From a virus (lineage: Duplodnaviria > Heunggongvirae > Uroviricota > Caudoviricetes): a stretch of 64,000 nt of DNA. Both the position numbers and the translations under genes were made by a program. Position 1 is the stretch's first letter; each line of letters opens with the position of its first letter. Shown here piece after piece: positions 1-64,000 of the stretch. A model generated the notes under the pieces. The model did not search any database. It was not told where the DNA came from and saw nothing but the letters and a program-made list of their open reading frames with translations. The DNA is taken from positions 60,236 to 124,235 of the IMG/VR virus record IMGVR_UViG_3300045007_000064. One strand, given 5' to 3'.

Positions 1-1201
1 GCGTGTAGTAACGCTCAGCAGGCTTGGCGCTGTGAACGATCACGAGACGTCGATAGTCGGACGACCAATCCCACGGCGTCACGTGGGAAAGCTCGCGGTG
101 AACCTTCTCGACCAGCCAGCCGGTCTTCGTGTGACCGACCCACTGCGGGGAGCACCAGGTTCCGATGGGGTTAGGAAGCTTGTTGCCCCGGAACTTAGTG
201 CCAGGAAGAAGGATGTACTTCCCCTTGTACTTAATGTCGTCGGCGGGGTAGCCGCTCCGAGCCATCCGGTCACGCTCTCGGAGTGCCGTCTTGATGTTCG
301 GGGCGTTGTTGATTGCCTCCTCGAAATCGACACGGGCGACCTGAAGAGCCTCCTGCATCCGCTTCTGAAGCGCTTCCTTCGTCGGGGTGTTGTAGATCAG
401 GTCCTCACGGCTCGGTGCGATCTTGACCGACCCGTTGTCCACCTTGATGATGTACCCCTTGAGGTTCGACCATTCGTTGAACGAGATACCGATCTTGTTG
501 TAGTGCAGGAGGTAGGAGACCTGGTTGATGACCACACGCACCATGTCACGAGGGGAGGTGGTGCCGGTGAGGTCCTTCCAACCCGAGCCGTTCTTCAGCG
601 GGCGGTAGTAGTTCTCGTCGTGCAGCGAGTACTTCGGCTGCTCGCCGTCGATGGTGATGGTACCCGGCTTCCAGCCGAGGAAGAAGTTGTCCAGGTTCCC
701 CAGACGGTCGCGAGAGGCGATGGGAATGGTGATGAGGGTCCCGGAGTCGTCGTCGGTCTCGGCTTCCGCGAGGAAGTTCATGTGCGGGCGGTTCTGCTCG
801 TCACGCGCCACGACAACCGTGTTGCGCTTGCCGTCCTTGATGGACGTGACGATGAACTGGCTCGCGACCGCCAGGCCCGACTTCGAGCCGAGACCGAAGC
901 CTCCCGTCAGCTCGTTCGTGTCGCGCTTGGTGGACTGACCAAACTGCCCAAAGCCCTTCAGCTCCTCACGGCTGAGACCCACACCGTAGTCGCGGATGCG
1001 GAGGTTGGCGGCGAGTGGGGACGGCAGTTCGACCTCGACCGGGCGGGTGACGCCCTGCTCCACATGCACGTCATAGGCGTTCGACGTGTACTCACGGAGA
1101 ACGGCCTGCTCGGGGAAGTTGTATGCCGAAATGAGTCGTTCGATCACCATGGGGATCGCATCGTGACCGATGCCCATCTCCACGGACTCGTCGTACTGCA
1201 T
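1..1201 (-). CDS. GHKL-superfamily ATPase (HATPase_c-like); 3' end cut off by the window edge
   Basis: Minus-strand reading frame with strong GC3 bias runs off position 1 (the plus ORF 32..1261 is its antisense). The translation carries the Bergerat-fold motifs E-x3-NAYD (N box), DYGVGLS (G1) and GGFGLGSKS (G2). The ATG at 1201 is preceded by AAGGA. Confidence 0.6.
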   Translation of the reverse strand, partial: MQYDESVEMGIGHDAIPMVIERLISAYNFPEQAVLREYTSNAYDVHVEQGVTRPVEVELPSPLAANLRIRDYGVGLSREELKGFGQFGQSTKRDTNELTGGFGLGSKSGLAVASQFIVTSIKDGKRNTVVVARDEQNRPHMNFLAEAETDDDSGTLITIPIASRDRLGNLDNFFLGWKPGTITIDGEQPKYSLHDENYYRPLKNGSGWKDLTGTTSPRDMVRVVINQVSYLLHYNKIGISFNEWSNLKGYIIKVDNGSVKIAPSREDLIYNTPTKEALQKRMQEALQVARVDFEEAINNAPNIKTALRERDRMARSGYPADDIKYKGKYILLPGTKFRGNKLPNPIGTWCSPQWVGHTKTGWLVEKVHRELSHVTPWDWSSDYRRLVIVHSAKPAERYYT

Positions 1202-1311
1202 GTTCGACTGGACTTCAACAGCGTTCACTTCGAGCTTCAAAACGGTTCCTTACGTGTCTAGGGGGCGCTCCCTGCGCCATATCTACAGCGTAGCAGGGTC
1301 TCACACCCGTG

Positions 1312-2373
1312 TCAAGACAGACTTCCGATACGGGCAGGCTTCATCTCGATGCTAGGCCAGACGTTACGCGCCTGCGTGCGGACATCATCGAGGTCCTGCT
1401 CCGGGCACAGGCGCAGGAGGTTGCGGATCGCGAAGCGCAGACCCCAAAGCTCCTCCTGCCGGTTGAACGTCAGCATCTCTCGCATCTGCGGTGCCCAGGA
1501 GATTGACGGTTGAGAGCCGCTGGCGCGAGCCGCGAGGGACTGACAGAAGGTGACGACTCGGCTGTCCACACCGAGGCTCAGCGCCAGGTCCCAGTCCGTG
1601 ACGACCTCCACCTGGAGCGGGAATCGCGAGGACAGCGCTCGGCTCATCTTAGCTCCGGGGACGCCTGGGTTTCCGGTACCGATAATGAAGAACCCTTCCT
1701 TGGCGGGGACGACGCCGATCTTCGGGTTCTCCGTCACGTCCAGGAACCCTCGGTCGTCCATGAGCGGGTACAGCACAGACAGAACCTTGGGGTCACCGAG
1801 GAGGATTTCGTCTAGAAGAATCGGTCGTCCTTCTCGAACGGCTACCAGCAACGGACCGTCAACCCAGACATACCCGCCCTTGCCGTCCGGGATGAAGGAG
1901 CCGACCAGTTCGCTCACCGTGGTCTCACCCGTGATGACGATAGTGACCAGCTCGTCTCCGAACGCGGCTTCCGCCATGGCGGTCTTACCGGTTCCCGGAG
2001 GACCCTGGAGTAGCGGGAACTGGCCTGCCTCTCGGGCCTCCTTGAGAAGTTCCACATCCCAGTAGTCGTCCCACTTTCGGGCGTAGTAGAGGCTGCCGTT
2101 CGGTCGCTTGTATTCCGGTCGAGTATTGTCGGGAACGGGATCGCTCTTAGCTGGGGCGGTGGTGGTCGCTTCGGGGTCGCCCGCCAGGTACTCACGGAAC
2201 TTCGGGTCACGTTCCTGCATGAGCACCGCGAGCAGAAGTTCACCGAGTTCGCGGCGGGCGGCGGCCTGAGAGGTGCCCAGGCCAGAAAAGAGACGACCGG
2301 CATTGTCGTCCTTAAACTCCTGAGCCGCAGCAACGAGGGTGTTCTGTACGAAGAACTGATGGGGCCGAGTCAC
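1312..2373 (-). CDS. AAA+ ATPase (MoxR/AAA_5-like)
   Basis: Walker A LLQGPPGTGKT and Walker B ILLDEI. Sits directly downstream of the GHKL gene on the same strand and overlaps the next gene by 4 nt. Confidence 0.7.
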   Translation of the reverse strand: MTRPHQFFVQNTLVAAAQEFKDDNAGRLFSGLGTSQAAARRELGELLLAVLMQERDPKFREYLAGDPEATTTAPAKSDPVPDNTRPEYKRPNGSLYYARKWDDYWDVELLKEAREAGQFPLLQGPPGTGKTAMAEAAFGDELVTIVITGETTVSELVGSFIPDGKGGYVWVDGPLLVAVREGRPILLDEILLGDPKVLSVLYPLMDDRGFLDVTENPKIGVVPAKEGFFIIGTGNPGVPGAKMSRALSSRFPLQVEVVTDWDLALSLGVDSRVVTFCQSLAARASGSQPSISWAPQMREMLTFNRQEELWGLRFAIRNLLRLCPEQDLDDVRTQARNVWPSIEMKPARIGSLS

Positions 2374-2822
2374 TTTGCGTCCTCCCCGGGTAGAGCCGGA
2401 AGTTCGAGAGCCTTACGCTGAATACGAATTTCAGTCAAAATGGAGGTCGGTACGCGGTTCGACTTTAGCTCCTGGATTTCAAGAATCTCCGCCACCGCTG
2501 ACTCCGACAGTAGGAAGGGGAAAGCGATGCGAAGGTCGGAAGAGGTATCCACAAGGGCCTCTCGCATGTGCGAAGACAGCCCCTCAAGCTGCTTTAGCTC
2601 TTCCCGGATAGCGGTATCGAGACTACCAAAGGGGGAGGGCGGGAAGGGATCGTAGTCAGAACGTACTGACCGGCTCCACGTCCTCTTCGGGCGCTCCGGT
2701 GTGATCGTCCGGGACCAGTAGCTAGGCCAGACGGAAGCTGTGCCGACACGGAACGCGGGACTGAAGATGTTCTGCCGAACGGCGTCCCCGGAGACGAGTT
2801 CGAAGTAAAGGGCGTAAGTCAT
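2370..2822 (-). CDS. hypothetical protein
   Basis: ORF with GC3 bias, translationally coupled to its neighbours. Confidence 0.5.
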   Translation of the reverse strand: MTYALYFELVSGDAVRQNIFSPAFRVGTASVWPSYWSRTITPERPKRTWSRSVRSDYDPFPPSPFGSLDTAIREELKQLEGLSSHMREALVDTSSDLRIAFPFLLSESAVAEILEIQELKSNRVPTSILTEIRIQRKALELPALPGEDAK

Positions 2823-2844
2823 GGTGACTCCACCTTATACAGGA

Positions 2845-3231
2845 TCAAGCCCAGTTGTCAACCTGTTCGGGGATACGGGTCAGAAGCTCCCGGGGGACGC
2901 GACCCGCAACGAGGTCACCGAAGTCCCAGCCCTCGGTGTTGACGTGGCCGCGCGCCTCGGTGATGAGGCCTTCCGGGGCCATCCACGGAGACTCGAAAAC
3001 TTCCTTCATCGCCACGTCGGCAACGAATTCGTCCAAGCCGTCAAACTTCAGACTCAAACGCATTCCCACAATGGGAATGACGCGCCACCCCTCGGTCGGG
3101 TCCAGACGGTCCCGAGCCGAGGAGAAGCGCATAAGTGCTGCGGCGCTCACATTGAACGACCAAGGCAGCACGATAAGCTGGAGACGCTTTCCGCCCCGGC
3201 GTCGATACTGGAGTACAAGCATTTCATCCAC
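2845..3231 (-). CDS. hypothetical protein
   Basis: Minus-strand ORF fits the surrounding gene order; the overlapping plus-strand ORFs look like antisense artefacts. Confidence 0.45.
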   Translation of the reverse strand: MDEMLVLQYRRRGGKRLQLIVLPWSFNVSAAALMRFSSARDRLDPTEGWRVIPIVGMRLSLKFDGLDEFVADVAMKEVFESPWMAPEGLITEARGHVNTEGWDFGDLVAGRVPRELLTRIPEQVDNWA

Positions 3232-3247
3232 GGCGGGCCTCCTCTAG

Positions 3248-3889
3248 CTACGCGATGATGTGATCTACCTTGCGGTACAGGTCTTCCAGTGTACCATCAT
3301 TGCGGATGGTTCTGTCAAAGTCGGTCTCGCGAACGCTGTTCTCGCTAGAGTGCTCGGAGTTGGCTCCGGCCTGGAGCGAGGGACGAACGACCCACCACAG
3401 CTCACCCTCTAGCTCGTCGGTGATCATGTCCAGCTCGTTCGGGTACCGGATACCGGTGATGATGACACCTGGTGCCGTTTTTGCGGCTTCCTTTGCACGA
3501 CGAACAACGATGTCGGTCCACACGGACTCGCTGATGATCTTCCGACCTACCTCAGTGCCGAGCTTCTGGAGCAGGCGGCGGACCTCCTCATTCGTCTTCG
3601 CTTCCACATAGCCGACCTCATCGAAGAGGTCCGAGTAGCGCTGGAAGTCCGCGATTTCCACAGTACGCTTCTTGCGATCCAGGAACCGGGAGAGCATGCC
3701 CTTCAGACCTGTTTCGGTCTTCGGGTCCGGAAGGTGGATCGGAACGTACGGGTCCAGGATGTAGAGCGCTTCCGCGAGGGCGTCACTCATTCCGAGCTTC
3801 ACCCATCCGTGCTTCTCCACGAGGTGGTCGGAGATTGCGTCCTTGCCGGAGGCGAGCTTGCCTCCGATGCCGATGATGTTGTTTACCAT
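3248..3889 (-). CDS. deoxynucleoside monophosphate kinase (T4 gp1-like)
   Basis: N-terminal P-loop GIGGKLASGKD, as in the phage dNMP kinase family. Confidence 0.6.
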   Translation of the reverse strand: MVNNIIGIGGKLASGKDAISDHLVEKHGWVKLGMSDALAEALYILDPYVPIHLPDPKTETGLKGMLSRFLDRKKRTVEIADFQRYSDLFDEVGYVEAKTNEEVRRLLQKLGTEVGRKIISESVWTDIVVRRAKEAAKTAPGVIITGIRYPNELDMITDELEGELWWVVRPSLQAGANSEHSSENSVRETDFDRTIRNDGTLEDLYRKVDHIIA

Positions 3890-4497
3890 GGATTGGTTCC
3901 TAGGGTTGCGAGTAGTTCCTGTCGTTCAGCCTCTTCGGCTTTGTCCTCTGCGATTTCCTCTAGAACGATCTTCCACTGATCCGAGGTCCAGTCCGTGATA
4001 CGGTAGCCAGGCTGGTCCCGGTTGTAGGGTGCGTCAACGTACACCTGAGTCCAGGTGGCGTTTTCCTTGTTCGGGATCGGGTGCTTGTCGTCAAAGAGGA
4101 CATCACCCGCAACGATGGTCTTATCACGCGCGAGAATGAGCTTCTTCGCCAGGTCGAGGCCGAAGTGCTCCTCCACCCAGGCGTACTTGTCCGAGGCTCC
4201 GGTGGGGTTGGTGATCCACGGCGCAGACAGGAAGAAGACCTCGTGGCCCATAGCCACAGCCTCGTGAACGGCGTCCACGGCTCCCTCGTACGGCTCCAGG
4301 TCTCGGTAGAAACCCTTGTGGTTCATGAGGGCGTCGATAGCCGCAACCTCTTCCGGCGTGCGATTCTGCCAGAGATTGAAGCTCGCGTGGTTTTCGAGTA
4401 CGATACTCGTCAGTAGAGGATACTGCTCGGCACGCAGCGCATCAAAGCGACGGCGGAAGTGCGCGACTGTATCGTCTAGGTCAAATAGAATTCGCAT
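3883..4497 (-). CDS. 5'(3')-deoxyribonucleotidase (HAD superfamily, NT5C-like)
   Basis: HAD motif I DLDDTV near the N-terminus; length and later motifs match NT5C nucleotidases. Confidence 0.6.
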   Translation of the reverse strand: MRILFDLDDTVAHFRRRFDALRAEQYPLLTSIVLENHASFNLWQNRTPEEVAAIDALMNHKGFYRDLEPYEGAVDAVHEAVAMGHEVFFLSAPWITNPTGASDKYAWVEEHFGLDLAKKLILARDKTIVAGDVLFDDKHPIPNKENATWTQVYVDAPYNRDQPGYRITDWTSDQWKIVLEEIAEDKAEEAERQELLATLGTNPW

Positions 4498-4537
4498 AGG
4501 GGCGAGTGTATCAGTACACCCGCCCCGTATGCAAGTC

Positions 4538-5812
4538 TTATCGCATGATGTTCAGAAGGTCCGGACGCTCAACACCGTTGATGATGAGCTTGATGTCCGA
4601 GACGATCTGCTTGTTGGGGTTACCCTGGTAGCCGCCACCCGTGCGGAGGTTGAACTTCTCTCCGGTGAAAATCGGGTCGATGATCTTCACGACAGCGCTG
4701 GTCGTGTCCGACTGGAGCATCATGTGAGCCTGTCGTCCTCCGGAGCCAAAGTCGCACTTCTCCAGGATGACCGTGCCCGCCATGCGCTCGAAGTTGGCGC
4801 AGACCTCGCCACCGATGCTGCGGAACTTGACGTTACGCATCGTGGCGTTGTTGCAGGTAAACCAGGCGATACCGTGACCGTACTTGGTGTCGTGGAGGTA
4901 GGAGTTCTCGATGAGCACGTTGTCGGAGAAGTTGACACCGATAGCCGCAGCCGCGACCGCTACACCATCACGGCGACCATCGATTTCGATGTCCCGAGCC
5001 GTGGTCTTGTGGGAGCGGAAGATGTTGATGCTGAATGTCTCGCCGGGATTGGCACTGGCGCTACCGGGGATGCCGGTTACCTTGACGCGCTCCAGCAGGG
5101 ACTCTGGAGCCTCGTAAATCTGGAGACCGTTGTAGTCGTGGCCCTGGTCGGTGCCCTGAATAGTCAGGTCAGTAACCGCTACCGCGCCGTCCGTGTTGCC
5201 TAGACGGACGTAGTAGAGGTTGTTGGTACCGGCATTCAGGTAGTTCACGGTTCCGGCAGGCGGATTGGGCGGAACCTGGCTCTTACGAGTCGAGACGCCC
5301 GGAGTCTGACGAACGATGCTACGGTCAATACCCGAACCGCGAAGACCGCGAAGACCTCGGACCAGGTAAACTCCGATACCGTATGCACCTACCGTACGGG
5401 TGTCGTACATAGTGAAGTCGCCAAACTCGGCAACCTCAGCAGGGAGAGTGATCTGAGAACCTGCCGGTGCGGCTGCATAGGTAGCGGTAAGTGTGGCCTT
5501 CTTCGTGAGGCTTTCTGCCTTGACGAATCCAGAACCTTCCGGGCGAGGGGGCGGCGCGGGGGTAGGCGTCTGAGCCTCAAGCTCCTTGATCCGAGCCTGA
5601 AGTGTATTGATCTTGTTCAGAAGCGAGGTCACCTGGTCGGTCGCTGTAGTCAGTAGGTCCGTTGCCTTGTCTAGCTCAGCGCGAGTGGTGTCTCGGTCGA
5701 TCTTTAGATCACTGATGATTCGTGTCTGATCCTCGATCACAGCCTTCAGCTCGTTGATCTTGTCGTCATACACCTTGTAGTACGCAGCGCGCGCATCTTC
5801 ATGGATTGTCAT
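4538..5812 (-). CDS. tail fibre or tailspike protein with a right-handed beta-helix domain
   Basis: N-terminal coiled coil followed by repetitive parallel-beta-helix-like sequence (NVLIENSYLHDTKYGHGIAWF). Start chosen at the internal M (MTIHED), which abuts the upstream gene. Confidence 0.55.
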   Translation of the reverse strand: MTIHEDARAAYYKVYDDKINELKAVIEDQTRIISDLKIDRDTTRAELDKATDLLTTATDQVTSLLNKINTLQARIKELEAQTPTPAPPPRPEGSGFVKAESLTKKATLTATYAAAPAGSQITLPAEVAEFGDFTMYDTRTVGAYGIGVYLVRGLRGLRGSGIDRSIVRQTPGVSTRKSQVPPNPPAGTVNYLNAGTNNLYYVRLGNTDGAVAVTDLTIQGTDQGHDYNGLQIYEAPESLLERVKVTGIPGSASANPGETFSINIFRSHKTTARDIEIDGRRDGVAVAAAAIGVNFSDNVLIENSYLHDTKYGHGIAWFTCNNATMRNVKFRSIGGEVCANFERMAGTVILEKCDFGSGGRQAHMMLQSDTTSAVVKIIDPIFTGEKFNLRTGGGYQGNPNKQIVSDIKLIINGVERPDLLNIMR

Positions 5813-5813
5813 G

Positions 5814-6038
5814 TTAGTCGTCGTCCTCCGGGACAATACCGTGCTCGTTATATAGAGACACGCCGTAGCTCTGCATGAAAAGTTCAAAGAACTCTTCGGG
5901 GGAGAGATTCATGTTCTGATTCGAGACACACCATCTATCTGCGTACTCGAAGAGAGCGCTGTCATCATCTCTGGAATACCCGTGGGTCTCCATGTTTTCG
6001 AATAGAAGACTACGCAACTGTTCCAGGGGTGTAGGCAC
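5814..6038 (-). CDS. hypothetical protein
   Basis: Small ORF lying between tail genes. Confidence 0.45.
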   Translation of the reverse strand: MPTPLEQLRSLLFENMETHGYSRDDDSALFEYADRWCVSNQNMNLSPEEFFELFMQSYGVSLYNEHGIVPEDDD

Positions 6039-8070
6039 TGCCCTTGTCCTCTCGGGTCCATAGTCGAGTGTTTCCCATAGCTACAAACTCTGCCTGGGTT
6101 GTTCCCATGTAGGCGTTCTCGATGTCGGTGCCGTAGCTCCGCTCGAAGAACGCGATGGTATCTTCAGTATAGCTGGTTGTGCCCGTCTGATGAACTCGCT
6201 TGGCCTCCCAGCGGAATCGCAGCTCCTTGCCGTTGTCCGTGATCGTCAGTAGGCTGTAAGCGCCCCATCCCTGTTCCGGCGTGTTGGTAACGGTGATCGC
6301 GCCGTTGGCGATGTCCCAGCCGGTAGAGCCATCCCCGGTCCAACTGTTGCGGTTGAACCCCGAGATATTCAGGGACGGAATGCCCTTGAAGCGGTACTGA
6401 GTTCCGGTGCGTGTACCGGAGTCCGCCTGAAGGGAATGCGAGTCTCCTCCGATAATGACCATCTTCTTCTTTAGAGCGGGTCGAGCATCGATGAAGTTCT
6501 CTAGCTCCGTAGTCTCCGAGTTGAATGAGGCCCAACGACCGTTACCGTTGTTCATGGCTGTCCACGAGCACCACCACACAACCAGAGCTACGTCTGAGGA
6601 GTCGTTCGCGGCCTGTAGAGCGTCCTTGAATGCCTGCTTCTGGGCAGCACCTAGGAATGTCCTAGGCTCCGCCACAGCGTCCGGGTCGTCCTTGTTGGTC
6701 CAGTTGTCGGTCTGGATGAACATGACGCGTCCGACCTGCCACATGCGCCCCGCAGAGTCATTCGAGAGGTAGTCGGGAACCGCACCCGAGAATGTCCGCC
6801 ACTGCGTGTTGGTCGCAGGGTCGGTGTAGCCCATGTTCAGAGGGGACGCCGATGCACCCGCATCGAGGATGATGCGGTCGTGATTGTCCCACGTCCAATG
6901 GAAAGGAATGCGGTCGAGCATGTACTGGAAGTTCGATGCCGTGAGACTAGAATTGACCGCTGTGCGCCATGCCGTGTCGGTGGTAGGGTCGGCGTAGTGG
7001 AGGTCACCCATGTGGCTGATGAATTCAGGATTCTTGTCAGCCATTGCACGGAACACGGGATTATTGGACGCCGTGAACTGACAGGAGCCACCAATAGCGA
7101 TGAAGGAGGAGGGGGTGCCTGCCGCCTTCTTGGTCTTCGCACGGACGATGTTCACGTCCGTCTGGAGAACGCCGTCAACTTCGAACTTGACCGTGTAAAC
7201 CGTATCAACTGTCAGCCCCGTGAATGCCGCGTTACCCCAAGATGTGGTCGCATTCACCGTCATAGTGGTACGCTGAAGCTCCGTGGTTCCGGCTGCGTCA
7301 TATAGCACCGCTACAACGCTGGAGCCACCAAGTCGTGCCGCGCCCACCGTGAGAGCGGTAGTACCGGCGTGAGTGACCGCGTGTCCACCGATCCGACCCG
7401 TAGACACCGGCTGGTTTGCGGTGCCAATGGCGTAGAGGAATGCGCTGGAGTTGGAGGCGTGGCTGTTGGTGAATGTTCCAGTGGTGTCGCCCACAGCTCC
7501 CGCCGTAGGCATGGGCTTCTCGGCAAGGACGATAGCGTTGGGGTTAGCGTCTCCGGATGTGTTGTGCGCTTCAAAAACGAGGCTGAATCCGTTGTTGATG
7601 GTAGGCGCATTGTCAATCGCATTGGTACGCTCCATCGCGATGTACATTGCCGTGTAATCATTTGCGGGGGTAGTAATACTCGGTGCGGTGGTAGAAAAGG
7701 CTCCACCAGATGCCGCACGGGTACCGATAGCACCGACGACAGGAGTCGCAGAGGAGTTCCATCCTGAGATGGTGATAGGAACTACTCGCCATCCGTCTGA
7801 TCCGCTACGAGTCAGAGTATAAGTCGTATCCCCGGCCTCGAATGTCTTTGTAAAGGCGGTCAGTTTACCCGTACCGGTAGCCGGAGCATTCATGATCCGG
7901 GTCCACGGCGAGGGCATTGTCCAGTTGGAGGATGCCGTGTCAGCCGCCGCAACGATGACCAGGATGAGGTCACCCACCTTCGAGGAGGCATGCGGAGTAA
8001 CGGTCAGGGTACCGGCTGAGGCCTGACCGACTGCCCCGAGAAGCGTACCGGCTGAATAAGAAAGTGCCAT
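6010..8070 (-). CDS. minor tail protein with a C-terminal PhoD-like metallophosphatase domain
   Basis: The Thr/Ala/Gly-rich N-terminal half resembles tail fibre shafts. The C-terminal half carries metallophosphatase motifs GDLHYAD and WDNHD. Confidence 0.55.
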   Translation of the reverse strand: MALSYSAGTLLGAVGQASAGTLTVTPHASSKVGDLILVIVAAADTASSNWTMPSPWTRIMNAPATGTGKLTAFTKTFEAGDTTYTLTRSGSDGWRVVPITISGWNSSATPVVGAIGTRAASGGAFSTTAPSITTPANDYTAMYIAMERTNAIDNAPTINNGFSLVFEAHNTSGDANPNAIVLAEKPMPTAGAVGDTTGTFTNSHASNSSAFLYAIGTANQPVSTGRIGGHAVTHAGTTALTVGAARLGGSSVVAVLYDAAGTTELQRTTMTVNATTSWGNAAFTGLTVDTVYTVKFEVDGVLQTDVNIVRAKTKKAAGTPSSFIAIGGSCQFTASNNPVFRAMADKNPEFISHMGDLHYADPTTDTAWRTAVNSSLTASNFQYMLDRIPFHWTWDNHDRIILDAGASASPLNMGYTDPATNTQWRTFSGAVPDYLSNDSAGRMWQVGRVMFIQTDNWTNKDDPDAVAEPRTFLGAAQKQAFKDALQAANDSSDVALVVWWCSWTAMNNGNGRWASFNSETTELENFIDARPALKKKMVIIGGDSHSLQADSGTRTGTQYRFKGIPSLNISGFNRNSWTGDGSTGWDIANGAITVTNTPEQGWGAYSLLTITDNGKELRFRWEAKRVHQTGTTSYTEDTIAFFERSYGTDIENAYMGTTQAEFVAMGNTRLWTREDKGSAYTPGTVA

Positions 8071-8399
8071 TACGGAAGTACCACGTAGTAAACGTTAGGG
8101 TCCTTGGTCGGGATTGCGTCATACTGAGCCTTTGTGCCCTTCCACAAACCAGTAACACCATTCAGGCCAGTGACCTTAGAGGTGGCAATCCCAAAGACGT
8201 TATCGAGGTCGGCAGCATTCGCCTTCTGAGCGAGCTGATTGTTGACGTTGGATTCTGTAGCCTTGGTCGCAACTACGTCTGAGAGCGCGTCAATTTCACC
8301 CTGAAGAGATACCCCTCCAGCGGCAATTTCCGAGCGGACCGCCTTGAATTCGGCAGCGATTCGCTGGACTACGAGAAGAATATTGGTCGCGAGACCCAT
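8070..8399 (-). CDS. tail fibre-like protein (short paralogue)
   Basis: Its N-terminus MGLATNILLVVQRIAAEFKAVRSEI is paralogous to the N-terminus of the adjacent tail fibre. Confidence 0.5.
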   Translation of the reverse strand: MGLATNILLVVQRIAAEFKAVRSEIAAGGVSLQGEIDALSDVVATKATESNVNNQLAQKANAADLDNVFGIATSKVTGLNGVTGLWKGTKAQYDAIPTKDPNVYYVVLP

Positions 8400-8425
8400 C
8401 GCGCCTCCTTAAAGTGGTGTTGGAT

Positions 8426-9070
8426 TTAGGCGAGGGCTGTGTTGAATGCTGTTACAAAGTCCGTGGTGGAGTCTCCGGCGACAGCCATGAGGTTAGCGGG
8501 GGTGACAGCGCGCACGGGGTCCGTACCGGCGATAGCCTCGGCGTCCGTAGCAAGCTCGACCTTACCCTGAGTGGTGGCGGAAGCCGCAGGGACGGCCCCA
8601 GCTACACGGGCGTCTACCGCCGTGGCGAAGTCCGTGATCTGAGATGCGGTGTGGGTGTGGCTCGTGCTGGCCTTTCCGGCGAGCGCATTGGTGATCGTGG
8701 TGGCGAAGTTCGGATCGTCACCGAGAGCCGCAGCCAGCTCGTTCAGCGTGTCGAGTGCGCCGGGAGCCGAGTCGGTGATCGCAGCGATAGCGGCCTGAAC
8801 CGCAGCGTCAATCTCCGCGTCCGTCTTGGACGAGGACCATACGCTGGTCGTGGTAGGCGCACCGTCAACGATGGTGGCACCACCCTCGGCGCTGGACAGG
8901 GCCTCGATAGCGGCGTCCAGCTCGTTGATAGCGGCGACCAGATTGCCCTTGGCGGTCGTGGTCAGCCCTGCGAGAGAGCCGGAGTTGTTGCCTGTGATCT
9001 GCGTGCGAAGAGTCTTGAACTCAGTCGCCACGCGAATGAAGGCGGAGGATACATTTGTAGCGAGTGACAT
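8426..9070 (-). CDS. tail fibre protein
   Basis: N-terminus MSLATNVSSAFIRVATEFKTLRTQI. Contains the segment TQGKVELATDAEAIAGTD, typical of phage tail fibre repeats, and is Ala/Thr-rich. Confidence 0.6.
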   Translation of the reverse strand: MSLATNVSSAFIRVATEFKTLRTQITGNNSGSLAGLTTTAKGNLVAAINELDAAIEALSSAEGGATIVDGAPTTTSVWSSSKTDAEIDAAVQAAIAAITDSAPGALDTLNELAAALGDDPNFATTITNALAGKASTSHTHTASQITDFATAVDARVAGAVPAASATTQGKVELATDAEAIAGTDPVRAVTPANLMAVAGDSTTDFVTAFNTALA

Positions 9071-9759
9071 TAGACTAGTCCATTCTCAAACATGACGGAT
9101 AGGGAGGGGATATCAAGGTCGTAGGCCTTGTGAGGCTCCGGGTCATTCTCGTGGTCCTGAATTGCTGCCGCGAGACTTGCCGGGGATACAACACTTTCGG
9201 GATGATCCTGGAACCACTGATCCACCGAGTCGCCCACAAACTCATCGAGATTTTGCAGAGCTGACGCGACTTCCTCAGCGGACGTAGCCGCTGCGTCTGC
9301 CGCAGCCTGAGCGGCTACAACCGCATCAGACCAGGTATCCGGCACCGAGACCGTGCCACCCGCCGACTTAGCCGTGTAGGACAACATCTCATCGATGTCA
9401 ACCGGGCCAGTACCCGCAGGAAGCAGTGCGCGGATGGGAGTGTTCTTGGAGTGAACAGACCCATTCCGCAGGTAGTACACGTCAATCTTGTAGTAGAAAG
9501 CGTGCTCACCCGGCTCCAGCTCAATCAGGTTCCCGCGGGTGTCGCGGTATCCCTCCTGGTCTGTAACCGGAAGTTCAATAAGGCCCTCATCGCCAGCCTT
9601 GATGCTGTATGTATTGAGGGTTGGAAGGACGGGAGTGCCGTCCCAGACGAGTGTGCGAGAGGGCGCAACCATCACTCGAATTGTGTAGTAGGCACCAGAA
9701 ACGAGGTCGGTAGCTGGACCAACCTTGATTTCTCGTGTAGTGACTCCTGCTGGGAACAC
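9070..9759 (-). CDS. minor tail protein
   Basis: ORF 9070..9915 trimmed to an internal GTG so it does not overlap the upstream gene; the start is uncertain. Confidence 0.45.
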   Translation of the reverse strand: MFPAGVTTREIKVGPATDLVSGAYYTIRVMVAPSRTLVWDGTPVLPTLNTYSIKAGDEGLIELPVTDQEGYRDTRGNLIELEPGEHAFYYKIDVYYLRNGSVHSKNTPIRALLPAGTGPVDIDEMLSYTAKSAGGTVSVPDTWSDAVVAAQAAADAAATSAEEVASALQNLDEFVGDSVDQWFQDHPESVVSPASLAAAIQDHENDPEPHKAYDLDIPSLSVMFENGLV

Positions 9760-9826
9760 AAACACCCCCGGTGTTATAGAGCGGAATTCTCCACATCTAT
9801 AGTACCAGGGGTGTTCGTGGGTGATG

Positions 9827-10417
9827 TTACGAGTGCTTCGCGATGTATTCGCGCATCTGCTCGATGTGCTTCGGTTCAAGTCCGAAGTTGAAGGTCGGGC
9901 TGATAACCAGACCACCAGCGTCCGTCAGCGAGCGCCAGATCATCGGGTGGATGTTGGCCCACTCATCGTCCACCGCGATAAATGGGGAGGGGTCCTTCTC
10001 CTGATCGGCTATGATCGCCTCGTACTTCCAATGGATGGAAGGGAACTCGGTCTTGCCGTTGATCGGGTGAAGTACTCGCTGCGGGTCATGGAGGAGCTTC
10101 ATGGCGGTGCCAACCTTCAGGGCGTCCTCACGCCAGGTGGTTGTCCAAACCCACTCGACATTCTCCAGACTGTTCAGGGCGTCGATGAGGCGAGAGTTCC
10201 ACACCATCTTGAAGCCCTGGAATGAGCGGTAGCCACCCCATCCAGCGGGAACGTTCTCATCTTTCCTCTTACCGAAATCATCGAACTCTGGCATGACGTA
10301 CTCACTCAGAAGACCCGCGTCGTCCGTGTCTCCCTCCTGACGCCACTTGACGGCGTTCCAGTCGGCATTGAGGCATCCATCGATGTCCTCGTATATTCGA
10401 ATCAGCTTATTCACCAT
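9827..10417 (-). CDS. HAD-family phosphatase (possibly a polynucleotide 3'-phosphatase)
   Basis: Motif I YEDIDGCL (DxDG) and a later FIAVDDE segment. Confidence 0.45.
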   Translation of the reverse strand: MVNKLIRIYEDIDGCLNADWNAVKWRQEGDTDDAGLLSEYVMPEFDDFGKRKDENVPAGWGGYRSFQGFKMVWNSRLIDALNSLENVEWVWTTTWREDALKVGTAMKLLHDPQRVLHPINGKTEFPSIHWKYEAIIADQEKDPSPFIAVDDEWANIHPMIWRSLTDAGGLVISPTFNFGLEPKHIEQMREYIAKHS

Positions 10418-11277
10418 GATCGGTTTCCGTTCAGTTCACCGCGGAACTCCGTGAGGAGGTCGTTGTGGTCGATGTTTCGGGCGGTGCGGGTCTCGGTATC
10501 GAGAACGGCCATGGAGTAGTTGTTGAACTCACAGTTGAGACCGATCACGTGGGTGATGTCGCCGTACTGGCCACCGGGCCGCTGGATGTTCTCGTTCACT
10601 GCCGTGTGGTAGTGCCCGTGGAAGAAGAACTCCGGAGCTACACCCCGGAATGCTTCGGTCATCAGCAGACGACCCTCCTCGGCGTACAATAGGTCCGCCA
10701 TATGGAACCCGTGAGGGTTGCCTTGGATGGCCCTCTCGATGCCTCGAATTCCGTGGGGTGCGTCGTGTCCGATCATCACGTCCGCGTAGCCGCCAGCCAC
10801 CACGTAGTCCACGTCAGCCTGCGTAATCTGCTCCTCAGCGTACCAGAGCTGATTCGCCTTGTACTTATCCTTGGAGCGATTGTCAAGCTGGAGACGCCAG
10901 GTGCGGTCCACACTAGGAGCACCGCCGAGAGCGAGGAAGGACATACTCCACCAGTCCCAGCGGTACCCACGAGGCGCGATGAAGATGTTCGACCGATATG
11001 CCACCAGGTTCTCGCGGTCATCGCCCACCATCTCGTTGATGACGCGCCAGTTCTCGTGGTTACCTGGCACCACAATGAGCGTGATGCCGTACTCCTTGGC
11101 GTACTCGTTGACCTTCGAGGCGAACTTCATGCTCTTGTTGTCCGTGTAGATACCGAAGTCGCCTACGTGGATGACTCGCTGGACGCCCATGCGGTGCATA
11201 GACCACAGCATGAACCGGGCCGCTGCGGTGTTGCCGTGGAGGTCACCGAGGATGCCGACGAGGAGTTGAGTAGTCAT
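10411..11277 (-). CDS. calcineurin-like metallophosphoesterase
   Basis: Motifs GDLHGN, GDF and GNHE. Start chosen at the internal M (MTTQLL). Confidence 0.6.
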   Translation of the reverse strand: MTTQLLVGILGDLHGNTAAARFMLWSMHRMGVQRVIHVGDFGIYTDNKSMKFASKVNEYAKEYGITLIVVPGNHENWRVINEMVGDDRENLVAYRSNIFIAPRGYRWDWWSMSFLALGGAPSVDRTWRLQLDNRSKDKYKANQLWYAEEQITQADVDYVVAGGYADVMIGHDAPHGIRGIERAIQGNPHGFHMADLLYAEEGRLLMTEAFRGVAPEFFFHGHYHTAVNENIQRPGGQYGDITHVIGLNCEFNNYSMAVLDTETRTARNIDHNDLLTEFRGELNGNRSW

Positions 11278-11602
11278 TAGAGTCCTGTAGTTTCTGTCTG
11301 TAGTCGAAAGTCCATCTCTCACCAAACACTGGATTGTAGAGGGGTGCGATTCTTCTGACCCCGGAGGTGTCATCGATAGCTCCCTCTGGGGTGAGCTTCG
11401 CCATCATCACTCCACCAGCGGAGAGAGGCTTCTTCTGCGGTTTCCTGCTCTCTTCCAGCTCGGATTCGTACTCTAGGAGTTGTTCCTTCAGCACAGCCTC
11501 CCGCTCCTGACCGAGAGCAAGACTGGTTTTCAGTGCACTGTTTTCGGCCAGGAGACGGTTATACTGCCGCAAGAGCTTATCCAGATCGTCTTCTGCGGTC
11601 AT
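11243..11602 (-). CDS. hypothetical coiled-coil protein
   Basis: Start placed at an ATGA overlap with the upstream stop codon. Confidence 0.45.
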   Translation of the reverse strand: MTAEDDLDKLLRQYNRLLAENSALKTSLALGQEREAVLKEQLLEYESELEESRKPQKKPLSAGGVMMAKLTPEGAIDDTSGVRRIAPLYNPVFGERWTFDYRQKLQDSNDYSTPRRHPR

Positions 11603-12270
11603 GGCAGGTAGTCCAGCCACTCAACGATGGTGGCCTCGGAGACAAGCTCCATGTCCCAGGCGTCGGGGCCGACGTGGAACATCGGCGTGCCCTCCAGGGA
11701 TGTGTGGGCCTTGTGACGACCGTGGGTGTGTCCGTGCAGTAGAGGGATGCCCTCGTCCCGCAGACGGACCTCCAGCAGACGGTCTCCACCCTCGAACTCG
11801 CGGTCACCCTCCCCGTCATACGGGTAGTGGCTCAGCGCGACCCGGCGACCGCCGATCTTCAGGAAGGCGAAGTCGGTGACGGTCTCAAAGGTGCCCGCCC
11901 ACTCAGGCCGCATGCGAGCGTTCAGCCCCTTGGAACGAAAGCCTGCAACCTCGTCGTGGTTTCCGGCGATCAGAATCTTCTTCCCGGGGCGCTCACGGAA
12001 CCACTCGAAGGCACCCTTCTTCGGGTTCATCGCGATGTCCCCCAGGACGTAGACCGTATCATCCGGACCTACGACGCGATCCCAGTTTGCTGCCAGCTCA
12101 GCGGCATGCTCAGCGACGAACAGAGCGATCTGTCCAGGGGTCAGGTCTTCCTTCCGCAGAAGGGGGCGACCAGCAGCGGCACGTTCTTGATTCCTCCGGC
12201 GCAACATGCGCTCCACCGACACCAACTCGTGGTTGATGTGGGGGTCGGAAGTGAAGTGTCTCTTGGTCAT
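11599..12270 (-). CDS. calcineurin-like metallophosphoesterase
   Basis: Motifs FTSDPHINH, GDI and GNHD. Confidence 0.6.
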   Translation of the reverse strand: MTKRHFTSDPHINHELVSVERMLRRRNQERAAAGRPLLRKEDLTPGQIALFVAEHAAELAANWDRVVGPDDTVYVLGDIAMNPKKGAFEWFRERPGKKILIAGNHDEVAGFRSKGLNARMRPEWAGTFETVTDFAFLKIGGRRVALSHYPYDGEGDREFEGGDRLLEVRLRDEGIPLLHGHTHGRHKAHTSLEGTPMFHVGPDAWDMELVSEATIVEWLDYLP

Positions 12271-12306
12271 AGGACCAGCCTATCAGTTAGAGTACGAACT
12301 GTCAAG

Positions 12307-12519
12307 TCACTCTCCCAGGATGAGATTCAGTCGGTCGCGCAGGAGAGTCGCCTCTTCGAACGTCATGCTGAATCCAAAGTCCTGATCGGCTGGATTGCCA
12401 TAGATATGCACCCACATTGAGGGAGTAAACGACGAATCGGAGTCCACATCGACGGAAATCGGCTCTCCATCATACATGGACAGAGGAATGTTCTCGTTAG
12501 TACGGTCTTCTAGTGACAT
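12307..12519 (-). CDS. hypothetical protein
   Basis: Small acidic ORF. Confidence 0.4.
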   Translation of the reverse strand: MSLEDRTNENIPLSMYDGEPISVDVDSDSSFTPSMWVHIYGNPADQDFGFSMTFEEATLLRDRLNLILGE

Positions 12520-13061
12520 CAGTCATCTCCGTAGTTGTAGCCGGTAACCTCGTACGTCTTGCCGCCGAAGACCTCATCCATGCGGGTGATCCACGTCTGG
12601 AGGTCTGCGCTGCCCTTGACATAGGCGAGGGTAATGTGGGGCTTGAAATCGTACTGGTTCGTGTGATCAAGTACCTGGAGTCGGGCGTTACCCTCGATTA
12701 GATTCGGCTGAGGTGAAACCTTGGCGATGACCGTGTTGTAGTCCTGACCTTCGATCCGGCTCGGGAAGAAGCTTACGTGGTCCACGAACAGGTCTTCCGG
12801 CTTCCAGCCCCGTAGAACGGCATCCACCATCCGCTTGTAGTCGGGGGATGGGTGAATACCGCCCAGCAGGGTCATGTGCGCCTTCGTCTCCGCGACTGCC
12901 CCCTGTGCGTATTTCAGCTCGGGGATATCCCCGTAGAAGAAGTCGTCCTCGTTGAGGTCCGGACCGTACGCCTGGTGGATGTCCAGCGGAGCGACATTCA
13001 GCATGAAGTATTTGAGGTCGGTGCTCTCGACCCCCTCGGGTAGAGGAATGTTAGGCACCAT
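12519..13061 (-). CDS. 2H phosphoesterase (LigT-like 2'-5' RNA ligase / cyclic phosphodiesterase family)
   Basis: Two H-x-T-x motifs (HMTL and HITL) at the spacing seen in LigT. Confidence 0.6.
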   Translation of the reverse strand: MVPNIPLPEGVESTDLKYFMLNVAPLDIHQAYGPDLNEDDFFYGDIPELKYAQGAVAETKAHMTLLGGIHPSPDYKRMVDAVLRGWKPEDLFVDHVSFFPSRIEGQDYNTVIAKVSPQPNLIEGNARLQVLDHTNQYDFKPHITLAYVKGSADLQTWITRMDEVFGGKTYEVTGYNYGDD

Positions 13062-13227
13062 TCACCTCTTCGCTGAAGGTCACGACCTGCGCCATGATCT
13101 TCTCGTGCAGCTCGAACGTGGCCGGGTGTCCCGCCACGATGAGGGAGGCAGACACCAGGGTCCACTCATCGAAGGTGAGCGTCACAGGGACCTCAACATT
13201 CGTGAATTCTGGCTGGTTATCGTCCAT
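13051..13227 (-). CDS. small hypothetical protein (58 aa)
   Basis: Not in the ORF track (under 60 aa). Strong GC3 bias, GGAG ribosome-binding site, and it fills the gap between the flanking genes. Confidence 0.4.
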   Translation of the reverse strand: MDDNQPEFTNVEVPVTLTFDEWTLVSASLIVAGHPATFELHEKIMAQVVTFSEEVNGA

Positions 13228-13960
13228 GGTTGTAACTCCAATCTGACTTGTAGATGTAATGCAGAAGACCGCTCATTCGGTCGCGGTCCCCCTTCTCAGG
13301 CAGACCGCTGGCTTCGATTTGGCCTTCGAGGTCGGACTGAAGCCGGTTGATGAGGTCGAGACCTTCATCCTTGGTGACCAGGCCAGAGCGGATTGCGCGG
13401 CAGGTTTCCAGAGCCTCGCCTTCCATGGGGAGCTTGATCTGGCCTGTACGCATGAGTTCCACGCCCTGGAATCCAAGGCGGACGGCGTGCGCGCCGAACT
13501 TCGTATCCCAGCCGTGCAGCTCGACCAGCTCCGGACGGTTCGTGGATCGATTCTTCTCGCCCGTGATCCGCATCTTCTGCGAGGTCATGTAGCCGAGGTA
13601 CTTCCGACCGGCCTGCTTGGACACGCACATATCGCGCTGCCCCTTCAGGATGTCGAAGTACTTCGAGGATTCGATGAGGTCGTCCATCCACAGGGTCGCC
13701 ATGACCTGGGGGTTGCCCTCAACGGCGAGCGTAGCGTAGTGCTTGAGGCCGTACTGCACCACGTCCGTATCCCACTTCTGAGAACGTTCGCCGTCAGTCG
13801 CGGTGCTGGTGTGCTTGGGGCGGAACTCACTGAGACCAGTGATGAAAATGGGCGGCTCGATGACAACCTGGATGATGTCTCGGTCGCTCTCGGGGGTGTT
13901 CGTGCCGTAGGCGCGAGACCCCCATTCAGCCTTGAAAAGTGTCGTCGGGTCTTCTGTCAT
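13217..13960 (-). CDS. Pol-beta-superfamily nucleotidyltransferase
   Basis: N-terminal GSRAYGTNTPESDRDI matches the nucleotidyltransferase signature hG[GS]x9-13Dh[DE]. Confidence 0.55.
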   Translation of the reverse strand: MTEDPTTLFKAEWGSRAYGTNTPESDRDIIQVVIEPPIFITGLSEFRPKHTSTATDGERSQKWDTDVVQYGLKHYATLAVEGNPQVMATLWMDDLIESSKYFDILKGQRDMCVSKQAGRKYLGYMTSQKMRITGEKNRSTNRPELVELHGWDTKFGAHAVRLGFQGVELMRTGQIKLPMEGEALETCRAIRSGLVTKDEGLDLINRLQSDLEGQIEASGLPEKGDRDRMSGLLHYIYKSDWSYNHGR

Positions 13961-14067
13961 TTCTCGGTCTCATTCCTAGGGAGTGGTAGTCCCCATCGGG
14001 GTTGTCGCACCAGCAGTATCCTTGGGCGATAAGGATGTTATCGGCCATGATTACTCGCCAGTGTGGT

Positions 14068-14274
14068 TTAGTCATCGAGGGGTGTCCAGTTCGCGTCGAG
14101 TACGTACTTCTTCAGCTCGTACTGCTGTCCGCTCTTTTCAGCCCGGATTTTGATCGTGTCGATACGCTGATTCATATCGCGTTCGGTGCGGAAGATACCA
14201 CCACCTGGGCCTCTGTAATAGGTTCGGTTGGTGAACTTCACTTCCAGGAGGAAAATCTGCTTAGGCTTTGGCAC
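14068..14274 (-). CDS. hypothetical protein
   Basis: Small ORF. Confidence 0.4.
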   Translation of the reverse strand: MPKPKQIFLLEVKFTNRTYYRGPGGGIFRTERDMNQRIDTIKIRAEKSGQQYELKKYVLDANWTPLDD

Positions 14275-14644
14275 GGATGGGTCCTCGCTTCAGGTCTCGG
14301 GGGTCGTCCATATCATCGCAAGGGCAGCCCGGACGCCCCATGCCGCCGCGGTTACCCATCTTCGGGTGCCAGATGACGGTGCAGGTTCCGTAGACGCACC
14401 GGTACTGCTCGGACTCGTCATGCGCGCGCCCCGCGCAGGCCGAGAAGAATTCGACCGCCTTGTCCTTCGGGAAGCCGAGGACGGTATCTACCCCCGTATC
14501 CTCTGCCTTGCGGTAGGCGTTGATGAGCCAGAGCCACCCGAACGGGTAGCGGCGGTGGGCGTAGATGACGACCGACCAAGGGAACGCCTTGTAGATGACG
14601 TTGTTGATCGGGACGTAGTACTTGTTATAGAGTTTCTTCAGCAT
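14261..14644 (-). CDS. hypothetical protein
   Basis: ORF that overlaps the ORFs on either side. Confidence 0.45.
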   Translation of the reverse strand: MLKKLYNKYYVPINNVIYKAFPWSVVIYAHRRYPFGWLWLINAYRKAEDTGVDTVLGFPKDKAVEFFSACAGRAHDESEQYRCVYGTCTVIWHPKMGNRGGMGRPGCPCDDMDDPRDLKRGPIRAKA

Positions 14645-14889
14645 CAGATGGGGCGACCTGCCTTCTTCATCCGCTTCCGGAAGCGCTCCTCGAAGCCGTC
14701 ACGGCTGTAGGGACGGCCTCCCAGCTCCGTCATTCGAGAGAAGTAGGCGTTGTACGCCTCCTGCATCCGGCTCTCCTGGTTCAGCCGATCCGAGTAGAAC
14801 CACGCGAACTCAGCCTGAAGCATGGCGCTCTGGTTGAGCACCTTGCCCTTGTCCCGCTCCGCGCGGTCTCTACGCTTGAAAGTAGCCAT
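14644..14889 (-). CDS. hypothetical protein
   Basis: Last ORF of the minus-strand block. Confidence 0.45.
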   Translation of the reverse strand: MATFKRRDRAERDKGKVLNQSAMLQAEFAWFYSDRLNQESRMQEAYNAYFSRMTELGGRPYSRDGFEERFRKRMKKAGRPI

Positions 14890-14937
14890 GAGGACACCCT
14901 ACCGGAACCGCCTGCTTTCGTCAACTTGAACTTTCGT

Positions 14938-14969
14938 CTTGACTTGGTAGGACGGACATGTCTATAATC
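14938..14969 (+). promoter_or_regulatory. sigma-A-type promoter giving a leaderless transcript
   Basis: TTGACT, an 18-nt spacer, then TATAAT ending 7 nt before the ATG at 14976. Confidence 0.55.
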
Positions 14970-14975
14970 GTAGGC

Positions 14976-15440
14976 ATGACCCAAGACCCTGATCGCCTGG
15001 AGCGATACGCGCTGCTCATCGAGCCGCTGTTGCCGCTGGCCAAGCGAGCTTACGGGTCCCGAGACACCATCTCACCTCAGCACGATGCCAGCCGTGAGTA
15101 CACCCGGCTGCTGTGTGAGTTCTATAATGATGGACAGGGGTCCCTCCTCGACATGGCGAAGCGCCTCGGTGTCCAGTATGCCGGGGTTCGCCGCCGAGTT
15201 GTCAACAAGGATGTCCCGGCATCCAGTCATCGCCCTCGCAAGAAGTTCCCGGAGGCCGTCTACGATGAGGCCGTCAAGGATATTCTTGCTGCCAAGGAGC
15301 AGGACACCTACACGTACCACCTGACCCTCCACAAGTACTACGAGGAGGGGCTGTCCATGGCGAAGATCGCTAAGAAGATGGGCCTGTCCAGCGCTAACCC
15401 GCTGTACTACGGCATCAATCGAATCAAGAAGGGAAAGTAG
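14976..15440 (+). CDS. helix-turn-helix DNA-binding protein
   Basis: C-terminal segment GLSMAKIAKKMGLS looks like a helix-turn-helix; first gene of the plus-strand block. Confidence 0.55.
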   Translation: MTQDPDRLERYALLIEPLLPLAKRAYGSRDTISPQHDASREYTRLLCEFYNDGQGSLLDMAKRLGVQYAGVRRRVVNKDVPASSHRPRKKFPEAVYDEAVKDILAAKEQDTYTYHLTLHKYYEEGLSMAKIAKKMGLSSANPLYYGINRIKKGK

Positions 15441-15454
15441 AGTAGACTATACAC

Positions 15455-15721
15455 ATGGAGCCAGTACTCGCAGAAGTGGGTCCGAGCGAAGGCGCTACAC
15501 AGGTGGAGCGTCCTCTGTCCGACACACTCAACAACTCTGACCGATGTGATGCATGCGGCGCGCAGGCGTTTGTGTGGATCAACATGCCCAATTCGAAGGC
15601 GGGACTGCTCTACTGCTCCCACCACTTCAACAAGTACGAGGTAAAGCTCCGTGAGCACGCCATCGACATTGTTGATGAGAGATACAAGATCAACAAAAAG
15701 GCGTCACAGTCGAGTTTCTGA
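15455..15721 (+). CDS. hypothetical zinc-ribbon protein
   Basis: Cysteine and histidine pattern CDACG...CSHH. Confidence 0.45.
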   Translation: MEPVLAEVGPSEGATQVERPLSDTLNNSDRCDACGAQAFVWINMPNSKAGLLYCSHHFNKYEVKLREHAIDIVDERYKINKKASQSSF

Positions 15722-15812
15722 CTGTACAAACCTGTAATATAATAACCTTGCAATTGCCGTAGTCTGGTAGTGTACAGGACATTTCCTGTGCTTCACCCTT
15801 GCAAGGAGAATC

Positions 15813-16298
15813 ATGGTACTCTCGCACTACTCCAAGGCGATCACATACATCGCCATGGCTGCGCTGACGTTCCTGGTCACTGCACTGTCTGACAACGCGC
15901 TGAGCACAGAAGAGATTCTGAACCTCGTCGTCATTGTCCTCGGTGCAATTGGTGTCTACCTCATCCCCAACTTCCCGGATGGAGTCGCGAAGGTCGCTAA
16001 GACCGGCGTGGCATTCTTCACGGCGGCTGTGGTTGCTGCCCTGTCGTTCCTGACAGGCGGTATCGAGGTCACCGAGTGGATTCAGATCGTCCTCGCCGCG
16101 TTCGCTGCCGTAGGTGTCTACATCGTCCCGAACGGCCCGGAGAATCCCGAGCCTGCACCGGTCGAGGTTGTCAACACCGAGGCCACGGCTGGCCCCGTCA
16201 CCACCACTAATGTGTTCGTGGCTGACCCAAAGGAGGCCGCTGACGTACTGAAGGCGACCGCCGAAGCCACTGTTGATCAGGGCTATCACGGAATCTAA
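15813..16298 (+). CDS. membrane protein with an internal tandem repeat
   Basis: About four predicted transmembrane segments. The segments VLGAIGVYLIPNFPDG and AAFAAVGVYIVPNGPEN are duplicated. Strong ribosome-binding site AAGGAG. Confidence 0.55.
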   Translation: MVLSHYSKAITYIAMAALTFLVTALSDNALSTEEILNLVVIVLGAIGVYLIPNFPDGVAKVAKTGVAFFTAAVVAALSFLTGGIEVTEWIQIVLAAFAAVGVYIVPNGPENPEPAPVEVVNTEATAGPVTTTNVFVADPKEAADVLKATAEATVDQGYHGI

Positions 16299-16305
16299 GT
16301 TCTGA

Positions 16306-16340
16306 AAACGAAACCCCGGGTCTCACGGCCCGGGGTTTTG
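16306..16340 (+). terminator. rho-independent terminator
   Basis: Hairpin CCCCGGG...CCCGGGG followed by TTTTGCTTTG. Confidence 0.6.
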
Positions 16341-16371
16341 CTTTGCCAAGTTGCAACTTCATTATAGAAAC

Positions 16372-16405
16372 CACTTGCTCGAACCCTGGTTCATCTGCTA
16401 GGATG
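16372..16405 (+). promoter_or_regulatory. candidate promoter of the nrd operon
   Basis: TTGCTC, an 18-nt spacer, then TAGGAT, upstream of nrdH. Confidence 0.4.
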
Positions 16406-16499
16406 GACGAACACTAAACACGCTTCACCAGCGAACAGATCATGGGTCTTCATGGTCTGTTTTCGTGTCTCTGGAGCCATTCTACACAAGGAGTCCACT

Positions 16500-16754
16500 G
16501 TGACCATTACCGTTCTCTCAAAGCCTTCCTGCGTTCAGTGCACCGCTACGTACCGGAAGCTTGACGCTGAGAAGCTGGAGTACAGCCCCGATGACATCTA
16601 CGAAGAGTCAAACCTCGCCGTCATCACCGAGCTTGGATACAAGGCTGCTCCTGTCGTTCTCGTCCGTGACGAGGCCGGAACCATCATCGACCACTGGGCC
16701 GGATTCCGCCCGGACAAGATTTCTGGACTTGCGTCTGAGCTGAAGGCTGCGTAA
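16500..16754 (+). CDS. nrdH: glutaredoxin-like protein NrdH
   Basis: CVQC redox motif, about 84 aa, GTG start after AAGGAG, directly upstream of nrdI and nrdE. Confidence 0.75.
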   Translation: MTITVLSKPSCVQCTATYRKLDAEKLEYSPDDIYEESNLAVITELGYKAAPVVLVRDEAGTIIDHWAGFRPDKISGLASELKAA

Positions 16755-16766
16755 GCTCGATGTGTA

Positions 16767-17156
16767 ATGAAAATCGTCTACTTCTCATCAGTCTCGGAGA
16801 ACACGCACAGGTTCGTCCAGAAGACGGGGATTCCGGCTCTACGGATTCCCCTACGTGCTGCGGAAACTCCTGCTCTCGCAACTGAGCCATACGTCCTCAT
16901 CACACCCACCTACGGCGGTGGCAGTAGACGAGGCGCAGACGTTCCCAAGCAGGTTATCCGGTTCCTCAACAACCAGGACAACCGAGCTTTGCTACGAGGG
17001 GTCATAGCCTCGGGGAACACCAATTTCGGTGCAGACTTCTGTCGCGCCGGAGAAATCGTGAGCGAGAAGTGCCAGGTACCGCTGTTGTACCGGTTCGAAC
17101 TTCTAGGCACCCCGCTCGATGTAACCGAAGTCCAATCACTAATGGAAAAGATATAA
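16767..17156 (+). CDS. nrdI: ribonucleotide reductase flavodoxin-like protein NrdI
   Basis: N-terminus [16 protein letters not shown] is typical of NrdI, and the gene sits between nrdH and nrdE. Confidence 0.8.
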
Positions 17157-17160
17157 TACA

Positions 17161-19314
17161 ATGGTCGTTGCTGAGGTCGAATCCGACATCAAGGTCACGA
17201 GCGAGAAGCTCGATTACCACTCCCTGAATGCTATGCTGAACCTGTATGACGCAAACGGCAACATTCAGTTCGAGGCGGACAAGAAGGCTGCCCGCGAATA
17301 CATCATCAACCATGTCAACGCGAACCTGGTGACGATGGAATCGCTGGAGGAAAAGTTGGAGTTCCTGGTGGAGGAGGGCTACTACGAGAAGGAAGTTCTC
17401 GACCAGTACGACCCGGCGTTCATCAAGAGCCTCTACAAGAAGGTCTATGACGCGAAGTTCCGTTTCCCCACCTTCATGAGCGCGTTCAAGTTCTACCAGA
17501 GCTACGCGCTGCGCACCTTCGACGGCAAGCGCTACCTGGAGCGCTACGAGGACCGCATCGCCATCACGGCGCTGTACCTGGCTCGTGGCGATGACCTTCT
17601 GGCGGAGACGCTGGCATTCGAGATGCTGAATGGGCGCTACCAGCCCGCCACCCCCACATTCTTGAACGCTGGAAAGGCTCGCCGTGGTGAACTCGTCTCG
17701 TGCTTCCTGGTACGCACGGAGGACTCGATGGACTCGATTTCTCGGTCGGTCAACGCGGTTCTTCAGCTCAGTAAGCGCGGCGGTGGTGTCGCGATTTCGC
17801 TGACCAACCTGCGCGAGGCGGGCGCACCGATTAAGGGCATGGAGGATCAGGCTGCGGGTCTCATCCCCGTTGCCAAGATGATCGAGGACGCCGTGTCCTA
17901 TGCCAACCAGCTCGGTCAGCGTGACGGTGCTGCGGCGATCTACATCTCGGCTCACCACCCTGACGTGCTCACGGTCCTGGACTCGAAGCGTGAGAATGCC
18001 GACGCACGTATCCGCCTGAACCGCCTCTCGATTGGTCTGGTCGTTACCGACATCGTGATGCAGAAGTTCAAGTCGGGTGAAACCTTCTACACCTTCTCGC
18101 CGTACGATATCGAGAAGGAGTACGGCGTACCCATGTCGGACATCTCCATCACGGAGAAGTACGACGAGCTAATGGCGAACCCGAACATCAAGAAGACCTC
18201 CATCGATGCCCGTAAGTTCATGAAGCTCGTGGCTGAGGTCCAGTTCGAGTCCGGCTACCCGTACATCATGTTCGAGGACACGGTGAACGGCGCATCCAAC
18301 ATCGATGGCCGTGTGTCCATGTCGAATCTCTGCTCGGAAATCCTCCAGGTCTCGACTCCCTCCACGTTCAAGGAAAACCTGAACTACGATGTGATCGGCA
18401 AGGACATCTCCTGCAACCTCGGCTCGATGAACATCGCCCAGGCGATGAAGGGGCGAGACCTTGAACGTACTGTAAGGTCGGCTATTCGTGCCCTCACGGC
18501 GGTTTCGGACCTGTCCAACATCGAATCGGTCCCTTCGGTCGCACGAGGCAATGATGAGAGCCATGCAATCGGTCTAGGGCAGATGAACCTCCACGGCTTC
18601 CTGGCCAGTGAGGGCATCCACTATGACTCGCCCGAGGCCGTAGACTTCACGTCGGCCTACTTCGCAATCATCGCGTACCACGCTGTCAATGCTTCCAGGG
18701 AGATTTCGTGGGAAACCGGCAAGAAGTTTGTCGGATTCGAGAAGAGCAAGTACGCCTCGGGTGAGTACTTCGAGAAGTACATCACCAAGAGCTTCGCACC
18801 TAAGACCGAGAAGGTCCAGGCTCTCTTTGAGAAGTACGGAATCTATGTTCCGGACGAGGCAGATTGGAGCATTCTTCGAGACAGCGTGATGGATCACGGC
18901 ATGTACAACGCCTATCTCCAGGCTGTGCCGCCCACGGGATCGATTTCCTACCTGTCCAATGCAACCTCGTCCATCCACCCCATCGTGGCGCAGGTCGAGA
19001 GCCGTAAGGAGGGCAAGATCGGTCGTGTCTACGTGGCTGCGTACGGACTCACCAACGAAAACCGTGAGTTCTACAAGGATGCGTACGAGATTGGTGCGAA
19101 GGCTGTCATCGATGTGTACGCCGCCGCAACCGAGCACGTTGACCAGGGTCTTTCTTGCACCCTGTTCTTCACGGACGAGGCAACCACCAAGACGATCAAC
19201 ATGGCCCAGGGTTACGCCTGGTCCAAGGGCATCAAGACGATCTACTACATCCGCTTGCGTCAGACAGTACTTGAAGGCGTGGACATGAGTGAGTGCGTCA
19301 GTTGCGCTTTGTGA
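17161..19314 (+). CDS. nrdE: class Ib ribonucleotide reductase alpha subunit
   Basis: 717 aa with the NLCSEI active-site region and the C-terminal CxxC pair. Confidence 0.9.
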
Positions 19315-19329
19315 GCGTTTGAGCTACGA

Positions 19330-19360
19330 TGAAAGGGCGGGTCTTCGGACTCGCCCTTTC
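19330..19360 (+). terminator. stem-loop after nrdE
   Basis: AAAGGGCGGGTCTTCGGACTCGCCCTTTC. Confidence 0.45.
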
Positions 19361-19376
19361 TTGACAGGAGAACCCA

Positions 19377-19544
19377 ATGACAACCACAGAATTCCCCCCG
19401 GGAATCGAGCTGATCCCTGGAGACACCCGCACACAGTGTGACGGCGGTCTGGTGATCCGAGGTGAGTACTTCCAGTGCGACTACGCCGAGGATCACAGCG
19501 GGTGGGCGCACTCCAACAAGAAGGCAGAGGCCATCTGGTCATGA
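19377..19544 (+). CDS. small hypothetical protein (55 aa)
   Basis: Under 60 aa so not in the ORF track. AGGAG ribosome-binding site and an ATGA overlap with the next gene. Confidence 0.4.
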   Translation: MTTTEFPPGIELIPGDTRTQCDGGLVIRGEYFQCDYAEDHSGWAHSNKKAEAIWS

Positions 19545-19849
19545 CAAAGTACATGAAGAAGCCCCTCGTCATCGAGGCAGTCCGGTTCGACCCGGAAGGT
19601 CTCGGTTTTGAGGCCGCAGTCGAGGCTCTGGATGAGTTTCTGCCTTCGGGGTATCTGGATGTGACGGACCCCGAGGACTGGGAGGACCCCAACGTCCGAC
19701 AGCTCGCGGTGTTCGATACTCTGCACAATACCTGGGTCACCTTCTATGACGGGGACTGGATCATCAAGGGCATCAAGGGCGAGTACTACCCGCACAACGG
19801 AGAGATTTTCTTCGATGTCTACGAGGAGTACGACGATGGGTCTGTGTGA
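19541..19849 (+). CDS. hypothetical protein
   Basis: Start chosen at MTKYMKK. Confidence 0.5.
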   Translation: MTKYMKKPLVIEAVRFDPEGLGFEAAVEALDEFLPSGYLDVTDPEDWEDPNVRQLAVFDTLHNTWVTFYDGDWIIKGIKGEYYPHNGEIFFDVYEEYDDGSV

Positions 19850-20015
19850 CCATATCCGAGAGGATGCTTTTGAGTGTAATCAGAAGGCCACCTGGGTGTT
19901 CTCGCTAGAAGACGAGCCGAATACCCTCATCCGGTCATGTAGCAATCATATTGCTTCAATGTTGCCTAGAAACCAGGCATCAACCACATACTACCTAGGA
20001 GACAGCAGTGAGTAG
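19836..20015 (+). CDS. small cysteine/histidine-containing hypothetical protein
   Basis: Lower-GC segment; the start overlaps the upstream stop codon. Confidence 0.35.
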   Translation: MGLCDHIREDAFECNQKATWVFSLEDEPNTLIRSCSNHIASMLPRNQASTTYYLGDSSE

Positions 20016-20307
20016 CCGTGGAGCCGACCTCATCGCCGCGGAGCGAGAGCGTCAAATGGACGAAGAGGGGTACAGCACCCGAGATGATGTAGACCGCGTT
20101 CAGGAGCTATTGGCCGCTGCCGGTGCATACATCAACTTCACTGATGCCCTGGACAACTGGGGTGTTCTTCTCACTCAGGATGAGGCCGGATTCCCCTGGC
20201 ACCATTCGTGCTGGAAGCCCTCTGACGATTCCGAACGAAACCTAACCAAGGCGGGCGCACTAATCGCCGCCGCAATCGATGCACTAGAGATGGAAAACGA
20301 GCAGTGA
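20008..20307 (+). CDS. hypothetical protein
   Basis: GTG start after AGGAG. Confidence 0.5.
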   Translation: MSSRGADLIAAERERQMDEEGYSTRDDVDRVQELLAAAGAYINFTDALDNWGVLLTQDEAGFPWHHSCWKPSDDSERNLTKAGALIAAAIDALEMENEQ

Positions 20308-21263
20308 GAGATAACGAGGACCTGGTTCTCCCCGTCAACTGGAACAACGTTGACGAGTTCAATAAGTCGATCTGGGAAACCTTGACGACAAACTTCTGGG
20401 TGCCTGAGCGTGTGAACATGTCAGGAGACCTGGCTTCGTGGCGCAAGCTGTCGGATGCCGAGAAGACGCTCGTTCTGCGCGTGTTCGCGGGTCTGACGCT
20501 GCTGGATACCATCCAGGGCACGGTAGGCGCTGTACGGCTCCTTCAGGACGCTAACAGCCCCTTCGAAGAGGCAGTGCTCGCCAACATTGTCTTCATGGAA
20601 CAGGTGCACGCCAAGTCCTACTCGAACATCTTCTCGACGCTCTCGAACACCGAGGACATCAACGAGGCGTTCGAATGGTCGCACGAGAATGAGTTCCTGC
20701 GCTACAAGCAGAAGCGAATCCTCGAAGCCTATGACGGTGACGACCCGCTGAAGCGCAAGATCGCCAGCGTCATGCTGGAATCCGGTCTGTTCTTCTCCGG
20801 GTTCGGTCTGCCGTTCCATTTGGCGGGACGCGGCAAGCTGCCCAACACTGCCGACATGATCCGTCTGATTCTGCGTGACGAGGCGGTTCACGGCTACGCA
20901 ATCGGATTCTATTTCCAGGAAGAGATGCGCAAGCTCTCTGAGGCGGAGCAGTTCGACTACCAGATGTGGGCTATTGACTTTGCCACCGATCTGTACGAGA
21001 ATGAGGAGAAGTACACGCGCTCGCTGTATGATGAAGCCGGTCTGACCGACATCATCCTGCCGTACGTGCGTTACAACTGGAGCAAGGCTTTCCAAAATTT
21101 GGGGTTCGACCCGATCTTCCCGGACACCCTGCGTGACATCGACCCGGTTCTTGCAGCCAGCATGAGCCAGCAGGAAAACGGAGACTTCTTCTCCGGCACC
21201 ACCACTTACGCCATTGGGAAGACAGAAGACGTGGACGGCGAAATCGAAGACTGGGACTTCTAA
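20304..21263 (+). CDS. nrdF: class Ib ribonucleotide reductase beta subunit
   Basis: Carries the ferritin-like di-iron motifs characteristic of NrdF. Confidence 0.9.
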   Translation: MRDNEDLVLPVNWNNVDEFNKSIWETLTTNFWVPERVNMSGDLASWRKLSDAEKTLVLRVFAGLTLLDTIQGTVGAVRLLQDANSPFEEAVLANIVFMEQVHAKSYSNIFSTLSNTEDINEAFEWSHENEFLRYKQKRILEAYDGDDPLKRKIASVMLESGLFFSGFGLPFHLAGRGKLPNTADMIRLILRDEAVHGYAIGFYFQEEMRKLSEAEQFDYQMWAIDFATDLYENEEKYTRSLYDEAGLTDIILPYVRYNWSKAFQNLGFDPIFPDTLRDIDPVLAASMSQQENGDFFSGTTTYAIGKTEDVDGEIEDWDF

Positions 21264-21286
21264 CCCTCTTCTGGTAAGGTGCAGCT

Positions 21287-21817
21287 ATGCTATACATGAG
21301 CCTGACTAGAGCAGAGCAGAGAGACCTGATTGACTCACACATTAGATCGAGTGAGCTTCCGTTGGCGGGCTGGGAATCGATGAGAGATGTTCGCAGAGAT
21401 TCGCTGCCCTCGCGTCAGAAGATTATAGATTGCTGGGCAGATACACTTCAGCTAATCGACAGATTCGACAGTAAGTTCGAGATTGAAGAGGGGGCCTGCT
21501 GGGCATGTGGTTTTTACTACGGGGGGAGCGCCTTGGCTAGGTGCCACATACTGTCGTGGCAACAAGGAGGCTCCTGGTCCGAGACTAATCTTCATCTTCT
21601 GTGCGATATGTGCCATAAAATGTCAGAAAATCTCTGGGGCGAAGACTACTGGGTGTGGTTCGCGGGAGGGGCGAAGATTTTTTCTCCGCATCGAAAGTAC
21701 TTTGAAGATCGGGCCAAGGGACTAGATAGGGGCGCAACTCCGACACTAGAGGAGGTCTTACCAGATGAGCCTGATTGCATTCGAGACTTGATTATCGAAG
21801 AAAGAAAGAAGCCATGA
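21287..21817 (+). CDS. HNH homing endonuclease
   Basis: HNH core with the cysteine/histidine pattern CWACG...CH...NLHLLCDMCH; this segment has lower GC than its surroundings. Confidence 0.7.
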   Translation: MLYMSLTRAEQRDLIDSHIRSSELPLAGWESMRDVRRDSLPSRQKIIDCWADTLQLIDRFDSKFEIEEGACWACGFYYGGSALARCHILSWQQGGSWSETNLHLLCDMCHKMSENLWGEDYWVWFAGGAKIFSPHRKYFEDRAKGLDRGATPTLEEVLPDEPDCIRDLIIEERKKP

Positions 21818-21996
21818 TCACACTTAATCTAGTCGGAGGCGGTCCTCTTGACGGACCCCTCCGGGTGGACCACCCCGAGGGCGCTCCAGTCCCGGACATC
21901 ACTTTGACCAACAACGACACTGGCGAGACATGGACATACCTGCCCACAGATGACCCTCAAGTGTTCCGATTCCAGAAAGTAGTGCACGATGCCTAG
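21814..21996 (+). CDS. hypothetical protein
   Basis: ATGA overlap with the upstream stop codon. Confidence 0.4.
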   Translation: MITLNLVGGGPLDGPLRVDHPEGAPVPDITLTNNDTGETWTYLPTDDPQVFRFQKVVHDA

Positions 21997-22258
21997 CGCT
22001 GGACTTGAAGAGGCTCAGGACTGGAAAGAGCGGACCCTGAAGCAGAACCGCAAGCCCGATCTTGTGGAAGCGCTGGAGGGGGAGTACACTGATGTGATGC
22101 TCATCTCGGCTTTCAACGCCTGGTGGGAGGTGTACTCGATGTACGTTCGGTATGCCCCCTCCAACCGGAGAGGGCAGGGAATCTCCGCCGATCACGCAGC
22201 AAGAGCGGGTCTGGCGGCTGACCACTTTGCGGTCATGATCCTGAGGAACTGGAAGTAG
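21989..22258 (+). CDS. hypothetical protein
   Basis: ORF in series with its neighbours. Confidence 0.45.
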   Translation: MPSAGLEEAQDWKERTLKQNRKPDLVEALEGEYTDVMLISAFNAWWEVYSMYVRYAPSNRRGQGISADHAARAGLAADHFAVMILRNWK

Positions 22259-22539
22259 TGGAAGACAACAATGCCCAGATGATCAAGTACATTGATCACA
22301 TTGCTCACTCGCTGCGCATTCAGGCTGCCGCTATGCTCACGGTCGAAGGCGATCCCAACTGGGATATGCACGACCAGTACGTCTACATGGCGGAGACAAT
22401 CGAAGACAGCGCCGACTACTTCCGGCGAAATGACCCGGAGCTTCCGGAAGCCCGTAAGTACCCCGACCCGGGGTACTACTACCCCAATGGCCAACTGGTT
22501 CTGGACCGGCTGGCAGAAAGACGGAAGACCAATGGCTGA
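22258..22539 (+). CDS. hypothetical protein
   Basis: ORF in series with its neighbours. Confidence 0.45.
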   Translation: MEDNNAQMIKYIDHIAHSLRIQAAAMLTVEGDPNWDMHDQYVYMAETIEDSADYFRRNDPELPEARKYPDPGYYYPNGQLVLDRLAERRKTNG

Positions 22540-22735
22540 AATCAGCAAGGGACGCGCCTCTCTGGACCTGGAGCGCGCACGAGAGAATCTGGCCCGAGTG
22601 CAGGACCTTCCCTCTTCCTCTCGCGTGAGGCGCGAGGCGGAGCTAGCCTACGCAGAGGCTCGTATGCAGGCAGCCCCGGTTGCCGCTCCCCTGGAGGAGC
22701 AGACCGACTTCGGCGGGTGGGAAGACCACTGATGA
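22532..22735 (+). CDS. hypothetical protein
   Basis: Only the well-biased tail of ORF 22292..22732 is kept; it starts at an ATG that overlaps the upstream stop. Confidence 0.4.
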
Positions 22736-22986
22736 CGTACAACGTCTATCCGGTGTTCGTCGGCGCGGACTGGAACCAGTTCAGCGGCGGAACCGCGTGG
22801 GTGAATGTCCCTCTGGAGCCGTATTCCGATCCCCGATTCCCCTTTGATGTCAAGGTGGGAGAGCGCTGCATCATTATAGAGAACGAAGAGATGCTGGGGG
22901 CGTTCGGTACGGTCGAAGAGATTCACCCGAAGACCGACGACAACGGCACCCCCAAATACGTAAAGGTTCGACTCGATGACCGCTGA
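22732..22986 (+). CDS. hypothetical protein
   Basis: ATGA overlap with the upstream stop codon. Confidence 0.45.
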   Translation: MTYNVYPVFVGADWNQFSGGTAWVNVPLEPYSDPRFPFDVKVGERCIIIENEEMLGAFGTVEEIHPKTDDNGTPKYVKVRLDDR

Positions 22987-23389
22987 GACCGTATTCGGCC
23001 TGATCCTCGCGCACTTTGTCGGTGACTACATCCTCCAGTCCGGGTGGATGGCTAACGAAAAGACCAAGCGTTGGCTGCCTGCCATCGCTCACGGTCTAGC
23101 GTACACTTTGCCCTTCATCTTCGTGACCCAGAACCCGTGGGCGCTGTTGATCATCGGCGGAACCCATATCGTGATCGACCGCTACCGGCTAGCGAAGTAC
23201 GTCACGTTCGCTAAGGAGTTCATCGCTCCAAAGCGTACGTGGCCAACATGGAACGACGCCAAGGACAACGCAGGACTCCCTAGCACGGTGCCGCCGTGGC
23301 TGAGCTTCTGGCTCATGTTCATCGCAGACAACACGATCCATGTAGCGATCAACTTCGGAGCTGTTGCGCTTTTCGGGACAACGTGGTAG
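22976..23389 (+). CDS. DUF3307-like membrane protein
   Basis: Motif HFVGDYILQ and several predicted transmembrane segments. Confidence 0.5.
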   Translation: MTAETVFGLILAHFVGDYILQSGWMANEKTKRWLPAIAHGLAYTLPFIFVTQNPWALLIIGGTHIVIDRYRLAKYVTFAKEFIAPKRTWPTWNDAKDNAGLPSTVPPWLSFWLMFIADNTIHVAINFGAVALFGTTW

Positions 23390-23398
23390 CGTGTAGGT

Positions 23399-23806
23399 AT
23401 GACAAACCACACAGACGCACTCAATCGGATCATCGCCCTCTCCAACCTCGCCCACGAGCAGTCCCTGCTCGTTCGTGAGCCGTCCCTGGTGAGCACGATC
23501 CACGCGCTGACGCTCGACATGGTGACCAGTGTCGCAGCCGAAGCTCTCTCTTCCGGTTCCAAGGAGGAGGCTTCCGAGCCGACCGCCGAAGCGCCGAAGA
23601 GCGATGCTGACGAGAAGTCCGATGACCTCATCGAAGGCCTCATCGCGGACCTGCTCGGCGGGAACCTGTCCTCGATCAAGAACATCAACCTCAACCTCCC
23701 CGGAGGCGGCGGCTTCATCGGCGGCATCCTCCCCGATGACACTCCCATCGCGGACCTCCTGAGCAAGGGGTACGACTTCCTCAACAAGCGCAACCCCAAG
23801 GCGTAA
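23399..23806 (+). CDS. hypothetical protein
   Basis: ORF. Confidence 0.5.
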   Translation: MTNHTDALNRIIALSNLAHEQSLLVREPSLVSTIHALTLDMVTSVAAEALSSGSKEEASEPTAEAPKSDADEKSDDLIEGLIADLLGGNLSSIKNINLNLPGGGGFIGGILPDDTPIADLLSKGYDFLNKRNPKA

Positions 23807-23821
23807 GCCCTCAAGGCGCGC

Positions 23822-23865
23822 GTCCACCACTCGGTGGGCGCGCGTCTTTCGTTATTTGGGACTTG
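23822..23865 (+). terminator. rho-independent terminator
   Basis: GC-rich hairpin GCGCGCGTCCACC...GGTGGGCGCGCG followed by a T-rich tract. Confidence 0.55.
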
Positions 23866-23897
23866 ATTCCTCTCCCTGAAAGTGTTATCCTTTTACT

Positions 23898-24131
23898 ATG
23901 ACACCTACACCTGAACTTACGATCTACATCAAGATGGGCGCTATCGGTCTCACCGAGGAGCGCCAGGAGACCTTCACGATCACCTGGGACCCGAACCTTT
24001 CCGACGAGCAGAACCAGCAGATCATGCTTCTGCGTGCACAGGTCATGCAGTCTCGCCTCCAGGCAAACATGCTGGAGATTCTGGCGGCTGCTGGCCCTGA
24101 ATTCCTGAAGGCAATGGGCACCGAGGAATGA
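23898..24131 (+). CDS. hypothetical protein
   Basis: ORF. Confidence 0.45.
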   Translation: MTPTPELTIYIKMGAIGLTEERQETFTITWDPNLSDEQNQQIMLLRAQVMQSRLQANMLEILAAAGPEFLKAMGTEE

Positions 24132-24132
24132 C

Positions 24133-24576
24133 ATGAAGCGGTGGACAAAGCGATCCCGCCTCGACGCAATCAGTCTCGTGATTCTGGTTGTGGGAGCTGT
24201 GCTGTTCGTTTTGTCCGCTGGCTTCTTCCTTGCGTCCGTCCTCATGATTGAACTCAATGACGGAATCGTACCACGATTCACCCTCGGTGAAATTGCCACT
24301 TTCCTCGGCCTCTGTGGTATGGTTATCGTCCCGCTCTTCATTCCGGCTACGATTTTGGCGGGAGTTCGAGAACGCCGAAAGCAGACTGGAAACGAAATTG
24401 ACGATCAAGCTCAGCAGCGAGCAGCAGGCCGTCGTGGACCTGATGGAGAAGACCAACGAACCGATCTTCATCACGGGACGAGCCGGTACCGGCAAGACGG
24501 CTGTGCTGAGAGCATTCGCCAAGACTACGAAGAAGAAGCACGTGGTCGCGGCATCCACGGGCATCGCCGCGCTTAA
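24133..24576 (+). CDS. membrane protein (3' end uncertain)
   Basis: N-terminal transmembrane segments are credible. After about 24360 the frame turns arginine-rich while the overlapping helicase frame gains GC3 bias. Confidence 0.35.
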   Translation: MKRWTKRSRLDAISLVILVVGAVLFVLSAGFFLASVLMIELNDGIVPRFTLGEIATFLGLCGMVIVPLFIPATILAGVRERRKQTGNEIDDQAQQRAAGRRGPDGEDQRTDLHHGTSRYRQDGCAESIRQDYEEEARGRGIHGHRRA

Positions 24577-25660
24577 CGCGGGAGGACAGACCCTCCACCG
24601 CCTCGTAGGCGTAGGCACAGCGCTACCCGCAGACCTCGGCGTGGACCTACACAAGGTCAAGGCTAAGCGCCATTGGCTCAAGAACATTCGGACCATCATT
24701 ATCGATGAGGTCTCGATGGTCTCCGCAGACCTCATGGATTCTATGGACCGCAACCTGCGATTCATCACCGACATTCACGACCAGCCGTTCGGCGGTATCC
24801 AGATCATCATGTTCGGGGACCCCTATCAGCTTCCGCCTGTGGTGACCAAGGAAGACGCCCGCTGGTATGCGGCACACAAGTACGCCTCGCCGTGGTTCTT
24901 TGATGCCAAGGTCTTCCATCGGAACCCGTTTCTGACGGTAGAACTCCAGACGATCTTCCGCCAGGAGGACGACACCTACAAGGACCTCCTGAACGGCGTG
25001 CGAGACGCTTCCCTGGACCGCGAAGGGCTGCTCATGCTCAACGCCCTAGGCGCTCGCGAGGGACGTACAGAGCAGGCGCTTCTTCTCGGCTCGACCAACA
25101 AGATCGTGCTGGACAGAAACCGCACGCGCCTCGCTAAGCTCCCCGGACGCACCCATGTGTACACGGCCCGGGTCAACACCGGATTTGGGCGTGGAGAGCC
25201 TGCCGAGCGCCGTCTGGAGCTGAAGATCGGCGCGCACATCATGATGCTCAATAACGACGACCAGGACCGCTGGGTAAACGGTTCTCGCGGAGAGATTGAG
25301 TACTGCGGTCCGGAGGATATTCAGGTCCGTATCTGGGACACCGATGAGGTCCACACAATCGAGCGCCACGCCTGGGTACCGGACGGCACGCCGCCCAACG
25401 CCTACCAGGCCGCGCCGAAGTACTGGCAGCTCCCGGTGAAGCTCGCGTGGGCCGTCTCGATCCACAAGAGCCAGGGACTTTCCCTCCCGGAAATCGAAAT
25501 CGACATGGGTCAGTTTGGCGCATTCGAGGGCGGTATGACATATGTCGCCCTGAGTCGCGCTACGGACCCGTGGGGTGTATACTTCAACCAGCCACTCCAG
25601 ATGGATGACATCATGGTCAACCCTCACGTGGCTAAATTCTTCGACAGACTAAGGGGGTGA
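24398..25660 (+). CDS. PIF1/RecD-like superfamily 1 DNA helicase
   Basis: Walker A GRAGTGKT, Walker B IIIDEVSM, QIIMFGDPYQLPPV, and a C-terminal VSIHKSQGLS...YVALSRA segment. TTG start chosen to keep the conserved LSSEQQAVVDL N-terminus. Confidence 0.75.
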   Translation: MTIKLSSEQQAVVDLMEKTNEPIFITGRAGTGKTAVLRAFAKTTKKKHVVAASTGIAALNAGGQTLHRLVGVGTALPADLGVDLHKVKAKRHWLKNIRTIIIDEVSMVSADLMDSMDRNLRFITDIHDQPFGGIQIIMFGDPYQLPPVVTKEDARWYAAHKYASPWFFDAKVFHRNPFLTVELQTIFRQEDDTYKDLLNGVRDASLDREGLLMLNALGAREGRTEQALLLGSTNKIVLDRNRTRLAKLPGRTHVYTARVNTGFGRGEPAERRLELKIGAHIMMLNNDDQDRWVNGSRGEIEYCGPEDIQVRIWDTDEVHTIERHAWVPDGTPPNAYQAAPKYWQLPVKLAWAVSIHKSQGLSLPEIEIDMGQFGAFEGGMTYVALSRATDPWGVYFNQPLQMDDIMVNPHVAKFFDRLRG

Positions 25661-25664
25661 CATA

Positions 25665-25838
25665 ATGGCATCAGAAAAGAACCAGTCGATTCGTCTAAAC
25701 GCGCTGGACATCGCTCGTGACACCCTGAAGCGGGGCGTAACTACCCGCGAAGGGGTAACCCTCGTTGACGCGGGAGAGTACACCACGGAAGACCTGATCG
25801 CGGAAGCTAAGAAGATCGAGGCGTACCTCAACGAATAA
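25665..25838 (+). CDS. small hypothetical protein (57 aa)
   Basis: Under 60 aa. Ribosome-binding site AAGGGGG; its C-terminus is paralogous to that of the next ORF. Confidence 0.4.
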   Translation: MASEKNQSIRLNALDIARDTLKRGVTTREGVTLVDAGEYTTEDLIAEAKKIEAYLNE

Positions 25839-25868
25839 CCCATCCAAACAAGAAGAGAAATACCTATA

Positions 25869-26066
25869 ATGACAGACAACAACGACAACGACCTCGCATT
25901 CACCGACGCGGTGGACCCGTATCAGGCTCGCAACGGACGCCGCGAGGCGCTTCAGTTCGCGCTTCCTCTCATCGAGCGAGGCATCGACACCGCGGAGACT
26001 CTGATCAAGTACGCCGACCAGATCGACGCATACCTCGAAGACGGCTCGCTGCCCGAGTCCGAGTAA
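25869..26066 (+). CDS. small hypothetical protein
   Basis: C-terminal pattern I..A..IDAYLEDG, shared with the preceding small ORF. Confidence 0.45.
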   Translation: MTDNNDNDLAFTDAVDPYQARNGRREALQFALPLIERGIDTAETLIKYADQIDAYLEDGSLPESE

Positions 26067-26230
26067 GCTATAATGGGAGAGTAACTACAACTCTCGGCCT
26101 GCGGGCCAGATTACGGAGGCCAAATGCCTAGACTAAAGTTCATCCGTTCGAGCAGCACTGCTGCGTTCTGGTACGAAATTCCGCAGGCGACCACCGCCAT
26201 GATTTAGGGGGTGGTCCCAAATCTCTGAGA

Positions 26231-26275
26231 AAGCCTCAGTCCTTCGGGACCGAGGCTTTCTTGGTTTCTAGGCGG
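26231..26275. terminator. bidirectional terminator between convergent blocks
   Basis: Perfect hairpin AAAGCCTC-A-GTCC-TTCG-GGAC-C-GAGGCTTT with A-runs and T-runs on both sides. Confidence 0.6.
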
Positions 26276-26338
26276 TAGATGTATTGGACACGGGCAATAA
26301 AGAGGCGTGGGATAACGTCCCGGACAAATGCGTAGGCC

Positions 26339-26485
26339 GCAACTCCGCTAGCCAGCAGTATCAGCGTCTTCATGACAGGTACACACGCATCCTCGCGAGT
26401 AGTCTTGCTTCAGGTAGAAATCGGTGCAGATTTCGTGCTGACCGGTAATGCACCAACCGGTCGGAAGTCGGTCTCCCTTGGTCAT
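26339..26485 (-). CDS. small cysteine-rich hypothetical protein (48 aa)
   Basis: ATGA coupling to the upstream gene; cysteine pattern C..C..CxCxC. A membrane-peptide ORF at 26237..26373 in another frame is an alternative. Confidence 0.3.
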
Positions 26486-26805
26486 GCTGCGTCCAGTACC
26501 CAGAGAGATGCCCAGATTGTGGCGGCTTCCACGGCCTCAGCTACGCTGCTCAGGTCTTCTCGGGGAATCTGCACCATGCGCTCGACACCGTTATCCCCGA
26601 ATACGACGAAGCGGACCCCAGCAGGCCCTCTCACGGTCGGATTGTGGTCGGGTCGGGCGAAGGTCCGCTCAAAGGGAAAGAGGCCGGGAAACAGGCTCGT
26701 GAGCGTGCTGAGAGCTGTCAGAGCGTTATCGGCTTCGTCATCGGAAAGTTCATCAATCAATACCGAACGCATGTACTGGTCGGTCGCATGAGGCGTGTAA
26801 TTCAT
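26482..26805 (-). CDS. hypothetical protein
   Basis: A TAGAAT -10 box sits 7 nt before the ATG, so the transcript is probably leaderless. Confidence 0.5.
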   Translation of the reverse strand: MNYTPHATDQYMRSVLIDELSDDEADNALTALSTLTSLFPGLFPFERTFARPDHNPTVRGPAGVRFVVFGDNGVERMVQIPREDLSSVAEAVEAATIWASLWVLDAA

Positions 26806-26837
26806 GATTACATTCTACCTCAGTTATAGAGAAAACA

Positions 26838-26872
26838 AAAGCGCCCCTCTTCGAAAAGAGGGGCGCTTCTGC
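26838..26872 (-). terminator. rho-independent terminator of rsr
   Basis: 12-bp stem AGCGCCCCTCTT / AAGAGGGGCGCT with a CGAA loop, then a T-tract on the minus strand. Confidence 0.65.
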
Positions 26873-26877
26873 TTAAG

Positions 26878-28581
26878 TCAGAACTCGCCGCGAGCGAAGG
26901 CCGACACGAGGGCCGGAGCCGCCGAGTCGAATCCTGCGATGTCCAGGCTGTTCTTGTCGTTCGGGTCGATCAGCGTGTTCGGTGTCGCCTCCGTGGAGAG
27001 GAAGATCACCTTGGCGTCGATTCCCGTCTCCCGTCGATACTTCTCCAGGGCCTCGAAGGGCTGGATGTCTCCGGCCCAGGTCTCGTTGTCCGTGAGGATA
27101 AGGAAGACCTCGGGGCGCAGACCCTTCTCCAGGGCGTACATGATCGGCACGGCGATGTCAGTACCGCCCATCGGCAGACGGCGAACGTCGTTGATCACGT
27201 CATCGAGACGCCGGTTGGGCGAAACGATGCGGTCGAGGTCCGTGACCGCCTGGCTGTAGTGATCCTTCTCCTTGGCCTCGGGGACCTGGTTCCGACGACC
27301 GTAGCCGTAGCGGTACCCGCCGCGTCCGCCAGCGTAGCTGGTGAAGCCGACGATGTGAGTCTCCGGCTCGGTTGCAGCCGTCACGAGGGCGATTGCAGCC
27401 GTGGCCTCACGGGGAGTCAGTACAGGGCGATCCTTGCCGTAGCCGTAGCCGTAGAAGCCGTCCATGGAACCGGACACGTCCAGGCCGATCAGGTACTTCT
27501 TGCCCGCGGGCACAACGTTCTTGAACGCCAGGTAGAAGGCCTTGTCCAGGGCGTCGATGACCTCGCGGCTCGGCGTCCAGACGGTGGAACCCTTCTGGGA
27601 CTTGCCCGCCGCGTAGGTCTTCAGCGCGGTCAGCACGGCGATGGGGTGGATACGAGCGCGCTCGATTTCCTCCTTGCTCGTGAGACGCTTGACGACCTCG
27701 CCCAGACGAGAGCCATCCTTCAGCTTCTCGAAGAAGCCGAGGTTGGTCAGTCGCGGGAGCTGGCGCAGCAGCGCACCGAGCGGCAGGTTGCCGTCCAGAA
27801 GCGCGTCCCACGTCTCACGCTTGTTCAGCGCCTCGGTGGGCAGCATCTCCCAGGTCAGGCCGTACTCACGAATGAGTGCCGGAACATCGGCATCGGCAGC
27901 CTGCGCAAGCAGGAAGCCCTTGACCAGCTCCGGAGCCTTGGAGGCGTCATCGTGCAGGAACCACTCACCCAGGCCCTGCCACGCGGCATCCTGAGTCTTC
28001 GGGTGGGTCGTGCGGAAGATGTCACGGTGCGTCCAGCCCTCACGCTGACGGTACTTGACGATCTGGTAGGCAGCCTTGTCGGCGTCCTTACCCACGTACC
28101 AGTCTCCGACAGCGGTCTTCAGAGCGCGGCCCCAGCCACGGAACTGAAGCGCGAAGTTGACGAACTGAATCAGCGTGGTGCCCGTACGAGCAACCGCGTT
28201 CAGCTTGGACAGCGCGTACCGGCGTGCCTCAACCGATCCTGTGGACGCGGCGATGGCAAGCGCGAACAGTCCGGCGTCCTGCTTGGGAGCGCGACCCTGG
28301 GTCGAGTACTCCACGATGAGGTCCACGAGCTGGCGTGAACCCTCGTCGGTGGAGGCAACGCGCTGGACAGCCTGCGCGTTCTCCAGAGCGAGCTTGGCAC
28401 CGGGCGTGTAGAAGTTGCTCTCAGCGCCGAGGATCAGGAACCGCTTGACGCGCTCGATGTCCTCCAGCTTGAAGGTGTACCCTCCGGCAGCGTTCTTGAT
28501 CTGCTCCGGGCGTGCCTTCTGGCTCTGCGGGGTTGCCGTCATGCCCTTGCGGGTGACAACCGTCTTCAGGGATGATCCCAT
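26878..28581 (-). CDS. rsr: Ro60-related protein Rsr (TROVE domain plus vWA/MIDAS domain)
   Basis: The TROVE-like N-terminal region and the C-terminal vWA MIDAS motif GLDVSGSM match the layout of bacterial Rsr. Start taken at MGSSLKTVV. Confidence 0.75.
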   Translation of the reverse strand: MGSSLKTVVTRKGMTATPQSQKARPEQIKNAAGGYTFKLEDIERVKRFLILGAESNFYTPGAKLALENAQAVQRVASTDEGSRQLVDLIVEYSTQGRAPKQDAGLFALAIAASTGSVEARRYALSKLNAVARTGTTLIQFVNFALQFRGWGRALKTAVGDWYVGKDADKAAYQIVKYRQREGWTHRDIFRTTHPKTQDAAWQGLGEWFLHDDASKAPELVKGFLLAQAADADVPALIREYGLTWEMLPTEALNKRETWDALLDGNLPLGALLRQLPRLTNLGFFEKLKDGSRLGEVVKRLTSKEEIERARIHPIAVLTALKTYAAGKSQKGSTVWTPSREVIDALDKAFYLAFKNVVPAGKKYLIGLDVSGSMDGFYGYGYGKDRPVLTPREATAAIALVTAATEPETHIVGFTSYAGGRGGYRYGYGRRNQVPEAKEKDHYSQAVTDLDRIVSPNRRLDDVINDVRRLPMGGTDIAVPIMYALEKGLRPEVFLILTDNETWAGDIQPFEALEKYRRETGIDAKVIFLSTEATPNTLIDPNDKNSLDIAGFDSAAPALVSAFARGEF

Positions 28582-28614
28582 GATGTATGTCCTTTCTTCG
28601 GCTCGTCCATAGAC

Positions 28615-28650
28615 GAACATTGCCCCTAACCTATCACGAAGGCAGGGGCA
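28615..28650 (-). promoter_or_regulatory. proximal promoter of rsr
   Basis: Minus-strand TTGACA, a 17-nt spacer, then TAGGTT. The leader continues AAUGUUCG...GAGCCGAAG...AAAGGAC before the ATG. Confidence 0.5.
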
Positions 28651-28734
28651 TGTCAAGTGTTAAAGCTGAACATGTTGTTGCGCATGGGGTTCGTTCAAAG
28701 AGATAACCCATACACTTCGGCTCGGCTTCGTGAT

Positions 28735-28775
28735 GATCTTAGGGTACCACACATCTGCGCTATGTGCAAACGAGA
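28735..28775 (-). promoter_or_regulatory. distal promoter of rsr; copy A of the repeated promoter-and-leader module
   Basis: Minus-strand TTGCAC, a 17-nt spacer, then TACCCT, followed by the leader motif CGAAGCCGAGCCGAAG...GGGTTATC. Confidence 0.45.
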
Positions 28776-28834
28776 GTCCCACCCGTACTTAGGTTTCGGG
28801 GTGGGACTCTCTGGCTCGCATTACGCACTTACTA

Positions 28835-30655
28835 CTATGGCAGAAGCTCGCGGAACTTGTCAAGTAGACCAGCGAGAGCGATGGCTTCATCCTTCGAGAG
28901 GGTGATCGTCCACTGATCCTTCGGGGTCTCGGGCTTCGGGTCAACCGGAGTGGTCGGCTTCTCGGCAGCGAATCCCTTTGCCAGTTCGACAATACGATCC
29001 AGGTTCATGCTCGGACCCGGGCAAGCCGTAGCTGCACCGGGGGTCTCGCGGTGACCGATGACGTGCGTGCGGTCAATCGGGAATCCGTAGCGCTTGGATG
29101 CCCAGGCTACCAACTTAGCGATGGCGATGTGGCTCGCTTCCGAGATTCCCCAGTTCGGGTCTCCGGAGGTGTTCTGGGTCTCCACCGTGACGGCGTTGTA
29201 GTCGAACGCACCCGAGGTCCATGCGCGGAAGTTGTCGGGCGGTACAATCTCAGACACCGATCCGTCCGCACCGATCAGCCAGTTGGGGCTGACCTTGCGG
29301 TCGTTTGCGTTCATGAACCGATCACGCAAGCCAACAACCGAGGTGGTTGCAGCCGCGTGGTGGATGACAAAGTACTGAACCTTATCTCCCGGTCGGCGCG
29401 GGCTGGAGTTGGAGGAGTGATCCCACCACACGGATTCCGGATACGTCGCCTTGACAGGCTTCGGGTACTGAACCGGCTTCGGGTCCGCGGGGATCGAAAC
29501 CGACGTGAACTTCTTGTCCGTGTTCAAGAACTCCTGGAGCTTGCGGATTGTGTCGGGGCCAATGGCACCGTCAACAGTAGCGCCAACGTTGATCTGGAGA
29601 GCCTTCGCGGTGTTCGGACCAACCTGACCGTCCTGCGTGATACCTACGGCCTTCTGGAATGCCTTCCAGGTGTTCGGGCCTAGCTCGCCGTCCTCGGTCG
29701 ATCCTACACGCTTCTGGAACGCCTTGATCGTGAGCGGACCCCACTGACCGTCAACCGTCAGCTTGGTCGGCGTCGGAGTAGGTGTCGGGGCGGGGGTGGC
29801 AGGCTTAGGCTTGAAGCCTCCGTTGTTGAGGCTCGTCTGTAGGGCCTTGATCGTGTTGGGACCCATCTGGCCGTCTACAGTCGTGCCGATGGCCTGCTGG
29901 AGGGCGCTGTAGGTCTTCGGACCCAGCTCGCCGTCAACCGCCACACCAAGCCACTTCTGGAGGGCCTTGGTGGTCGCAGGACCCCACTGACCGTCAGCCG
30001 TAACGCCGAGGCGCTGCTGTAGAACCTTCACGGTCGCAGGACCGAGCTTGCCGTCAACAGTGAGCTTGGCCTTGCCAGCCTGAACCTCGTTGTAGTACTT
30101 CTGGTGTGCGGTCTGCGTACCGGCACCCCACTGTCCGTCAATCGCTCCCGAGTATCCGTAGGCACGGAGGAATGTCTGGTAGCGCTTGTAGGCTGCGGTG
30201 GTGGCTGCACCCTGCTGACCGTCCACAGCCAGCTTCTCGCCGCGAGACTGGTTGAGCCATGCCTGACGGTTCTTCGTGTCCTGGTTACCGGCAGACGCTC
30301 CGCCTCCGCTGGTGCGGTAGCGGTCCTCGTTCGGGAAGTACTCGAAGTGCCACGGCTCGACAAGCTTTCCGTTACGGTAAACGGTACGACGCCAGCCGTG
30401 AGACTGAAGCATCGCTACGTGGTTCTGGCCTTCGTTCGTGTCGATAGCCGAACCCTTCTCGTGGAGAGAGGTTCCGGGGCGCGCAGCGATGGGGTAGCCG
30501 TAGCGCTGGTAGCGGTCCCAGTGGGCCTGCTGCTGAGCGCGGGTACGGCCCGCCTCGGTGATCTGCATGCGGTGGCCCAGGGCCTTGTCGATGCGGAAGA
30601 GGGACTGTGCGGGGGCGTCATTCAGCCAGCCGCGTCCGCCGCCAAGATCAGTCAT
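28835..30655 (-). CDS. endolysin (lysin A) with M15 peptidase, peptidoglycan-binding repeats and amidase-2 domains
   Basis: N-terminal VanY/M15-like region (SLHEKGSAID). Six or more LGxxxDGxxGPxT peptidoglycan-binding repeats. C-terminal N-acetylmuramoyl-L-alanine amidase-like region. Confidence 0.85.
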   Translation of the reverse strand: MTDLGGGRGWLNDAPAQSLFRIDKALGHRMQITEAGRTRAQQQAHWDRYQRYGYPIAARPGTSLHEKGSAIDTNEGQNHVAMLQSHGWRRTVYRNGKLVEPWHFEYFPNEDRYRTSGGGASAGNQDTKNRQAWLNQSRGEKLAVDGQQGAATTAAYKRYQTFLRAYGYSGAIDGQWGAGTQTAHQKYYNEVQAGKAKLTVDGKLGPATVKVLQQRLGVTADGQWGPATTKALQKWLGVAVDGELGPKTYSALQQAIGTTVDGQMGPNTIKALQTSLNNGGFKPKPATPAPTPTPTPTKLTVDGQWGPLTIKAFQKRVGSTEDGELGPNTWKAFQKAVGITQDGQVGPNTAKALQINVGATVDGAIGPDTIRKLQEFLNTDKKFTSVSIPADPKPVQYPKPVKATYPESVWWDHSSNSSPRRPGDKVQYFVIHHAAATTSVVGLRDRFMNANDRKVSPNWLIGADGSVSEIVPPDNFRAWTSGAFDYNAVTVETQNTSGDPNWGISEASHIAIAKLVAWASKRYGFPIDRTHVIGHRETPGAATACPGPSMNLDRIVELAKGFAAEKPTTPVDPKPETPKDQWTITLSKDEAIALAGLLDKFRELLP

Positions 30656-30803
30656 CGGTCGGCTCCACTTCTACAATGTCGGTTCCGTCCTCAGTCAGCG
30701 CAACGTAGACCGCTTCGCCGTCCTTACGGGTGGTCAGGATGCGTGGGACACCGGTCGTCTGTAGCGTGTACAGAAGGGTGTCATCTGTGTATGGATAAGT
30801 CAT
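30652..30803 (-). CDS. small hypothetical protein (49 aa)
   Basis: Its stop overlaps the lysin start as ATGA; good GC3 bias; no transmembrane segment. Confidence 0.4.
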
Positions 30804-30868
30804 ACTACTATCATACTACTCGCACAAATTCTGAGTTCTGGGCTGGTATGATACTGTCGGCGGACACG

Positions 30869-30902
30869 AAAAAGCCCCGATCAGCAATGACCGGGGCTTT
30901 TC
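30869..30902. terminator. bidirectional rho-independent terminator
   Basis: AAAAGCCCCG-loop-CGGGGCTTTT. Confidence 0.6.
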
Positions 30903-30992
30903 TAGAGGATCGTGAACATGTTGTGAAGATCGGTGTTTGAGCTAGGTTCCGGACCAGCGCACGAGTCGAACGTGCTTTCGCCTGTGTTTGAG

Positions 30993-31025
30993 ACAGATAA
31001 CCGATACCTCTTCGGCTCACGAAGT
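30993..31025 (-). repeat. copy B of the leader motif
   Basis: Plus strand reads GATAACCGATACCTCTTCGGCTCACGAAG; the reverse complement is GAGCCGAAGAGGUAUCGGUUAUC. Confidence 0.5.
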
Positions 31026-31085
31026 AAATCGCGAAGATGGTGTGGGAGTCGGAGAGCAGCCGTAGCTGCGATTGCGACCTATTCG

Positions 31086-31120
31086 TAAGATAACCGACTG
31101 TCCCTTCGCCTCGCGAAGTC
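31086..31120 (-). repeat. copy C of the leader motif
   Basis: Plus strand reads GATAACCGACTGTCCCTTCGCCTCGCGAAG. Confidence 0.45.
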
Positions 31121-31192
31121 TATGTGTAGTTTTCAAAGTAGTGGAGAACGAACATGGGGTGCAAGTGGGGATTGGATTCATTTACAGTGAAG

Positions 31193-31258
31193 GATAACCC
31201 ACGAGCTTCGGCTCGCTCTCGATAAATCTATAGTACCACAGCTAGAAGCTGTGTGCAA
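31193..31258 (-). promoter_or_regulatory. promoter D plus leader (third copy of the module)
   Basis: Minus-strand TTGCAC at 31253-31258, a 17-nt spacer, TACTAT at 31230-31235, then the leader GAGCGAGCCGAAGCUCGUGGGUUAUCC. Confidence 0.5.
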
Positions 31259-31261
31259 GTC

Positions 31262-31441
31262 CTAGGCGAACTTTTCTTGGAGATAGGCGAGGTACGCGCG
31301 GGCGTCCTCTTCCGGCAGGGTGACCGTCTCCGCACCCACGGTGATGATCAGGTCTGTGACGGTAGGCTCACCCGAGCCAGCCGTGGTGCGCGTGTGAGAT
31401 AGGAACCGCTTCGGGTTCAGGGGGCTGCGTGTGAATGTCAT
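31262..31441 (-). CDS. small hypothetical protein (59 aa)
   Basis: Under 60 aa. Very strong GC3 bias; lies between the SPFH-protein gene and promoter D. Confidence 0.45.
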   Translation of the reverse strand: MTFTRSPLNPKRFLSHTRTTAGSGEPTVTDLIITVGAETVTLPEEDARAYLAYLQEKFA

Positions 31442-31461
31442 GGGGCAAGCATAGCAAAGGA

Positions 31462-31493
31462 CCCAGAGTTTTACAACCCTGGGTCCTTCACTT
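31462..31493 (-). terminator. hairpin downstream of the SPFH-protein gene
   Basis: AAGGACCCAG...CTGGGTCCTT. Confidence 0.4.
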
Positions 31494-31504
31494 ACTGCTG
31501 GGTG

Positions 31505-32470
31505 TTACTTGCGGGTGTCCAGGAGGAGGTCTCCGTTGCCGCCATCGATGATGTAGTTGCCGTTCTTGCTGGCCTCGATGATACCCTCGATGCGGCGAAG
31601 CTCCACGACCTCGGGCGTCAGCGACTCGGAGAGCAAGCGGTTGGCCTCAGCCTCACCGCGGGCCTTCTCGATGTCGGCGTTCGCCTGACCCTGCGCCTCG
31701 ATCAGCTTCTTCTCGGCGTTGACCTCAGACGTGCGCTTCTCGGCCTCAGCCTTCTGCGCGGCCTGGTTCGCCTCCTCGATCTGCGTCAGAGCGGTCTCGA
31801 CCGACTCGGGGTAACGCACATCCTGGATGGTGATGGTCGTGAACTCGACACCGTACTGCTTCAGCTTCTCGTTGAGCTTGGTGCGGATCGCCTCTTCCGC
31901 CTCACCGCGCTGGGTACCGCGGAACTCGACCGCCGTGTACTCGGCAGGGACCTGGCGAGCGATGGAGAGGAGCTGCTTCTGGACGATCTGCTCCGTGAAA
32001 CGCTCCTGCGAGCGGAAGTCGGAGTAGATGTCCTCCAGGTACTCGGTACCCAGGGAGTAGGTCGCCACGAGGTCGATGTTGGCGCGGGTCGAGCCGCCGT
32101 CCACACCACCGACGTTGACGGTGATTTCCTTGCCGCTCACCGAGCCACCGGAGTAGCTAGGGGTCTCGCTGCCGTTACCGGCGAACGTGAGCTGCTGGGA
32201 GAAGAGGTCGAAGTCCACGAAGTCGTTGAGCGGAGACTTGAAGCCCGCACCCGGCGTCTCGATGGTTCCGACGATGGTCTTGTCCACGGAGTTGACGACG
32301 ACCTTCGCCTCACCGACGCCGTTCTGATAGAACGTGCCGAAGAAGAGGAAGATCGCACCGAGGACCGCGAGGCCCGCCGTGGCAAGCCCGGCGACCTTGA
32401 TCTTGCCGAAGATCGCCACAAGAAGCGCGATTGCCGCAAGGACGAACGCGATGACTGCAAGTACGAACAT
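31505..32470 (-). CDS. SPFH/band-7 family membrane protein (HflK/stomatin-like)
   Basis: N-terminal transmembrane segment, an SPFH core, and a Glu/Ala/Lys-rich coiled-coil tail. Confidence 0.75.
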   Translation of the reverse strand: MFVLAVIAFVLAAIALLVAIFGKIKVAGLATAGLAVLGAIFLFFGTFYQNGVGEAKVVVNSVDKTIVGTIETPGAGFKSPLNDFVDFDLFSQQLTFAGNGSETPSYSGGSVSGKEITVNVGGVDGGSTRANIDLVATYSLGTEYLEDIYSDFRSQERFTEQIVQKQLLSIARQVPAEYTAVEFRGTQRGEAEEAIRTKLNEKLKQYGVEFTTITIQDVRYPESVETALTQIEEANQAAQKAEAEKRTSEVNAEKKLIEAQGQANADIEKARGEAEANRLLSESLTPEVVELRRIEGIIEASKNGNYIIDGGNGDLLLDTRK

Positions 32471-32556
32471 GTCTGTCTTTCTGTCGTTGGATGTTCAGGC
32501 TAGTGCCTTGACATCTACGATCTAAGCACAAGGTTGCTCGCCCTGTCAAGTCTGAT

Positions 32557-32937
32557 CTACCACTTTCTCCCAGCGGCTCTAGTGGCCTTAGCTAGAGCGG
32601 CGTGAGCATCCCTACAGAGCTGGCAACGACACTTACCCTTCGTGTACCTGCTGTGCGTCCCGTGAGGGGAGGCCTTTTCCAGATTCGTCTTCTCCAGATG
32701 ATGGTCGTAGCACAGCACCTGACAATTGGCAAGCTCTCTATCTCTGAACGCCTGCCCTCGGGACCAAATACCGGAAGGCTCAACCGTTTTCAGCTTACGA
32801 TCTATGTGGTCAACTTCCAGTCGATCATCGGAGCCGCAGACAGCACAAACGCCGCCCTGACTGTCAATCCAGTCCTGACGGCGCTTAGCAACCCACTTGC
32901 GCTGATACTCGCGCTTGGCATCTCCTGTGTAACCCAT
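32557..32937 (-). CDS. HNH endonuclease
   Basis: CAVCG...LEVDHID...CQVLCYDHH. Start trimmed to MGYTGD so that it does not overlap the tRNA-Ala gene. Confidence 0.7.
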   Translation of the reverse strand: MGYTGDAKREYQRKWVAKRRQDWIDSQGGVCAVCGSDDRLEVDHIDRKLKTVEPSGIWSRGQAFRDRELANCQVLCYDHHLEKTNLEKASPHGTHSRYTKGKCRCQLCRDAHAALAKATRAAGRKW

Positions 32938-32967
32938 GGTTCGATGGTACCATATCCACAGAGATTT

Positions 32968-33043
32968 TGGTGGAAGATAGGAGATTCGAACTCCTGACAT
33001 CCTGCTTGCAAAGCAGGCGCTCTACCAACTGAGCTAATCCCCC
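32968..33043 (-). tRNA. tRNA-Ala (anticodon TGC), CCA encoded
   Basis: GGGGGAT acceptor with the G3·U70 wobble pair, D-arm GCTCAGTTGGTAGAGC, anticodon loop CTTTGCAA, T-arm AGGAGTTCGAATCTCCT. Confidence 0.75.
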
Positions 33044-33104
33044 AAACTAACCAACATGCATGCGTGGTGCCTCGAAAGACGCTTACGTTGCAGCGGTTGG
33101 TAGC

Positions 33105-33177
33105 GTGGACCAGACGTGATTCGAACACGCAACCTTCACTATGCCATAGTGTTGCTCTACCGTTGGAGCTACAGGCC
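33105..33177 (-). tRNA. tRNA-Ala (anticodon GGC)
   Basis: G3·U70 pair, T-loop TTCGAAT, anticodon loop ATGGCAT; one mismatch in the acceptor stem. Confidence 0.5.
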
Positions 33178-33196
33178 CATATGTTGTTCAGTTGTT

Positions 33197-33273
33197 TGGT
33201 GGAGACGAGCGGAATCAAACCCCTCACACTCTGCTTGCAAAACAAAGTCGCCATTCTTGGTACATGCGCCCCC
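33197..33273 (-). pseudogene. degenerate tRNA-Ala(TGC)-like element, CCA encoded
   Basis: Acceptor, T-arm (TTTGATT loop) and CCA are intact. The anticodon region CTTTGTTTTGCAAGCAG cannot form a proper stem, and the D-arm is aberrant. Confidence 0.35.
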
Positions 33274-33291
33274 GTAGGATGTTCAGTTATA

Positions 33292-33368
33292 TGGTGCCCA
33301 CACCTAGAGTTGAACTAGGACTTACGAGTTATCAGCTCGTCGTGCAGAGACCGCTACACCATGCGGGC
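33292..33368 (-). tRNA. tRNA-Ile (anticodon GAT), CCA encoded
   Basis: Perfect cloverleaf with anticodon loop CTGATAA and T-loop TTCAACT. Confidence 0.75.
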
Positions 33369-33579
33369 AGACAACATACAGGGCGAACATGGGGTGCCAA
33401 CGGAGATTCCATTCTTTCATGGTGTCATACGGGCCTTTCCCCGTCAGGTCATTCACTCTGACCCGAAGGCCATTCACCGGAGTGACACGTCCCAGATTAC
33501 CCTCTGGGAGGTTACTGCAAAGTTACGTGGACCTACGTCCACGGTTTGTGGTGGTTACATTACCTATTAGTGTGATAAC

Positions 33580-33647
33580 CGTATAGCTTCGGCTCGCCCT
33601 GTTGAGTTGTTGGTATCTATCGTAGCACACTTTCTCGGAGTGTGCAA
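33580..33647 (-). promoter_or_regulatory. promoter E plus leader, driving the first tRNA array
   Basis: Minus-strand TTGCAC at 33642-33647, a 17-nt spacer, TACGAT at 33619-33624, then the leader GAGCCGAAGCUAUACGGUUAUCAC. Confidence 0.5.
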
Positions 33648-33653
33648 CTTTTC

Positions 33654-33992
33654 TTACTCGTCTGCTCCGTAGGCTGCGTCACGTGCGCGGCGCAGGAGCT
33701 TGATGAGCTTGTTGATCTGGTAGCGAGACAGGCTGTCCGTGTAGATCGCCCGCTTCGTCACCTGTGGATCATCCTTCAGCGATTCCGCGTTTGCGATCCA
33801 CTGCTCGCGCGGGAACTCGATGCTGAGTTGGACGTGACCCATGTCACGACTCCAGTTTAGCTCAACACCGGGGGCGTAGTCAATGTGACCGCCCTCTGGA
33901 ACTTCACCAGGTTCACCGACTCCGGCGTTGACCTGGTGGCCTTCCTTGTTGTAGATGTCCCACGATGAGGGGACGACAGTTTCCTTGGGCAC
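33654..33992 (-). CDS. hypothetical protein
   Basis: ORF. Confidence 0.45.
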   Translation of the reverse strand: MPKETVVPSSWDIYNKEGHQVNAGVGEPGEVPEGGHIDYAPGVELNWSRDMGHVQLSIEFPREQWIANAESLKDDPQVTKRAIYTDSLSRYQINKLIKLLRRARDAAYGADE

Positions 33993-34052
33993 GGTGGCCT
34001 CCTAGTCTCTACCGCATCACGCGGTCTACCCAGCCTCACGCCGGGGAGGAGA

Positions 34053-34454
34053 CTATTCTACCACGGAAAATGCGAGAGCGGCTTCACCAAGAATCTGCTT
34101 TGACAGGTTCTCGGCCTCGATCTTGTTGCCCAGGGCCACGAGGAAGCTCGGTAGCCAGGGCTGATTGCCGGTCGCGTCGTTCTCGTGGGTGAGAATAATC
34201 ACGTTGTTCAGGTTGGTGCGCTGCACCCAGACTGCCGGGTCCACATGGATTTCTTCGCGGTCCTCGTCCAGCACCATCATGTCCAGCTCTTCGCGGCGGA
34301 TGGGGGTGACGCTACTGGGTTCGTCGGTCTCCCGATTCGCCTGCTTGTTCTCCCAGCGCCACAGGTACGCGCCGACAGGCTTGATGGATCGGTTCTCGAA
34401 CCGGTCCCAGTAGGCCATCACCTTGCGGGGGTCGTTGAAAATCAGTACAGCCAT
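34053..34454 (-). CDS. hypothetical protein
   Basis: Start at MAVLIF, overlapping the upstream stop. Confidence 0.45.
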   Translation of the reverse strand: MAVLIFNDPRKVMAYWDRFENRSIKPVGAYLWRWENKQANRETDEPSSVTPIRREELDMMVLDEDREEIHVDPAVWVQRTNLNNVIILTHENDATGNQPWLPSFLVALGNKIEAENLSKQILGEAALAFSVVE

Positions 34455-34828
34455 TACTTGTCCTTTGTCTTCCAGCGGTCTTCGAAATCCTTGCCGTGTT
34501 CCTCTTCCCACGCAGCCCAGTCTTCGAGGGACTTCGGCTCCATGTAGGCAAGCCACAGCTCTATCTCGCCCATTTCGTAGGCGGTCCTGACCTGGAGGTA
34601 GGATTCGTATGCCTGTGTGGCCTTGCCTAGATCGAGGCCGAGCTTGAACGCGTCGGACTCGAAATCGTCGTCCTCCACCCAGGAGACGTACACCTCTTCA
34701 TCGGTGTAGTCATCGCCTTCCTGGAACACTCTGCGGGCGTACTCGCAGGCCTGTTCGACTGACTCGGGGTCGAGACCCTGGTCAGTGGCGTAGCTGCGGA
34801 AGCTATCCAGTCGGTTGTCGTTTGTCAT
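34454..34828 (-). CDS. acidic hypothetical protein
   Basis: ORF. Confidence 0.5.
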   Translation of the reverse strand: MTNDNRLDSFRSYATDQGLDPESVEQACEYARRVFQEGDDYTDEEVYVSWVEDDDFESDAFKLGLDLGKATQAYESYLQVRTAYEMGEIELWLAYMEPKSLEDWAAWEEEHGKDFEDRWKTKDK

Positions 34829-34829
34829 G

Positions 34830-34907
34830 CGCCCCAGGCAGGATTCGAACCCGCATTTTCATCCAGTTACGATTCTCGGAGGTAGAAGCTCCGGTCGGTA
34901 CTGAGGC
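34830..34907 (-). pseudogene. tRNA-like element with an Arg(TCT)-like anticodon hairpin and aberrant architecture
   Basis: Intact 7-bp acceptor stem, T-arm GCGGG-TTCGAAT-CCTGC and hairpin CGGAG-CTTCTAC-CTCCG, but no D-arm and a 22-nt insert before the T-arm. Confidence 0.3.
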
Positions 34908-34914
34908 ATGTCGG

Positions 34915-35223
34915 TCAGTTGCCGATATCGTCCTTCTTCAGGCGATCAACGATTTCGGAAACCATCTTTTCAATTCTCGCGTCTTCCTGTTCTTCCTGTT
35001 CTGCCTGACGCACTTCAACTCGTGCGGCCTGCCAAGCGGCCCAGTGACCGGAGACGAGCGCCCAAACGGAGAGCGCTGATACATATACTACACTAGAGAC
35101 CCATCCGAACGCAAGAGAGGGGATGATCATAACCACCCAGAAGACCGTTGCCCACCCGTTGAATCGGCGCATGAAGACCGGATCACCGATCTTTTCCATC
35201 ATCCAGTCGTAGGTCTTGCGCAT
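34915..35223 (-). CDS. membrane protein (two transmembrane segments)
   Basis: Hydrophobic N-terminal half. Confidence 0.5.
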   Translation of the reverse strand: MRKTYDWMMEKIGDPVFMRRFNGWATVFWVVMIIPSLAFGWVSSVVYVSALSVWALVSGHWAAWQAARVEVRQAEQEEQEDARIEKMVSEIVDRLKKDDIGN

Positions 35224-35235
35224 GAGGTGTTCCTT

Positions 35236-35330
35236 GTTTGGGAGGCGGCGATATGCGGGGGCGAAATAAGAAGTGGCCTACCTCTGCCACTCCCCGCACA
35301 TTCTTCTGTGGGGTACGCGCCGCCTCCCAT
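35236..35330 (-). promoter_or_regulatory. large structured element in the 5' UTR of the membrane-protein gene
   Basis: 11-bp inverted repeat GGGAGGCGGCG / CGCCGCCTCCC enclosing about 75 nt that contain an inner GCGGGGG / CCCCGC stem. Confidence 0.4.
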
Positions 35331-35354
35331 TTGGGAGACGGCTAAGGTCTGAAG

Positions 35355-35535
35355 CTATGCCGTCTGGTCATACGCTCCTCGAATCCGTGCGTACGCATCG
35401 ACATCGAGGATAAACGAAATCCACTGATTGCTGGCCCAGCCGTGTGACCGCGCAAGGGTCTGTGCCTCCGAGAGGCTTCTGGCGTAAATCGAGTAGATCA
35501 TCTCCATCAGTTTAGCACTGATTCTGATGTTCATA
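35355..35535 (-). CDS. small hypothetical protein (59 aa)
   Basis: Under 60 aa. Moderate GC3 bias; begins 4 nt after the tRNA-Cys gene. Confidence 0.3.
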
Positions 35536-35538
35536 AAG

Positions 35539-35616
35539 TGGAGACCCTGGTCGGAATCGAACCGACAAATTCATTCGCTTTGCAGGCGAAGCGCTTGACC
35601 ACTCACGCACAGGGCC
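35539..35616 (-). tRNA. tRNA-Cys (anticodon GCA), CCA encoded
   Basis: Anticodon arm TTCGC-CTGCAAA-GCGAA and T-arm GTCGG-TTCGATT-CCGAC. Confidence 0.7.
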
Positions 35617-35617
35617 G

Positions 35618-35693
35618 TGGTAGGGTGTGTGGGACTCGAACCCACGCTCGTCAGATTATGAGTCTGGTGCCTTTACCAGCTTGGCTAACACCC
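35618..35693 (-). tRNA. tRNA-Met or tRNA-Ile2 (anticodon CAT), CCA encoded
   Basis: Anticodon loop CTCATAA and T-arm GTGGG-TTCGAGT-CCCAC. Confidence 0.6.
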
Positions 35694-35694
35694 C

Positions 35695-35769
35695 GTCGCT
35701 CGGGTGGGGCACGATCCCACCTACACTCCTTATGAGGGAGGGCCGGAACCATCTCCGGTCTACCGAGCG
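35695..35769 (-). tRNA. tRNA with anticodon CAT and a non-canonical T-loop (ATCGTGC)
   Basis: Acceptor CGCTCGG / CCGAGCG, anticodon loop CTCATAA, A in place of T54. Confidence 0.4.
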
Positions 35770-35809
35770 TCTGCCCCGAAGGGCTATTCAGTTGTTCTAG
35801 TTTAGCACA

Positions 35810-36526
35810 TCACCACCAGGACTGCCCAGCCTTGCGGCGCGGGGTGATGTTCTCACGGTCGAAGGAATCCTCCCAGAACTCCTCTCCCGAGTTGAACTGC
35901 TTGGCGACTTCCTTCAGCGTGTCGCGGGCGATTGCACGCTTAGCGGCGTTGTATCCCTGAGGGGAGCAGCAGGAGCAGCGGTACTTGTAGACGTTGCGGT
36001 CTGCGCCGTACCAGTCTGCTTCCATGTAGCAGGGGTTGGCGTTGCTCCAACGGCTCACCATGAGCGGCTTCTCATCGATGGTGCAGTGATCGGGCACGGT
36101 GTACGCGAGGTAGCGCTCCTGCTTCGGGCGGCGGTAGGTGCCACCCTCCACGAGGGCGCTGTCCGGGTAACCGTGAGCGCGGAGCCACATGGCCTCGGAG
36201 CGGACCTTCGCGTAGTCGCGGGAGCGTGCCACGGAGTAGTCGCGGTTCCAACGCCAGTAGCGAATCTCCTCACCGGATTCCGAGCGCTTGGGGATCGAGA
36301 GTCCCTTGTCGGTGACCCAGGCCCACGAGTACATGGTTTCCGGCTTGGCGAGGAGGTCTCCCACGGTGTGGAAGTACGGAACCTCTTCGAGAACGGTCTT
36401 GCCGTCCTCATCCTTTACATCACGGGTGTACCAGACCTCTTCGCCCAGGCGAGAGTGGTCGTGGTGCTCCACACCGTGATCGTTGACCTTCACCCAGTAG
36501 GGTCGGGTCTTGTCAGTGCGAGACAT
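35810..36526 (-). CDS. hypothetical protein
   Basis: Long ORF rich in Trp, Tyr, Arg and His. Confidence 0.55.
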   Translation of the reverse strand: MSRTDKTRPYWVKVNDHGVEHHDHSRLGEEVWYTRDVKDEDGKTVLEEVPYFHTVGDLLAKPETMYSWAWVTDKGLSIPKRSESGEEIRYWRWNRDYSVARSRDYAKVRSEAMWLRAHGYPDSALVEGGTYRRPKQERYLAYTVPDHCTIDEKPLMVSRWSNANPCYMEADWYGADRNVYKYRCSCCSPQGYNAAKRAIARDTLKEVAKQFNSGEEFWEDSFDRENITPRRKAGQSWW

Positions 36527-36737
36527 TGTGTTCCTATCCGGAACACAGGTGCTAGGCCTTTCCTAGCTCTGGTCCTGTGTTCCTAACACCTGAACAGCGT
36601 TGGGCTGCTCATAGTGACTAGGAACGCGGTGTTGTCGAATTCGTTGCTCATGGGTCCAGTGTAGCACACCTTCCGGGATAACGCAAACGGAGCTTGATCC
36701 TATTCGGGTTAGGATCAAGCTCCGTTGATCTTACAGG

Positions 36738-37964
36738 TCAGCCCTTGACGCAGAGGATCGTCTGAAGGTGCGCGACCTTCTCGACCAGGTTGCTCTGAGC
36801 CTCGACCACCGCGTGTAGGTCCTTGTAGGCGTGAGAGATTTCGTCAATCACACCCGCGTCCTTGCGCGACTCGATGCCCTTCATGGTCTCAGCCACGTCC
36901 GCCACCGTGAAGCGGCGCTTGGCCTCACCACGGCTCATCTTCCGACCGGCACCGTGAGATGCGGAGGTCAGAGACGCCTCGTTACCGAGACCACGGACGA
37001 TGTACGAGCCGGTTGCCATCGATCCGGGGATCAACGCCAGCTCGCCCTTCTTCGCGGAGATTGCGCCCTTACGGGTCACGATCATGTCCACCGGCTTGCC
37101 ATCCACGAGGTGAGTCTCCTCCGCCACGTAGTTGTGGTGGCAGTTGATTTCGTCCTCGAAGCGCACCTTGGAGATGACGCGAGCCAGCTCACGCTTCACG
37201 AGGGACATCATCACCGTACGGCTGGTCGCCGCGTAGTTCTGCGCCCACATGAGGTCGTGCCGGTACTCCAGCATCTCCGGGGTGTCCTTCAGGAAGACCG
37301 CCAGCTCCTTGATCGGAAGGTCCTGGTTGTGATCCAGGGTCTTCGCGATGGAGATGTGGCGCTCTGCCAGCTCCTTGCCGATGTTCCGCGAACCGGAATG
37401 CAGCGTGATCCAGATGTTGTCATCCTCGTCCGTGCACAGTTCGATGAAGTGGTTACCTCCACCGAGGGTACCGAGCTGCTTACCGGCACGCTCCTCCAAC
37501 TTGTCCGCACCCGGGGCGCGGAGAGAGTCGAAGCCGTTCTTCAGCTTGGTGACCTCGGAGTTCAGGCCGTTACCGCCGATGTCTCGGAGGTCCTTCGAGG
37601 ACAGCGCCTCACCGTGGGAGTTGAAGCCGACCGGCACCGCGCGCTCGATGGCGCTACGGAGCTTGTGGAGGATGCCGTCAACGTCCTCACGAGTGAGGTT
37701 CGTCTTCACGGCGTTCACACCACAGCCGATGTCCACACCCACAGCGGACGGACAGATCGCGCTCGTGGAGCCGATCACCGTACCGATGGTCGCGCCAGCG
37801 CCCAGGTGAACGTCGGGCATCACGCGCAGCTCGTCAACCCACGGCAGCGCGCCGACGTTGCGAATCTGCTGAACCGCCTGCGGTTCGATTTCCCACTCGT
37901 TCGCCCACATGAGTGTGCGAGTCTTTGCACCCGGCAATTCAACCGGGAAGTTGTTGTCAGTCAT
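36738..37964 (-). CDS. rtcB: RtcB-family RNA 3'-phosphate ligase
   Basis: VMPDVHLGAGATIG, part of the metal-binding histidine signature, in a 408-aa protein. Confidence 0.9.
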   Translation of the reverse strand: MTDNNFPVELPGAKTRTLMWANEWEIEPQAVQQIRNVGALPWVDELRVMPDVHLGAGATIGTVIGSTSAICPSAVGVDIGCGVNAVKTNLTREDVDGILHKLRSAIERAVPVGFNSHGEALSSKDLRDIGGNGLNSEVTKLKNGFDSLRAPGADKLEERAGKQLGTLGGGNHFIELCTDEDDNIWITLHSGSRNIGKELAERHISIAKTLDHNQDLPIKELAVFLKDTPEMLEYRHDLMWAQNYAATSRTVMMSLVKRELARVISKVRFEDEINCHHNYVAEETHLVDGKPVDMIVTRKGAISAKKGELALIPGSMATGSYIVRGLGNEASLTSASHGAGRKMSRGEAKRRFTVADVAETMKGIESRKDAGVIDEISHAYKDLHAVVEAQSNLVEKVAHLQTILCVKG

Positions 37965-38254
37965 TTCGTGTCCTCGTAGTGGAAGAAGATTTCGGTGTCG
38001 GGTCGAAGGTAAATCTTGTACCCGTTTTGGTTGATCAGAATCGTCCCGTTCTGGTGAACGTAGATCGACTCAATGGTGTAGACATGCGGCTTGGTGATCC
38101 AGGCCTTAGCGGTATCATCCCAGTGTCGGGAAGGCTTAGCCTTCCCCCGGCGACTACCGTAGACGATGGACTCTACCGTACGCCCTAGGTCGCTGATCCG
38201 TAGTTCGGATGCTGGAACTGGAATCTTCGAGACGGTCATGCGTTGTACGTCCAC
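37961..38254 (-). CDS. hypothetical protein
   Basis: ATGA coupling to the rtcB start. Confidence 0.45.
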   Translation of the reverse strand: MDVQRMTVSKIPVPASELRISDLGRTVESIVYGSRRGKAKPSRHWDDTAKAWITKPHVYTIESIYVHQNGTILINQNGYKIYLRPDTEIFFHYEDTK

Positions 38255-38697
38255 AGCTCGATGTCTGCTCGATACCGCAGGGCAACTTCGGTGAGGACGA
38301 CCTCGACCATACGTTGGTCCAGACCGCCGATACCGCTGCCGATCCGAGGCAGGGCCAGAGTCTCGATGCCCACCTCATCACACTTCTGGAGGGCCGCAGC
38401 CACACCGCCGATGAGCAGGTCGTAGGAGGCGTTCGCCCCGGGAAGCTCCTGCGAGGCGATGTTCAGAACGAGCGCAGGCTGTCCCCACGGGGTCTTCAGG
38501 CTCCAGGAGAACACGCCTCCCGGCTCCAGGGTGCGGTTGCTGCACGCCTCCCGGTAGGCCTCGAACATCTCAGGGAACCGCTTGCTGAACTGCGCAGCGA
38601 TCCCCGCGCCCATAACGCCCACGGTGTTGACGCCGTGGCCGATGGCTCGCGAAGTCGTGGTGAAGATGTCGCCGTAGCGGTGGATAAGCTTTGTCAT
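38236..38697 (-). CDS. macro-domain protein (ADP-ribose or ADP-ribose-1''-phosphate processing)
   Basis: GDIF...GVNTVGVMGAGIAAQF and LPRIGSGIGG are macro-domain signatures. Confidence 0.7.
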   Translation of the reverse strand: MTKLIHRYGDIFTTTSRAIGHGVNTVGVMGAGIAAQFSKRFPEMFEAYREACSNRTLEPGGVFSWSLKTPWGQPALVLNIASQELPGANASYDLLIGGVAAALQKCDEVGIETLALPRIGSGIGGLDQRMVEVVLTEVALRYRADIELWTYNA

Positions 38698-38736
38698 GGT
38701 CTCAGCCTAACAGGTGTCGCCTGCTGTGTCAAGGCG

Positions 38737-39012
38737 TCAGTACGCCGTGTTGTCCTCGTGACCGCAGGAACCCTTGTGATTGACGGGCTTCTTGCATGGT
38801 TTCCATGTCCAGTCACTCGCATCCCATGCGTCCACGTCCCGGTAGGCCTGACCGCACTCATAGCTGTCGCTGTGGGTGTGGTAGAACCCGGCTCGACTGT
38901 TCGGGAGCTTGCCCAGCTCGGGTCCCGTCAGCTTCTTGATTCCTTGCTGCACTTCCGATAGCTCGTGGAGTAGTCTCTCCTCTTCGCGCTGAAGATCGCT
39001 GAGGGCGCTCAT
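38737..39012 (-). CDS. hypothetical cysteine/histidine-containing protein
   Basis: Start taken at MSALSDL. Confidence 0.4.
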   Translation of the reverse strand: MSALSDLQREEERLLHELSEVQQGIKKLTGPELGKLPNSRAGFYHTHSDSYECGQAYRDVDAWDASDWTWKPCKKPVNHKGSCGHEDNTAY

Positions 39013-39386
39013 TCGCTGTCTCCCTTGCTCAGGTGGTCGTAGATGACGCTGATCTTGACCCACTCGGGGGCCTCGGCGTTCGCGGCGGCGAGCATCTGCT
39101 TGCGCGCGGGAGGGTTGGACGTGTGGATGGTCAGCTCCTCAGGCCAGACCTCGTGCTCGATCATCCAGTTCAGCACCTTCATGCCGGTGTCGTCACCGCC
39201 GAGGTCGTGATCCAGGCTGACCTCCTCGATCCCGCCACCAAGAGGGCGTCCACGCTTGTCGTTGTTTCGACGCCACGTCTCCAGCCAGTCGATGGCCTCA
39301 GCGCTTGTCCGCGCGTGAACGTGCCATGGAATGCTATTGGAGTCCCACGGCATGGGACGCTCGTCGTCTACCCAAATCTTCATCAC
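39009..39386 (-). CDS. hypothetical protein, WVDDERP paralogue 1
   Basis: N-terminus MMKIWVDDERPMP...VSLDHDLG. Confidence 0.5.
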   Translation of the reverse strand: MMKIWVDDERPMPWDSNSIPWHVHARTSAEAIDWLETWRRNNDKRGRPLGGGIEEVSLDHDLGGDDTGMKVLNWMIEHEVWPEELTIHTSNPPARKQMLAAANAEAPEWVKISVIYDHLSKGDSE

Positions 39387-39694
39387 TTACCGTCCTGGTT
39401 GTCGTCGTCTACGAGGATCAGACCCTCCGGCCCTGCTTCCTTGGCGTAGGAGAGAATCTGGTAGCGACCGGTGCCACCGCCCGAGTGGGAGTGAAGTTCA
39501 CGAGGCCAGATGCCACGGCTTTCCATCCACTGGAGAACGTCGAAGCCGGAGTCCCAGCCGATCAGCACGTAGTCCAGCGAGACCACATCGTAGTCATTCT
39601 CCTGGAGCAGGCTGCGCGCATCGTCGGCGGTCTTGGCTACGTCCCAGTTCTCGTCCGGAGCGGGGCGCTCATCGTCTACCCAGAGTTTCTTCAT
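39383..39694 (-). CDS. hypothetical protein, WVDDERP paralogue 2
   Basis: N-terminus MKKLWVDDERPAP...VVSLDYVL; tandem duplicate of the neighbouring gene. Confidence 0.5.
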   Translation of the reverse strand: MKKLWVDDERPAPDENWDVAKTADDARSLLQENDYDVVSLDYVLIGWDSGFDVLQWMESRGIWPRELHSHSGGGTGRYQILSYAKEAGPEGLILVDDDNQDGK

Positions 39695-39744
39695 ACTGCC
39701 AGGGTACACGAGAAAGGCCCCGCTGTCAAGCGAGGCCTTTCCGG

Positions 39745-40818
39745 TCAGCGGTCGTGCTTCAGGAGGTACCGCTGGGAGATTGCCTTCCACGAGGCCCGAG
39801 CACCGTTCGGGAACGTTGCTACCTCGGTGTTCCGCCAGACGACACCCTCGACAGGCCGCTGAGGGTTGATCAGGCTCTTCAGGTTCTCGACCTGAGCCAG
39901 AGCCTCGTCCTGGTCCTTCGGGTAGGGCAGGTCGTGGATCGGCACGGCGATGTCGAGCGCCCACTGTGGCCAGGAGGCACGAGGAAGCTCCTCGCGGTCA
40001 ACCTGGATCGTGAAGAGTCGGAACTGGACTTGCTTGACCTGGAGAGGGTTGCCCTGGATTCCAGGACCAAAAATCTCCCCCTGGAGAGCGATTTCAGCCT
40101 CCACCAGGTAATCCTGAGCGGGGTACCAGTTGGTCATCTTCTCGTGGAGGTCCAGCTCGCGAGCCAGCTTCCACATGGAGTTGTGGCTGGTGTCCTCGAT
40201 GTCCCAGTTGCGCGAGGCCACGCCGTTCTCGTTGTTGGCGTAGAAGACGGTCATTGACGAGCCGTCAATCTTCTCGGTGGCGACCCAGGCATCCGGAGTC
40301 GGCTGAGAGCCGTCGAAGAGCCAGGAGAGGTTCTGCACGCGCTCCTCGTCGGTCTTGCGGAAGATGGACGGGAAGGCACCCTTGGCGCTTCCTGCAAGCT
40401 CGGCGGGGATGGGCGGGTCCCACTTCTCCAGTCCGGGAATGGCGGACGTGATATCCATACCGAGCAGAGCAATGCCCTGAGCCACGGCGAAAGCTTCATC
40501 CTCGAACTGAGCGAAGGGAAGCACGAGGCCCTGGCTGTAGACGCCACGGAGCTTCGCAGTCTTCAGGACGTGGCCCTCCACGCCCTCCTGGTTCTTCCGC
40601 GCTCCACGAGGCGCGAGGAAGGTGAATCGGGGGTCGTCCAGCGGCAGGAACGAGTCGATTTCGAAGTAGACCACAAGGTCTCCAACCTCGAACTCTCCGA
40701 TGCGCACGACGACATCCCAGCCGCGCACACGCGCGACCTCGATGCTGTCGGCTCCCTCGATGGGACGCAGCTCTGTGATTTCCTCGACCGTTGCGAGGGC
40801 GCGTTCTTCTGTAGTCAT
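39745..40818 (-). CDS. ATP-dependent RNA ligase (nucleotidyltransferase KxDG family)
   Basis: Motif I EKIDGSS with the covalent-adenylation lysine, an N-terminal OB-like region, and later ligase motifs. Confidence 0.65.
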   Translation of the reverse strand: MTTEERALATVEEITELRPIEGADSIEVARVRGWDVVVRIGEFEVGDLVVYFEIDSFLPLDDPRFTFLAPRGARKNQEGVEGHVLKTAKLRGVYSQGLVLPFAQFEDEAFAVAQGIALLGMDITSAIPGLEKWDPPIPAELAGSAKGAFPSIFRKTDEERVQNLSWLFDGSQPTPDAWVATEKIDGSSMTVFYANNENGVASRNWDIEDTSHNSMWKLARELDLHEKMTNWYPAQDYLVEAEIALQGEIFGPGIQGNPLQVKQVQFRLFTIQVDREELPRASWPQWALDIAVPIHDLPYPKDQDEALAQVENLKSLINPQRPVEGVVWRNTEVATFPNGARASWKAISQRYLLKHDR

Positions 40819-40872
40819 GAGTCCAGCGTATACGAAAAAAGCCTCGCTGTCAACGCCAGCGAGGCTATGTTC

Positions 40873-40946
40873 TTGGTGGGTCCTGCGGGGATCGAACCCG
40901 CGCTTGAAGGGTAAAAGCCAACAGTGCTCCCGCTACACCAAAGACC
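40873..40946 (-). tRNA. tRNA (anticodon not resolved), CCA encoded
   Basis: Good acceptor stem and T-arm GCGGG-TTCGATC-CCCGC; the anticodon stem is ambiguous. Confidence 0.45.
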
Positions 40947-40947
40947 C

Positions 40948-41019
40948 GCACTCCCACCTGAAATCGAATCAGGACTTCGAGGACCAAAATCTCGCGTGGC
41001 TACCGTTACACTATGGGAG
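40948..41019 (-). tRNA. tRNA-Gln (anticodon TTG)
   Basis: A1-U72 pair, T-arm CCTGA-TTCGATT-TCAGG, anticodon loop TTTTGGT. Confidence 0.5.
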
Positions 41020-41079
41020 TATGTGGAAGCTTTAAGGACTCGAACGTGCGCACGTTTGTCCCACGGTTTTCCAACCTCC

Positions 41080-41150
41080 GCTCCCCAGCCTGGATTCGAA
41101 CCAAGACGAGCAGATTCAGAGTCTGCCATGCTACCGTTACATCACCGGGG
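41080..41150 (-). tRNA. tRNA-Gln (anticodon CTG)
   Basis: U1-A72 pair, anticodon arm GCAGA-CTCTGAA-TCTGC, T-arm CTTGG-TTCGAAT-CCAGG. Confidence 0.7.
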
Positions 41151-41266
41151 AATACGCCTGCCGCATCTACACATACGCTTTGAGGCCGTGACCCAGGCCA
41201 GCAGGACTTCTGTGGAGGTCTCGACTTCGATTTCGCCCCGAAGGATACGCATATCGACTCCACATT

Positions 41267-41337
41267 GCTCCCCAGCCTGGTTACGATCCAAGTCTTCGAT
41301 GTTCAGAGCATCGCGTGCTGCCAGTACACTACCGGGG
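41267..41337 (-). tRNA. tRNA-Gln(CTG)-like paralogue with T-loop ATCGTAA
   Basis: Same acceptor as the preceding gene, anticodon arm CGATG-CTCTGAA-CATCG, A in place of T54. Confidence 0.4.
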
Positions 41338-41346
41338 AATAGATGG

Positions 41347-41466
41347 GCTACATGCCCACCAAGATTGCTGCTACGAGAATGATCAGTCCAAGACCGATGG
41401 TGGCGAGGGTGATCTTCACGTCTGAGGGCGACTTGAACTGGCCCTCTTCTTCTGCGTCGAATGTCA
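41347..41466 (-). CDS. small membrane protein (39 aa)
   Basis: Under 60 aa. AGGA ribosome-binding site, strong GC3 bias, one predicted transmembrane helix; lies between tRNA genes. Confidence 0.35.
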
Positions 41467-41483
41467 TGCTGACATCCTACCAC

Positions 41484-41558
41484 ATGGTGTCCCCGGAGGG
41501 GATCGAACCCTCGACCAAGGTCTTAGGAGGACCTGATTCTGCCACTGAACTACGGAGA
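41484..41558 (-). tRNA. tRNA-Arg (anticodon CCT), CCA encoded
   Basis: Anticodon arm AGGTC-CTCCTAA-GACCT and T-arm CGAGG-GTTCGATC-CCCTC. Confidence 0.75.
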
Positions 41559-41774
41559 CATATGCTGACCTGTAAGCCGGGTTCTGTCGTTGAAGACGCA
41601 CATCTACCTTCGCCACATACCCGCTCATCATCGGGGAATGACACCCTAGAACTGTTTGTGTTGCACCCACGGCCTCACCGCTGCTTCATTAGTCTGTGCT
41701 TAGTGGACGTACCACACGGCTATCATTCGGGTGCCCGGACTTTCCTCAGCTTGCGCCGCGTGCGTCCAGTCAGC

Positions 41775-41847
41775 GTGCCAACACCGGGATTCGAACCCGG
41801 AACCTTCAGCCTCGGAAGCTGCTGCTCTATCCATTGAGCTATGTCGG
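41775..41847 (-). tRNA. tRNA-Arg (anticodon CCG)
   Basis: Anticodon loop TTCCGAG and T-arm CCGGG-TTCGAAT-CCCGG. Confidence 0.6.
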
Positions 41848-41848
41848 C

Positions 41849-41923
41849 GTGGTCTCCCCGGCAAGAATCGAACTTGCATCGCCTGGTTCGTAGCCAGACA
41901 TCGTATCCATTGGAACACGAGGA
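41849..41923 (-). tRNA. tRNA-Arg (anticodon ACG), CCA encoded
   Basis: Anticodon arm TCTGG-CTACGAA-CCAGG. Confidence 0.7.
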
Positions 41924-41973
41924 GTTACCTGCGACTTAAACAGAGCACCGACTTTACGATGTTGCGCCGCATT

Positions 41974-42046
41974 GTACCCCAAGAGGGATTCGAACCCCCG
42001 ACCTCTGCATCCGTAGTGCAGCGCTCTATCCACTGAGCTATTGAGG
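41974..42046 (-). tRNA. tRNA-Arg (anticodon ACG), second copy
   Basis: Anticodon arm CTGCA-CTACGGA-TGCAG and T-arm GGGGG-TTCGAAT-CCCTC. Confidence 0.55.
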
Positions 42047-42047
42047 C

Positions 42048-42120
42048 GCATGGGTGGCAGGATTTGAACCCGCGACACGTCGGGTTGGAGCCGACTGCTC
42101 TGGCCTCTGAGCTACACCCA
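42048..42120 (-). tRNA. tRNA-Trp (anticodon CCA)
   Basis: A1-U72 and G73, anticodon arm GTCGG-CTCCAAC-CCGAC, T-loop TTCAAAT. Confidence 0.7.
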
Positions 42121-42564
42121 TATAGTGGTCGAAGAGCGTCTGAGATATTCAAGCGCTCTGAGAAGACCTGTTTCGTTGTCGCCTAGCATTCCGATCCCAG
42201 TGTTGCAGGGAGCGCAGAGTAGGCCTCGTACACACTTACCGCACGAGTGAGGCCCCGGGCAGCAACTGTGGTCATGGTCCACAACCTTAGCAGGTCTTGC
42301 CTGGCAAGACCAGCACATCCCGTTGAACATGGCAAGGAGTTCCTGCCATCGTTCGACCGAGATACCATGACGAGTATGTGAAGGACCATTCTTCTTGTGA
42401 ATGGCTTGCGCCTTGTCAATGTACTTCTGACGGTTGGCTTGGTAGTGCGACTTTCGATAGGCGCGGTGGCAATCCTTGCACTGGGCAGCGCGTCTGACGT
42501 TCTTCACTCGCCAGCTATAGTTCTCTTCTGGCTGAGTCACGCCACACTTGGTACACTTCTTCAT
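42112..42564 (-). CDS. HNH endonuclease
   Basis: VVDHDHS...CGKCVRGLLCAPCN. AT-rich. A TATAAT box lies 7 nt upstream of the ATG. Its 3' end overlaps the tRNA-Trp gene by a few nt. Confidence 0.7.
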   Translation of the reverse strand: MKKCTKCGVTQPEENYSWRVKNVRRAAQCKDCHRAYRKSHYQANRQKYIDKAQAIHKKNGPSHTRHGISVERWQELLAMFNGMCWSCQARPAKVVDHDHSCCPGPHSCGKCVRGLLCAPCNTGIGMLGDNETGLLRALEYLRRSSTTIWV

Positions 42565-42737
42565 ACTCACATTATAGCACTCCAAAATATTTCGTTTGGA
42601 GACCGCACCCCACCGACGAATCGAACGCCGCACGCAGAGGGTTGGAATCTCTACTGGTACCCAGACCGTGGGATATATGACGACCAACGCACTACAGTCC
42701 AGTTCGCGACCATTGCCGTAGGTGAATTGATCATCCG

Positions 42738-42809
42738 CTCCCCCGCCTGGATTCGAACCAGGGACCTTAGAGTTAACAGCTCTCTGCTCTGCCGCTGAGC
42801 TACAGGGGA
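42738..42809 (-). tRNA. tRNA-Asn (anticodon GTT)
   Basis: Anticodon loop CTGTTAA and T-arm CCTGG-TTCGAAT-CCAGG. Confidence 0.65.
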
Positions 42810-42877
42810 ATACGCTACACATTCGCTAATCAACATGCTTTCGCACCGTTAGCCTAAAAGGACAGTAGCCTTCCTCG

Positions 42878-42950
42878 CTCCCCCGCCTGGTGACGATCCA
42901 AGCTCACGCGGTTAACAGCCGCGGGTTTTACCAACATAAACTACAGGGGA
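42878..42950 (-). tRNA. tRNA-Asn(GTT)-like paralogue with T-loop ATCGTCA
   Basis: Anticodon arm CGCGG-CTGTTAA-CCGCG, A in place of T54. Confidence 0.4.
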
Positions 42951-43021
42951 ATATGGGGACCGTTCCTTTTACGGATTCGTTGGTTACCCCAGCACGGTCC
43001 TACACCGGGGGTTGTTACGTC

Positions 43022-43501
43022 TTAGAGCCAGTCTGCCTCTGGGTGGCTCCACCTGTAGGCTTCCTCGAAAGTCGGCTTGTAAGGCTGGAATGCCAGGGTC
43101 ATGCCGCTCTGTTCAAGCGACTTGTCACCCTTCTTGTTGTTGCAGGGCTGGCAAGCGGCAATCGAGTTCTCCCACGATGCGGGGTTACCCTTGGACTTGG
43201 GCTTGATGTGGTCCACCGTGGTAGCCTTGCCGCCACAGTAGGCACAGACGAAGCCGTCTCGCCTCAGGACGCCACGCTTAGAGAACGGGATGACGCCTGT
43301 GCGGTTGTACTTCCACTTGGCGAAGACGTACCGGACCAGCTCGACAGCCGTAGGCCGCTCGTAGGGGCCGAACATCTCACCAGCAATGCTCTTCAGAATA
43401 CGAGCCTTGCCCTGGTGGACCATCTTGATTGCGTGGGTCAGACTGACGCGGTTCAGCGCTTCCTTACCACCTAGGTTGTAAACGATAACTGTTGCGCTCA
43501 T
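43022..43501 (-). CDS. HNH endonuclease
   Basis: CAYCGG...TVDHIKP...CQPCNNKKG. Start taken at MSATVIV. Confidence 0.7.
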   Translation of the reverse strand: MSATVIVYNLGGKEALNRVSLTHAIKMVHQGKARILKSIAGEMFGPYERPTAVELVRYVFAKWKYNRTGVIPFSKRGVLRRDGFVCAYCGGKATTVDHIKPKSKGNPASWENSIAACQPCNNKKGDKSLEQSGMTLAFQPYKPTFEEAYRWSHPEADWL

Positions 43502-43574
43502 GAGTCTGACCTCCAATCACATTCTATCACAGCGTCATGAGTTTTAGGGGGCAGTAGGTTGCCAGCCCGTCAAT

Positions 43575-43871
43575 TTAGACGATCAGAGCCATTGCCTTAG
43601 CGAATGCCTCGGGGTCGTAACCTCCGGCGTAAGCGCCTGCCCAGAGAGAAGTTGCCTCCTCACGAGCCTGCTCTGCCGTCAGAGGACCGGTTAGGTCATC
43701 ATCCGAGTGGGATTCCCAAGGGCTGTAGCAGGAGCACCCGCTGTCCGTAGACAACCAGTATCCGTCCTCAGTCTTCCAGATTCCCACAAGGTCGTAGGAG
43801 TAGTAAGGCTCAGCCAAATCTACTTCCACGATCATTTCGAACTTGTCACTGATCTTGCTTCCGTACATCAT
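43575..43871 (-). CDS. hypothetical protein
   Basis: ORF. Confidence 0.45.
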   Translation of the reverse strand: MMYGSKISDKFEMIVEVDLAEPYYSYDLVGIWKTEDGYWLSTDSGCSCYSPWESHSDDDLTGPLTAEQAREEATSLWAGAYAGGYDPEAFAKAMALIV

Positions 43872-44042
43872 GATTCTCCATTCGTTGTTATAGCGAAACC
43901 ATTCTTGGAGAACCTATGCACTTGTAGCGTAGACCGCCAGGGAATCGAACCCTGCACAACTTCCGTGTAAAGGATGTCTGCGTACCCAGCGCGCAGTCCG
44001 TATGAGTAGTACTCTAGCAGACACTCGGATGAATGTCAACTG

Positions 44043-44114
44043 TGTTCGCGAGAGGAATTGAACCTCCGACATCCGACGAGTCAGGTCGGCACTCTACCAC
44101 TGAGTTACGCGAAC
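44043..44114 (-). tRNA. tRNA-Val (anticodon GAC), tentative
   Basis: Perfect acceptor stem GTTCGCG / CGCGAAC and anticodon arm CCGAC-CTGACTC-GTCGG; position 37 is unusual. Confidence 0.45.
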
Positions 44115-44259
44115 GTGCGGGAACCTAAGAGTTAGCGACCTCTGACCATGACTCCCGAATACGTCAGCGGCTCTTGTGTTTTGGGCGACTGGTTACGGCC
44201 CGCAGGGTTTCTCGTGTGTTCCCATTTGTATACCGCCTCCAAACCCTTGTCGGCGGGAG

Positions 44260-44333
44260 TGCCGCGTCTGGGAATCGAACCCAGGACCTCTCCCGTACCA
44301 GGGGAGTGTTCTAAACCACTGAACTAACGCGGC
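44260..44333 (-). tRNA. tRNA-Thr (anticodon GGT)
   Basis: Anticodon arm CTCCC-CTGGTAC-GGGAG and T-arm CCTGG-GTTCGATT-CCCAG. Confidence 0.75.
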
Positions 44334-44420
44334 ATGGCATGAGACGGGCACCAACTCTCGCCCTTACTGAGGCTCACACACCCCAACGGATTTTGCTGTG
44401 CACAGCAGGCATTCCTACCT

Positions 44421-44494
44421 TGGTGCCGGAACTCAGAATCGAACTGAGGGCTGCTCGTTACGAAGGAGCTGCTTTACCACTAAGCGATACCGGC
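44421..44494 (-). tRNA. tRNA-Thr (anticodon CGT), CCA encoded
   Basis: Anticodon loop TTCGTAA; U6·U67 mismatch in the acceptor stem. Confidence 0.6.
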
Positions 44495-44575
44495 ATGCAG
44501 GGTTTTTCACTGACAGCCTCTACTGTCACTCGGATATTACCGAGACGCATTCCTAGGAAATGTCCCTTACGTTTG

Positions 44576-44648
44576 TGCCGGAGTTGGGAATCGAACCCAC
44601 GTTAATCCGCTTTACAAGAGCGGTGCAAAACCACTATGCATCACCGGC
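44576..44648 (-). tRNA. tRNA-Thr (anticodon TGT)
   Basis: Anticodon arm CCGCT-CTTGTAA-AGCGG; the same U6·U67 mismatch. Confidence 0.65.
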
Positions 44649-44656
44649 AAGAGTGC

Positions 44657-44766
44657 TGGAGGACTTGAACCTCTCGGACGCCGCATGGACCCTAGGCCTG
44701 TTTTACATGCGTTAGTGCGTGCCTGTTATTTTCTTCAGCCCGAATCATTACGGGTCTACAGCACCG
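44657..44766 (-). pseudogene. unresolved tRNA-like element of about 110 nt
   Basis: 7-bp acceptor stem (GGTGCTG / CAGCACT) and T-arm (TTCAAGT loop) with about 45 extra nt between the D region and the T-arm. Confidence 0.25.
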
Positions 44767-44840
44767 TGCGGAGAACGGGGATCGAACCCGCGACCTTCTC
44801 GTTGGCAACGAGACGCTCTGCCAGATTGAGCTACCTCCAC
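44767..44840 (-). tRNA. tRNA-Gly (anticodon GCC)
   Basis: Anticodon arm TCTCG-TTGCCAA-CGAGA and T-arm GCGGG-TTCGATC-CCCGT. Confidence 0.7.
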
Positions 44841-44962
44841 TTAGGTGCATGGGCATTACCCCCATGCTGGCCGACACCCCTGTAACGAAACTCAGTCGGA
44901 GAGACCCGGCACTGCGTTTTAGCCTCGTCAAGTGCGTTCGAGGGAGCCGTATGCATCCGGCT

Positions 44963-45036
44963 TGGAGCGACTAGCGGGAATCGAACCCGCGCGTACACCA
45001 TGGCAAGGTGTCAAGCTACCATTACATCATAGTCGC
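44963..45036 (-). tRNA. tRNA-Gly (anticodon GCC), second copy, CCA encoded
   Basis: Anticodon arm ACACC-TTGCCAT-GGTGT and T-arm CGCGG-GTTCGATT-CCCGC. Confidence 0.5.
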
Positions 45037-45142
45037 GTATGGACACGGCGTCCCCAGAGCGACTGCCCGAGGACAACAATAACGACTTCGCTATTCGCAT
45101 TCACATATCGTTACCGCTAAGCACCCGTATCCGGTTGCTCCG

Positions 45143-45213
45143 AGTGAGTGACGGGGATCGAACCCGCGACAACAGGGTGGAAGCCTGTCATGTTACCGCT
45201 ACACCACACTCAC
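45143..45213 (-). tRNA. tRNA-Gly (anticodon TCC)
   Basis: Anticodon arm ACAGG-CTTCCAC-CCTGT. Confidence 0.7.
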
Positions 45214-45362
45214 GTATCTGTACCATTCTAGCACAGAAGTGTTTAGGGCGCAACCATCGAAAGTTGCATCTGCCACGCGGGAAGTCATGACTTTCCCGGT
45301 TCCGCCTCGGGTAGTACTCCCCGATTTGGACAAGGCCGTGTTTCCATTGACACCAGCCCCCG

Positions 45363-45436
45363 TACCCCCACTCGGACTCGAACCGAGGACCCACCGCTTA
45401 AGAGGCGGTTGCTCTAACCAACTGAGCTATAGAGGC
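45363..45436 (-). tRNA. tRNA-Lys (anticodon CTT)
   Basis: Anticodon arm ACCGC-CTCTTAA-GCGGT and T-arm CTCGG-TTCGAGT-CCGAG. Confidence 0.7.
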
Positions 45437-45507
45437 AAATTGAGAAGGGACGTTTGTGCCACTCGTCCTGCCGTGATCATTCGGCCATGCCCTTCTCGGA
45501 CGCGACG

Positions 45508-45581
45508 TGGGTCCCACGGGATTCGAACCCGTATTCCGCTGGGTAAGAGCCAGGAGTAATAAGCCGTTATACCAGAGACCC
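45508..45581 (-). tRNA. tRNA-Lys (anticodon CTT), second copy, tentative
   Basis: Anticodon loop CTCTTAC and T-arm ACGGG-TTCGAAT-CCCGT. Confidence 0.45.
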
Positions 45582-45689
45582 AAATGCGAGGCGGCAAGAT
45601 TTGTGACCTTTGCGCTTCTCTCCGGTACGGTCATGCGGAGACCTCGTGCTATTACAGTACTACAAGTCGGGGCTATTGTCAACCCCTCG

Positions 45690-45775
45690 CGGCGAGCAGA
45701 GAAATCGAATCCCACAGCCTTGCGACTGCCGACTCCTTAGCAGGGAGCGCCCAGAACCATCGGGGATTACTCGCC
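45690..45775 (-). tRNA. tRNA-Ser (anticodon GCT), class II
   Basis: Anticodon arm GCTCC-CTGCTAA-GGAGT, long variable arm, T-loop TTCGATT. Confidence 0.55.
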
Positions 45776-46127
45776 AAAGATACCACCTAAGTAAAGGTAC
45801 GAGCAACCCTCCTGTGTCTCATGGACGTGTACCCCTGTCCCCGTAAGCCTACTTAGCAACATACAGGACTCGATACACCAAGGTTGCAACCCAAGCCGCA
45901 CAAAGACGACGTGTGGTAACGCGGAGAGCAGAGTAGTCGAAACCCATACCTTGCGGTACCAGCGGTGTTCAAAGCCGCGCCGTCATTCCCTGCCGGTTTA
46001 CTCTCCATGGCGGTGAGCAGAGTATTCGAAACCCATGCCCGGAGGCACCATCAGTTTTCGAGGCTGAGTCACGGAACCCCCGTGATTTACTCACCATGTG
46101 CCGGGATCAAGGCTCCCGGCGAGCCTA

Positions 46128-46302
46128 CTAGACGCGAGTGTCCGTCTTCTTGCCTGTGATGTAGCGCCACAGCCACGAGATAAGGGCAACGAGTGCCAGG
46201 GCCAGGGCGATCCAGAGCATCCACTTCACGGCCTCGACCAGAAGGCCGAATCCAAAGAAGATGATTGCAAGGACAATAAGCACGATCAATAGTGCGTTCA
46301 TG
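46128..46302 (-). CDS. small membrane protein (58 aa, two transmembrane segments)
   Basis: Under 60 aa. AGGAG ribosome-binding site 11 nt upstream; hydrophobic. Confidence 0.45.
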
Positions 46303-46323
46303 AGTTGTGTTACTCCTAGTTAA

Positions 46324-46641
46324 TTACCAATTGCGATCCGGGAACAGGTAAACCAAGTCAGCAGGGGTGATTGAGTAAATCTCAATTCCTCGCTTCCGGA
46401 ATTCCTTGATCAATTTCGCACCAGAATGGTCGTCCGACCACTCCAGGTCTCCATGATCCCCCGGGAACAGATAATCCTCCGGGTGAAGATCGTACACGAC
46501 CTCGTTGAACTTGTCAACCGTCAGGTCCCACGGGGCGTCAACAACCACCCAATGTCTCCACTTCTTTCGAAGGTCCTTCTTTGTCAAAGTACCTACGATT
46601 TCACCCACGAAGAAATTCTGCATGGGTACATCGTAGCACAA
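46324..46641 (-). CDS. hypothetical protein
   Basis: ORF with lower GC than its surroundings. Confidence 0.45.
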   Translation of the reverse strand: MCYDVPMQNFFVGEIVGTLTKKDLRKKWRHWVVVDAPWDLTVDKFNEVVYDLHPEDYLFPGDHGDLEWSDDHSGAKLIKEFRKRGIEIYSITPADLVYLFPDRNW

Positions 46642-46644
46642 AAC

Positions 46645-46744
46645 TGCACGGCCCGCTCACAGGATTCGAACCTGATTTCGGCGGGTGGGCTTATTTACCA
46701 TCGTCCCAAGTTCATCCATTCGGTAACCAACCGTTGGGCCGTGC
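46645..46744 (-). pseudogene. tRNA-like element with a 9-bp extended acceptor stem
   Basis: GCACGGCCC / GGGCCGTGC stem, D-arm-like CGG-TTGGTTA-CCG, T-arm (TTCGAAT loop), and no recognisable anticodon arm. Confidence 0.3.
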
Positions 46745-46748
46745 ATTG

Positions 46749-46834
46749 CGGTGGGCAGCGGAATCGAACCGCAAGGATTTTCACCCTCGACTATCTTTCC
46801 AGGATAGCTCCGTCACCATCAGGAGTTACCCACC
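46749..46834 (-). tRNA. tRNA-Ser (anticodon GGA), class II
   Basis: D-stem CTCC / GGAG, anticodon arm CTATC-CTGGAAA-GATAG, long variable arm. Confidence 0.6.
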
Positions 46835-46927
46835 ATTTTCCTCTGTGTACTTTTCACGTCTTGCTTCAAGCGACTCGCCCTGTCTGCATATCAACAGCTT
46901 CAGACGGTCTAGACCCACTATAACCAA

Positions 46928-46958
46928 AAACCCCCGGCTTGTCAACCGGGGGTTTCTA
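46928..46958. terminator. bidirectional terminator
   Basis: AAAAACCCCCGG-CTTGTCAA-CCGGGGGTTTCT. Confidence 0.55.
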
Positions 46959-47084
46959 GGGTAAGTAGTTTAGTCCTAGAGCGCCCCGATGATCCCGTTG
47001 ACGGATGATACCGTACGGGTCCACTGGTTGCGCTTCGAACTTGTCATACCGACAGTCTAGCACAGATTTGGATGGGTGTCTAGC

Positions 47085-47276
47085 TCAGAACAGAGGTTCC
47101 TGAGATTCGTCGTCCTGGCGGCGCTCTAGGAACTCCGCCCAAACGACCCACGCCTCGGCGGCGCGGCGGGCGAATTCGGGGCTTGAGTCATTCTCATCCG
47201 TGATGTCGAATGACCACTCACCAACGTCATACCAGTCCGGTAGTTCGTTGTGAGGTGTGACAGTTGGTCGTGTCAT
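47085..47276 (-). CDS. hypothetical acidic protein
   Basis: ATGA coupling to the thyX stop codon. Confidence 0.4.
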   Translation of the reverse strand: MTRPTVTPHNELPDWYDVGEWSFDITDENDSSPEFARRAAEAWVVWAEFLERRQDDESQEPLF

Positions 47277-47974
47277 GGTGCTACTCTTCCGTGCTCGTTC
47301 CACAGCTCGAACACGAGTGGGAACTGTTCTGAGAGCAGAGCTTCAATCTTCTTCGAGGCCTGCTGGATTTCATACTGGGGGTGGCCCTGGTAGGTGGACC
47401 ATTCTTCATTCGTCCGAAGACTCAGGAAGTGGAGCCAACCGCGAAGGTTGACCGAGGCGTACATCGACTTCTTGATTCCGGTGGGGATAACCGAACGCGC
47501 GGCTTCCTTGGACCATCCGATGTCAAGCAGCTCTTCGTAGGCGTTCCAGGCGTACGTGTACGCCTCGAACTGAACCTCGATACCGCGTTCGTACTGCTCC
47601 TGCGATGCGGGAGCCATTTTCGGGCGTGCGGAGGTTCCTACGTTGACCAGCGGGCGCTCGGGAGCCGGTTGCCAGAAGCGAGGGGTGGCCTTGGTGTAAC
47701 GGCCCGACTCCTCGTTGAAAGACTGGATGCGGTGGCGGTGCCATTCGTAGAAGGTGAATAGCTCTGCCTCTACGCGGATGGTAGCCCAGGCGTGCTCGAA
47801 CGGGGTACCGTGACGCTGCTCCATGAGGTAGTTGAGAAGACCGCGAATGCGACCTTCATCCTTCTCGCGCTCGTCAACCGTGGTGGAAATCCATGCGGCT
47901 CGTGCGATTGCAACGTCATCGCCTACGTGCTGGATCAGCTCGACCGTAGGCTCAGAGAATGTCTCGATGCTCAA
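47273..47974 (-). CDS. thyX: flavin-dependent thymidylate synthase
   Basis: ThyX motif RHRxxxxxxxS, seen here as WHRHRIQSFNEESGRY. Confidence 0.85.
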   Translation of the reverse strand: MSIETFSEPTVELIQHVGDDVAIARAAWISTTVDEREKDEGRIRGLLNYLMEQRHGTPFEHAWATIRVEAELFTFYEWHRHRIQSFNEESGRYTKATPRFWQPAPERPLVNVGTSARPKMAPASQEQYERGIEVQFEAYTYAWNAYEELLDIGWSKEAARSVIPTGIKKSMYASVNLRGWLHFLSLRTNEEWSTYQGHPQYEIQQASKKIEALLSEQFPLVFELWNEHGRVAP

Positions 47975-48363
47975 AAGCTCTTGACCCCCGAGTTCTTCGT
48001 GTCGGCGCGGCGAGCGTTGTATTCAATCTTGCCGACCAGGTGCGCGAGAGTATCCTCAGCATCGAGACCGTAGAACTCGATGATTTCGTAGATGGTGCCG
48101 AAGGATCGGATAATCGCATCGAACTTCTCGATGAGATAGCCTTCGAGCTTGTTGTCACCCGAGAGGTAAATCTCGTGGGGAGCCTTGCCCTTACGCAGCT
48201 CGTCCAACGCCTCAGCTAGCTCGCTGACCTCCAAGAGGTCCTTCTTGGCGAGGTAGTCCACGCCGTACCCGTCTGCCTCCGCTGCCGCGAATCCGTTGTA
48301 GCCGTTCTTGCCGTTCGTCTCGCCTGCAAGCACGACGAGTTCTGAGAGTGTCTGATTTGTCAT
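47971..48363 (-). CDS. hypothetical protein (possibly nucleoside 2-deoxyribosyltransferase-like)
   Basis: Start taken at MTNQTLS; the functional call rests on weak similarity only. Confidence 0.4.
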   Translation of the reverse strand: MTNQTLSELVVLAGETNGKNGYNGFAAAEADGYGVDYLAKKDLLEVSELAEALDELRKGKAPHEIYLSGDNKLEGYLIEKFDAIIRSFGTIYEIIEFYGLDAEDTLAHLVGKIEYNARRADTKNSGVKSF

Positions 48364-48457
48364 GAGGGATATCTTACACGAAGAAACCCCTCCGTGCAAC
48401 GTCGGAGGGGTTTCAATCAGGAGTAACAAGCGGTTGGAATGCGCTGAGACTAGTGTA

Positions 48458-48724
48458 TCACACCAGGCTCAGGTGGTCGTACTTACCGAGACCGCCGCGC
48501 TGGATCAGTCGCTCGGCAATGGCGTTGTTGATCACGTACGGCATCCGCACGACAGAAATGCCGAGCACTTTGGATGCGACCCGTTCGAGGTCCTTCTGCC
48601 TCATCTTGCCACCATGGTCCCGCAGCACATCGACCGTGGTGTTGATCCAGTCCCAGAGCTGACTCACACCGGGGCTGGAGACATCGCGCTCGATGTCAGG
48701 CATTTCGCTGAGGTAGTGACCCAT
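48458..48724 (-). CDS. hypothetical protein (MGHYLSEM family, member 1)
   Basis: N-terminus MGHYLSEMPD is shared with the ORF at 48985..49416. Confidence 0.45.
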   Translation of the reverse strand: MGHYLSEMPDIERDVSSPGVSQLWDWINTTVDVLRDHGGKMRQKDLERVASKVLGISVVRMPYVINNAIAERLIQRGGLGKYDHLSLV

Positions 48725-48985
48725 TTATCGCTCCTTCTGGGCTGCTTCGAGTGTTTGTGGTGGGGTGGGGGTGTTGTGGTTTGAGAAGAACTCGGTGTCA
48801 GGTCCGAAGTACGGGGGAGTACAATTCCCCTCGCTGTATAGCTCGATGATGTTTCCATCCTCGTCATAGACGTTCGTGATACACCGGCACGGACCCTCAT
48901 GTCCTGGATCGAGAGAGCACCCATGCGATCCCCAGAAGACATCGCAGTACAGCGGGTTGTCGTAGTCCCAGTCATCTCGTGGCAT
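48725..48985 (-). CDS. cysteine-rich hypothetical protein
   Basis: C..C...C.C...C pattern; the start position is uncertain. Confidence 0.4.
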   Translation of the reverse strand: MPRDDWDYDNPLYCDVFWGSHGCSLDPGHEGPCRCITNVYDEDGNIIELYSEGNCTPPYFGPDTEFFSNHNTPTPPQTLEAAQKER

Positions 48986-49416
48986 TAGTACCATCCCTCG
49001 CTGTGCTCGTTGCTCTCTGCGATGACTTCCCACGGCCCGTATGTGACGGTGCGCTTCATGACGCGGCCCGGGCGACCGGTACGGTCCTGGTTACCATGAG
49101 ACCGGATAGACTGCTCGCCCCACTTGATCTGCTCCTCTTCGGAGGCACCACTAGATGGGCTGTACAGATGCATGCGCTGAGGCTTCCACTCGCTGAGAGG
49201 CGGATCATCCGGGCGCTTCGGGAGATATCGAGCGCTGTAGTCGTACACGTCGTAATCAACCGCATACTCGACACGAACGGTGTCTTCGTCCATACTTCCG
49301 AGTACATCTTCGGGCTGGTTGACGGCTCGTCGGGCCTTATCCTCCAGACCAACTCTCTTCCGAGTCGGAGACACGCTTGGCCCGTCTGACATTTCGCTAA
49401 GATAGTGACCCATCAT
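48985..49416 (-). CDS. hypothetical protein (MGHYLSEM family, member 2)
   Basis: N-terminus MMGHYLSEMSD. Confidence 0.45.
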   Translation of the reverse strand: MMGHYLSEMSDGPSVSPTRKRVGLEDKARRAVNQPEDVLGSMDEDTVRVEYAVDYDVYDYSARYLPKRPDDPPLSEWKPQRMHLYSPSSGASEEEQIKWGEQSIRSHGNQDRTGRPGRVMKRTVTYGPWEVIAESNEHSEGWY

Positions 49417-49874
49417 TCCTCCGAGTCTTCAGGCCAGTTGGTACCGGCTGTCATGGTTCCGGGGTCGAGCTGCGTGTGACCGGCATCGTGGATCACGGTG
49501 GTCATCTGCTTGATCTTCGTGGGACCGGCGTCCAGCACCACGACCTTGCAGTCGGGATGCACGCCCAGCGCCACCAGGGCCGCGTGCACGGCGTGTGCGG
49601 CGAGCTTGTTGGGCGTGGCCTTGTCCTTCAGCGCCCGGTTGAGGTAGATGCGCATCTTGGGCTGTGGACGGTCCTGCGGCCCCTCAGCCGCCAGCTCAGC
49701 GCTGAGGCGGTTGCGGAGGAGGCGCTTCTCGTCATAGGACGAGGCAACGTTCGCTCGGAGCCGTTCAATCTCCTCCGCCGCCTCCAGGATCAGAGAGGCG
49801 GGCACGGAAGCACGACCCGTATCACTCGGGTAGGTGGCATGTGCTCGAAGCAGATCACTCAGGTTCTCAGTCAT
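49413..49874 (-). CDS. peptidyl-tRNA hydrolase, PTH2-like (tentative)
   Basis: KMRIYLNRALKDKATPNKLAAHAVHAAL resembles the PTH2 core motif. Start taken at MTENLS. Confidence 0.45.
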   Translation of the reverse strand: MTENLSDLLRAHATYPSDTGRASVPASLILEAAEEIERLRANVASSYDEKRLLRNRLSAELAAEGPQDRPQPKMRIYLNRALKDKATPNKLAAHAVHAALVALGVHPDCKVVVLDAGPTKIKQMTTVIHDAGHTQLDPGTMTAGTNWPEDSEE

Positions 49875-49878
49875 GACT

Positions 49879-49917
49879 CCAACATACACGAAAAAGCCCC
49901 CGACCGCAAGGCCGGGG
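49879..49917 (-). terminator. rho-independent terminator
   Basis: Minus-strand hairpin AGCCCCCGG...CGGGGGCT followed by TTTTT, just upstream of the PTH2-like gene start. Confidence 0.55.
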
Positions 49918-49996
49918 GCTAATTGTCCAACGTAGCTCATCCCGTTGGATCGACAGTTACGGATGACCGAGAGCTTCAGGGGTTCCGTTGTCGTCG

Positions 49997-50071
49997 TCTC
50001 GCAGAGGGGATTCGAACCCCCAGCATCGCGGACTCTCATTCCACGTGGTCTACCAGATTGCCTACCGCGAG
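49997..50071 (-). tRNA. tRNA (anticodon not resolved)
   Basis: Acceptor CTCGCGG / CTGCGAG and T-arm GGGGG-TTCGAAT-CCCCT; the D and anticodon arms are ambiguous. Confidence 0.45.
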
Positions 50072-50081
50072 ATAAAGGAGA

Positions 50082-50152
50082 CGAGAAGTCAGGACTCGAA
50101 CCCGATCCAACGCCCATAACGGCGCTGTGCTGACCCTTACACTACATCTCTC
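50082..50152 (-). pseudogene. tRNA-like element (imperfect)
   Basis: T-arm TCGGG-TTCGAGT-CCTGA and D-arm are present, but the acceptor stem has mismatches and the loop that should hold the anticodon is 6 nt long. Confidence 0.3.
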
Positions 50153-50234
50153 AGGAGGCTAGTGAGACCTACCTGCTCCTGCACAGCGTCCAGCCCGATC
50201 AGGTCACTATCCCAATTTGACTTTCTGCTTTGCG

Positions 50235-50308
50235 TGCCCCTGGTGGGGTTCGAACCCACAGACCCCAAGGTTTGAGCTTGGTCCATATTCCTGTTCTGGT
50301 ACAAGGGC
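50235..50308 (-). tRNA. class-I-shaped tRNA with anticodon CAA (a leucine codon)
   Basis: 74 nt, 5-nt variable loop, A73. Anticodon arm CCAAG-CTCAAAC-CTTGG and T-arm GTGGG-TTCGAAC-CCCAC. Confidence 0.45.
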
Positions 50309-50309
50309 A

Positions 50310-50789
50310 TTACTTTCTGTACTTGTGAGGCATGTTACTGGTCTCTTCCTGCGAGTGGCAATTAGGACAGATGAATCTGAGGTTGTCCCGTCTGTTATCC
50401 TCCCACTTCCCATTGATGTGATCAATTTCTAGTGTAAGCTTCTTACCGTTCCAGGATGGGCCTAGACCGCAGCACGCGCACTCCTCGCTTCGACCGATTG
50501 ATATCAGTGCTCTGCGCAGCGCAGCGGTCTTTTCTTTGCCGCGAGAGATGTCTCTCAGTACAAGTACTTCGTCCGGAGTGCGTCTATTTCTAGCCGCTCG
50601 TCCCTTTGACCACCCCTGACCTCTGAAATGAGAAGTGTCAACCTCAAACTCCTTCAGCTTTTTGCTGATATGGGAGTGAGTGCCACCAGCCCGTCGAAGA
50701 CCGAGGTAGTCAAGAACTTCCATGATGCTGATGCTGTTGGCAGCAGCTTCTGTTAGAAGCTCTTTGGTATACTTGATGTGCTTTGCCAT
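50310..50789 (-). CDS. HNH endonuclease
   Basis: EIDHINGKWEDNRRDNLRFICPNCH. AT-rich. Start taken at MAKHIKY, which has a TATACT-like box close upstream. Confidence 0.7.
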   Translation of the reverse strand: MAKHIKYTKELLTEAAANSISIMEVLDYLGLRRAGGTHSHISKKLKEFEVDTSHFRGQGWSKGRAARNRRTPDEVLVLRDISRGKEKTAALRRALISIGRSEECACCGLGPSWNGKKLTLEIDHINGKWEDNRRDNLRFICPNCHSQEETSNMPHKYRK

Positions 50790-50806
50790 ATACCAAGTAT
50801 ACCATT

Positions 50807-50880
50807 GTATCCGTGGAGGGATTCGAACCCACACTGCACAGGACCTAAACCTGTTGCCTCCTACCGTTGGGCTACACGGA
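50807..50880 (-). tRNA. class-I-shaped tRNA with anticodon TAG (a leucine codon)
   Basis: 74 nt, anticodon arm ACAGG-TTTAGGT-CCTGT, T-loop TTCGAAT. Confidence 0.45.
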
Positions 50881-50944
50881 CATACAGCGCCAGGGAAGAG
50901 CGTGGCAACCCTTCACAAGTCGGCCTTCCACCGAACCCTGACTC

Positions 50945-51017
50945 GTAGCGCAGACCGGATTCGAACCGGCAGCATCTGATGTTCTGGGCATCAGTGGTCT
51001 TCCGTTGCCTACCGCGC
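50945..51017 (-). tRNA. class-I-shaped tRNA with anticodon CAG (a leucine codon)
   Basis: 73 nt, anticodon arm TGATG-CCCAGAA-CATCA, T-arm GCCGG-TTCGAAT-CCGGT. Confidence 0.45.
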
Positions 51018-51128
51018 CATATCGGATACGCTCGCGGGGTATCCCTCCCAGTCTAACAAACTGCAAGAGAGCACTCACGCATCCTCAGACCTTGCGACAG
51101 ATACCCTCTGTCAGGCGAGTCACTCCTT

Positions 51129-51200
51129 GTGGGACCGAGGGGAATCGAACCCCTGCCATTCGGGCTTCAACCGAACGCTCTACCTACTAAGCTACAGCCC
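51129..51200 (-). tRNA. tRNA-Phe (anticodon GAA)
   Basis: D-arm GCTTAGTAGGTAGAGC, anticodon arm TTCGG-TTGAAGC-CCGAA, T-arm AGGGG-TTCGATT-CCCCT. Confidence 0.75.
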
Positions 51201-51224
51201 CGTTGCCCCGAAGGGCTGTCCCGG

Positions 51225-51396
51225 CCTACGCCGAGACGACTACGAGAGTGACCTTGCGATCATTCTCCAGCGCTCGCTTGCCCATGCGGGCCAGCTCACG
51301 CGACGAATACACGAACGGCTCGCCGTTCTTCTGACGGACGATCTGACGATCTTCCTTTGTCACCAGGGTGAACTTCTCATTCTTGTTATTTGTCAT
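51225..51396 (-). CDS. small hypothetical protein (57 aa)
   Basis: Under 60 aa. Moderate GC3 bias; starts 2 nt downstream of the tRNA-Tyr gene. Confidence 0.3.
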
Positions 51397-51397
51397 G

Positions 51398-51472
51398 TGG
51401 CGAGACTGAGAATCGAACTCAGAGGGGCTACTGTTTTACAGACAGCGCAGGGACCCAGCCCTAGACCTCGCC
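51398..51472 (-). tRNA. tRNA-Tyr (anticodon GTA) with a short variable arm
   Basis: Anticodon arm GCTGT-CTGTAAA-ACAGT and T-arm CTGAG-TTCGATT-CTCAG; 75 nt. Confidence 0.5.
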
Positions 51473-51601
51473 ATATCTGCGTTTGCTTTCATCCTGTACC
51501 GTAGTATTCCACCAGGCAATCCAGGTCCCGCAGGTTCCGTGCTGTGTCTAAGTTACCACGTAGGTCCTGGCACGTCAAGCCCTACGATCTTTTGTTTCAA
51601 G

Positions 51602-51675
51602 TGATGCGGACGGGAATCGAACCCGCGACGCCCGGATTGAAAGTCCAGGTTGCAACTACCAGCGTACACCGCACC
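51602..51675 (-). tRNA. tRNA-Glu (anticodon TTC)
   Basis: Anticodon arm CTGGA-CTTTCAA-TCCGG and T-arm GCGGG-TTCGATT-CCCGT. Confidence 0.55.
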
Positions 51676-51760
51676 ATTCGGCAGGGGAGAAGTGGTGAAC
51701 GTCCTCCATTTTCCTGCCTAAGTCCAGAAGGCTTATCCACCAACAACCTTTCCTGACTTG

Positions 51761-51832
51761 TACTCCCACGGGGAATTGAACCCCGACCTCATGACTGAGA
51801 ATCACGTGTACTAACCATTATACTATGAGAGC
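51761..51832 (-). tRNA. tRNA-Glu (anticodon CTC)
   Basis: Anticodon loop TTCTCAG and T-arm CGGGG-TTCAATT-CCCCG. Confidence 0.6.
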
Positions 51833-51844
51833 ATATTTCATGCG

Positions 51845-51916
51845 TCCTCGCGAAGGGAGTTGAACCCTCTCTACAAGCTTGACAAGCTTGCGTGCGCACC
51901 GGTACACTACGCGAGG
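51845..51916 (-). tRNA. tRNA-Asp (anticodon GTC)
   Basis: Anticodon arm CAAGC-TTGTCAA-GCTTG; perfect acceptor stem. Confidence 0.7.
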
Positions 51917-52161
51917 AAAGGTGAGTAGTGGGATCGCCCCACACTGACAGGTAGACATTCGCTAAAATGAATTGCTGTCAGACCATGCGTTAGCCGCTAA
52001 GCAAATCCCGTTCATGACCGCTAAGTCGTTCCGGTTGACCCAGACTCACCGATTGGCTCTGCCTGTGACCTCCGATTGAGATTCCACATGTGCGTTTCGT
52101 CTCCCGCATCTACTACGGGATTTCGTTCCGCCATACTCCAGTCGAGTGCCCCCGACTGTTG

Positions 52162-52236
52162 CGATCCTGACCGGATTTGAACCGGCGACCTCCTGCTTGA
52201 CGGGCAGGCGAACACTCCAAACTGTTCTACAAGACC
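52162..52236 (-). tRNA. tRNA-Asp (anticodon GTC), second copy
   Basis: Discriminator G73, anticodon arm CCTGC-CCGTCAA-GCAGG, T-arm GCCGG-TTCAAAT-CCGGT. Confidence 0.5.
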
Positions 52237-52303
52237 AATCTCCGTCATATCCTGGACGGCCAGGCCCGACTGTCGGGCTAGAGCTAGAAATACTCTAGGT
52301 TCG

Positions 52304-52377
52304 TTGCGGGAGTTGGAGTCGAACCAACGTCGTCAGGTTATGAGCCTGCACCGGAACCACCTCCGGGTTACCCCGCA
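52304..52377 (-). tRNA. tRNA with anticodon CAT (third copy; Met, fMet or Ile2)
   Basis: Anticodon loop CTCATAA and T-arm GTTGG-TTCGACT-CCAAC. Confidence 0.5.
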
Positions 52378-52417
52378 ATACCACTGTATCACACGTTCAG
52401 AGTACGTGTCAACTCCG

Positions 52418-52491
52418 GGTGACCGACGGGGTTCGAACCCGCAAAAAACAGGTCCACAACCTGCCGCATTTTCCGCCTCTGCCACGGCCAC
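52418..52491 (-). tRNA. tRNA-His (anticodon GTG)
   Basis: Discriminator C73 and anticodon arm GCAGG-TTGTGGA-CCTGT. Confidence 0.65.
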
Positions 52492-52529
52492 ACTTAGGGA
52501 GGATATAGACCAGGGGTCCACTCCTCTTG

Positions 52530-52605
52530 TCGGGATAACAGGATTTGAACCTGCGACCTCACGCCCCCCAGGCGCGCGCTCTAAACCAAACTGAGCTATA
52601 TCCCG
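52530..52605 (-). tRNA. tRNA-Pro (anticodon GGG)
   Basis: Perfect acceptor stem CGGGATA / TATCCCG and anticodon arm CGCGC-CTGGGGG-GCGTG. Confidence 0.7.
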
Positions 52606-52671
52606 TTACGTAGGTTCCTCATTCGTCGGAGTCTATACCGAGCACGGGAGTTTACCCACAACTAACCTGCG

Positions 52672-52745
52672 TCTAGGTGACAGGATTTGAACCTGCGACT
52701 TCTCCCGTCCGAGGGGAGCGACCTACCAAGCTGGCCTACACCTAG
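52672..52745 (-). tRNA. tRNA-Pro (anticodon CGG)
   Basis: Acceptor CTAGGTG / CACCTAG and anticodon arm CTCCC-CTCGGAC-GGGAG. Confidence 0.65.
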
Positions 52746-52835
52746 TCAGGTTGTTTCAACGAAGGCTCCTCAGCCTCTCCCTCGGATGTGCCGTCTGTGA
52801 CGATAGGCTCCCAGGACCGATCCTGCGTTAGTTAG

Positions 52836-52876
52836 ACTCTAGCAGACCGAATCTGCCGTTGTCAAGTGTCGAAGCT
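52836..52876 (-). promoter_or_regulatory. strong sigma-A-type promoter driving the second tRNA array
   Basis: Minus-strand TTGACA, an 18-nt spacer, then TAGAGT; the leader contains a UUCG-loop hairpin. Confidence 0.55.
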
Positions 52877-52944
52877 CCTACCCACCTGGCACATCGACTT
52901 TAGGCACGTAACTGCCCACTCTCCGCTTCCCCGAAGGGAAGAAT

Positions 52945-52985
52945 TAGACTCTAGCAGACGCATCTGCCAGTGTCAAGCACGTACG
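52945..52985 (-). promoter_or_regulatory. second tandem promoter driving the tRNA array
   Basis: Minus-strand TTGACA, a 17-nt spacer, then TAGAGT. It lies inside a roughly 50-nt direct repeat shared with the promoter at 52836-52876. Confidence 0.55.
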
Positions 52986-53055
52986 GTGTTCTACCTTAAA
53001 CTACCAGACGAACCAACGCCCGGGCGGGACTACGATACCCCCATCTCCGTACTCG

Positions 53056-53126
53056 TCAAGCTGGGGAGAATCGAACTCCCACCTCAAGGTCCCAAACCCC
53101 GTGCGCTACCATTACGCTACAGCCTG
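53056..53126 (-). tRNA. tRNA-Pro (anticodon TGG)
   Basis: D-stem GCGT / GCGC, anticodon loop TTTGGGA, T-arm GGGAG-TTCGATT-CTCCC. Confidence 0.5.
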
Positions 53127-53377
53127 ATGATTTCCTCTATTGTCTTGTCAGTGTTCTTGCCCGTGCTCGCTACCGAATCTCTCCGGCTCCTGAGCGGGAC
53201 TACCCATCTAAACAGAAGACCCCCACTTTGTCAAGTGAGGGTCGTGAAGACGGTTTTTACGCGCGTTCGACCCCTACCTAGGCTCTAGGTGGAAATCGAG
53301 TTCATAAGTACGCATGCGTCTATGGTAGCACACTTCCAGAGGGGTGTCAAAACGGATTTCGGGTGTAGAATGGACGC

Positions 53378-53641
53378 ATGGATGACAAGCCCGAACTCCC
53401 CACGCTCCGCACGGAGATTTCCTTCCTCCGCGAGATTGCGCTGGAGGGCCGTGAACTCCTGGACGAGCTACTCGATGTAGGCTTCTCCGACAAGCAGGCG
53501 ACCTTCGTAGTTGCGCAGATGATTGTTGATGCGGTAAACTCTCGGGACGAGGATGCCTACTCCATCGAGTTTGTCTCCTCGTATGAAGAAGACGAAGACG
53601 ATGATGATGAGGACTACTATGGCGACGGATACCCAGGTTAA
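53378..53641 (+). CDS. hypothetical acidic protein
   Basis: A TAGAAT box 6 nt upstream suggests a leaderless transcript; the C-terminus is rich in Asp and Glu. Confidence 0.45.
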   Translation: MDDKPELPTLRTEISFLREIALEGRELLDELLDVGFSDKQATFVVAQMIVDAVNSRDEDAYSIEFVSSYEEDEDDDDEDYYGDGYPG

Positions 53642-55490
53642 TGAAGGACTAGGGTCACCAAACCTCCATCTTGTCGATAGTGTAGCCGAAGCGCAGAACT
53701 TTCTGAGCTGGCTTGGCGAGCGCCGTCCCCACGACGCTGTAGCTATCGACTTGGAGACCGGCGAGCACAAGGGCCGGGACAAGTCCGGGGCACTTTCGCC
53801 CTGGCACGGACGCATCCGTCTGGCACAGGTTGGTGACGGACAGACGGGTTGGGCCATTCCGTGGGAGATGTGGTCTGGAGTCTTCTATGAAGGCATGAAC
53901 AACTATCAGGGTCCGGTTATCGCGCACAACATCGCGTTCGAGTCGAAGTGGCTCGCGGTCAACTCGGACTACAAGCTGCCGTGGGATCGCGCGCACGACA
54001 CGATGATCATGAGCCAGGTCTTCCAGCCCGCGTCCCCGACGCACGCGCTGAAGTCTTTGACGGATATCTACATCGATCCGCGAGCTTCCGCGCTCCAGGG
54101 CTTCCTCGACCAGACCATGGTCAAGAACGGCTGGACCTGGGGCACCATCCCGGTGAACTTCCCGATCTACTGGCAGTATGGCGCGCTCGACACCGTGATC
54201 ACGGCTCGTCTTTTCACTGAGCATTTCTACCAGCACGTCAAGCCGGGTACGCAGCTCAACCGCGCGTACGAGCTTGAGATGTCCAACCGCCGTATTTGCA
54301 CGCAGATGGAAATCAACGGCGCTCGCGTGGACCTGGAGTACTCTGCTCAGAAGTTCCAGCAGCTTATGGACTACGAGGAGCAGGCGAAGACCATGGCCAT
54401 GCAGCGCTATGGCTACAACATCGGCTCCCCGTCCCAGCTTGCGCAGGCGGTCCTCTCCCTCGGTGGTGAGATTGTCAAGCAGACAAAGGGCGGCTCTCCT
54501 TCCATGGACAAGGAGGCGATGGACATCTACATGCGTGACGGCAACAAGGACGTACGCGAACTGGCTGAGCTGGTGAACAACGTCCGCAAGGCACGCAAGC
54601 TCGCGATGAGCTACTTCCACAACTTCCAGAAGGACGCTGTGGATGGATTCCTTCACCCTGAAATCCGTACGCTCGAAGCTCGTACCGGTCGTATGTCGAT
54701 CACGAACCCGGCGCTCCAGACGCTGCCCTCGGGCGATCCTCTGGTGCGTCACGCCTTCCTCCCGCGTAACGAGAACGAGCGCATCGTCTCGTCCGACCTC
54801 GACCAGGTGGAGTTCCGCCTCACGGCAAACTTCTCCAAGGATCAGGCCCTCATCAACCTGTTCCTGGAGGCTGACCGCACGGGCGGTGACGTGTTCACCG
54901 AGATTATGCGCCAGGTCTACAAGGACGACTCGCTCCAGAAGTCGGACCCCCGACGCAAGCTCATCAAGGGAACCGTTTACGGAAAGCTCTATGGCGCGGG
55001 TGTCCCGAAGATGGCCCTGACCTCCAAGGTTTCGGAATCCGACATGCAGGAGGTCGTGGACGCCTTCGACCGCACCTACCCCGGTGTCAAGCAGTTCCAG
55101 AAGCGTGTTGAGCGTGAGGGACAGGAGCGCCTGGATCGTGAGGGCGTCGGATACGTTCTTACGGAAACGGGACGCCGCCTGCCCGCGGATGACGACAAGA
55201 TGTACGCACTGACCAACTACAAGATTCAGGGCACCGCTGCGGAGCTGTTCAAGCAGAACCTCATCGACCTGGATGCGGCTGGTCTCACCCAGTACATGCT
55301 CGTCCCCGTGCACGACGAAATCGTCTTCTCCATTCCGGAGGAGATGATCAAGGACGCCGCCCCGGTCATCCAGGAGTGCATGACCACTTCCAAGGGCTGG
55401 GATGTCCCCCTCACTGCTGGATGCGATTACGTGAACAGTAAGGGCGAGTACTTCCACACCTGGGGTCAGAAGTACGAAGAGGATCACTGA
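53619..55490 (+). CDS. family-A (Pol I-like) DNA polymerase with a 3'-5' exonuclease domain
   Basis: Exo I motif AIDLETGE, polymerase motif A region DYSQIELR-like, motif B KxxxYG, and C-terminal HDE. Start at the first in-frame ATG that has an AGGA upstream. Confidence 0.85.
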   Translation: MATDTQVNEGLGSPNLHLVDSVAEAQNFLSWLGERRPHDAVAIDLETGEHKGRDKSGALSPWHGRIRLAQVGDGQTGWAIPWEMWSGVFYEGMNNYQGPVIAHNIAFESKWLAVNSDYKLPWDRAHDTMIMSQVFQPASPTHALKSLTDIYIDPRASALQGFLDQTMVKNGWTWGTIPVNFPIYWQYGALDTVITARLFTEHFYQHVKPGTQLNRAYELEMSNRRICTQMEINGARVDLEYSAQKFQQLMDYEEQAKTMAMQRYGYNIGSPSQLAQAVLSLGGEIVKQTKGGSPSMDKEAMDIYMRDGNKDVRELAELVNNVRKARKLAMSYFHNFQKDAVDGFLHPEIRTLEARTGRMSITNPALQTLPSGDPLVRHAFLPRNENERIVSSDLDQVEFRLTANFSKDQALINLFLEADRTGGDVFTEIMRQVYKDDSLQKSDPRRKLIKGTVYGKLYGAGVPKMALTSKVSESDMQEVVDAFDRTYPGVKQFQKRVEREGQERLDREGVGYVLTETGRRLPADDDKMYALTNYKIQGTAAELFKQNLIDLDAAGLTQYMLVPVHDEIVFSIPEEMIKDAAPVIQECMTTSKGWDVPLTAGCDYVNSKGEYFHTWGQKYEEDH

Positions 55491-55948
55491 TGGTTGCTCG
55501 CCGGATCATCGCTATTGACCCCGGTAAGATGACAGGCCTCTCCTGCTTTTCCTTGGAGAAGGGGGGAGAGCCTGTCCTCGAATGGTCAGCAGAAGTTGAC
55601 GAGGATACCTATGCGATCCCGCTCCGAACGGAGTTCGCCAAGTACCCCCATCTGGAGGTCGTCTGTGAGCGATTCGTCATCACAGTTCAGACCGCGAAGA
55701 ATACTCAGGCCCCTTATTCGCTTGAACTTATTGGAGTGCTGAAGCAGATCGTCCGTGACCACGGTCGCCCGGTCTCTTCCATCCACTTCCAGAGTCCTAG
55801 TGACGTGATGAAGCTCTTCCCCAATCCCGCCCTCAAGAAGCTGGGCTACTGGCACAAGGGAGGCGCGGACCACGCCAACGACTCGATTCGTCATGGCCTT
55901 GCATACCTCTCCGGAAATGGTTGGATGCCAACCCGCCTTCTCGATTGA
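55490..55948 (+). CDS. RuvC-like Holliday-junction resolvase
   Basis: N-terminal IIAIDPGKMTG and a later acidic residue spaced as in RuvC-family resolvases. Confidence 0.55.
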   Translation: MVARRIIAIDPGKMTGLSCFSLEKGGEPVLEWSAEVDEDTYAIPLRTEFAKYPHLEVVCERFVITVQTAKNTQAPYSLELIGVLKQIVRDHGRPVSSIHFQSPSDVMKLFPNPALKKLGYWHKGGADHANDSIRHGLAYLSGNGWMPTRLLD

Positions 55949-56000
55949 CAGGCGTAAGGGAAACTGCTAGGCTATATACCCTAGCCAGAAGGATACATCA

Positions 56001-57944
56001 ATGCCCGTAACCGCCACCATCGAACCCGATGGCGAGTACATCTTCCTGAAGTCCGAGCCTCGGTTCTATGACGCTATCCGTGCGCTCCCGGGAGCCAACT
56101 TCAAGTCGGCTCGCCAGGGATTCCGCATGCCTCTTTCGTGGGCTACGTGCCTCATGATCAAGAACACGCTGACACACAACCTAGAACCGGATGCGGAGCT
56201 TACCGCGTGGCTTCAGAAGGAGTATGCCGAGCGAGTTTACCCCGCCATGCTCCTGCGCGATGTCACAGAGCTGGCGGAGGGGGAGGGGGACCCCGATTTG
56301 TTCCCGCACCAGCGAGCCGGTGTGAAGTTTCTCACGACCGCTCGTCGTGCCCTGCTGGCTGATGAGCCGGGTCTGGGTAAGACGGCTCAGGCTATCCGCT
56401 CGATGACGGAGCTGGTGCGACAGGGCGTGGACACACTGCCCGCGCTCGTTGTGTGCCCGAACACGCTGAAGCCAAACTGGAAGCGTGAAATCGAAAAGTG
56501 GTGGCCCGGAATACGTGTCCACATCATCGAGGGCACCCCCACCGACCGACGCAAGCAGTTCGAGAAGTTCAAGGGCAACCCTGACCGTAGCCAGTGCCCC
56601 ATCCACGGCACCGAGGAGGCAAAGGCTGAAGCTCTCAAGGCAAAGCCGAAGGGCCGAGGTAAGAAGGCCTCTACAGAGCCGGAATGCTCGTGCCCGGGTC
56701 ACGTGCTCATCATCAACTGGGAGAACCTGAAGAACCACTCGAAGCTAGAGTGGCACGGCGGTACGGCTCTCAAGAAGTGCGAGGAGCACGGCGGAGCCGA
56801 CCCCAAGATCACACCCGCACGCTGCGAGGTGCACGAGAAGGAACTCAACGGCATCACCTTCCACACGGTTATCGCGGACGAGATTCACCGAGCCAAGAAC
56901 CCGAAGTCTGCACAGACGCGCGCTCTGTGGGCTGCCACGGGCGACGCAGGCAACCGGTTTGCCCTCACAGGCACACCGCAGTCTGGAGATGTCTCAGACC
57001 TGTGGTCGATCATGCACTGGGTCAGCCCGGAAGAGTGGCCCAGCAAGTCGAAGTGGCAGGACCGCACGGTCGTGACCCAGACTAACGCTTTCGGTGGGAC
57101 CATGATTCTCGGTCTTCAGCCTGAGCGTATGCAGGAGTTCTTTGACATTCTGAACCCCCGAATGCGTCGAATGCTGAAGAAGGTTGTGCTTCCGTTCCTC
57201 CCTCCGGTCCTCAACCAGGTCCGTACGGTAGAGATGAGCGCGAAGCAGAAGACCGCCTACAAGCAGATGGAAGAGAACATGATCGCGCAGGTCGATGGTG
57301 GTCACCTCTTGGTGAAGACACCTCTGACACGCGCAAAGCGCCTCCAGCAGTTCGCCACTGCGTACGCGGAGCTTCATGAAGACGGCGTGACGGACCAGGG
57401 CGAGACCAAGTACAAGGTCAAGCTCTCCGAGCCGTCCAGCACCGCTGAGGCCATCGCAAACGACATCATCGAGGGTGACTTCGGTACGCAGTCCATCGCG
57501 GTCATGGCCGTGTCTAGCCAGCTCCTTGAGCTAATTTCTGCTAGACTTACTAAGGCAAAGGTTCCCCATGGAATGATCACCGGAGACTACTCTGTCGATG
57601 TGCGTCAGAACGCAATTGATGCATTCCAGGCGGGGCATACAAAGGTCATCCTGTACACGGCTCAGGCCGGTGGTGTGGGTGTGACCCTCACGGAAGCCAG
57701 CGTGCTTCTCCGTGCTGAAATCCCCTTCTCCTTCATCGACTACATCCAGGCGAACGACCGCGTACACCGAATCGGCTCCGAAAAGCACGAGAGCATTCTG
57801 ATCGTGGACTACTTCGTCAAGGACACGGTGCAGTACAAGGTATTCGAGGCCATCAACAGAAAGGGCCTCAACTTCGAAGAGGTCGTACGAGACCAGGACC
57901 AGCTAGCCAAGCTGCTAGCAGAGGAGCAGATCGTACCGTGGTAG
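56001..57944 (+). CDS. SNF2-family helicase
   Basis: Motif I LADEPGLGKT, motif II DEIHRAKN, and C-terminal helicase motifs. Confidence 0.8.
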   Translation: MPVTATIEPDGEYIFLKSEPRFYDAIRALPGANFKSARQGFRMPLSWATCLMIKNTLTHNLEPDAELTAWLQKEYAERVYPAMLLRDVTELAEGEGDPDLFPHQRAGVKFLTTARRALLADEPGLGKTAQAIRSMTELVRQGVDTLPALVVCPNTLKPNWKREIEKWWPGIRVHIIEGTPTDRRKQFEKFKGNPDRSQCPIHGTEEAKAEALKAKPKGRGKKASTEPECSCPGHVLIINWENLKNHSKLEWHGGTALKKCEEHGGADPKITPARCEVHEKELNGITFHTVIADEIHRAKNPKSAQTRALWAATGDAGNRFALTGTPQSGDVSDLWSIMHWVSPEEWPSKSKWQDRTVVTQTNAFGGTMILGLQPERMQEFFDILNPRMRRMLKKVVLPFLPPVLNQVRTVEMSAKQKTAYKQMEENMIAQVDGGHLLVKTPLTRAKRLQQFATAYAELHEDGVTDQGETKYKVKLSEPSSTAEAIANDIIEGDFGTQSIAVMAVSSQLLELISARLTKAKVPHGMITGDYSVDVRQNAIDAFQAGHTKVILYTAQAGGVGVTLTEASVLLRAEIPFSFIDYIQANDRVHRIGSEKHESILIVDYFVKDTVQYKVFEAINRKGLNFEEVVRDQDQLAKLLAEEQIVPW

Positions 57945-58873
57945 CACAGAATATCGGAGAACCGTACAAGGTCTCCAACTCAGAAATCCAGGCGTTCAAG
58001 GATTGCCGTCGAAAGTGGTATCTCAACTACTATCGCCACTTGATGCCCAAGAAGGTGAAGGTCTCCGGACCCCTCGCCTTGGGTACTCGCATTCACGCTG
58101 CACTGGAGGCCTTCTATAATGGTGAAGACCTCATCGCAACCTACATGGAGCTGCTGAAGCAGGACGAGATTATCGCTATCACGAATGATCTTGACGTGGA
58201 CGCGCTGCTTTCCGAGGGCGATATGGGCCGCATCATGCTGGAAGGCTACATCGAGTGGATTGAGGAAGAGGCTATCGACTCCAAGTACGAGATTATCTCG
58301 AACGAGGAGACGCTGGAAATGCCTATGCTCGATGGACGTGTTGCTCTGCGAGGTAAGATCGACATGCGTCTGCGGCGTAAGTCTGACGGTACCCGTCTCA
58401 TCCGAGACTTCAAGACCGTAGGACAGACGTTCCAGCAGTATGCCGCAACCCTGAACCTCAACGAGCAGGCGCTCACGTACATGACGCTGGACGCCTACCA
58501 CAACACCCCGGAGGACCGCGCTGACGGTGCGATCTTCACCCTGCTCAAGAAGAACAAGCAGACGGCTCGGGCCAAGGGTCCGTTCTACGGTGAGGAAGAA
58601 GTTCTCCACAACATTTTCACACTTCGGTCGTTTTGGATTAGGCTAAACGCCACCCTGTCTGATATGATGGCTGTCAAGGACGCACTAGACGACGGGGCGG
58701 CTCACCAGAGCGTGGCCTATCCTCGACCGTCTAATGACTGCACTTGGAAGTGTCCGTTCTTCTCGATCTGCGGATCGATGGACGACGGTTCACCGGTCGA
58801 AGAGATGATCGCAGACCTTTACACAGTCGGAAACCCCGACGAACGATACGACGACAAGAAGGGCAACGAGTAA
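57938..58873 (+). CDS. PD-(D/E)xK nuclease of the Cas4/RecB family
   Basis: Nuclease core with a C-terminal cysteine cluster CTWKCPFFSIC. Confidence 0.65.
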   Translation: MVAQNIGEPYKVSNSEIQAFKDCRRKWYLNYYRHLMPKKVKVSGPLALGTRIHAALEAFYNGEDLIATYMELLKQDEIIAITNDLDVDALLSEGDMGRIMLEGYIEWIEEEAIDSKYEIISNEETLEMPMLDGRVALRGKIDMRLRRKSDGTRLIRDFKTVGQTFQQYAATLNLNEQALTYMTLDAYHNTPEDRADGAIFTLLKKNKQTARAKGPFYGEEEVLHNIFTLRSFWIRLNATLSDMMAVKDALDDGAAHQSVAYPRPSNDCTWKCPFFSICGSMDDGSPVEEMIADLYTVGNPDERYDDKKGNE

Positions 58874-59640
58874 TGTCCCTCGATAGAGGCCTTACCATCC
58901 TGGTACACGGTGAAACCGGTGCAGGAAAGAGCAGCTTTGCGGTTACCTCCCCGTACCCGCGTCTGCTTCTAGACATCGAGTCGGGATACCGATTCCTCCC
59001 CATCAAGACCGTCCGATGGGACCCCTCAATTGAGGCTCCCCCTGTAGCGGACGGAAGCTGGGACACGTGTGTTGTAGTTGTCCACAACTATGACACCGTG
59101 CTGAAGGTGTACGAGTGGCTGCGCTCGGGGCAGCACCAGTTCCGCTCGCTCATCATCGACTCCATCTCGGAGCTTCAGGTCCGATTCTTCGACCAGCTTG
59201 CCGGTGACGAGCAGCTCAAGATGCAGCAGTGGGGTGAAGTTCTCCGTAAGATGGGTGGACTTCTGCGTAACATCCGCGACCTCACGACTCACCCGACTAA
59301 CCCACTTGAGGCCATTGTGCTGACCGCTATGACGCGTCAGGACAAGGACGGCGTGTTCCGACCCTATCTTCAGGGTCAGCTCGCAGTTATGGCTCCATAT
59401 TTGTTCGACATTCTGGGTGCACTTGTGGTAGAGTCTTTCCAGCACCCCGATCCTACTCAGGGCCGTTATTCCGTCCGAAGAATGTACATCGAGCGGACAC
59501 CGACCCATGAGGCCAAGGAGCGGGTACAGGGCCGTCTTGGTTCCATTGTGGAGCAGGACAACCTGAACGTCGATCAAATGCTTGACCGAATCTTCGGCCC
59601 ACGGGAAGTTCCCGCGGCGACCGCGCAGACAACTGAATAA
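58873..59640 (+). CDS. AAA_24 / RecA-like ATPase (Sak4-like recombination protein)
   Basis: Walker A VHGETGAGKS. Start taken at MSLDRG, which overlaps the upstream stop as TAATG. Confidence 0.65.
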   Translation: MSLDRGLTILVHGETGAGKSSFAVTSPYPRLLLDIESGYRFLPIKTVRWDPSIEAPPVADGSWDTCVVVVHNYDTVLKVYEWLRSGQHQFRSLIIDSISELQVRFFDQLAGDEQLKMQQWGEVLRKMGGLLRNIRDLTTHPTNPLEAIVLTAMTRQDKDGVFRPYLQGQLAVMAPYLFDILGALVVESFQHPDPTQGRYSVRRMYIERTPTHEAKERVQGRLGSIVEQDNLNVDQMLDRIFGPREVPAATAQTTE

Positions 59641-59669
59641 CCTCTAACCGAAACACAGGAGAAACACTA

Positions 59670-60395
59670 ATGACCTCAACCAACTGGATCGACCTTCTCA
59701 ACGAGGCGAAGCAGAATGGTGGCCCCCAGGACTTCGGTCCCATTCCGGCCAACGACTACCACCTGAAGGTTCTTGAGGCGGAGACCCGCCAGACCCAGGC
59801 TGGCAAGACGAAGTACACCATCAAGGCGCAGGTCCAGACCGGACCCCACGCCTCTCGACTCATCTGGGACGACCTGATCGTTTCTCCTGAGTCCGCTGGA
59901 GCCATGGGCTTCTTCTTCCGCAAGATGAAGGCTCTCGGCCTGGACGAGGCGTTCTTCGCCACGGCCCCGACCGACGACCAGATCACTTCTGCCCTGAAGG
60001 ACCGTGAGTTCCTTGGCAAGGTAATCATCGACAACTACGGCGGCAAGAGCCGTAACAAGATCGACGGTTACAAGCCGTTCACCGCTGGCGCTGGTGGTGC
60101 GTTCCCGCCGTCCCCGCAGGCCGCAGCCACCCCCGCTGCTCCGTTCCCGCAGGCTGCACCCGCTCCTGCGGCTGCTCCTGCCCCGCAGGCAGCCCCGGCT
60201 CCTCAGGCAGCACCCGCGCCTGCTCCGGCCCCGCAGCAGCCTGCACAGGCCCCGTGGGACCAGGGTGGCGCACCGGCAGCACCCGCGGCTCCGGCAGCGC
60301 CCGCTCCGGGTGGAAACCCGTGGGACCAGGGTGCCGCTCCCGCACCGGCAGCTCCGGCTCCCGGCGCACCGCAGTTCCCCCAGCCCCCGTTCTAA
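59670..60395 (+). CDS. DUF669-like ssDNA-binding protein with a Pro/Ala-rich C-terminal tail
   Basis: Sits after the AAA_24 gene as in many phages; low-complexity PAPAA repeats with WDQG motifs. Confidence 0.5.
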   Translation: MTSTNWIDLLNEAKQNGGPQDFGPIPANDYHLKVLEAETRQTQAGKTKYTIKAQVQTGPHASRLIWDDLIVSPESAGAMGFFFRKMKALGLDEAFFATAPTDDQITSALKDREFLGKVIIDNYGGKSRNKIDGYKPFTAGAGGAFPPSPQAAATPAAPFPQAAPAPAAAPAPQAAPAPQAAPAPAPAPQQPAQAPWDQGGAPAAPAAPAAPAPGGNPWDQGAAPAPAAPAPGAPQFPQPPF

Positions 60396-60463
60396 GCCCT
60401 GATATAATGACATGTGGGTCAGGTTACTACAGCCTGGCCCACATTGTCAATAGGAGATAACCC

Positions 60464-60895
60464 ATGAATGAAGACGAGCTAGACCTGAGCTGGGTCAAGG
60501 ACCAGCTAGCCAATGCTCGCGTCCATGTCTCCGTGGGGGTCGCCGTGTTGGCGCTTCTCAAGGAGTGGGCTGAACTGCAATTCCCTAACGAAGAAACCCG
60601 AGATAAGGCGCTGGAGATTTTCTCCAAGCTGGCCAAGGACGAGGCTGTCTATGTTGAAGAGGAGCACCAGTACGCTCCCGTGATGGTCGGATTCAATGTC
60701 CAGGTCGGTAACATTGTCCGAGTCCGCTCGGATGCCTTCACGGGCGAGGCGGGTCGCCTCCACAACGGGCGTATCGGTCGAGTCACCGCTAAGCGCAACG
60801 GAGACATCATCGTTACGAGCATCGACGGACGAGAGCCGAAGCTAGAAATGGCTCACTATCCGCCCTCTGCACTAGAACTCCGCATCAACAGATGA
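60464..60895 (+). CDS. hypothetical protein
   Basis: ORF. Confidence 0.5.
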   Translation: MNEDELDLSWVKDQLANARVHVSVGVAVLALLKEWAELQFPNEETRDKALEIFSKLAKDEAVYVEEEHQYAPVMVGFNVQVGNIVRVRSDAFTGEAGRLHNGRIGRVTAKRNGDIIVTSIDGREPKLEMAHYPPSALELRINR

Positions 60896-60934
60896 CTAAA
60901 AACCCCTTCGGAACAATCCGGAGGGGTTTTCAGT

Positions 60935-61324
60935 TTGCTTTATTCAGGATCGTGTACTATGATAGAACTCGCGATCTTGACCAGGAGAACAATGACACCC
61001 TCACATTACTGGGAGCAGTGGGACGGCCTAGGCTTTCCTTCCGAGAAAACTGACCCCATCGTCTACTACACGCTTGACGTTGTAGATATCGAAAACCCGG
61101 ACAATCTTGATGACCTCATTGTCACGCTGCACCAGGACGGCGTAGCTGAGTCCAAAAAGGAAGCCCGAGAAATGCTCGACACCGCCACCGTTGTGCACGG
61201 TCAGGTCCTGAAGTCCGAAGGCGAGCTTCAGTGGTATTCCGGCACCGAATACGGCTATGGAGAAGAAGTACTAGAAGCAACCGCGGACGCAACGTGGATC
61301 GAAATGGACAGCACCGATGACTAA
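60935..61324 (+). CDS. hypothetical protein
   Basis: ORF; the start position is uncertain. Confidence 0.45.
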   Translation: MLYSGSCTMIELAILTRRTMTPSHYWEQWDGLGFPSEKTDPIVYYTLDVVDIENPDNLDDLIVTLHQDGVAESKKEAREMLDTATVVHGQVLKSEGELQWYSGTEYGYGEEVLEATADATWIEMDSTDD

Positions 61325-61880
61325 GGATCGTGAGCTATTCGAGCCAGATAGTGATTGGCGATCCAAGGCTGTATGCGCTACTCCAGAGAATAAGCAGAAG
61401 TACTTCATCGAACATGACGTGTGGTTCCATCCAGACGAAGATGATCCCGCCTACGATCCTGTACAAGAGGCCCGGGACGCTGGCGTAGCGCTTGCGATGT
61501 GCTTCCAGTGCCCTGTCCGCGATCTGTGTCTCCGGGACGCCCTGGAGGACCAGAGAATTGACGGGACCCGTGGAGGACAGACGGAGCGCGGCATCCGTAA
61601 GACCCTATCCGTAGACGAGACGGGCAAGGAAGTGCGTCGTGGAGACTACCCCATCTGCCCGTTCTGCGCGGCCCCTACGTCCCGTCTGAGACCTACCACC
61701 ATCGATCTAGACGGTGGAGGCCGTTGGTCTGTCGCGAAGGCTGTCCAGTGCGAGAGCTGCGGATTCGAGTGGAAGTCCAGGAGTTCTCACAATTCCGTCA
61801 CGGCCTTCTACAAGGAGAAGCACAAGCGCGAAGAACAAGAAAGACGTGAGCAAATAGCACGAGAGCGGCTGTCGAAGTGA
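61317..61880 (+). CDS. WhiB-family transcriptional regulator with a C-terminal zinc ribbon
   Basis: Four-cysteine WhiB pattern (C...CFQCPVRDLC) plus a second cluster CPFC...CESCG. Confidence 0.7.
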   Translation: MTKDRELFEPDSDWRSKAVCATPENKQKYFIEHDVWFHPDEDDPAYDPVQEARDAGVALAMCFQCPVRDLCLRDALEDQRIDGTRGGQTERGIRKTLSVDETGKEVRRGDYPICPFCAAPTSRLRPTTIDLDGGGRWSVAKAVQCESCGFEWKSRSSHNSVTAFYKEKHKREEQERREQIARERLSK

Positions 61881-61904
61881 CAGCCGCTCTCGCGGTTTCT
61901 GGAG

Positions 61905-62804
61905 TCAGTAACTCCGCTGGTTGGTTGTGCTGACGCGCTTGTAGCTGCGGGACCACTTTCCGCAGTTGCTACACAGCAGCTTCGGGAACTCTCCGGCACC
62001 GGTCTTGGTGGTGCCGTGGGCCTTCAGGTTGGTCGAGCCGCAGTTCGGGCAGCATTCTGCCTCACCGGAATACAGGCCGTAGTTCGGGTGGCCCTTGATC
62101 CACGGGAGCAGGCGCTTGTAGAGCGGGATGAGAAGGTCCACGTCCTGAATCTGGTATTCCTTCATCTGGTCCCAGGCCTGCTGGTCACCTGCCATGCACT
62201 TCACCCACAGGGTGTGTCCTTCGTGCTGGACCTTCGCGCCGAGTCCGAGCTGCTGGGCCACATAGTCCAGCTTGTTGCTCGGGAAACGGAAATTCGCCTT
62301 CACCGTGAGCATCAGATCAAGATCGATGACCGGGGAAGGCGGATTCATACCTGCTTCCAGGAACTCGCGATTCAGGTGCTTCATATCGAAGCCCTTGGAG
62401 TTCCAGCCCATAACTGCGTCAGCCTCGTTGATAAGCTCCCACGCGCGCTGAAGCATAGCTTCCTTGCCGTCGTGATGCACGGACCGGAACTCTACCGTGT
62501 CCTCGTGGAGCCACCGCGCGCCGAAACAGATGACCTCGGCTGAGGCCATGAGCTGGTTGAGTGAAACGTTCTGCTTGAAAAGTCCCCACACGTGCGCGAT
62601 GTTTGGGCTGTTCTCCAGGTCGAGCGCCAGAATCTTCGGAGCCTTCGCGATTGGTAGAACCGGAGGGAGGCTTGATTCGAGTGCCCGCTGTCGTGCCCGC
62701 GCGTCGTTGATGGTAGACTTTCCGCATCCGAGCACCTTCGCAGCCTTACGAGATGTAAGGTGTGCGACAGAGGCCAGGTCTGCGTCTGAAATGTACTTTG
62801 CCAT
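61905..62804 (-). CDS. DEDD-family 3'-5' exonuclease (RNase H-like fold) with an N-terminal helix-turn-helix and a C-terminal zinc ribbon
   Basis: ILALDLEN (Exo I), GWNSKGFD (Exo II) and YQIQDVD (Exo III); CPNCGS...CSNCGKW. Confidence 0.65.
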   Translation of the reverse strand: MAKYISDADLASVAHLTSRKAAKVLGCGKSTINDARARQRALESSLPPVLPIAKAPKILALDLENSPNIAHVWGLFKQNVSLNQLMASAEVICFGARWLHEDTVEFRSVHHDGKEAMLQRAWELINEADAVMGWNSKGFDMKHLNREFLEAGMNPPSPVIDLDLMLTVKANFRFPSNKLDYVAQQLGLGAKVQHEGHTLWVKCMAGDQQAWDQMKEYQIQDVDLLIPLYKRLLPWIKGHPNYGLYSGEAECCPNCGSTNLKAHGTTKTGAGEFPKLLCSNCGKWSRSYKRVSTTNQRSY

Positions 62805-62849
62805 GTCGTCCTAACGGATTGGAACGGAGGCATCGTAAACCTCCAGCGC

Positions 62850-63431
62850 CTATTCTACCTCATCCTGGCCGATAACAAAAGTTCCAGTCACAATCTTGGC
62901 CGCAGCCTCCTCGCGCTCGCGTGCCTTGTCGATCAGAACCGCAATCTCCTGCTGCTTCAGACGGAGCTGTTCCTTCTGTGCGAGAATACGTGCCTCGGCC
63001 CGCTCCAGAGCTGCCTGCGTGCGGTCGCGGTCATTGGTGAGCTGGCTAATGATGTCACCCTGCGCGGCATTTACATCCTTCATGAGGGCGATGGTGCCGT
63101 TCAGCGTTTCCACTGTGCTCTTCAGAGCCGCGATCTGTTCCTTGGACTCTCCTAGAAGCTCCTGGATGACGCGGACCGCGGACTCCTTGCCTTCACGCTC
63201 CTCACGAGCCTGGTCCTTGTACCGATTCACAACATCAGACTCAGCATCGAGTGTGTTCTTACGCTCGGTGATTCGGGAGTTACGGCGGTTGATGAGGTAC
63301 TGAACTAGTCCGGTGATGATCGCGCTAAAGACGGTAGCAGAAACAACGGATGTGATGACAAGGGACACCACATCCGCTGCGGGGCTTACCTCACCGACTG
63401 CCGCGGCGAGGATATGGAGCGCGTAGAACAT
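62850..63431 (-). CDS. coiled-coil membrane protein
   Basis: N-terminal transmembrane segments followed by a long Glu/Arg/Lys/Ala-rich coiled coil. Confidence 0.5.
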   Translation of the reverse strand: MFYALHILAAAVGEVSPAADVVSLVITSVVSATVFSAIITGLVQYLINRRNSRITERKNTLDAESDVVNRYKDQAREEREGKESAVRVIQELLGESKEQIAALKSTVETLNGTIALMKDVNAAQGDIISQLTNDRDRTQAALERAEARILAQKEQLRLKQQEIAVLIDKAREREEAAAKIVTGTFVIGQDEVE

Positions 63432-63434
63432 CGA

Positions 63435-63902
63435 TTACTTCAGCTCCTCGTCTGCTAGCGGAATCTTCTTCACCAGCTTCACACGCGCCTTGAGCTGACG
63501 GCGGCGCTTGTTGAGGAACAGGTAGGGCCATAGGGCGAAGAAAATGAGGTGGACACGGGCCATCGGGTCTCCGATGCCAGTGACGAGACCAAAGACAAGA
63601 AGACCGAGCTGAGTCAGGGCGAAGGCAAAAGGACCGATCATGAGTAGGTTGACGCCGAAGCGCTCGACCAGTAGATTGTCGTTGGTAACCAGGCCGAAGA
63701 CGCCAAGCGATCCGCCTAGAATCGTTACCCCTGTCCACAGGAAGACCAGCGTGGTGCTGAAGACCGTGAGAGTTGCGGTGGGGGTCGCGACGAGGTACAC
63801 TAGTGCCCACAACGCTCCCCACGAGTAGATGAAAAGGTAGTCCTTTTGCTCGGGAGGAGAGTTGCGCCAGAACTGTCGAATCGACTTCACGGTTACTCTC
63901 AA
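63435..63902 (-). CDS. membrane protein (about four transmembrane segments)
   Basis: Hydrophobic ORF. Confidence 0.5.
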   Translation of the reverse strand: MRVTVKSIRQFWRNSPPEQKDYLFIYSWGALWALVYLVATPTATLTVFSTTLVFLWTGVTILGGSLGVFGLVTNDNLLVERFGVNLLMIGPFAFALTQLGLLVFGLVTGIGDPMARVHLIFFALWPYLFLNKRRRQLKARVKLVKKIPLADEELK

Positions 63903-64000
63903 TCTAAAGGGTCTTACACTATTGTACTTGGCGTTTCATTGTTCTAATGGAAGGTAGTGTACGGCGGGCTGTGGTACCCTGGAGGGACCCCTTCTCCGCG

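Follow-up and report, generated by a model that had tools for sequence, protein, structure and literature searches.

Can leucine and tyrosine tRNAs that have no long variable arm be working tRNAs of a bacterial virus? The question is raised by a tRNA array in the genome of a Caudoviricetes phage. The window (the whole stretch of DNA analysed here, 64,000 nt, positions 60,236 to 124,235 of IMG/VR record IMGVR_UViG_3300045007_000064) encodes short genes with anticodons for both amino acids. A preliminary description of the locus considered such genes anomalous for bacteria, and proposed that they are either genuine short-arm isoacceptors or anticodon-bearing decoys or mimics.

The tRNA array and its gene content

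We identified an array of 43-45 tRNA genes at 32968..53126, on the minus strand, that covers all 20 amino acids (ARAGORN, Rfam). Located inside it are five short genes predicted by ARAGORN: a type I tRNA-Leu(GAG) (49996..50071), tRNA-Leu(CAA) (50234..50308), tRNA-Leu(UAG) (50807..50881), tRNA-Leu(CAG) (50945..51018) and a non-canonical tRNA-Tyr(GUA) (51397..51472). Three of the leucine genes had been described before; all are real and carry the anticodons named for them (CAA, TAG, CAG) with 5-nt variable loops and A73, but that count was low, as Leu(GAG), just before the region then considered, had been missed. In 49 long ORFs taken from the window, ~98% of Leu codons are covered by the four leucine anticodons together.

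The tRNA-Ser genes provide an internal contrast, as all of them keep the long variable arm. There are three rather than the two first reported: Ser(GCU) at 45689-45775 and Ser(UGA) at 45921-46006 (ARAGORN, relaxed settings) and Ser(GGA) at 46748-46834 (default settings). The long arm of tRNA-Ser is required by SerRS (PMC7609411). Long-arm Leu or Tyr genes, or remnants of them, were not identified in the window with ARAGORN at default or relaxed settings, and no alignment to a decayed class II tRNA-Tyr was obtained beside the short Tyr gene (51473-51600). Nor did ARAGORN place the anticodons elsewhere or reveal a long variable arm overlooked in the short genes. Degenerate tRNA-like sequences occur in the array at 50080-50153 and 34830-34907.

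Several protein-coding genes, likewise on the minus strand, are interspersed with the tRNAs. We identified genes for an RtcB-type RNA ligase (36738..37964; Pfam PF01139, E = 1.6e-116) and an Rnl-type RNA ligase with an N-terminal OB fold (39745..40818; PF09414 and PF21189). Directly upstream of the leucine genes is a peptidyl-tRNA hydrolase homologue (49413..49874), the product of which has 72-93% identity to genes annotated with this function in six relatives (tblastn); a Pfam search with it returned zero matches. An HNH endonuclease gene (50310..50789; PF01844, 22.7 bits) is inserted between Leu(CAA) and Leu(UAG); by synteny, the relatives lack it there. Genes for LeuRS or TyrRS were not identified among the 20 ORFs scanned against Pfam (the largest included) in this window, which is part of a ~190-kb genome.

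Structure of the four short leucine tRNAs

In the ARAGORN cloverleaves the leucine genes are 73-75 nt long, have a 5-nt variable loop and A73, and do not encode CCA. The anticodons sit centrally in 7-nt loops in all four, and none has the long variable arm of a canonical class II tRNA-Leu. The variable loops are GGUCU (CAA), GCAGU (UAG) and AUGCU (both GAG and CAG), and the T loops are UUCGAAU or UUCGAAC. All four reach the gathering score of the Rfam tRNA model RF00005 (29 bits), Leu(CAA) and Leu(UAG) with 53.9 and 51.7 bits and Leu(CAG) and Leu(GAG), near the threshold, with 33.7 and 33.5 bits.

The Leu-type core (U8-A14, A15-U48, G18G19 and A73) can be read in the sequences of all four genes, including the A73 and 15-48 pair that had been proposed as a check on leucine identity. 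For the tRNA-Leu of E. coli, determinants are A15-U48, G18G19, A20a and A73, and the long arm and anticodon are dispensable (PMC9976931).

Leu(UAG) has the D arm GUAGCCCAA..GG.AG..GGC and G37, and Leu(CAA) has a 3-bp D stem (CCA/UGG) followed by A14 A15 and G18G19. Leu(GAG) and its paralogue Leu(CAG) have D stems of only two Watson-Crick pairs, followed in Leu(GAG) by C.A and A.G mismatches, and Leu(GAG) has a 6-bp anticodon stem and A at position 37, where G37 is usual for readers of CUN codons. Position 33 is U in GAG, CAA and UAG, but C in the Leu(CAG) of the window; U33 is present in the Leu(CAG) of six other phages, and in 115 of the 117 viral type I tRNA-Leu among the matches listed. An origin of the short genes by anticodon change from another isoacceptor was considered, and pairwise identities with the other tRNAs of the window revealed no donor.

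Conservation in related Microbacterium phages

The short leucine genes recur in related phages, where it had been suggested to look for them. All seven syntenic Microbacterium phages have Leu(CAG) in its short form. Orthologues of Leu(GAG) were identified in Big4, Zooman and Cece, and those of Leu(CAA) in Zooman and Cece; the Leu(CAA) copies of Big4 and Pumpernickel retain the GCC/GGC D stem of a wider family (see below). In a comparison of nine CAG and GAG sequences, 180 of 180 stem cells are paired, with both sides changed in 14 of the 20 pairs. None of 500 shuffles matched this, and sliding the partners reduced pairing to 36-49%. Chance is excluded. Related phages retain the genes, and the stems show compensatory changes. 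Leu(GAG) and Leu(CAG) form a separate lineage in the seven syntenic phages.

Class II versions of Leu(GAG) (86 nt) and Leu(UAG) (81-83 nt) also occur in relatives, and long and short forms of Leu(GAG), Leu(UAG) and Tyr interchange within the phage family. Related GenBank genomes already annotate the phage copies as tRNA-Leu.

A wider family of type I leucine tRNAs

The Leu(UAG) gene of the window is matched by 119 GenBank phage records. Its D-arm pattern is present in at least 122 tRNAs of IMG/VR contigs; 117 of the 122 listed have one of the six Leu anticodons, all with lengths of 73-79 nt. In GTDB genomes we found at least 109 tRNAs with the pattern, and 106 of the 109 listed are Leu genes of 74-79 nt. 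All six Leu anticodons occur on the type I body among the listed IMG/VR and GTDB matches. Stems vary widely in the 223 type I genes listed, with all 17 stem positions paired in 154; A73 is present in 213, a U at the end of the variable loop in 206 and a 5-nt variable loop in 196.

We built a profile HMM from 186 type I tRNA-Leu genes of genomes and viral contigs. Leu(UAG) scores 57.1 bits against it and Leu(CAA) a borderline 18.3 bits (its Big4 and Pumpernickel orthologues reach 25-32 bits), while Leu(GAG) and Leu(CAG), at 10.5 and 9.4 bits, are at the background level of unrelated tRNAs (~10 bits). By these scores, Leu(UAG) classifies as a clear member of the type I family and Leu(CAA) as a divergent one.

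Type I genes are found as lone tRNAs at at least 84 genome loci, mostly in Actinomycetota. The ORFs beside the listed lone loci are conserved across genera, being common to 26 and 17 UAA loci and to 11 CAA loci. Within the genus Microbacterium, a type I tRNA-Leu(UAA) was identified in Microbacterium psychrotolerans and in two MAGs. Short-arm tRNA-Leu genes are ordinary chromosomal genes in Actinomycetota, Microbacterium included, and it was wrong for this phylum to regard them as a bacterial anomaly. The architecture is also present in phages of Erwinia, Pseudomonas, cyanobacteria and Myxococcus. Our literature searches covered tRNAs of phages, variable arms and class I tRNA-Leu, and none of the papers they yielded mentions the phage copies. 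Two recent reviews do not mention type I tRNA-Leu, and one of them places long-arm tRNA-Leu everywhere except in animal mitochondria.

Charging and use of the leucine tRNAs

The closest precedent is the type I tRNA-Leu(CAA) of Streptomyces coelicolor, which, like the window genes, has a 5-nt variable loop and occurs beside class II relatives. It is leucylated by the sole LeuRS of that organism at about half the rate of type II tRNA-Leu, a loop length of 5 nt and U8-A14 are important for charging, and attempts to delete its gene failed (PMC6614811). E. coli LeuRS is unable to charge it. The D-arm motif of Leu(UAG) is shared with short tRNA-Leu(CAA) of Streptomyces and other actinomycetes, a comparison that lies outside the S. 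coelicolor sequence itself. There are also differences. In S. coelicolor one of five tRNA-Leu is short, whereas the genes described here are encoded by a phage and all four Leu isoacceptors are short. Moreover, Leu(GAG) and Leu(CAG), with their 2-bp D stem and 6-bp anticodon stem, are unlike the S. coelicolor family and belong to the other lineage.

Animal mitochondria provide a second parallel, as their tRNA-Leu and tRNA-Tyr are class I versions of bacterial class II tRNAs that keep A73, as in the phage (PMC9976931). Mitochondrial tRNAs, however, have relaxed cores and dedicated synthetases, whereas the phage Leu genes have the full canonical elbow, and human mitochondrial tRNA-Leu is not charged by S. 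coelicolor LeuRS (PMC6614811).

The gene structure, conservation, covariation, family membership and codon coverage, together with the leucylated S. coelicolor relative, suggest that the four short genes encode type I leucine tRNAs that are charged and used on the ribosome as part of a complete tRNA set of the phage, a reading to which we give a probability of roughly three in four. This agrees with the earlier proposal of genuine short-arm isoacceptors as far as leucine is concerned. The host Microbacterium LeuRS would most likely charge them, since a type I tRNA-Leu is encoded on chromosomes of the host genus itself, which must already handle tRNAs of this build. Recognition would rely on the elbow and core (U8-A14, A15-U48, G18G19 and the 5-nt variable loop) and the acceptor end, and probably not on a long arm or the anticodon. 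The complete 20-amino-acid set, the two RNA-repair ligases and the peptidyl-tRNA hydrolase homologue may act together, so that phage translation would continue even if the tRNAs of the host were unsuited to it or being attacked.

A short tyrosine tRNA

The only tRNA-Tyr of the window is the short gene. It had been correctly described as having a GUA anticodon and no long arm, but it is weaker than the leucine genes. It has A73 and the T loop UUCGAUU, and CCA is not encoded; its best Rfam match is tRNA-Sec with 32.2 bits, below the gathering score of that model (47). The acceptor stem is of 7 bp with G1-C72, and the T arm is normal. The D arm is tiny (a stem of 3-4 bp and a loop of 4-6 nt), with too few loop nucleotides to build a normal U8-A14-A21 core. 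The canonical anticodon loop, CUGUAAA, sits on a stem lengthened by two G-C pairs that flank a bulged A, and the variable region is of 7 nt, or of 4 nt when this lengthening is counted as part of the stem. A73, G1-C72 and GUA are listed among the determinants of bacterial tRNA-Tyr (PMC9976931); the short gene has these three and lacks the class II long arm.

There is a resemblance, and only that, to tRNA-Pyl, in which likewise only a few nucleotides separate the acceptor stem from the D stem, the D loop is tiny and the anticodon stem is extended (PMC7609411). A variable loop of 3-4 nt is common to the compact core of the tRNA-Pyl type and the short Tyr. The D-loop GG, the canonical T loop and GUA rather than CUA distinguish the phage gene from tRNA-Pyl, and we saw no gene for a PylRS-like enzyme in the window.

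Homologues were identified in the masked phage, A3Wally, Cece, Big4 and Zooman and in one unrelated metagenomic viral contig (IMG/VR locus L338); the gene is kept in six of the seven syntenic phages, and is confined to this phage group and that contig. When IMG/VR was scanned using 15 nt of the Tyr anticodon arm, two tRNAs were recovered, the other 117 of 119 matched loci having no tRNA there. RNAalifold on four homologues supports the secondary structure, with CUGUAAA invariant and compensatory changes in both the D and T stems as well as at positions 31-39 and 7-66. Literature searches directed at phage tRNAs, variable arms and class I tRNA-Leu yielded no published bacterial or phage counterpart.

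The masked phage, A3Wally and Cece encode an 84-nt class II tRNA-Tyr in addition to the short one. The short Tyr may thus be insufficient alone, as several relatives also keep a class II tRNA-Tyr. We consider it most likely a working, if unorthodox, tyrosine tRNA, a view much less certain than that for the leucine genes; recognition would be via A73, G1-C72 and the GUA anticodon.

Defence, decay, decoys and recoding

A selective cause may be added to, rather than replace, this explanation: loss or remodelling of the long arm, mainly in Tyr, could be an anti-defence adaptation that yields working tRNAs that nucleases of the variable arm are unable to cut. We consider this possible, but doubtful. 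The tRNA-repair functions in the array (RtcB and the RNA ligase) are in keeping with it, as is the replacement of long by short Leu(GAG), Leu(UAG) and Tyr, and the reverse, within the phage family. The leucine genes, however, are explained without any defence pressure because host chromosomes already carry type I tRNA-Leu, and to our knowledge no nuclease that targets the variable arm has been described in Microbacterium. Elsewhere, Septu and the PtuAB effector of retron-Eco7 cut tRNA-Tyr within its variable loop around U47/C48, and the tRNA-Tyr of phages T5 and SP15 avoid cleavage through a different variable loop (PMC13096335; PMC12673091; PMC11555353). Like the short Tyr, these tRNAs are encoded by phages and differ from that of the host in the variable region, and they have been linked to resistance against these defences. 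The resistant E. coli phage tRNA-Tyr has a longer variable arm, whereas the Microbacterium phage tRNA-Tyr has none, and that longer arm is required: a phage tRNA-Tyr from which the variable loop was deleted did not rescue infection in E. coli (PMC12673091).

It is unlikely that some of the genes are decaying or non-functional copies, the candidates being the short Tyr and perhaps the C33-bearing Leu(CAG). Decay is seen in the same array in the form of the degenerate sequences noted above, the acceptor stem of the short Tyr of Big4 and Zooman contains a G.G mismatch, this version being missed by ARAGORN, and C33 is specific to the window. Yet the anticodon arm, T arm and acceptor stem of the short Tyr are kept in four divergent versions with compensatory changes, its loss of function would leave an otherwise complete 20-amino-acid set without a Tyr gene, and Leu(CAG) is paired in every stem cell.

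More improbable still is the proposal of decoys or mimics, uncharged anticodon-bearing RNAs that would act as a sink for a nuclease, a modifying enzyme or a synthetase. Overexpressed tRNA-Tyr does neutralise PtuAB toxicity in E. coli (PMC12673091), and the core of the short Tyr is non-canonical with a low model score. If the target enzyme recognises the variable arm, however, its decoy would need to have one. For the leucine genes we found no support for this alternative: the acceptor stem, A73, T loop and elbow determinants are kept under strong covariation, there are four different anticodons that match codon use, and the same architecture is that of a normal chromosomal tRNA in the host phylum, charged in the S. 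coelicolor example (PMC6614811).

Finally, recoding of CUN and UUG codons by Leu-anticodon bodies charged with another amino acid has precedents in yeast mitochondrial tRNA-Thr(UAG) and Ashbya tRNA-Ala(UAG), and class I tRNAs of this kind with Leu anticodons exist in mitochondria (PMC7609411), but it is very improbable here, as alanine identity is excluded by the absence of G3:U70, the best non-Leu identities to the other 39 tRNAs (67-71%) are no higher than those of unrelated tRNAs, the Leu-type D loop (A14 A15 ... GG.AGA) is kept, synthetases other than LeuRS that accept A73 read the anticodon (PMC9976931), and six of six Leu anticodons are found on the same body.

Implications for phages and their hosts

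For actinobacteria, short-arm tRNA-Leu is already on record, and most of the finding in this window is explained. The type I tRNA-Leu was termed rare by Fan et al. in 2019 (PMC6614811), whereas we count more than 100 genes in bacterial genomes and more than 100 in viral contigs. More tentatively, and with odds well short of even, short-arm tRNA-Leu may be common and overlooked in phages of many phyla, including those of hosts such as Erwinia, an enterobacterial relative of E. coli, and the short Tyr may be fully functional with a bacterial TyrRS, having evolved in large actinophages in place of the class II form and thereby escaping variable-arm nucleases. If the short Tyr is charged, a bacterial TyrRS would be able to work without the long arm, and this would connect with recent work in which Septu and retron effectors were found to cleave tRNA-Tyr at that very arm.

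The tRNA array and its short genes

We identified an array of 43 tRNA genes on the minus strand of the window (ARAGORN, default search). Relaxed settings added two class II tRNA-Ser genes, and the combined sets cover all 20 amino acids. The source phage is large (~190 kb) and related to the Microbacterium phages Big4, Zooman, A3Wally, Cece, Pumpernickel and one further relative, here called the masked phage. In all seven phages, the array lies between the genes for DNA polymerase I and peptidyl-tRNA hydrolase.

Five minus-strand genes carry leucine or tyrosine anticodons and small variable loops. ARAGORN folds tRNA-Leu(CAA) (50234-50308), tRNA-Leu(UAG) (50807-50881) and tRNA-Leu(CAG) (50945-51018) as ordinary cloverleaves, which score 53.9, 51.7 and 33.7 bits with the Rfam tRNA model (threshold 29 bits). 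A fourth short Leu gene, tRNA-Leu(GAG) (49996-50071; 33.5 bits), was also returned by ARAGORN just beyond the region covered by the preliminary description (50235-51472). tRNA-Tyr(GUA) (51397-51472) folds as a cloverleaf as well; its best Rfam match is tRNA-Sec at 32.2 bits, below the threshold of 47 bits for that model. A73 is present in all five genes and CCA is encoded in none.

The preliminary description had listed the other four genes as short cloverleaves, and ARAGORN returns the same anticodons and short loops. No long-arm Leu or Tyr gene, or remnant of one, was found in the window with default or relaxed settings or by alignment of the stretch beside the Tyr gene. The tRNA-Ser genes with which the short genes had been contrasted are indeed class II (86-87 nt each), although there are three rather than two. 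Thus, the observation stands and, given the fourth Leu gene, was slightly understated.

Two other minus-strand sequences are irregular. One (50080-50153) is called tRNA-His(AUG) by ARAGORN and scores 36 bits with the Rfam tRNA model. The acceptor stem is imperfect, and the anticodon loop has either 6 nt or, if a mismatched stem is allowed, 7 nt. Part of the sequence is similar to tRNA-Pro(GGG) of Cece, and in Big4 and Zooman the homologous spacer contains a degenerate T arm. The sequence probably represents a paralogue in decay. The other (34830-34907) has good-looking acceptor and T arms and an aberrant middle. It scores 29.6 bits, barely above the gathering score, and is not called by ARAGORN.

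Exchange of short and long forms among related phages

The preliminary description proposed a search for the short tRNAs in related phages, and they are present in the syntenic array, where short and long forms swap for each other. tRNA-Leu(CAG) is short in all seven phages and tRNA-Leu(CAA) in every phage that has the gene, with no class II version of either. tRNA-Leu(GAG) is short in five phages and class II (86 nt) in the masked phage and A3Wally, and tRNA-Leu(UAG) is short only in the window's phage and class II (81-83 nt) in the six relatives. tRNA-Tyr(GUA) is short (73-76 nt) in six of seven phages, with a class II gene (84 nt) beside the short one in the masked phage, A3Wally and Cece.

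The retrieved Big4 (~4440-4525) and Zooman (~4350-4435) loci have, on the minus strand, a class II Tyr-like gene that is unannotated. It has acceptor-stem mismatches U2.U71 and C3.U70, as does the annotated class II tRNA-Tyr of Cece, and the anticodon loop UUGUAAC. The deposited annotation of A3Wally (MZ150783.1) names many tRNAs as if the anticodon were the codon (GAG as tRNA-Glu, GUA as tRNA-Val).

Two HNH endonuclease genes and one with an endonuclease VII domain lie among the tRNA genes (50310-50789, 43022-43516 and 42112-42822, all minus strand). The HNH gene at 50310-50789 is missing from the corresponding site of the relatives, which suggests homing-endonuclease traffic around the array that could drive tRNA gene replacement.

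The short tRNA-Tyr

A consensus fold of four divergent versions of the short tRNA-Tyr has a 7-bp acceptor stem followed by 1-3 linker nt, and a D stem of 3-4 bp with a loop of 4-6 nt that includes GG. The anticodon loop CUGUAAA is invariant, and two G-C pairs flanking a bulged A lengthen its stem. The T arm is normal and the residual variable loop is ~4 nt. Compensatory changes occur in four helices. The gene carries A73, G1-C72 and GUA, the chief TyrRS determinants (PMC9976931).

The only similar genes found are in this phage group and on one otherwise unrelated 93-kb viral contig (IMGVR_UViG_3300043607_000039). The contig encodes a 73-nt tRNA-Tyr(GUA) that is built in the same compact way (1245-1317 of the retrieved locus) and has the segment AGCGCUGACUGUAAAUCAGUAGC in common with the window's relatives. 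There it adjoins Val, His and an unusually long Asn tRNA. Among tRNA-Tyr genes incidentally captured by our scans for short tRNA-Leu, 27 of 28 viral and seven of eight genomic ones have long arms; thus, the short form is rare.

Escape from cleavage is a plausible selective reason for arm remodelling in phage tRNA-Tyr, since Septu and retron-Eco7 PtuAB cleave tRNA-Tyr in the variable arm and variants of this tRNA in phages avoid the cut (PMC13096335, PMC12673091, PMC11555353). However, Microbacterium is not known to have such an arm-cutting system. Deletion of the variable loop left a phage tRNA-Tyr unable to rescue infection in E. coli (PMC12673091). We slightly favor the view that the short gene is a putative working tyrosine tRNA; it is unusual and of moderate novelty.

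Two lineages of short tRNA-Leu

We scored the Leu genes on a sequence profile built from 186 members of the short tRNA-Leu family, defined by the D-arm motif of the window's Leu(UAG). Leu(UAG) is a clear member (57.1 bits). Leu(CAA) is borderline at 18.3 bits, and its orthologues in Big4 and Pumpernickel (25-32 bits) retain the D stem of the family. Leu(GAG) and Leu(CAG) score 10.5 and 9.4 bits, the level of unrelated tRNAs. These two are paralogues (76% identity) of a lineage found in these Microbacterium phages alone. Its members have a 6-bp anticodon stem, a D loop of Leu-like sequence (AAYnnGGnAGA) and a D stem in which C.A and A.G come after two G-C pairs. Oddities are A37 in Leu(GAG) and C33 in the window's Leu(CAG); all six related phages have U at position 33 of that gene, as do 115 of the 117 viral family members listed.

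Chance cloverleaves would not explain this lineage. When nine Leu(CAG) and Leu(GAG) sequences are aligned, all 180 stem cells are standard pairs and 14 of 20 stem pairs have changed on both sides. This was not matched by any of 500 shuffles, and sliding the partners reduced pairing to 36-49%. Thus, these are constrained RNA genes.

A wider family in phages and host chromosomes

With the 75-nt Leu(UAG) alone as query, 119 GenBank phage records match, 78 of them in a single aligned stretch of at least 80% of the query, and every annotated match is a tRNA-Leu. Their hosts are Streptomyces, Erwinia, Mycobacterium, Gordonia, Pseudomonas, Synechococcus, Prochlorococcus, Microcystis and Myxococcus. 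ARAGORN gives lengths of 75-78 nt for the Leu genes of phages Comrade, Hena2, Mwe-JY26 and Aziz, and one shared body carries UAG, CAA, AAG or UAA, depending on the phage.

Scans for the D-arm motif GTAGCCCAA(1-4)GG.AG(1-2)GGC recovered at least 122 tRNAs (at least 120 loci) from IMG/VR viral contigs and at least 109 from GTDB genomes. All viral tRNAs listed are 73-79 nt, and 117 of 122 have Leu anticodons (UAA 50, UAG 27, CAA 25, GAG 10, AAG 4, CAG 1); 106 of the 109 genomic ones listed are Leu, 74-79 nt. Among 223 genes listed from both scans, acceptor, anticodon and T stems are diverse yet paired (17 of 17 positions in 154), with A73 in 213, a 5-nt variable loop in 196 and U as final loop base in 206. 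The near-exclusive occurrence of all six Leu anticodons on one body is what would be expected of a synthetase that ignores the anticodon.

In at least 84 genome loci among the GTDB matches listed, the short Leu gene is the sole tRNA within 8 kb, mostly on Actinomycetota chromosomes (e.g., Nocardia, Amycolatopsis, Arthrobacter, Corynebacterium, Nocardioides, Streptomyces). Neighbouring ORFs are kept between genera (one common to 26 UAA loci, another to 17 UAA loci, and one to 11 CAA loci), which suggests that the gene is inherited vertically and is not prophage cargo. A 74-75 nt tRNA-Leu(UAA) also occurs in Microbacterium psychrotolerans and two Microbacterium MAGs. A few further copies lie inside big tRNA arrays of MAGs. 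Dense arrays (17-34 tRNAs per 8 kb) that include short-arm Leu were seen in Nostoc, Elusimicrobia and Acidobacteriota MAGs and in Asanoa.

Charging and function

Besides four type II tRNA-Leu, Streptomyces coelicolor has one type I (short) tRNA-Leu(CAA), whose deletion was attempted unsuccessfully. The single LeuRS of this species accepts both types, with type I charged about half as fast, and its leucine-specific domain is what enables type I charging; the 5-nt loop length and U8-A14 are important and A73 is not (Fan et al., 2019, PMC6614811). In tRNA-Leu of E. coli, the determinants are A73, A15-U48, G18G19 and A20a, and the long arm and anticodon are dispensable (PMC9976931). All four Leu genes of the window have U8, A14, A15, G18G19, A73 and a 5-nt loop with a final U, which include the LeuRS identity elements suggested for checking.

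We therefore regard these genes as real short-arm isoacceptors, as the preliminary description proposed, although of a known kind that is ordinary in the host phylum; covariation, the chromosomal genes and the S. coelicolor precedent (PMC6614811) bear this out, and novelty is low. They are predicted to be working leucine acceptors (probability about 0.85). Nothing favors the other half of that interpretation, decoys or mimics, for the Leu genes.

The window has 58% G+C. Leu codons in 49 long ORFs are CUG 34%, CUC 33%, CUU 20%, CUA 7%, UUG 4% and UUA 2%, so the GAG, CAA, UAG and CAG anticodons could read ~98% of them. No synthetase was found among the 20 ORFs tested. Genes for RtcB ligase (36738-37964; E = 1.6e-116) and an Rnl-type RNA ligase (39745-40818) lie within the array, and the gene at 49413-49874, beside the Leu genes, is homologous to the peptidyl-tRNA hydrolase gene of the relatives; all three are on the minus strand. 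Together they look like a tRNA repair and rescue module, which would suit a host with tRNA-cleaving defences.

Erwinia phage Hena2 (OM522317.2; Kolesnikvirus) has three short Leu genes (UAA, AAG, CAA; 74-75 nt plus CCA) at 1254-2113 of the retrieved locus and no long-arm Leu in that array, although E. coli LeuRS reportedly cannot use type I tRNA-Leu of S. coelicolor as a substrate (PMC6614811). The breadth of the short form in our scans is not reflected in that study or in two reviews (PMC9976931, PMC7609411). In the window's phage, the Leu tRNAs would use an architecture already served by the host LeuRS, and the array is best read as a self-sufficient translation-support module.
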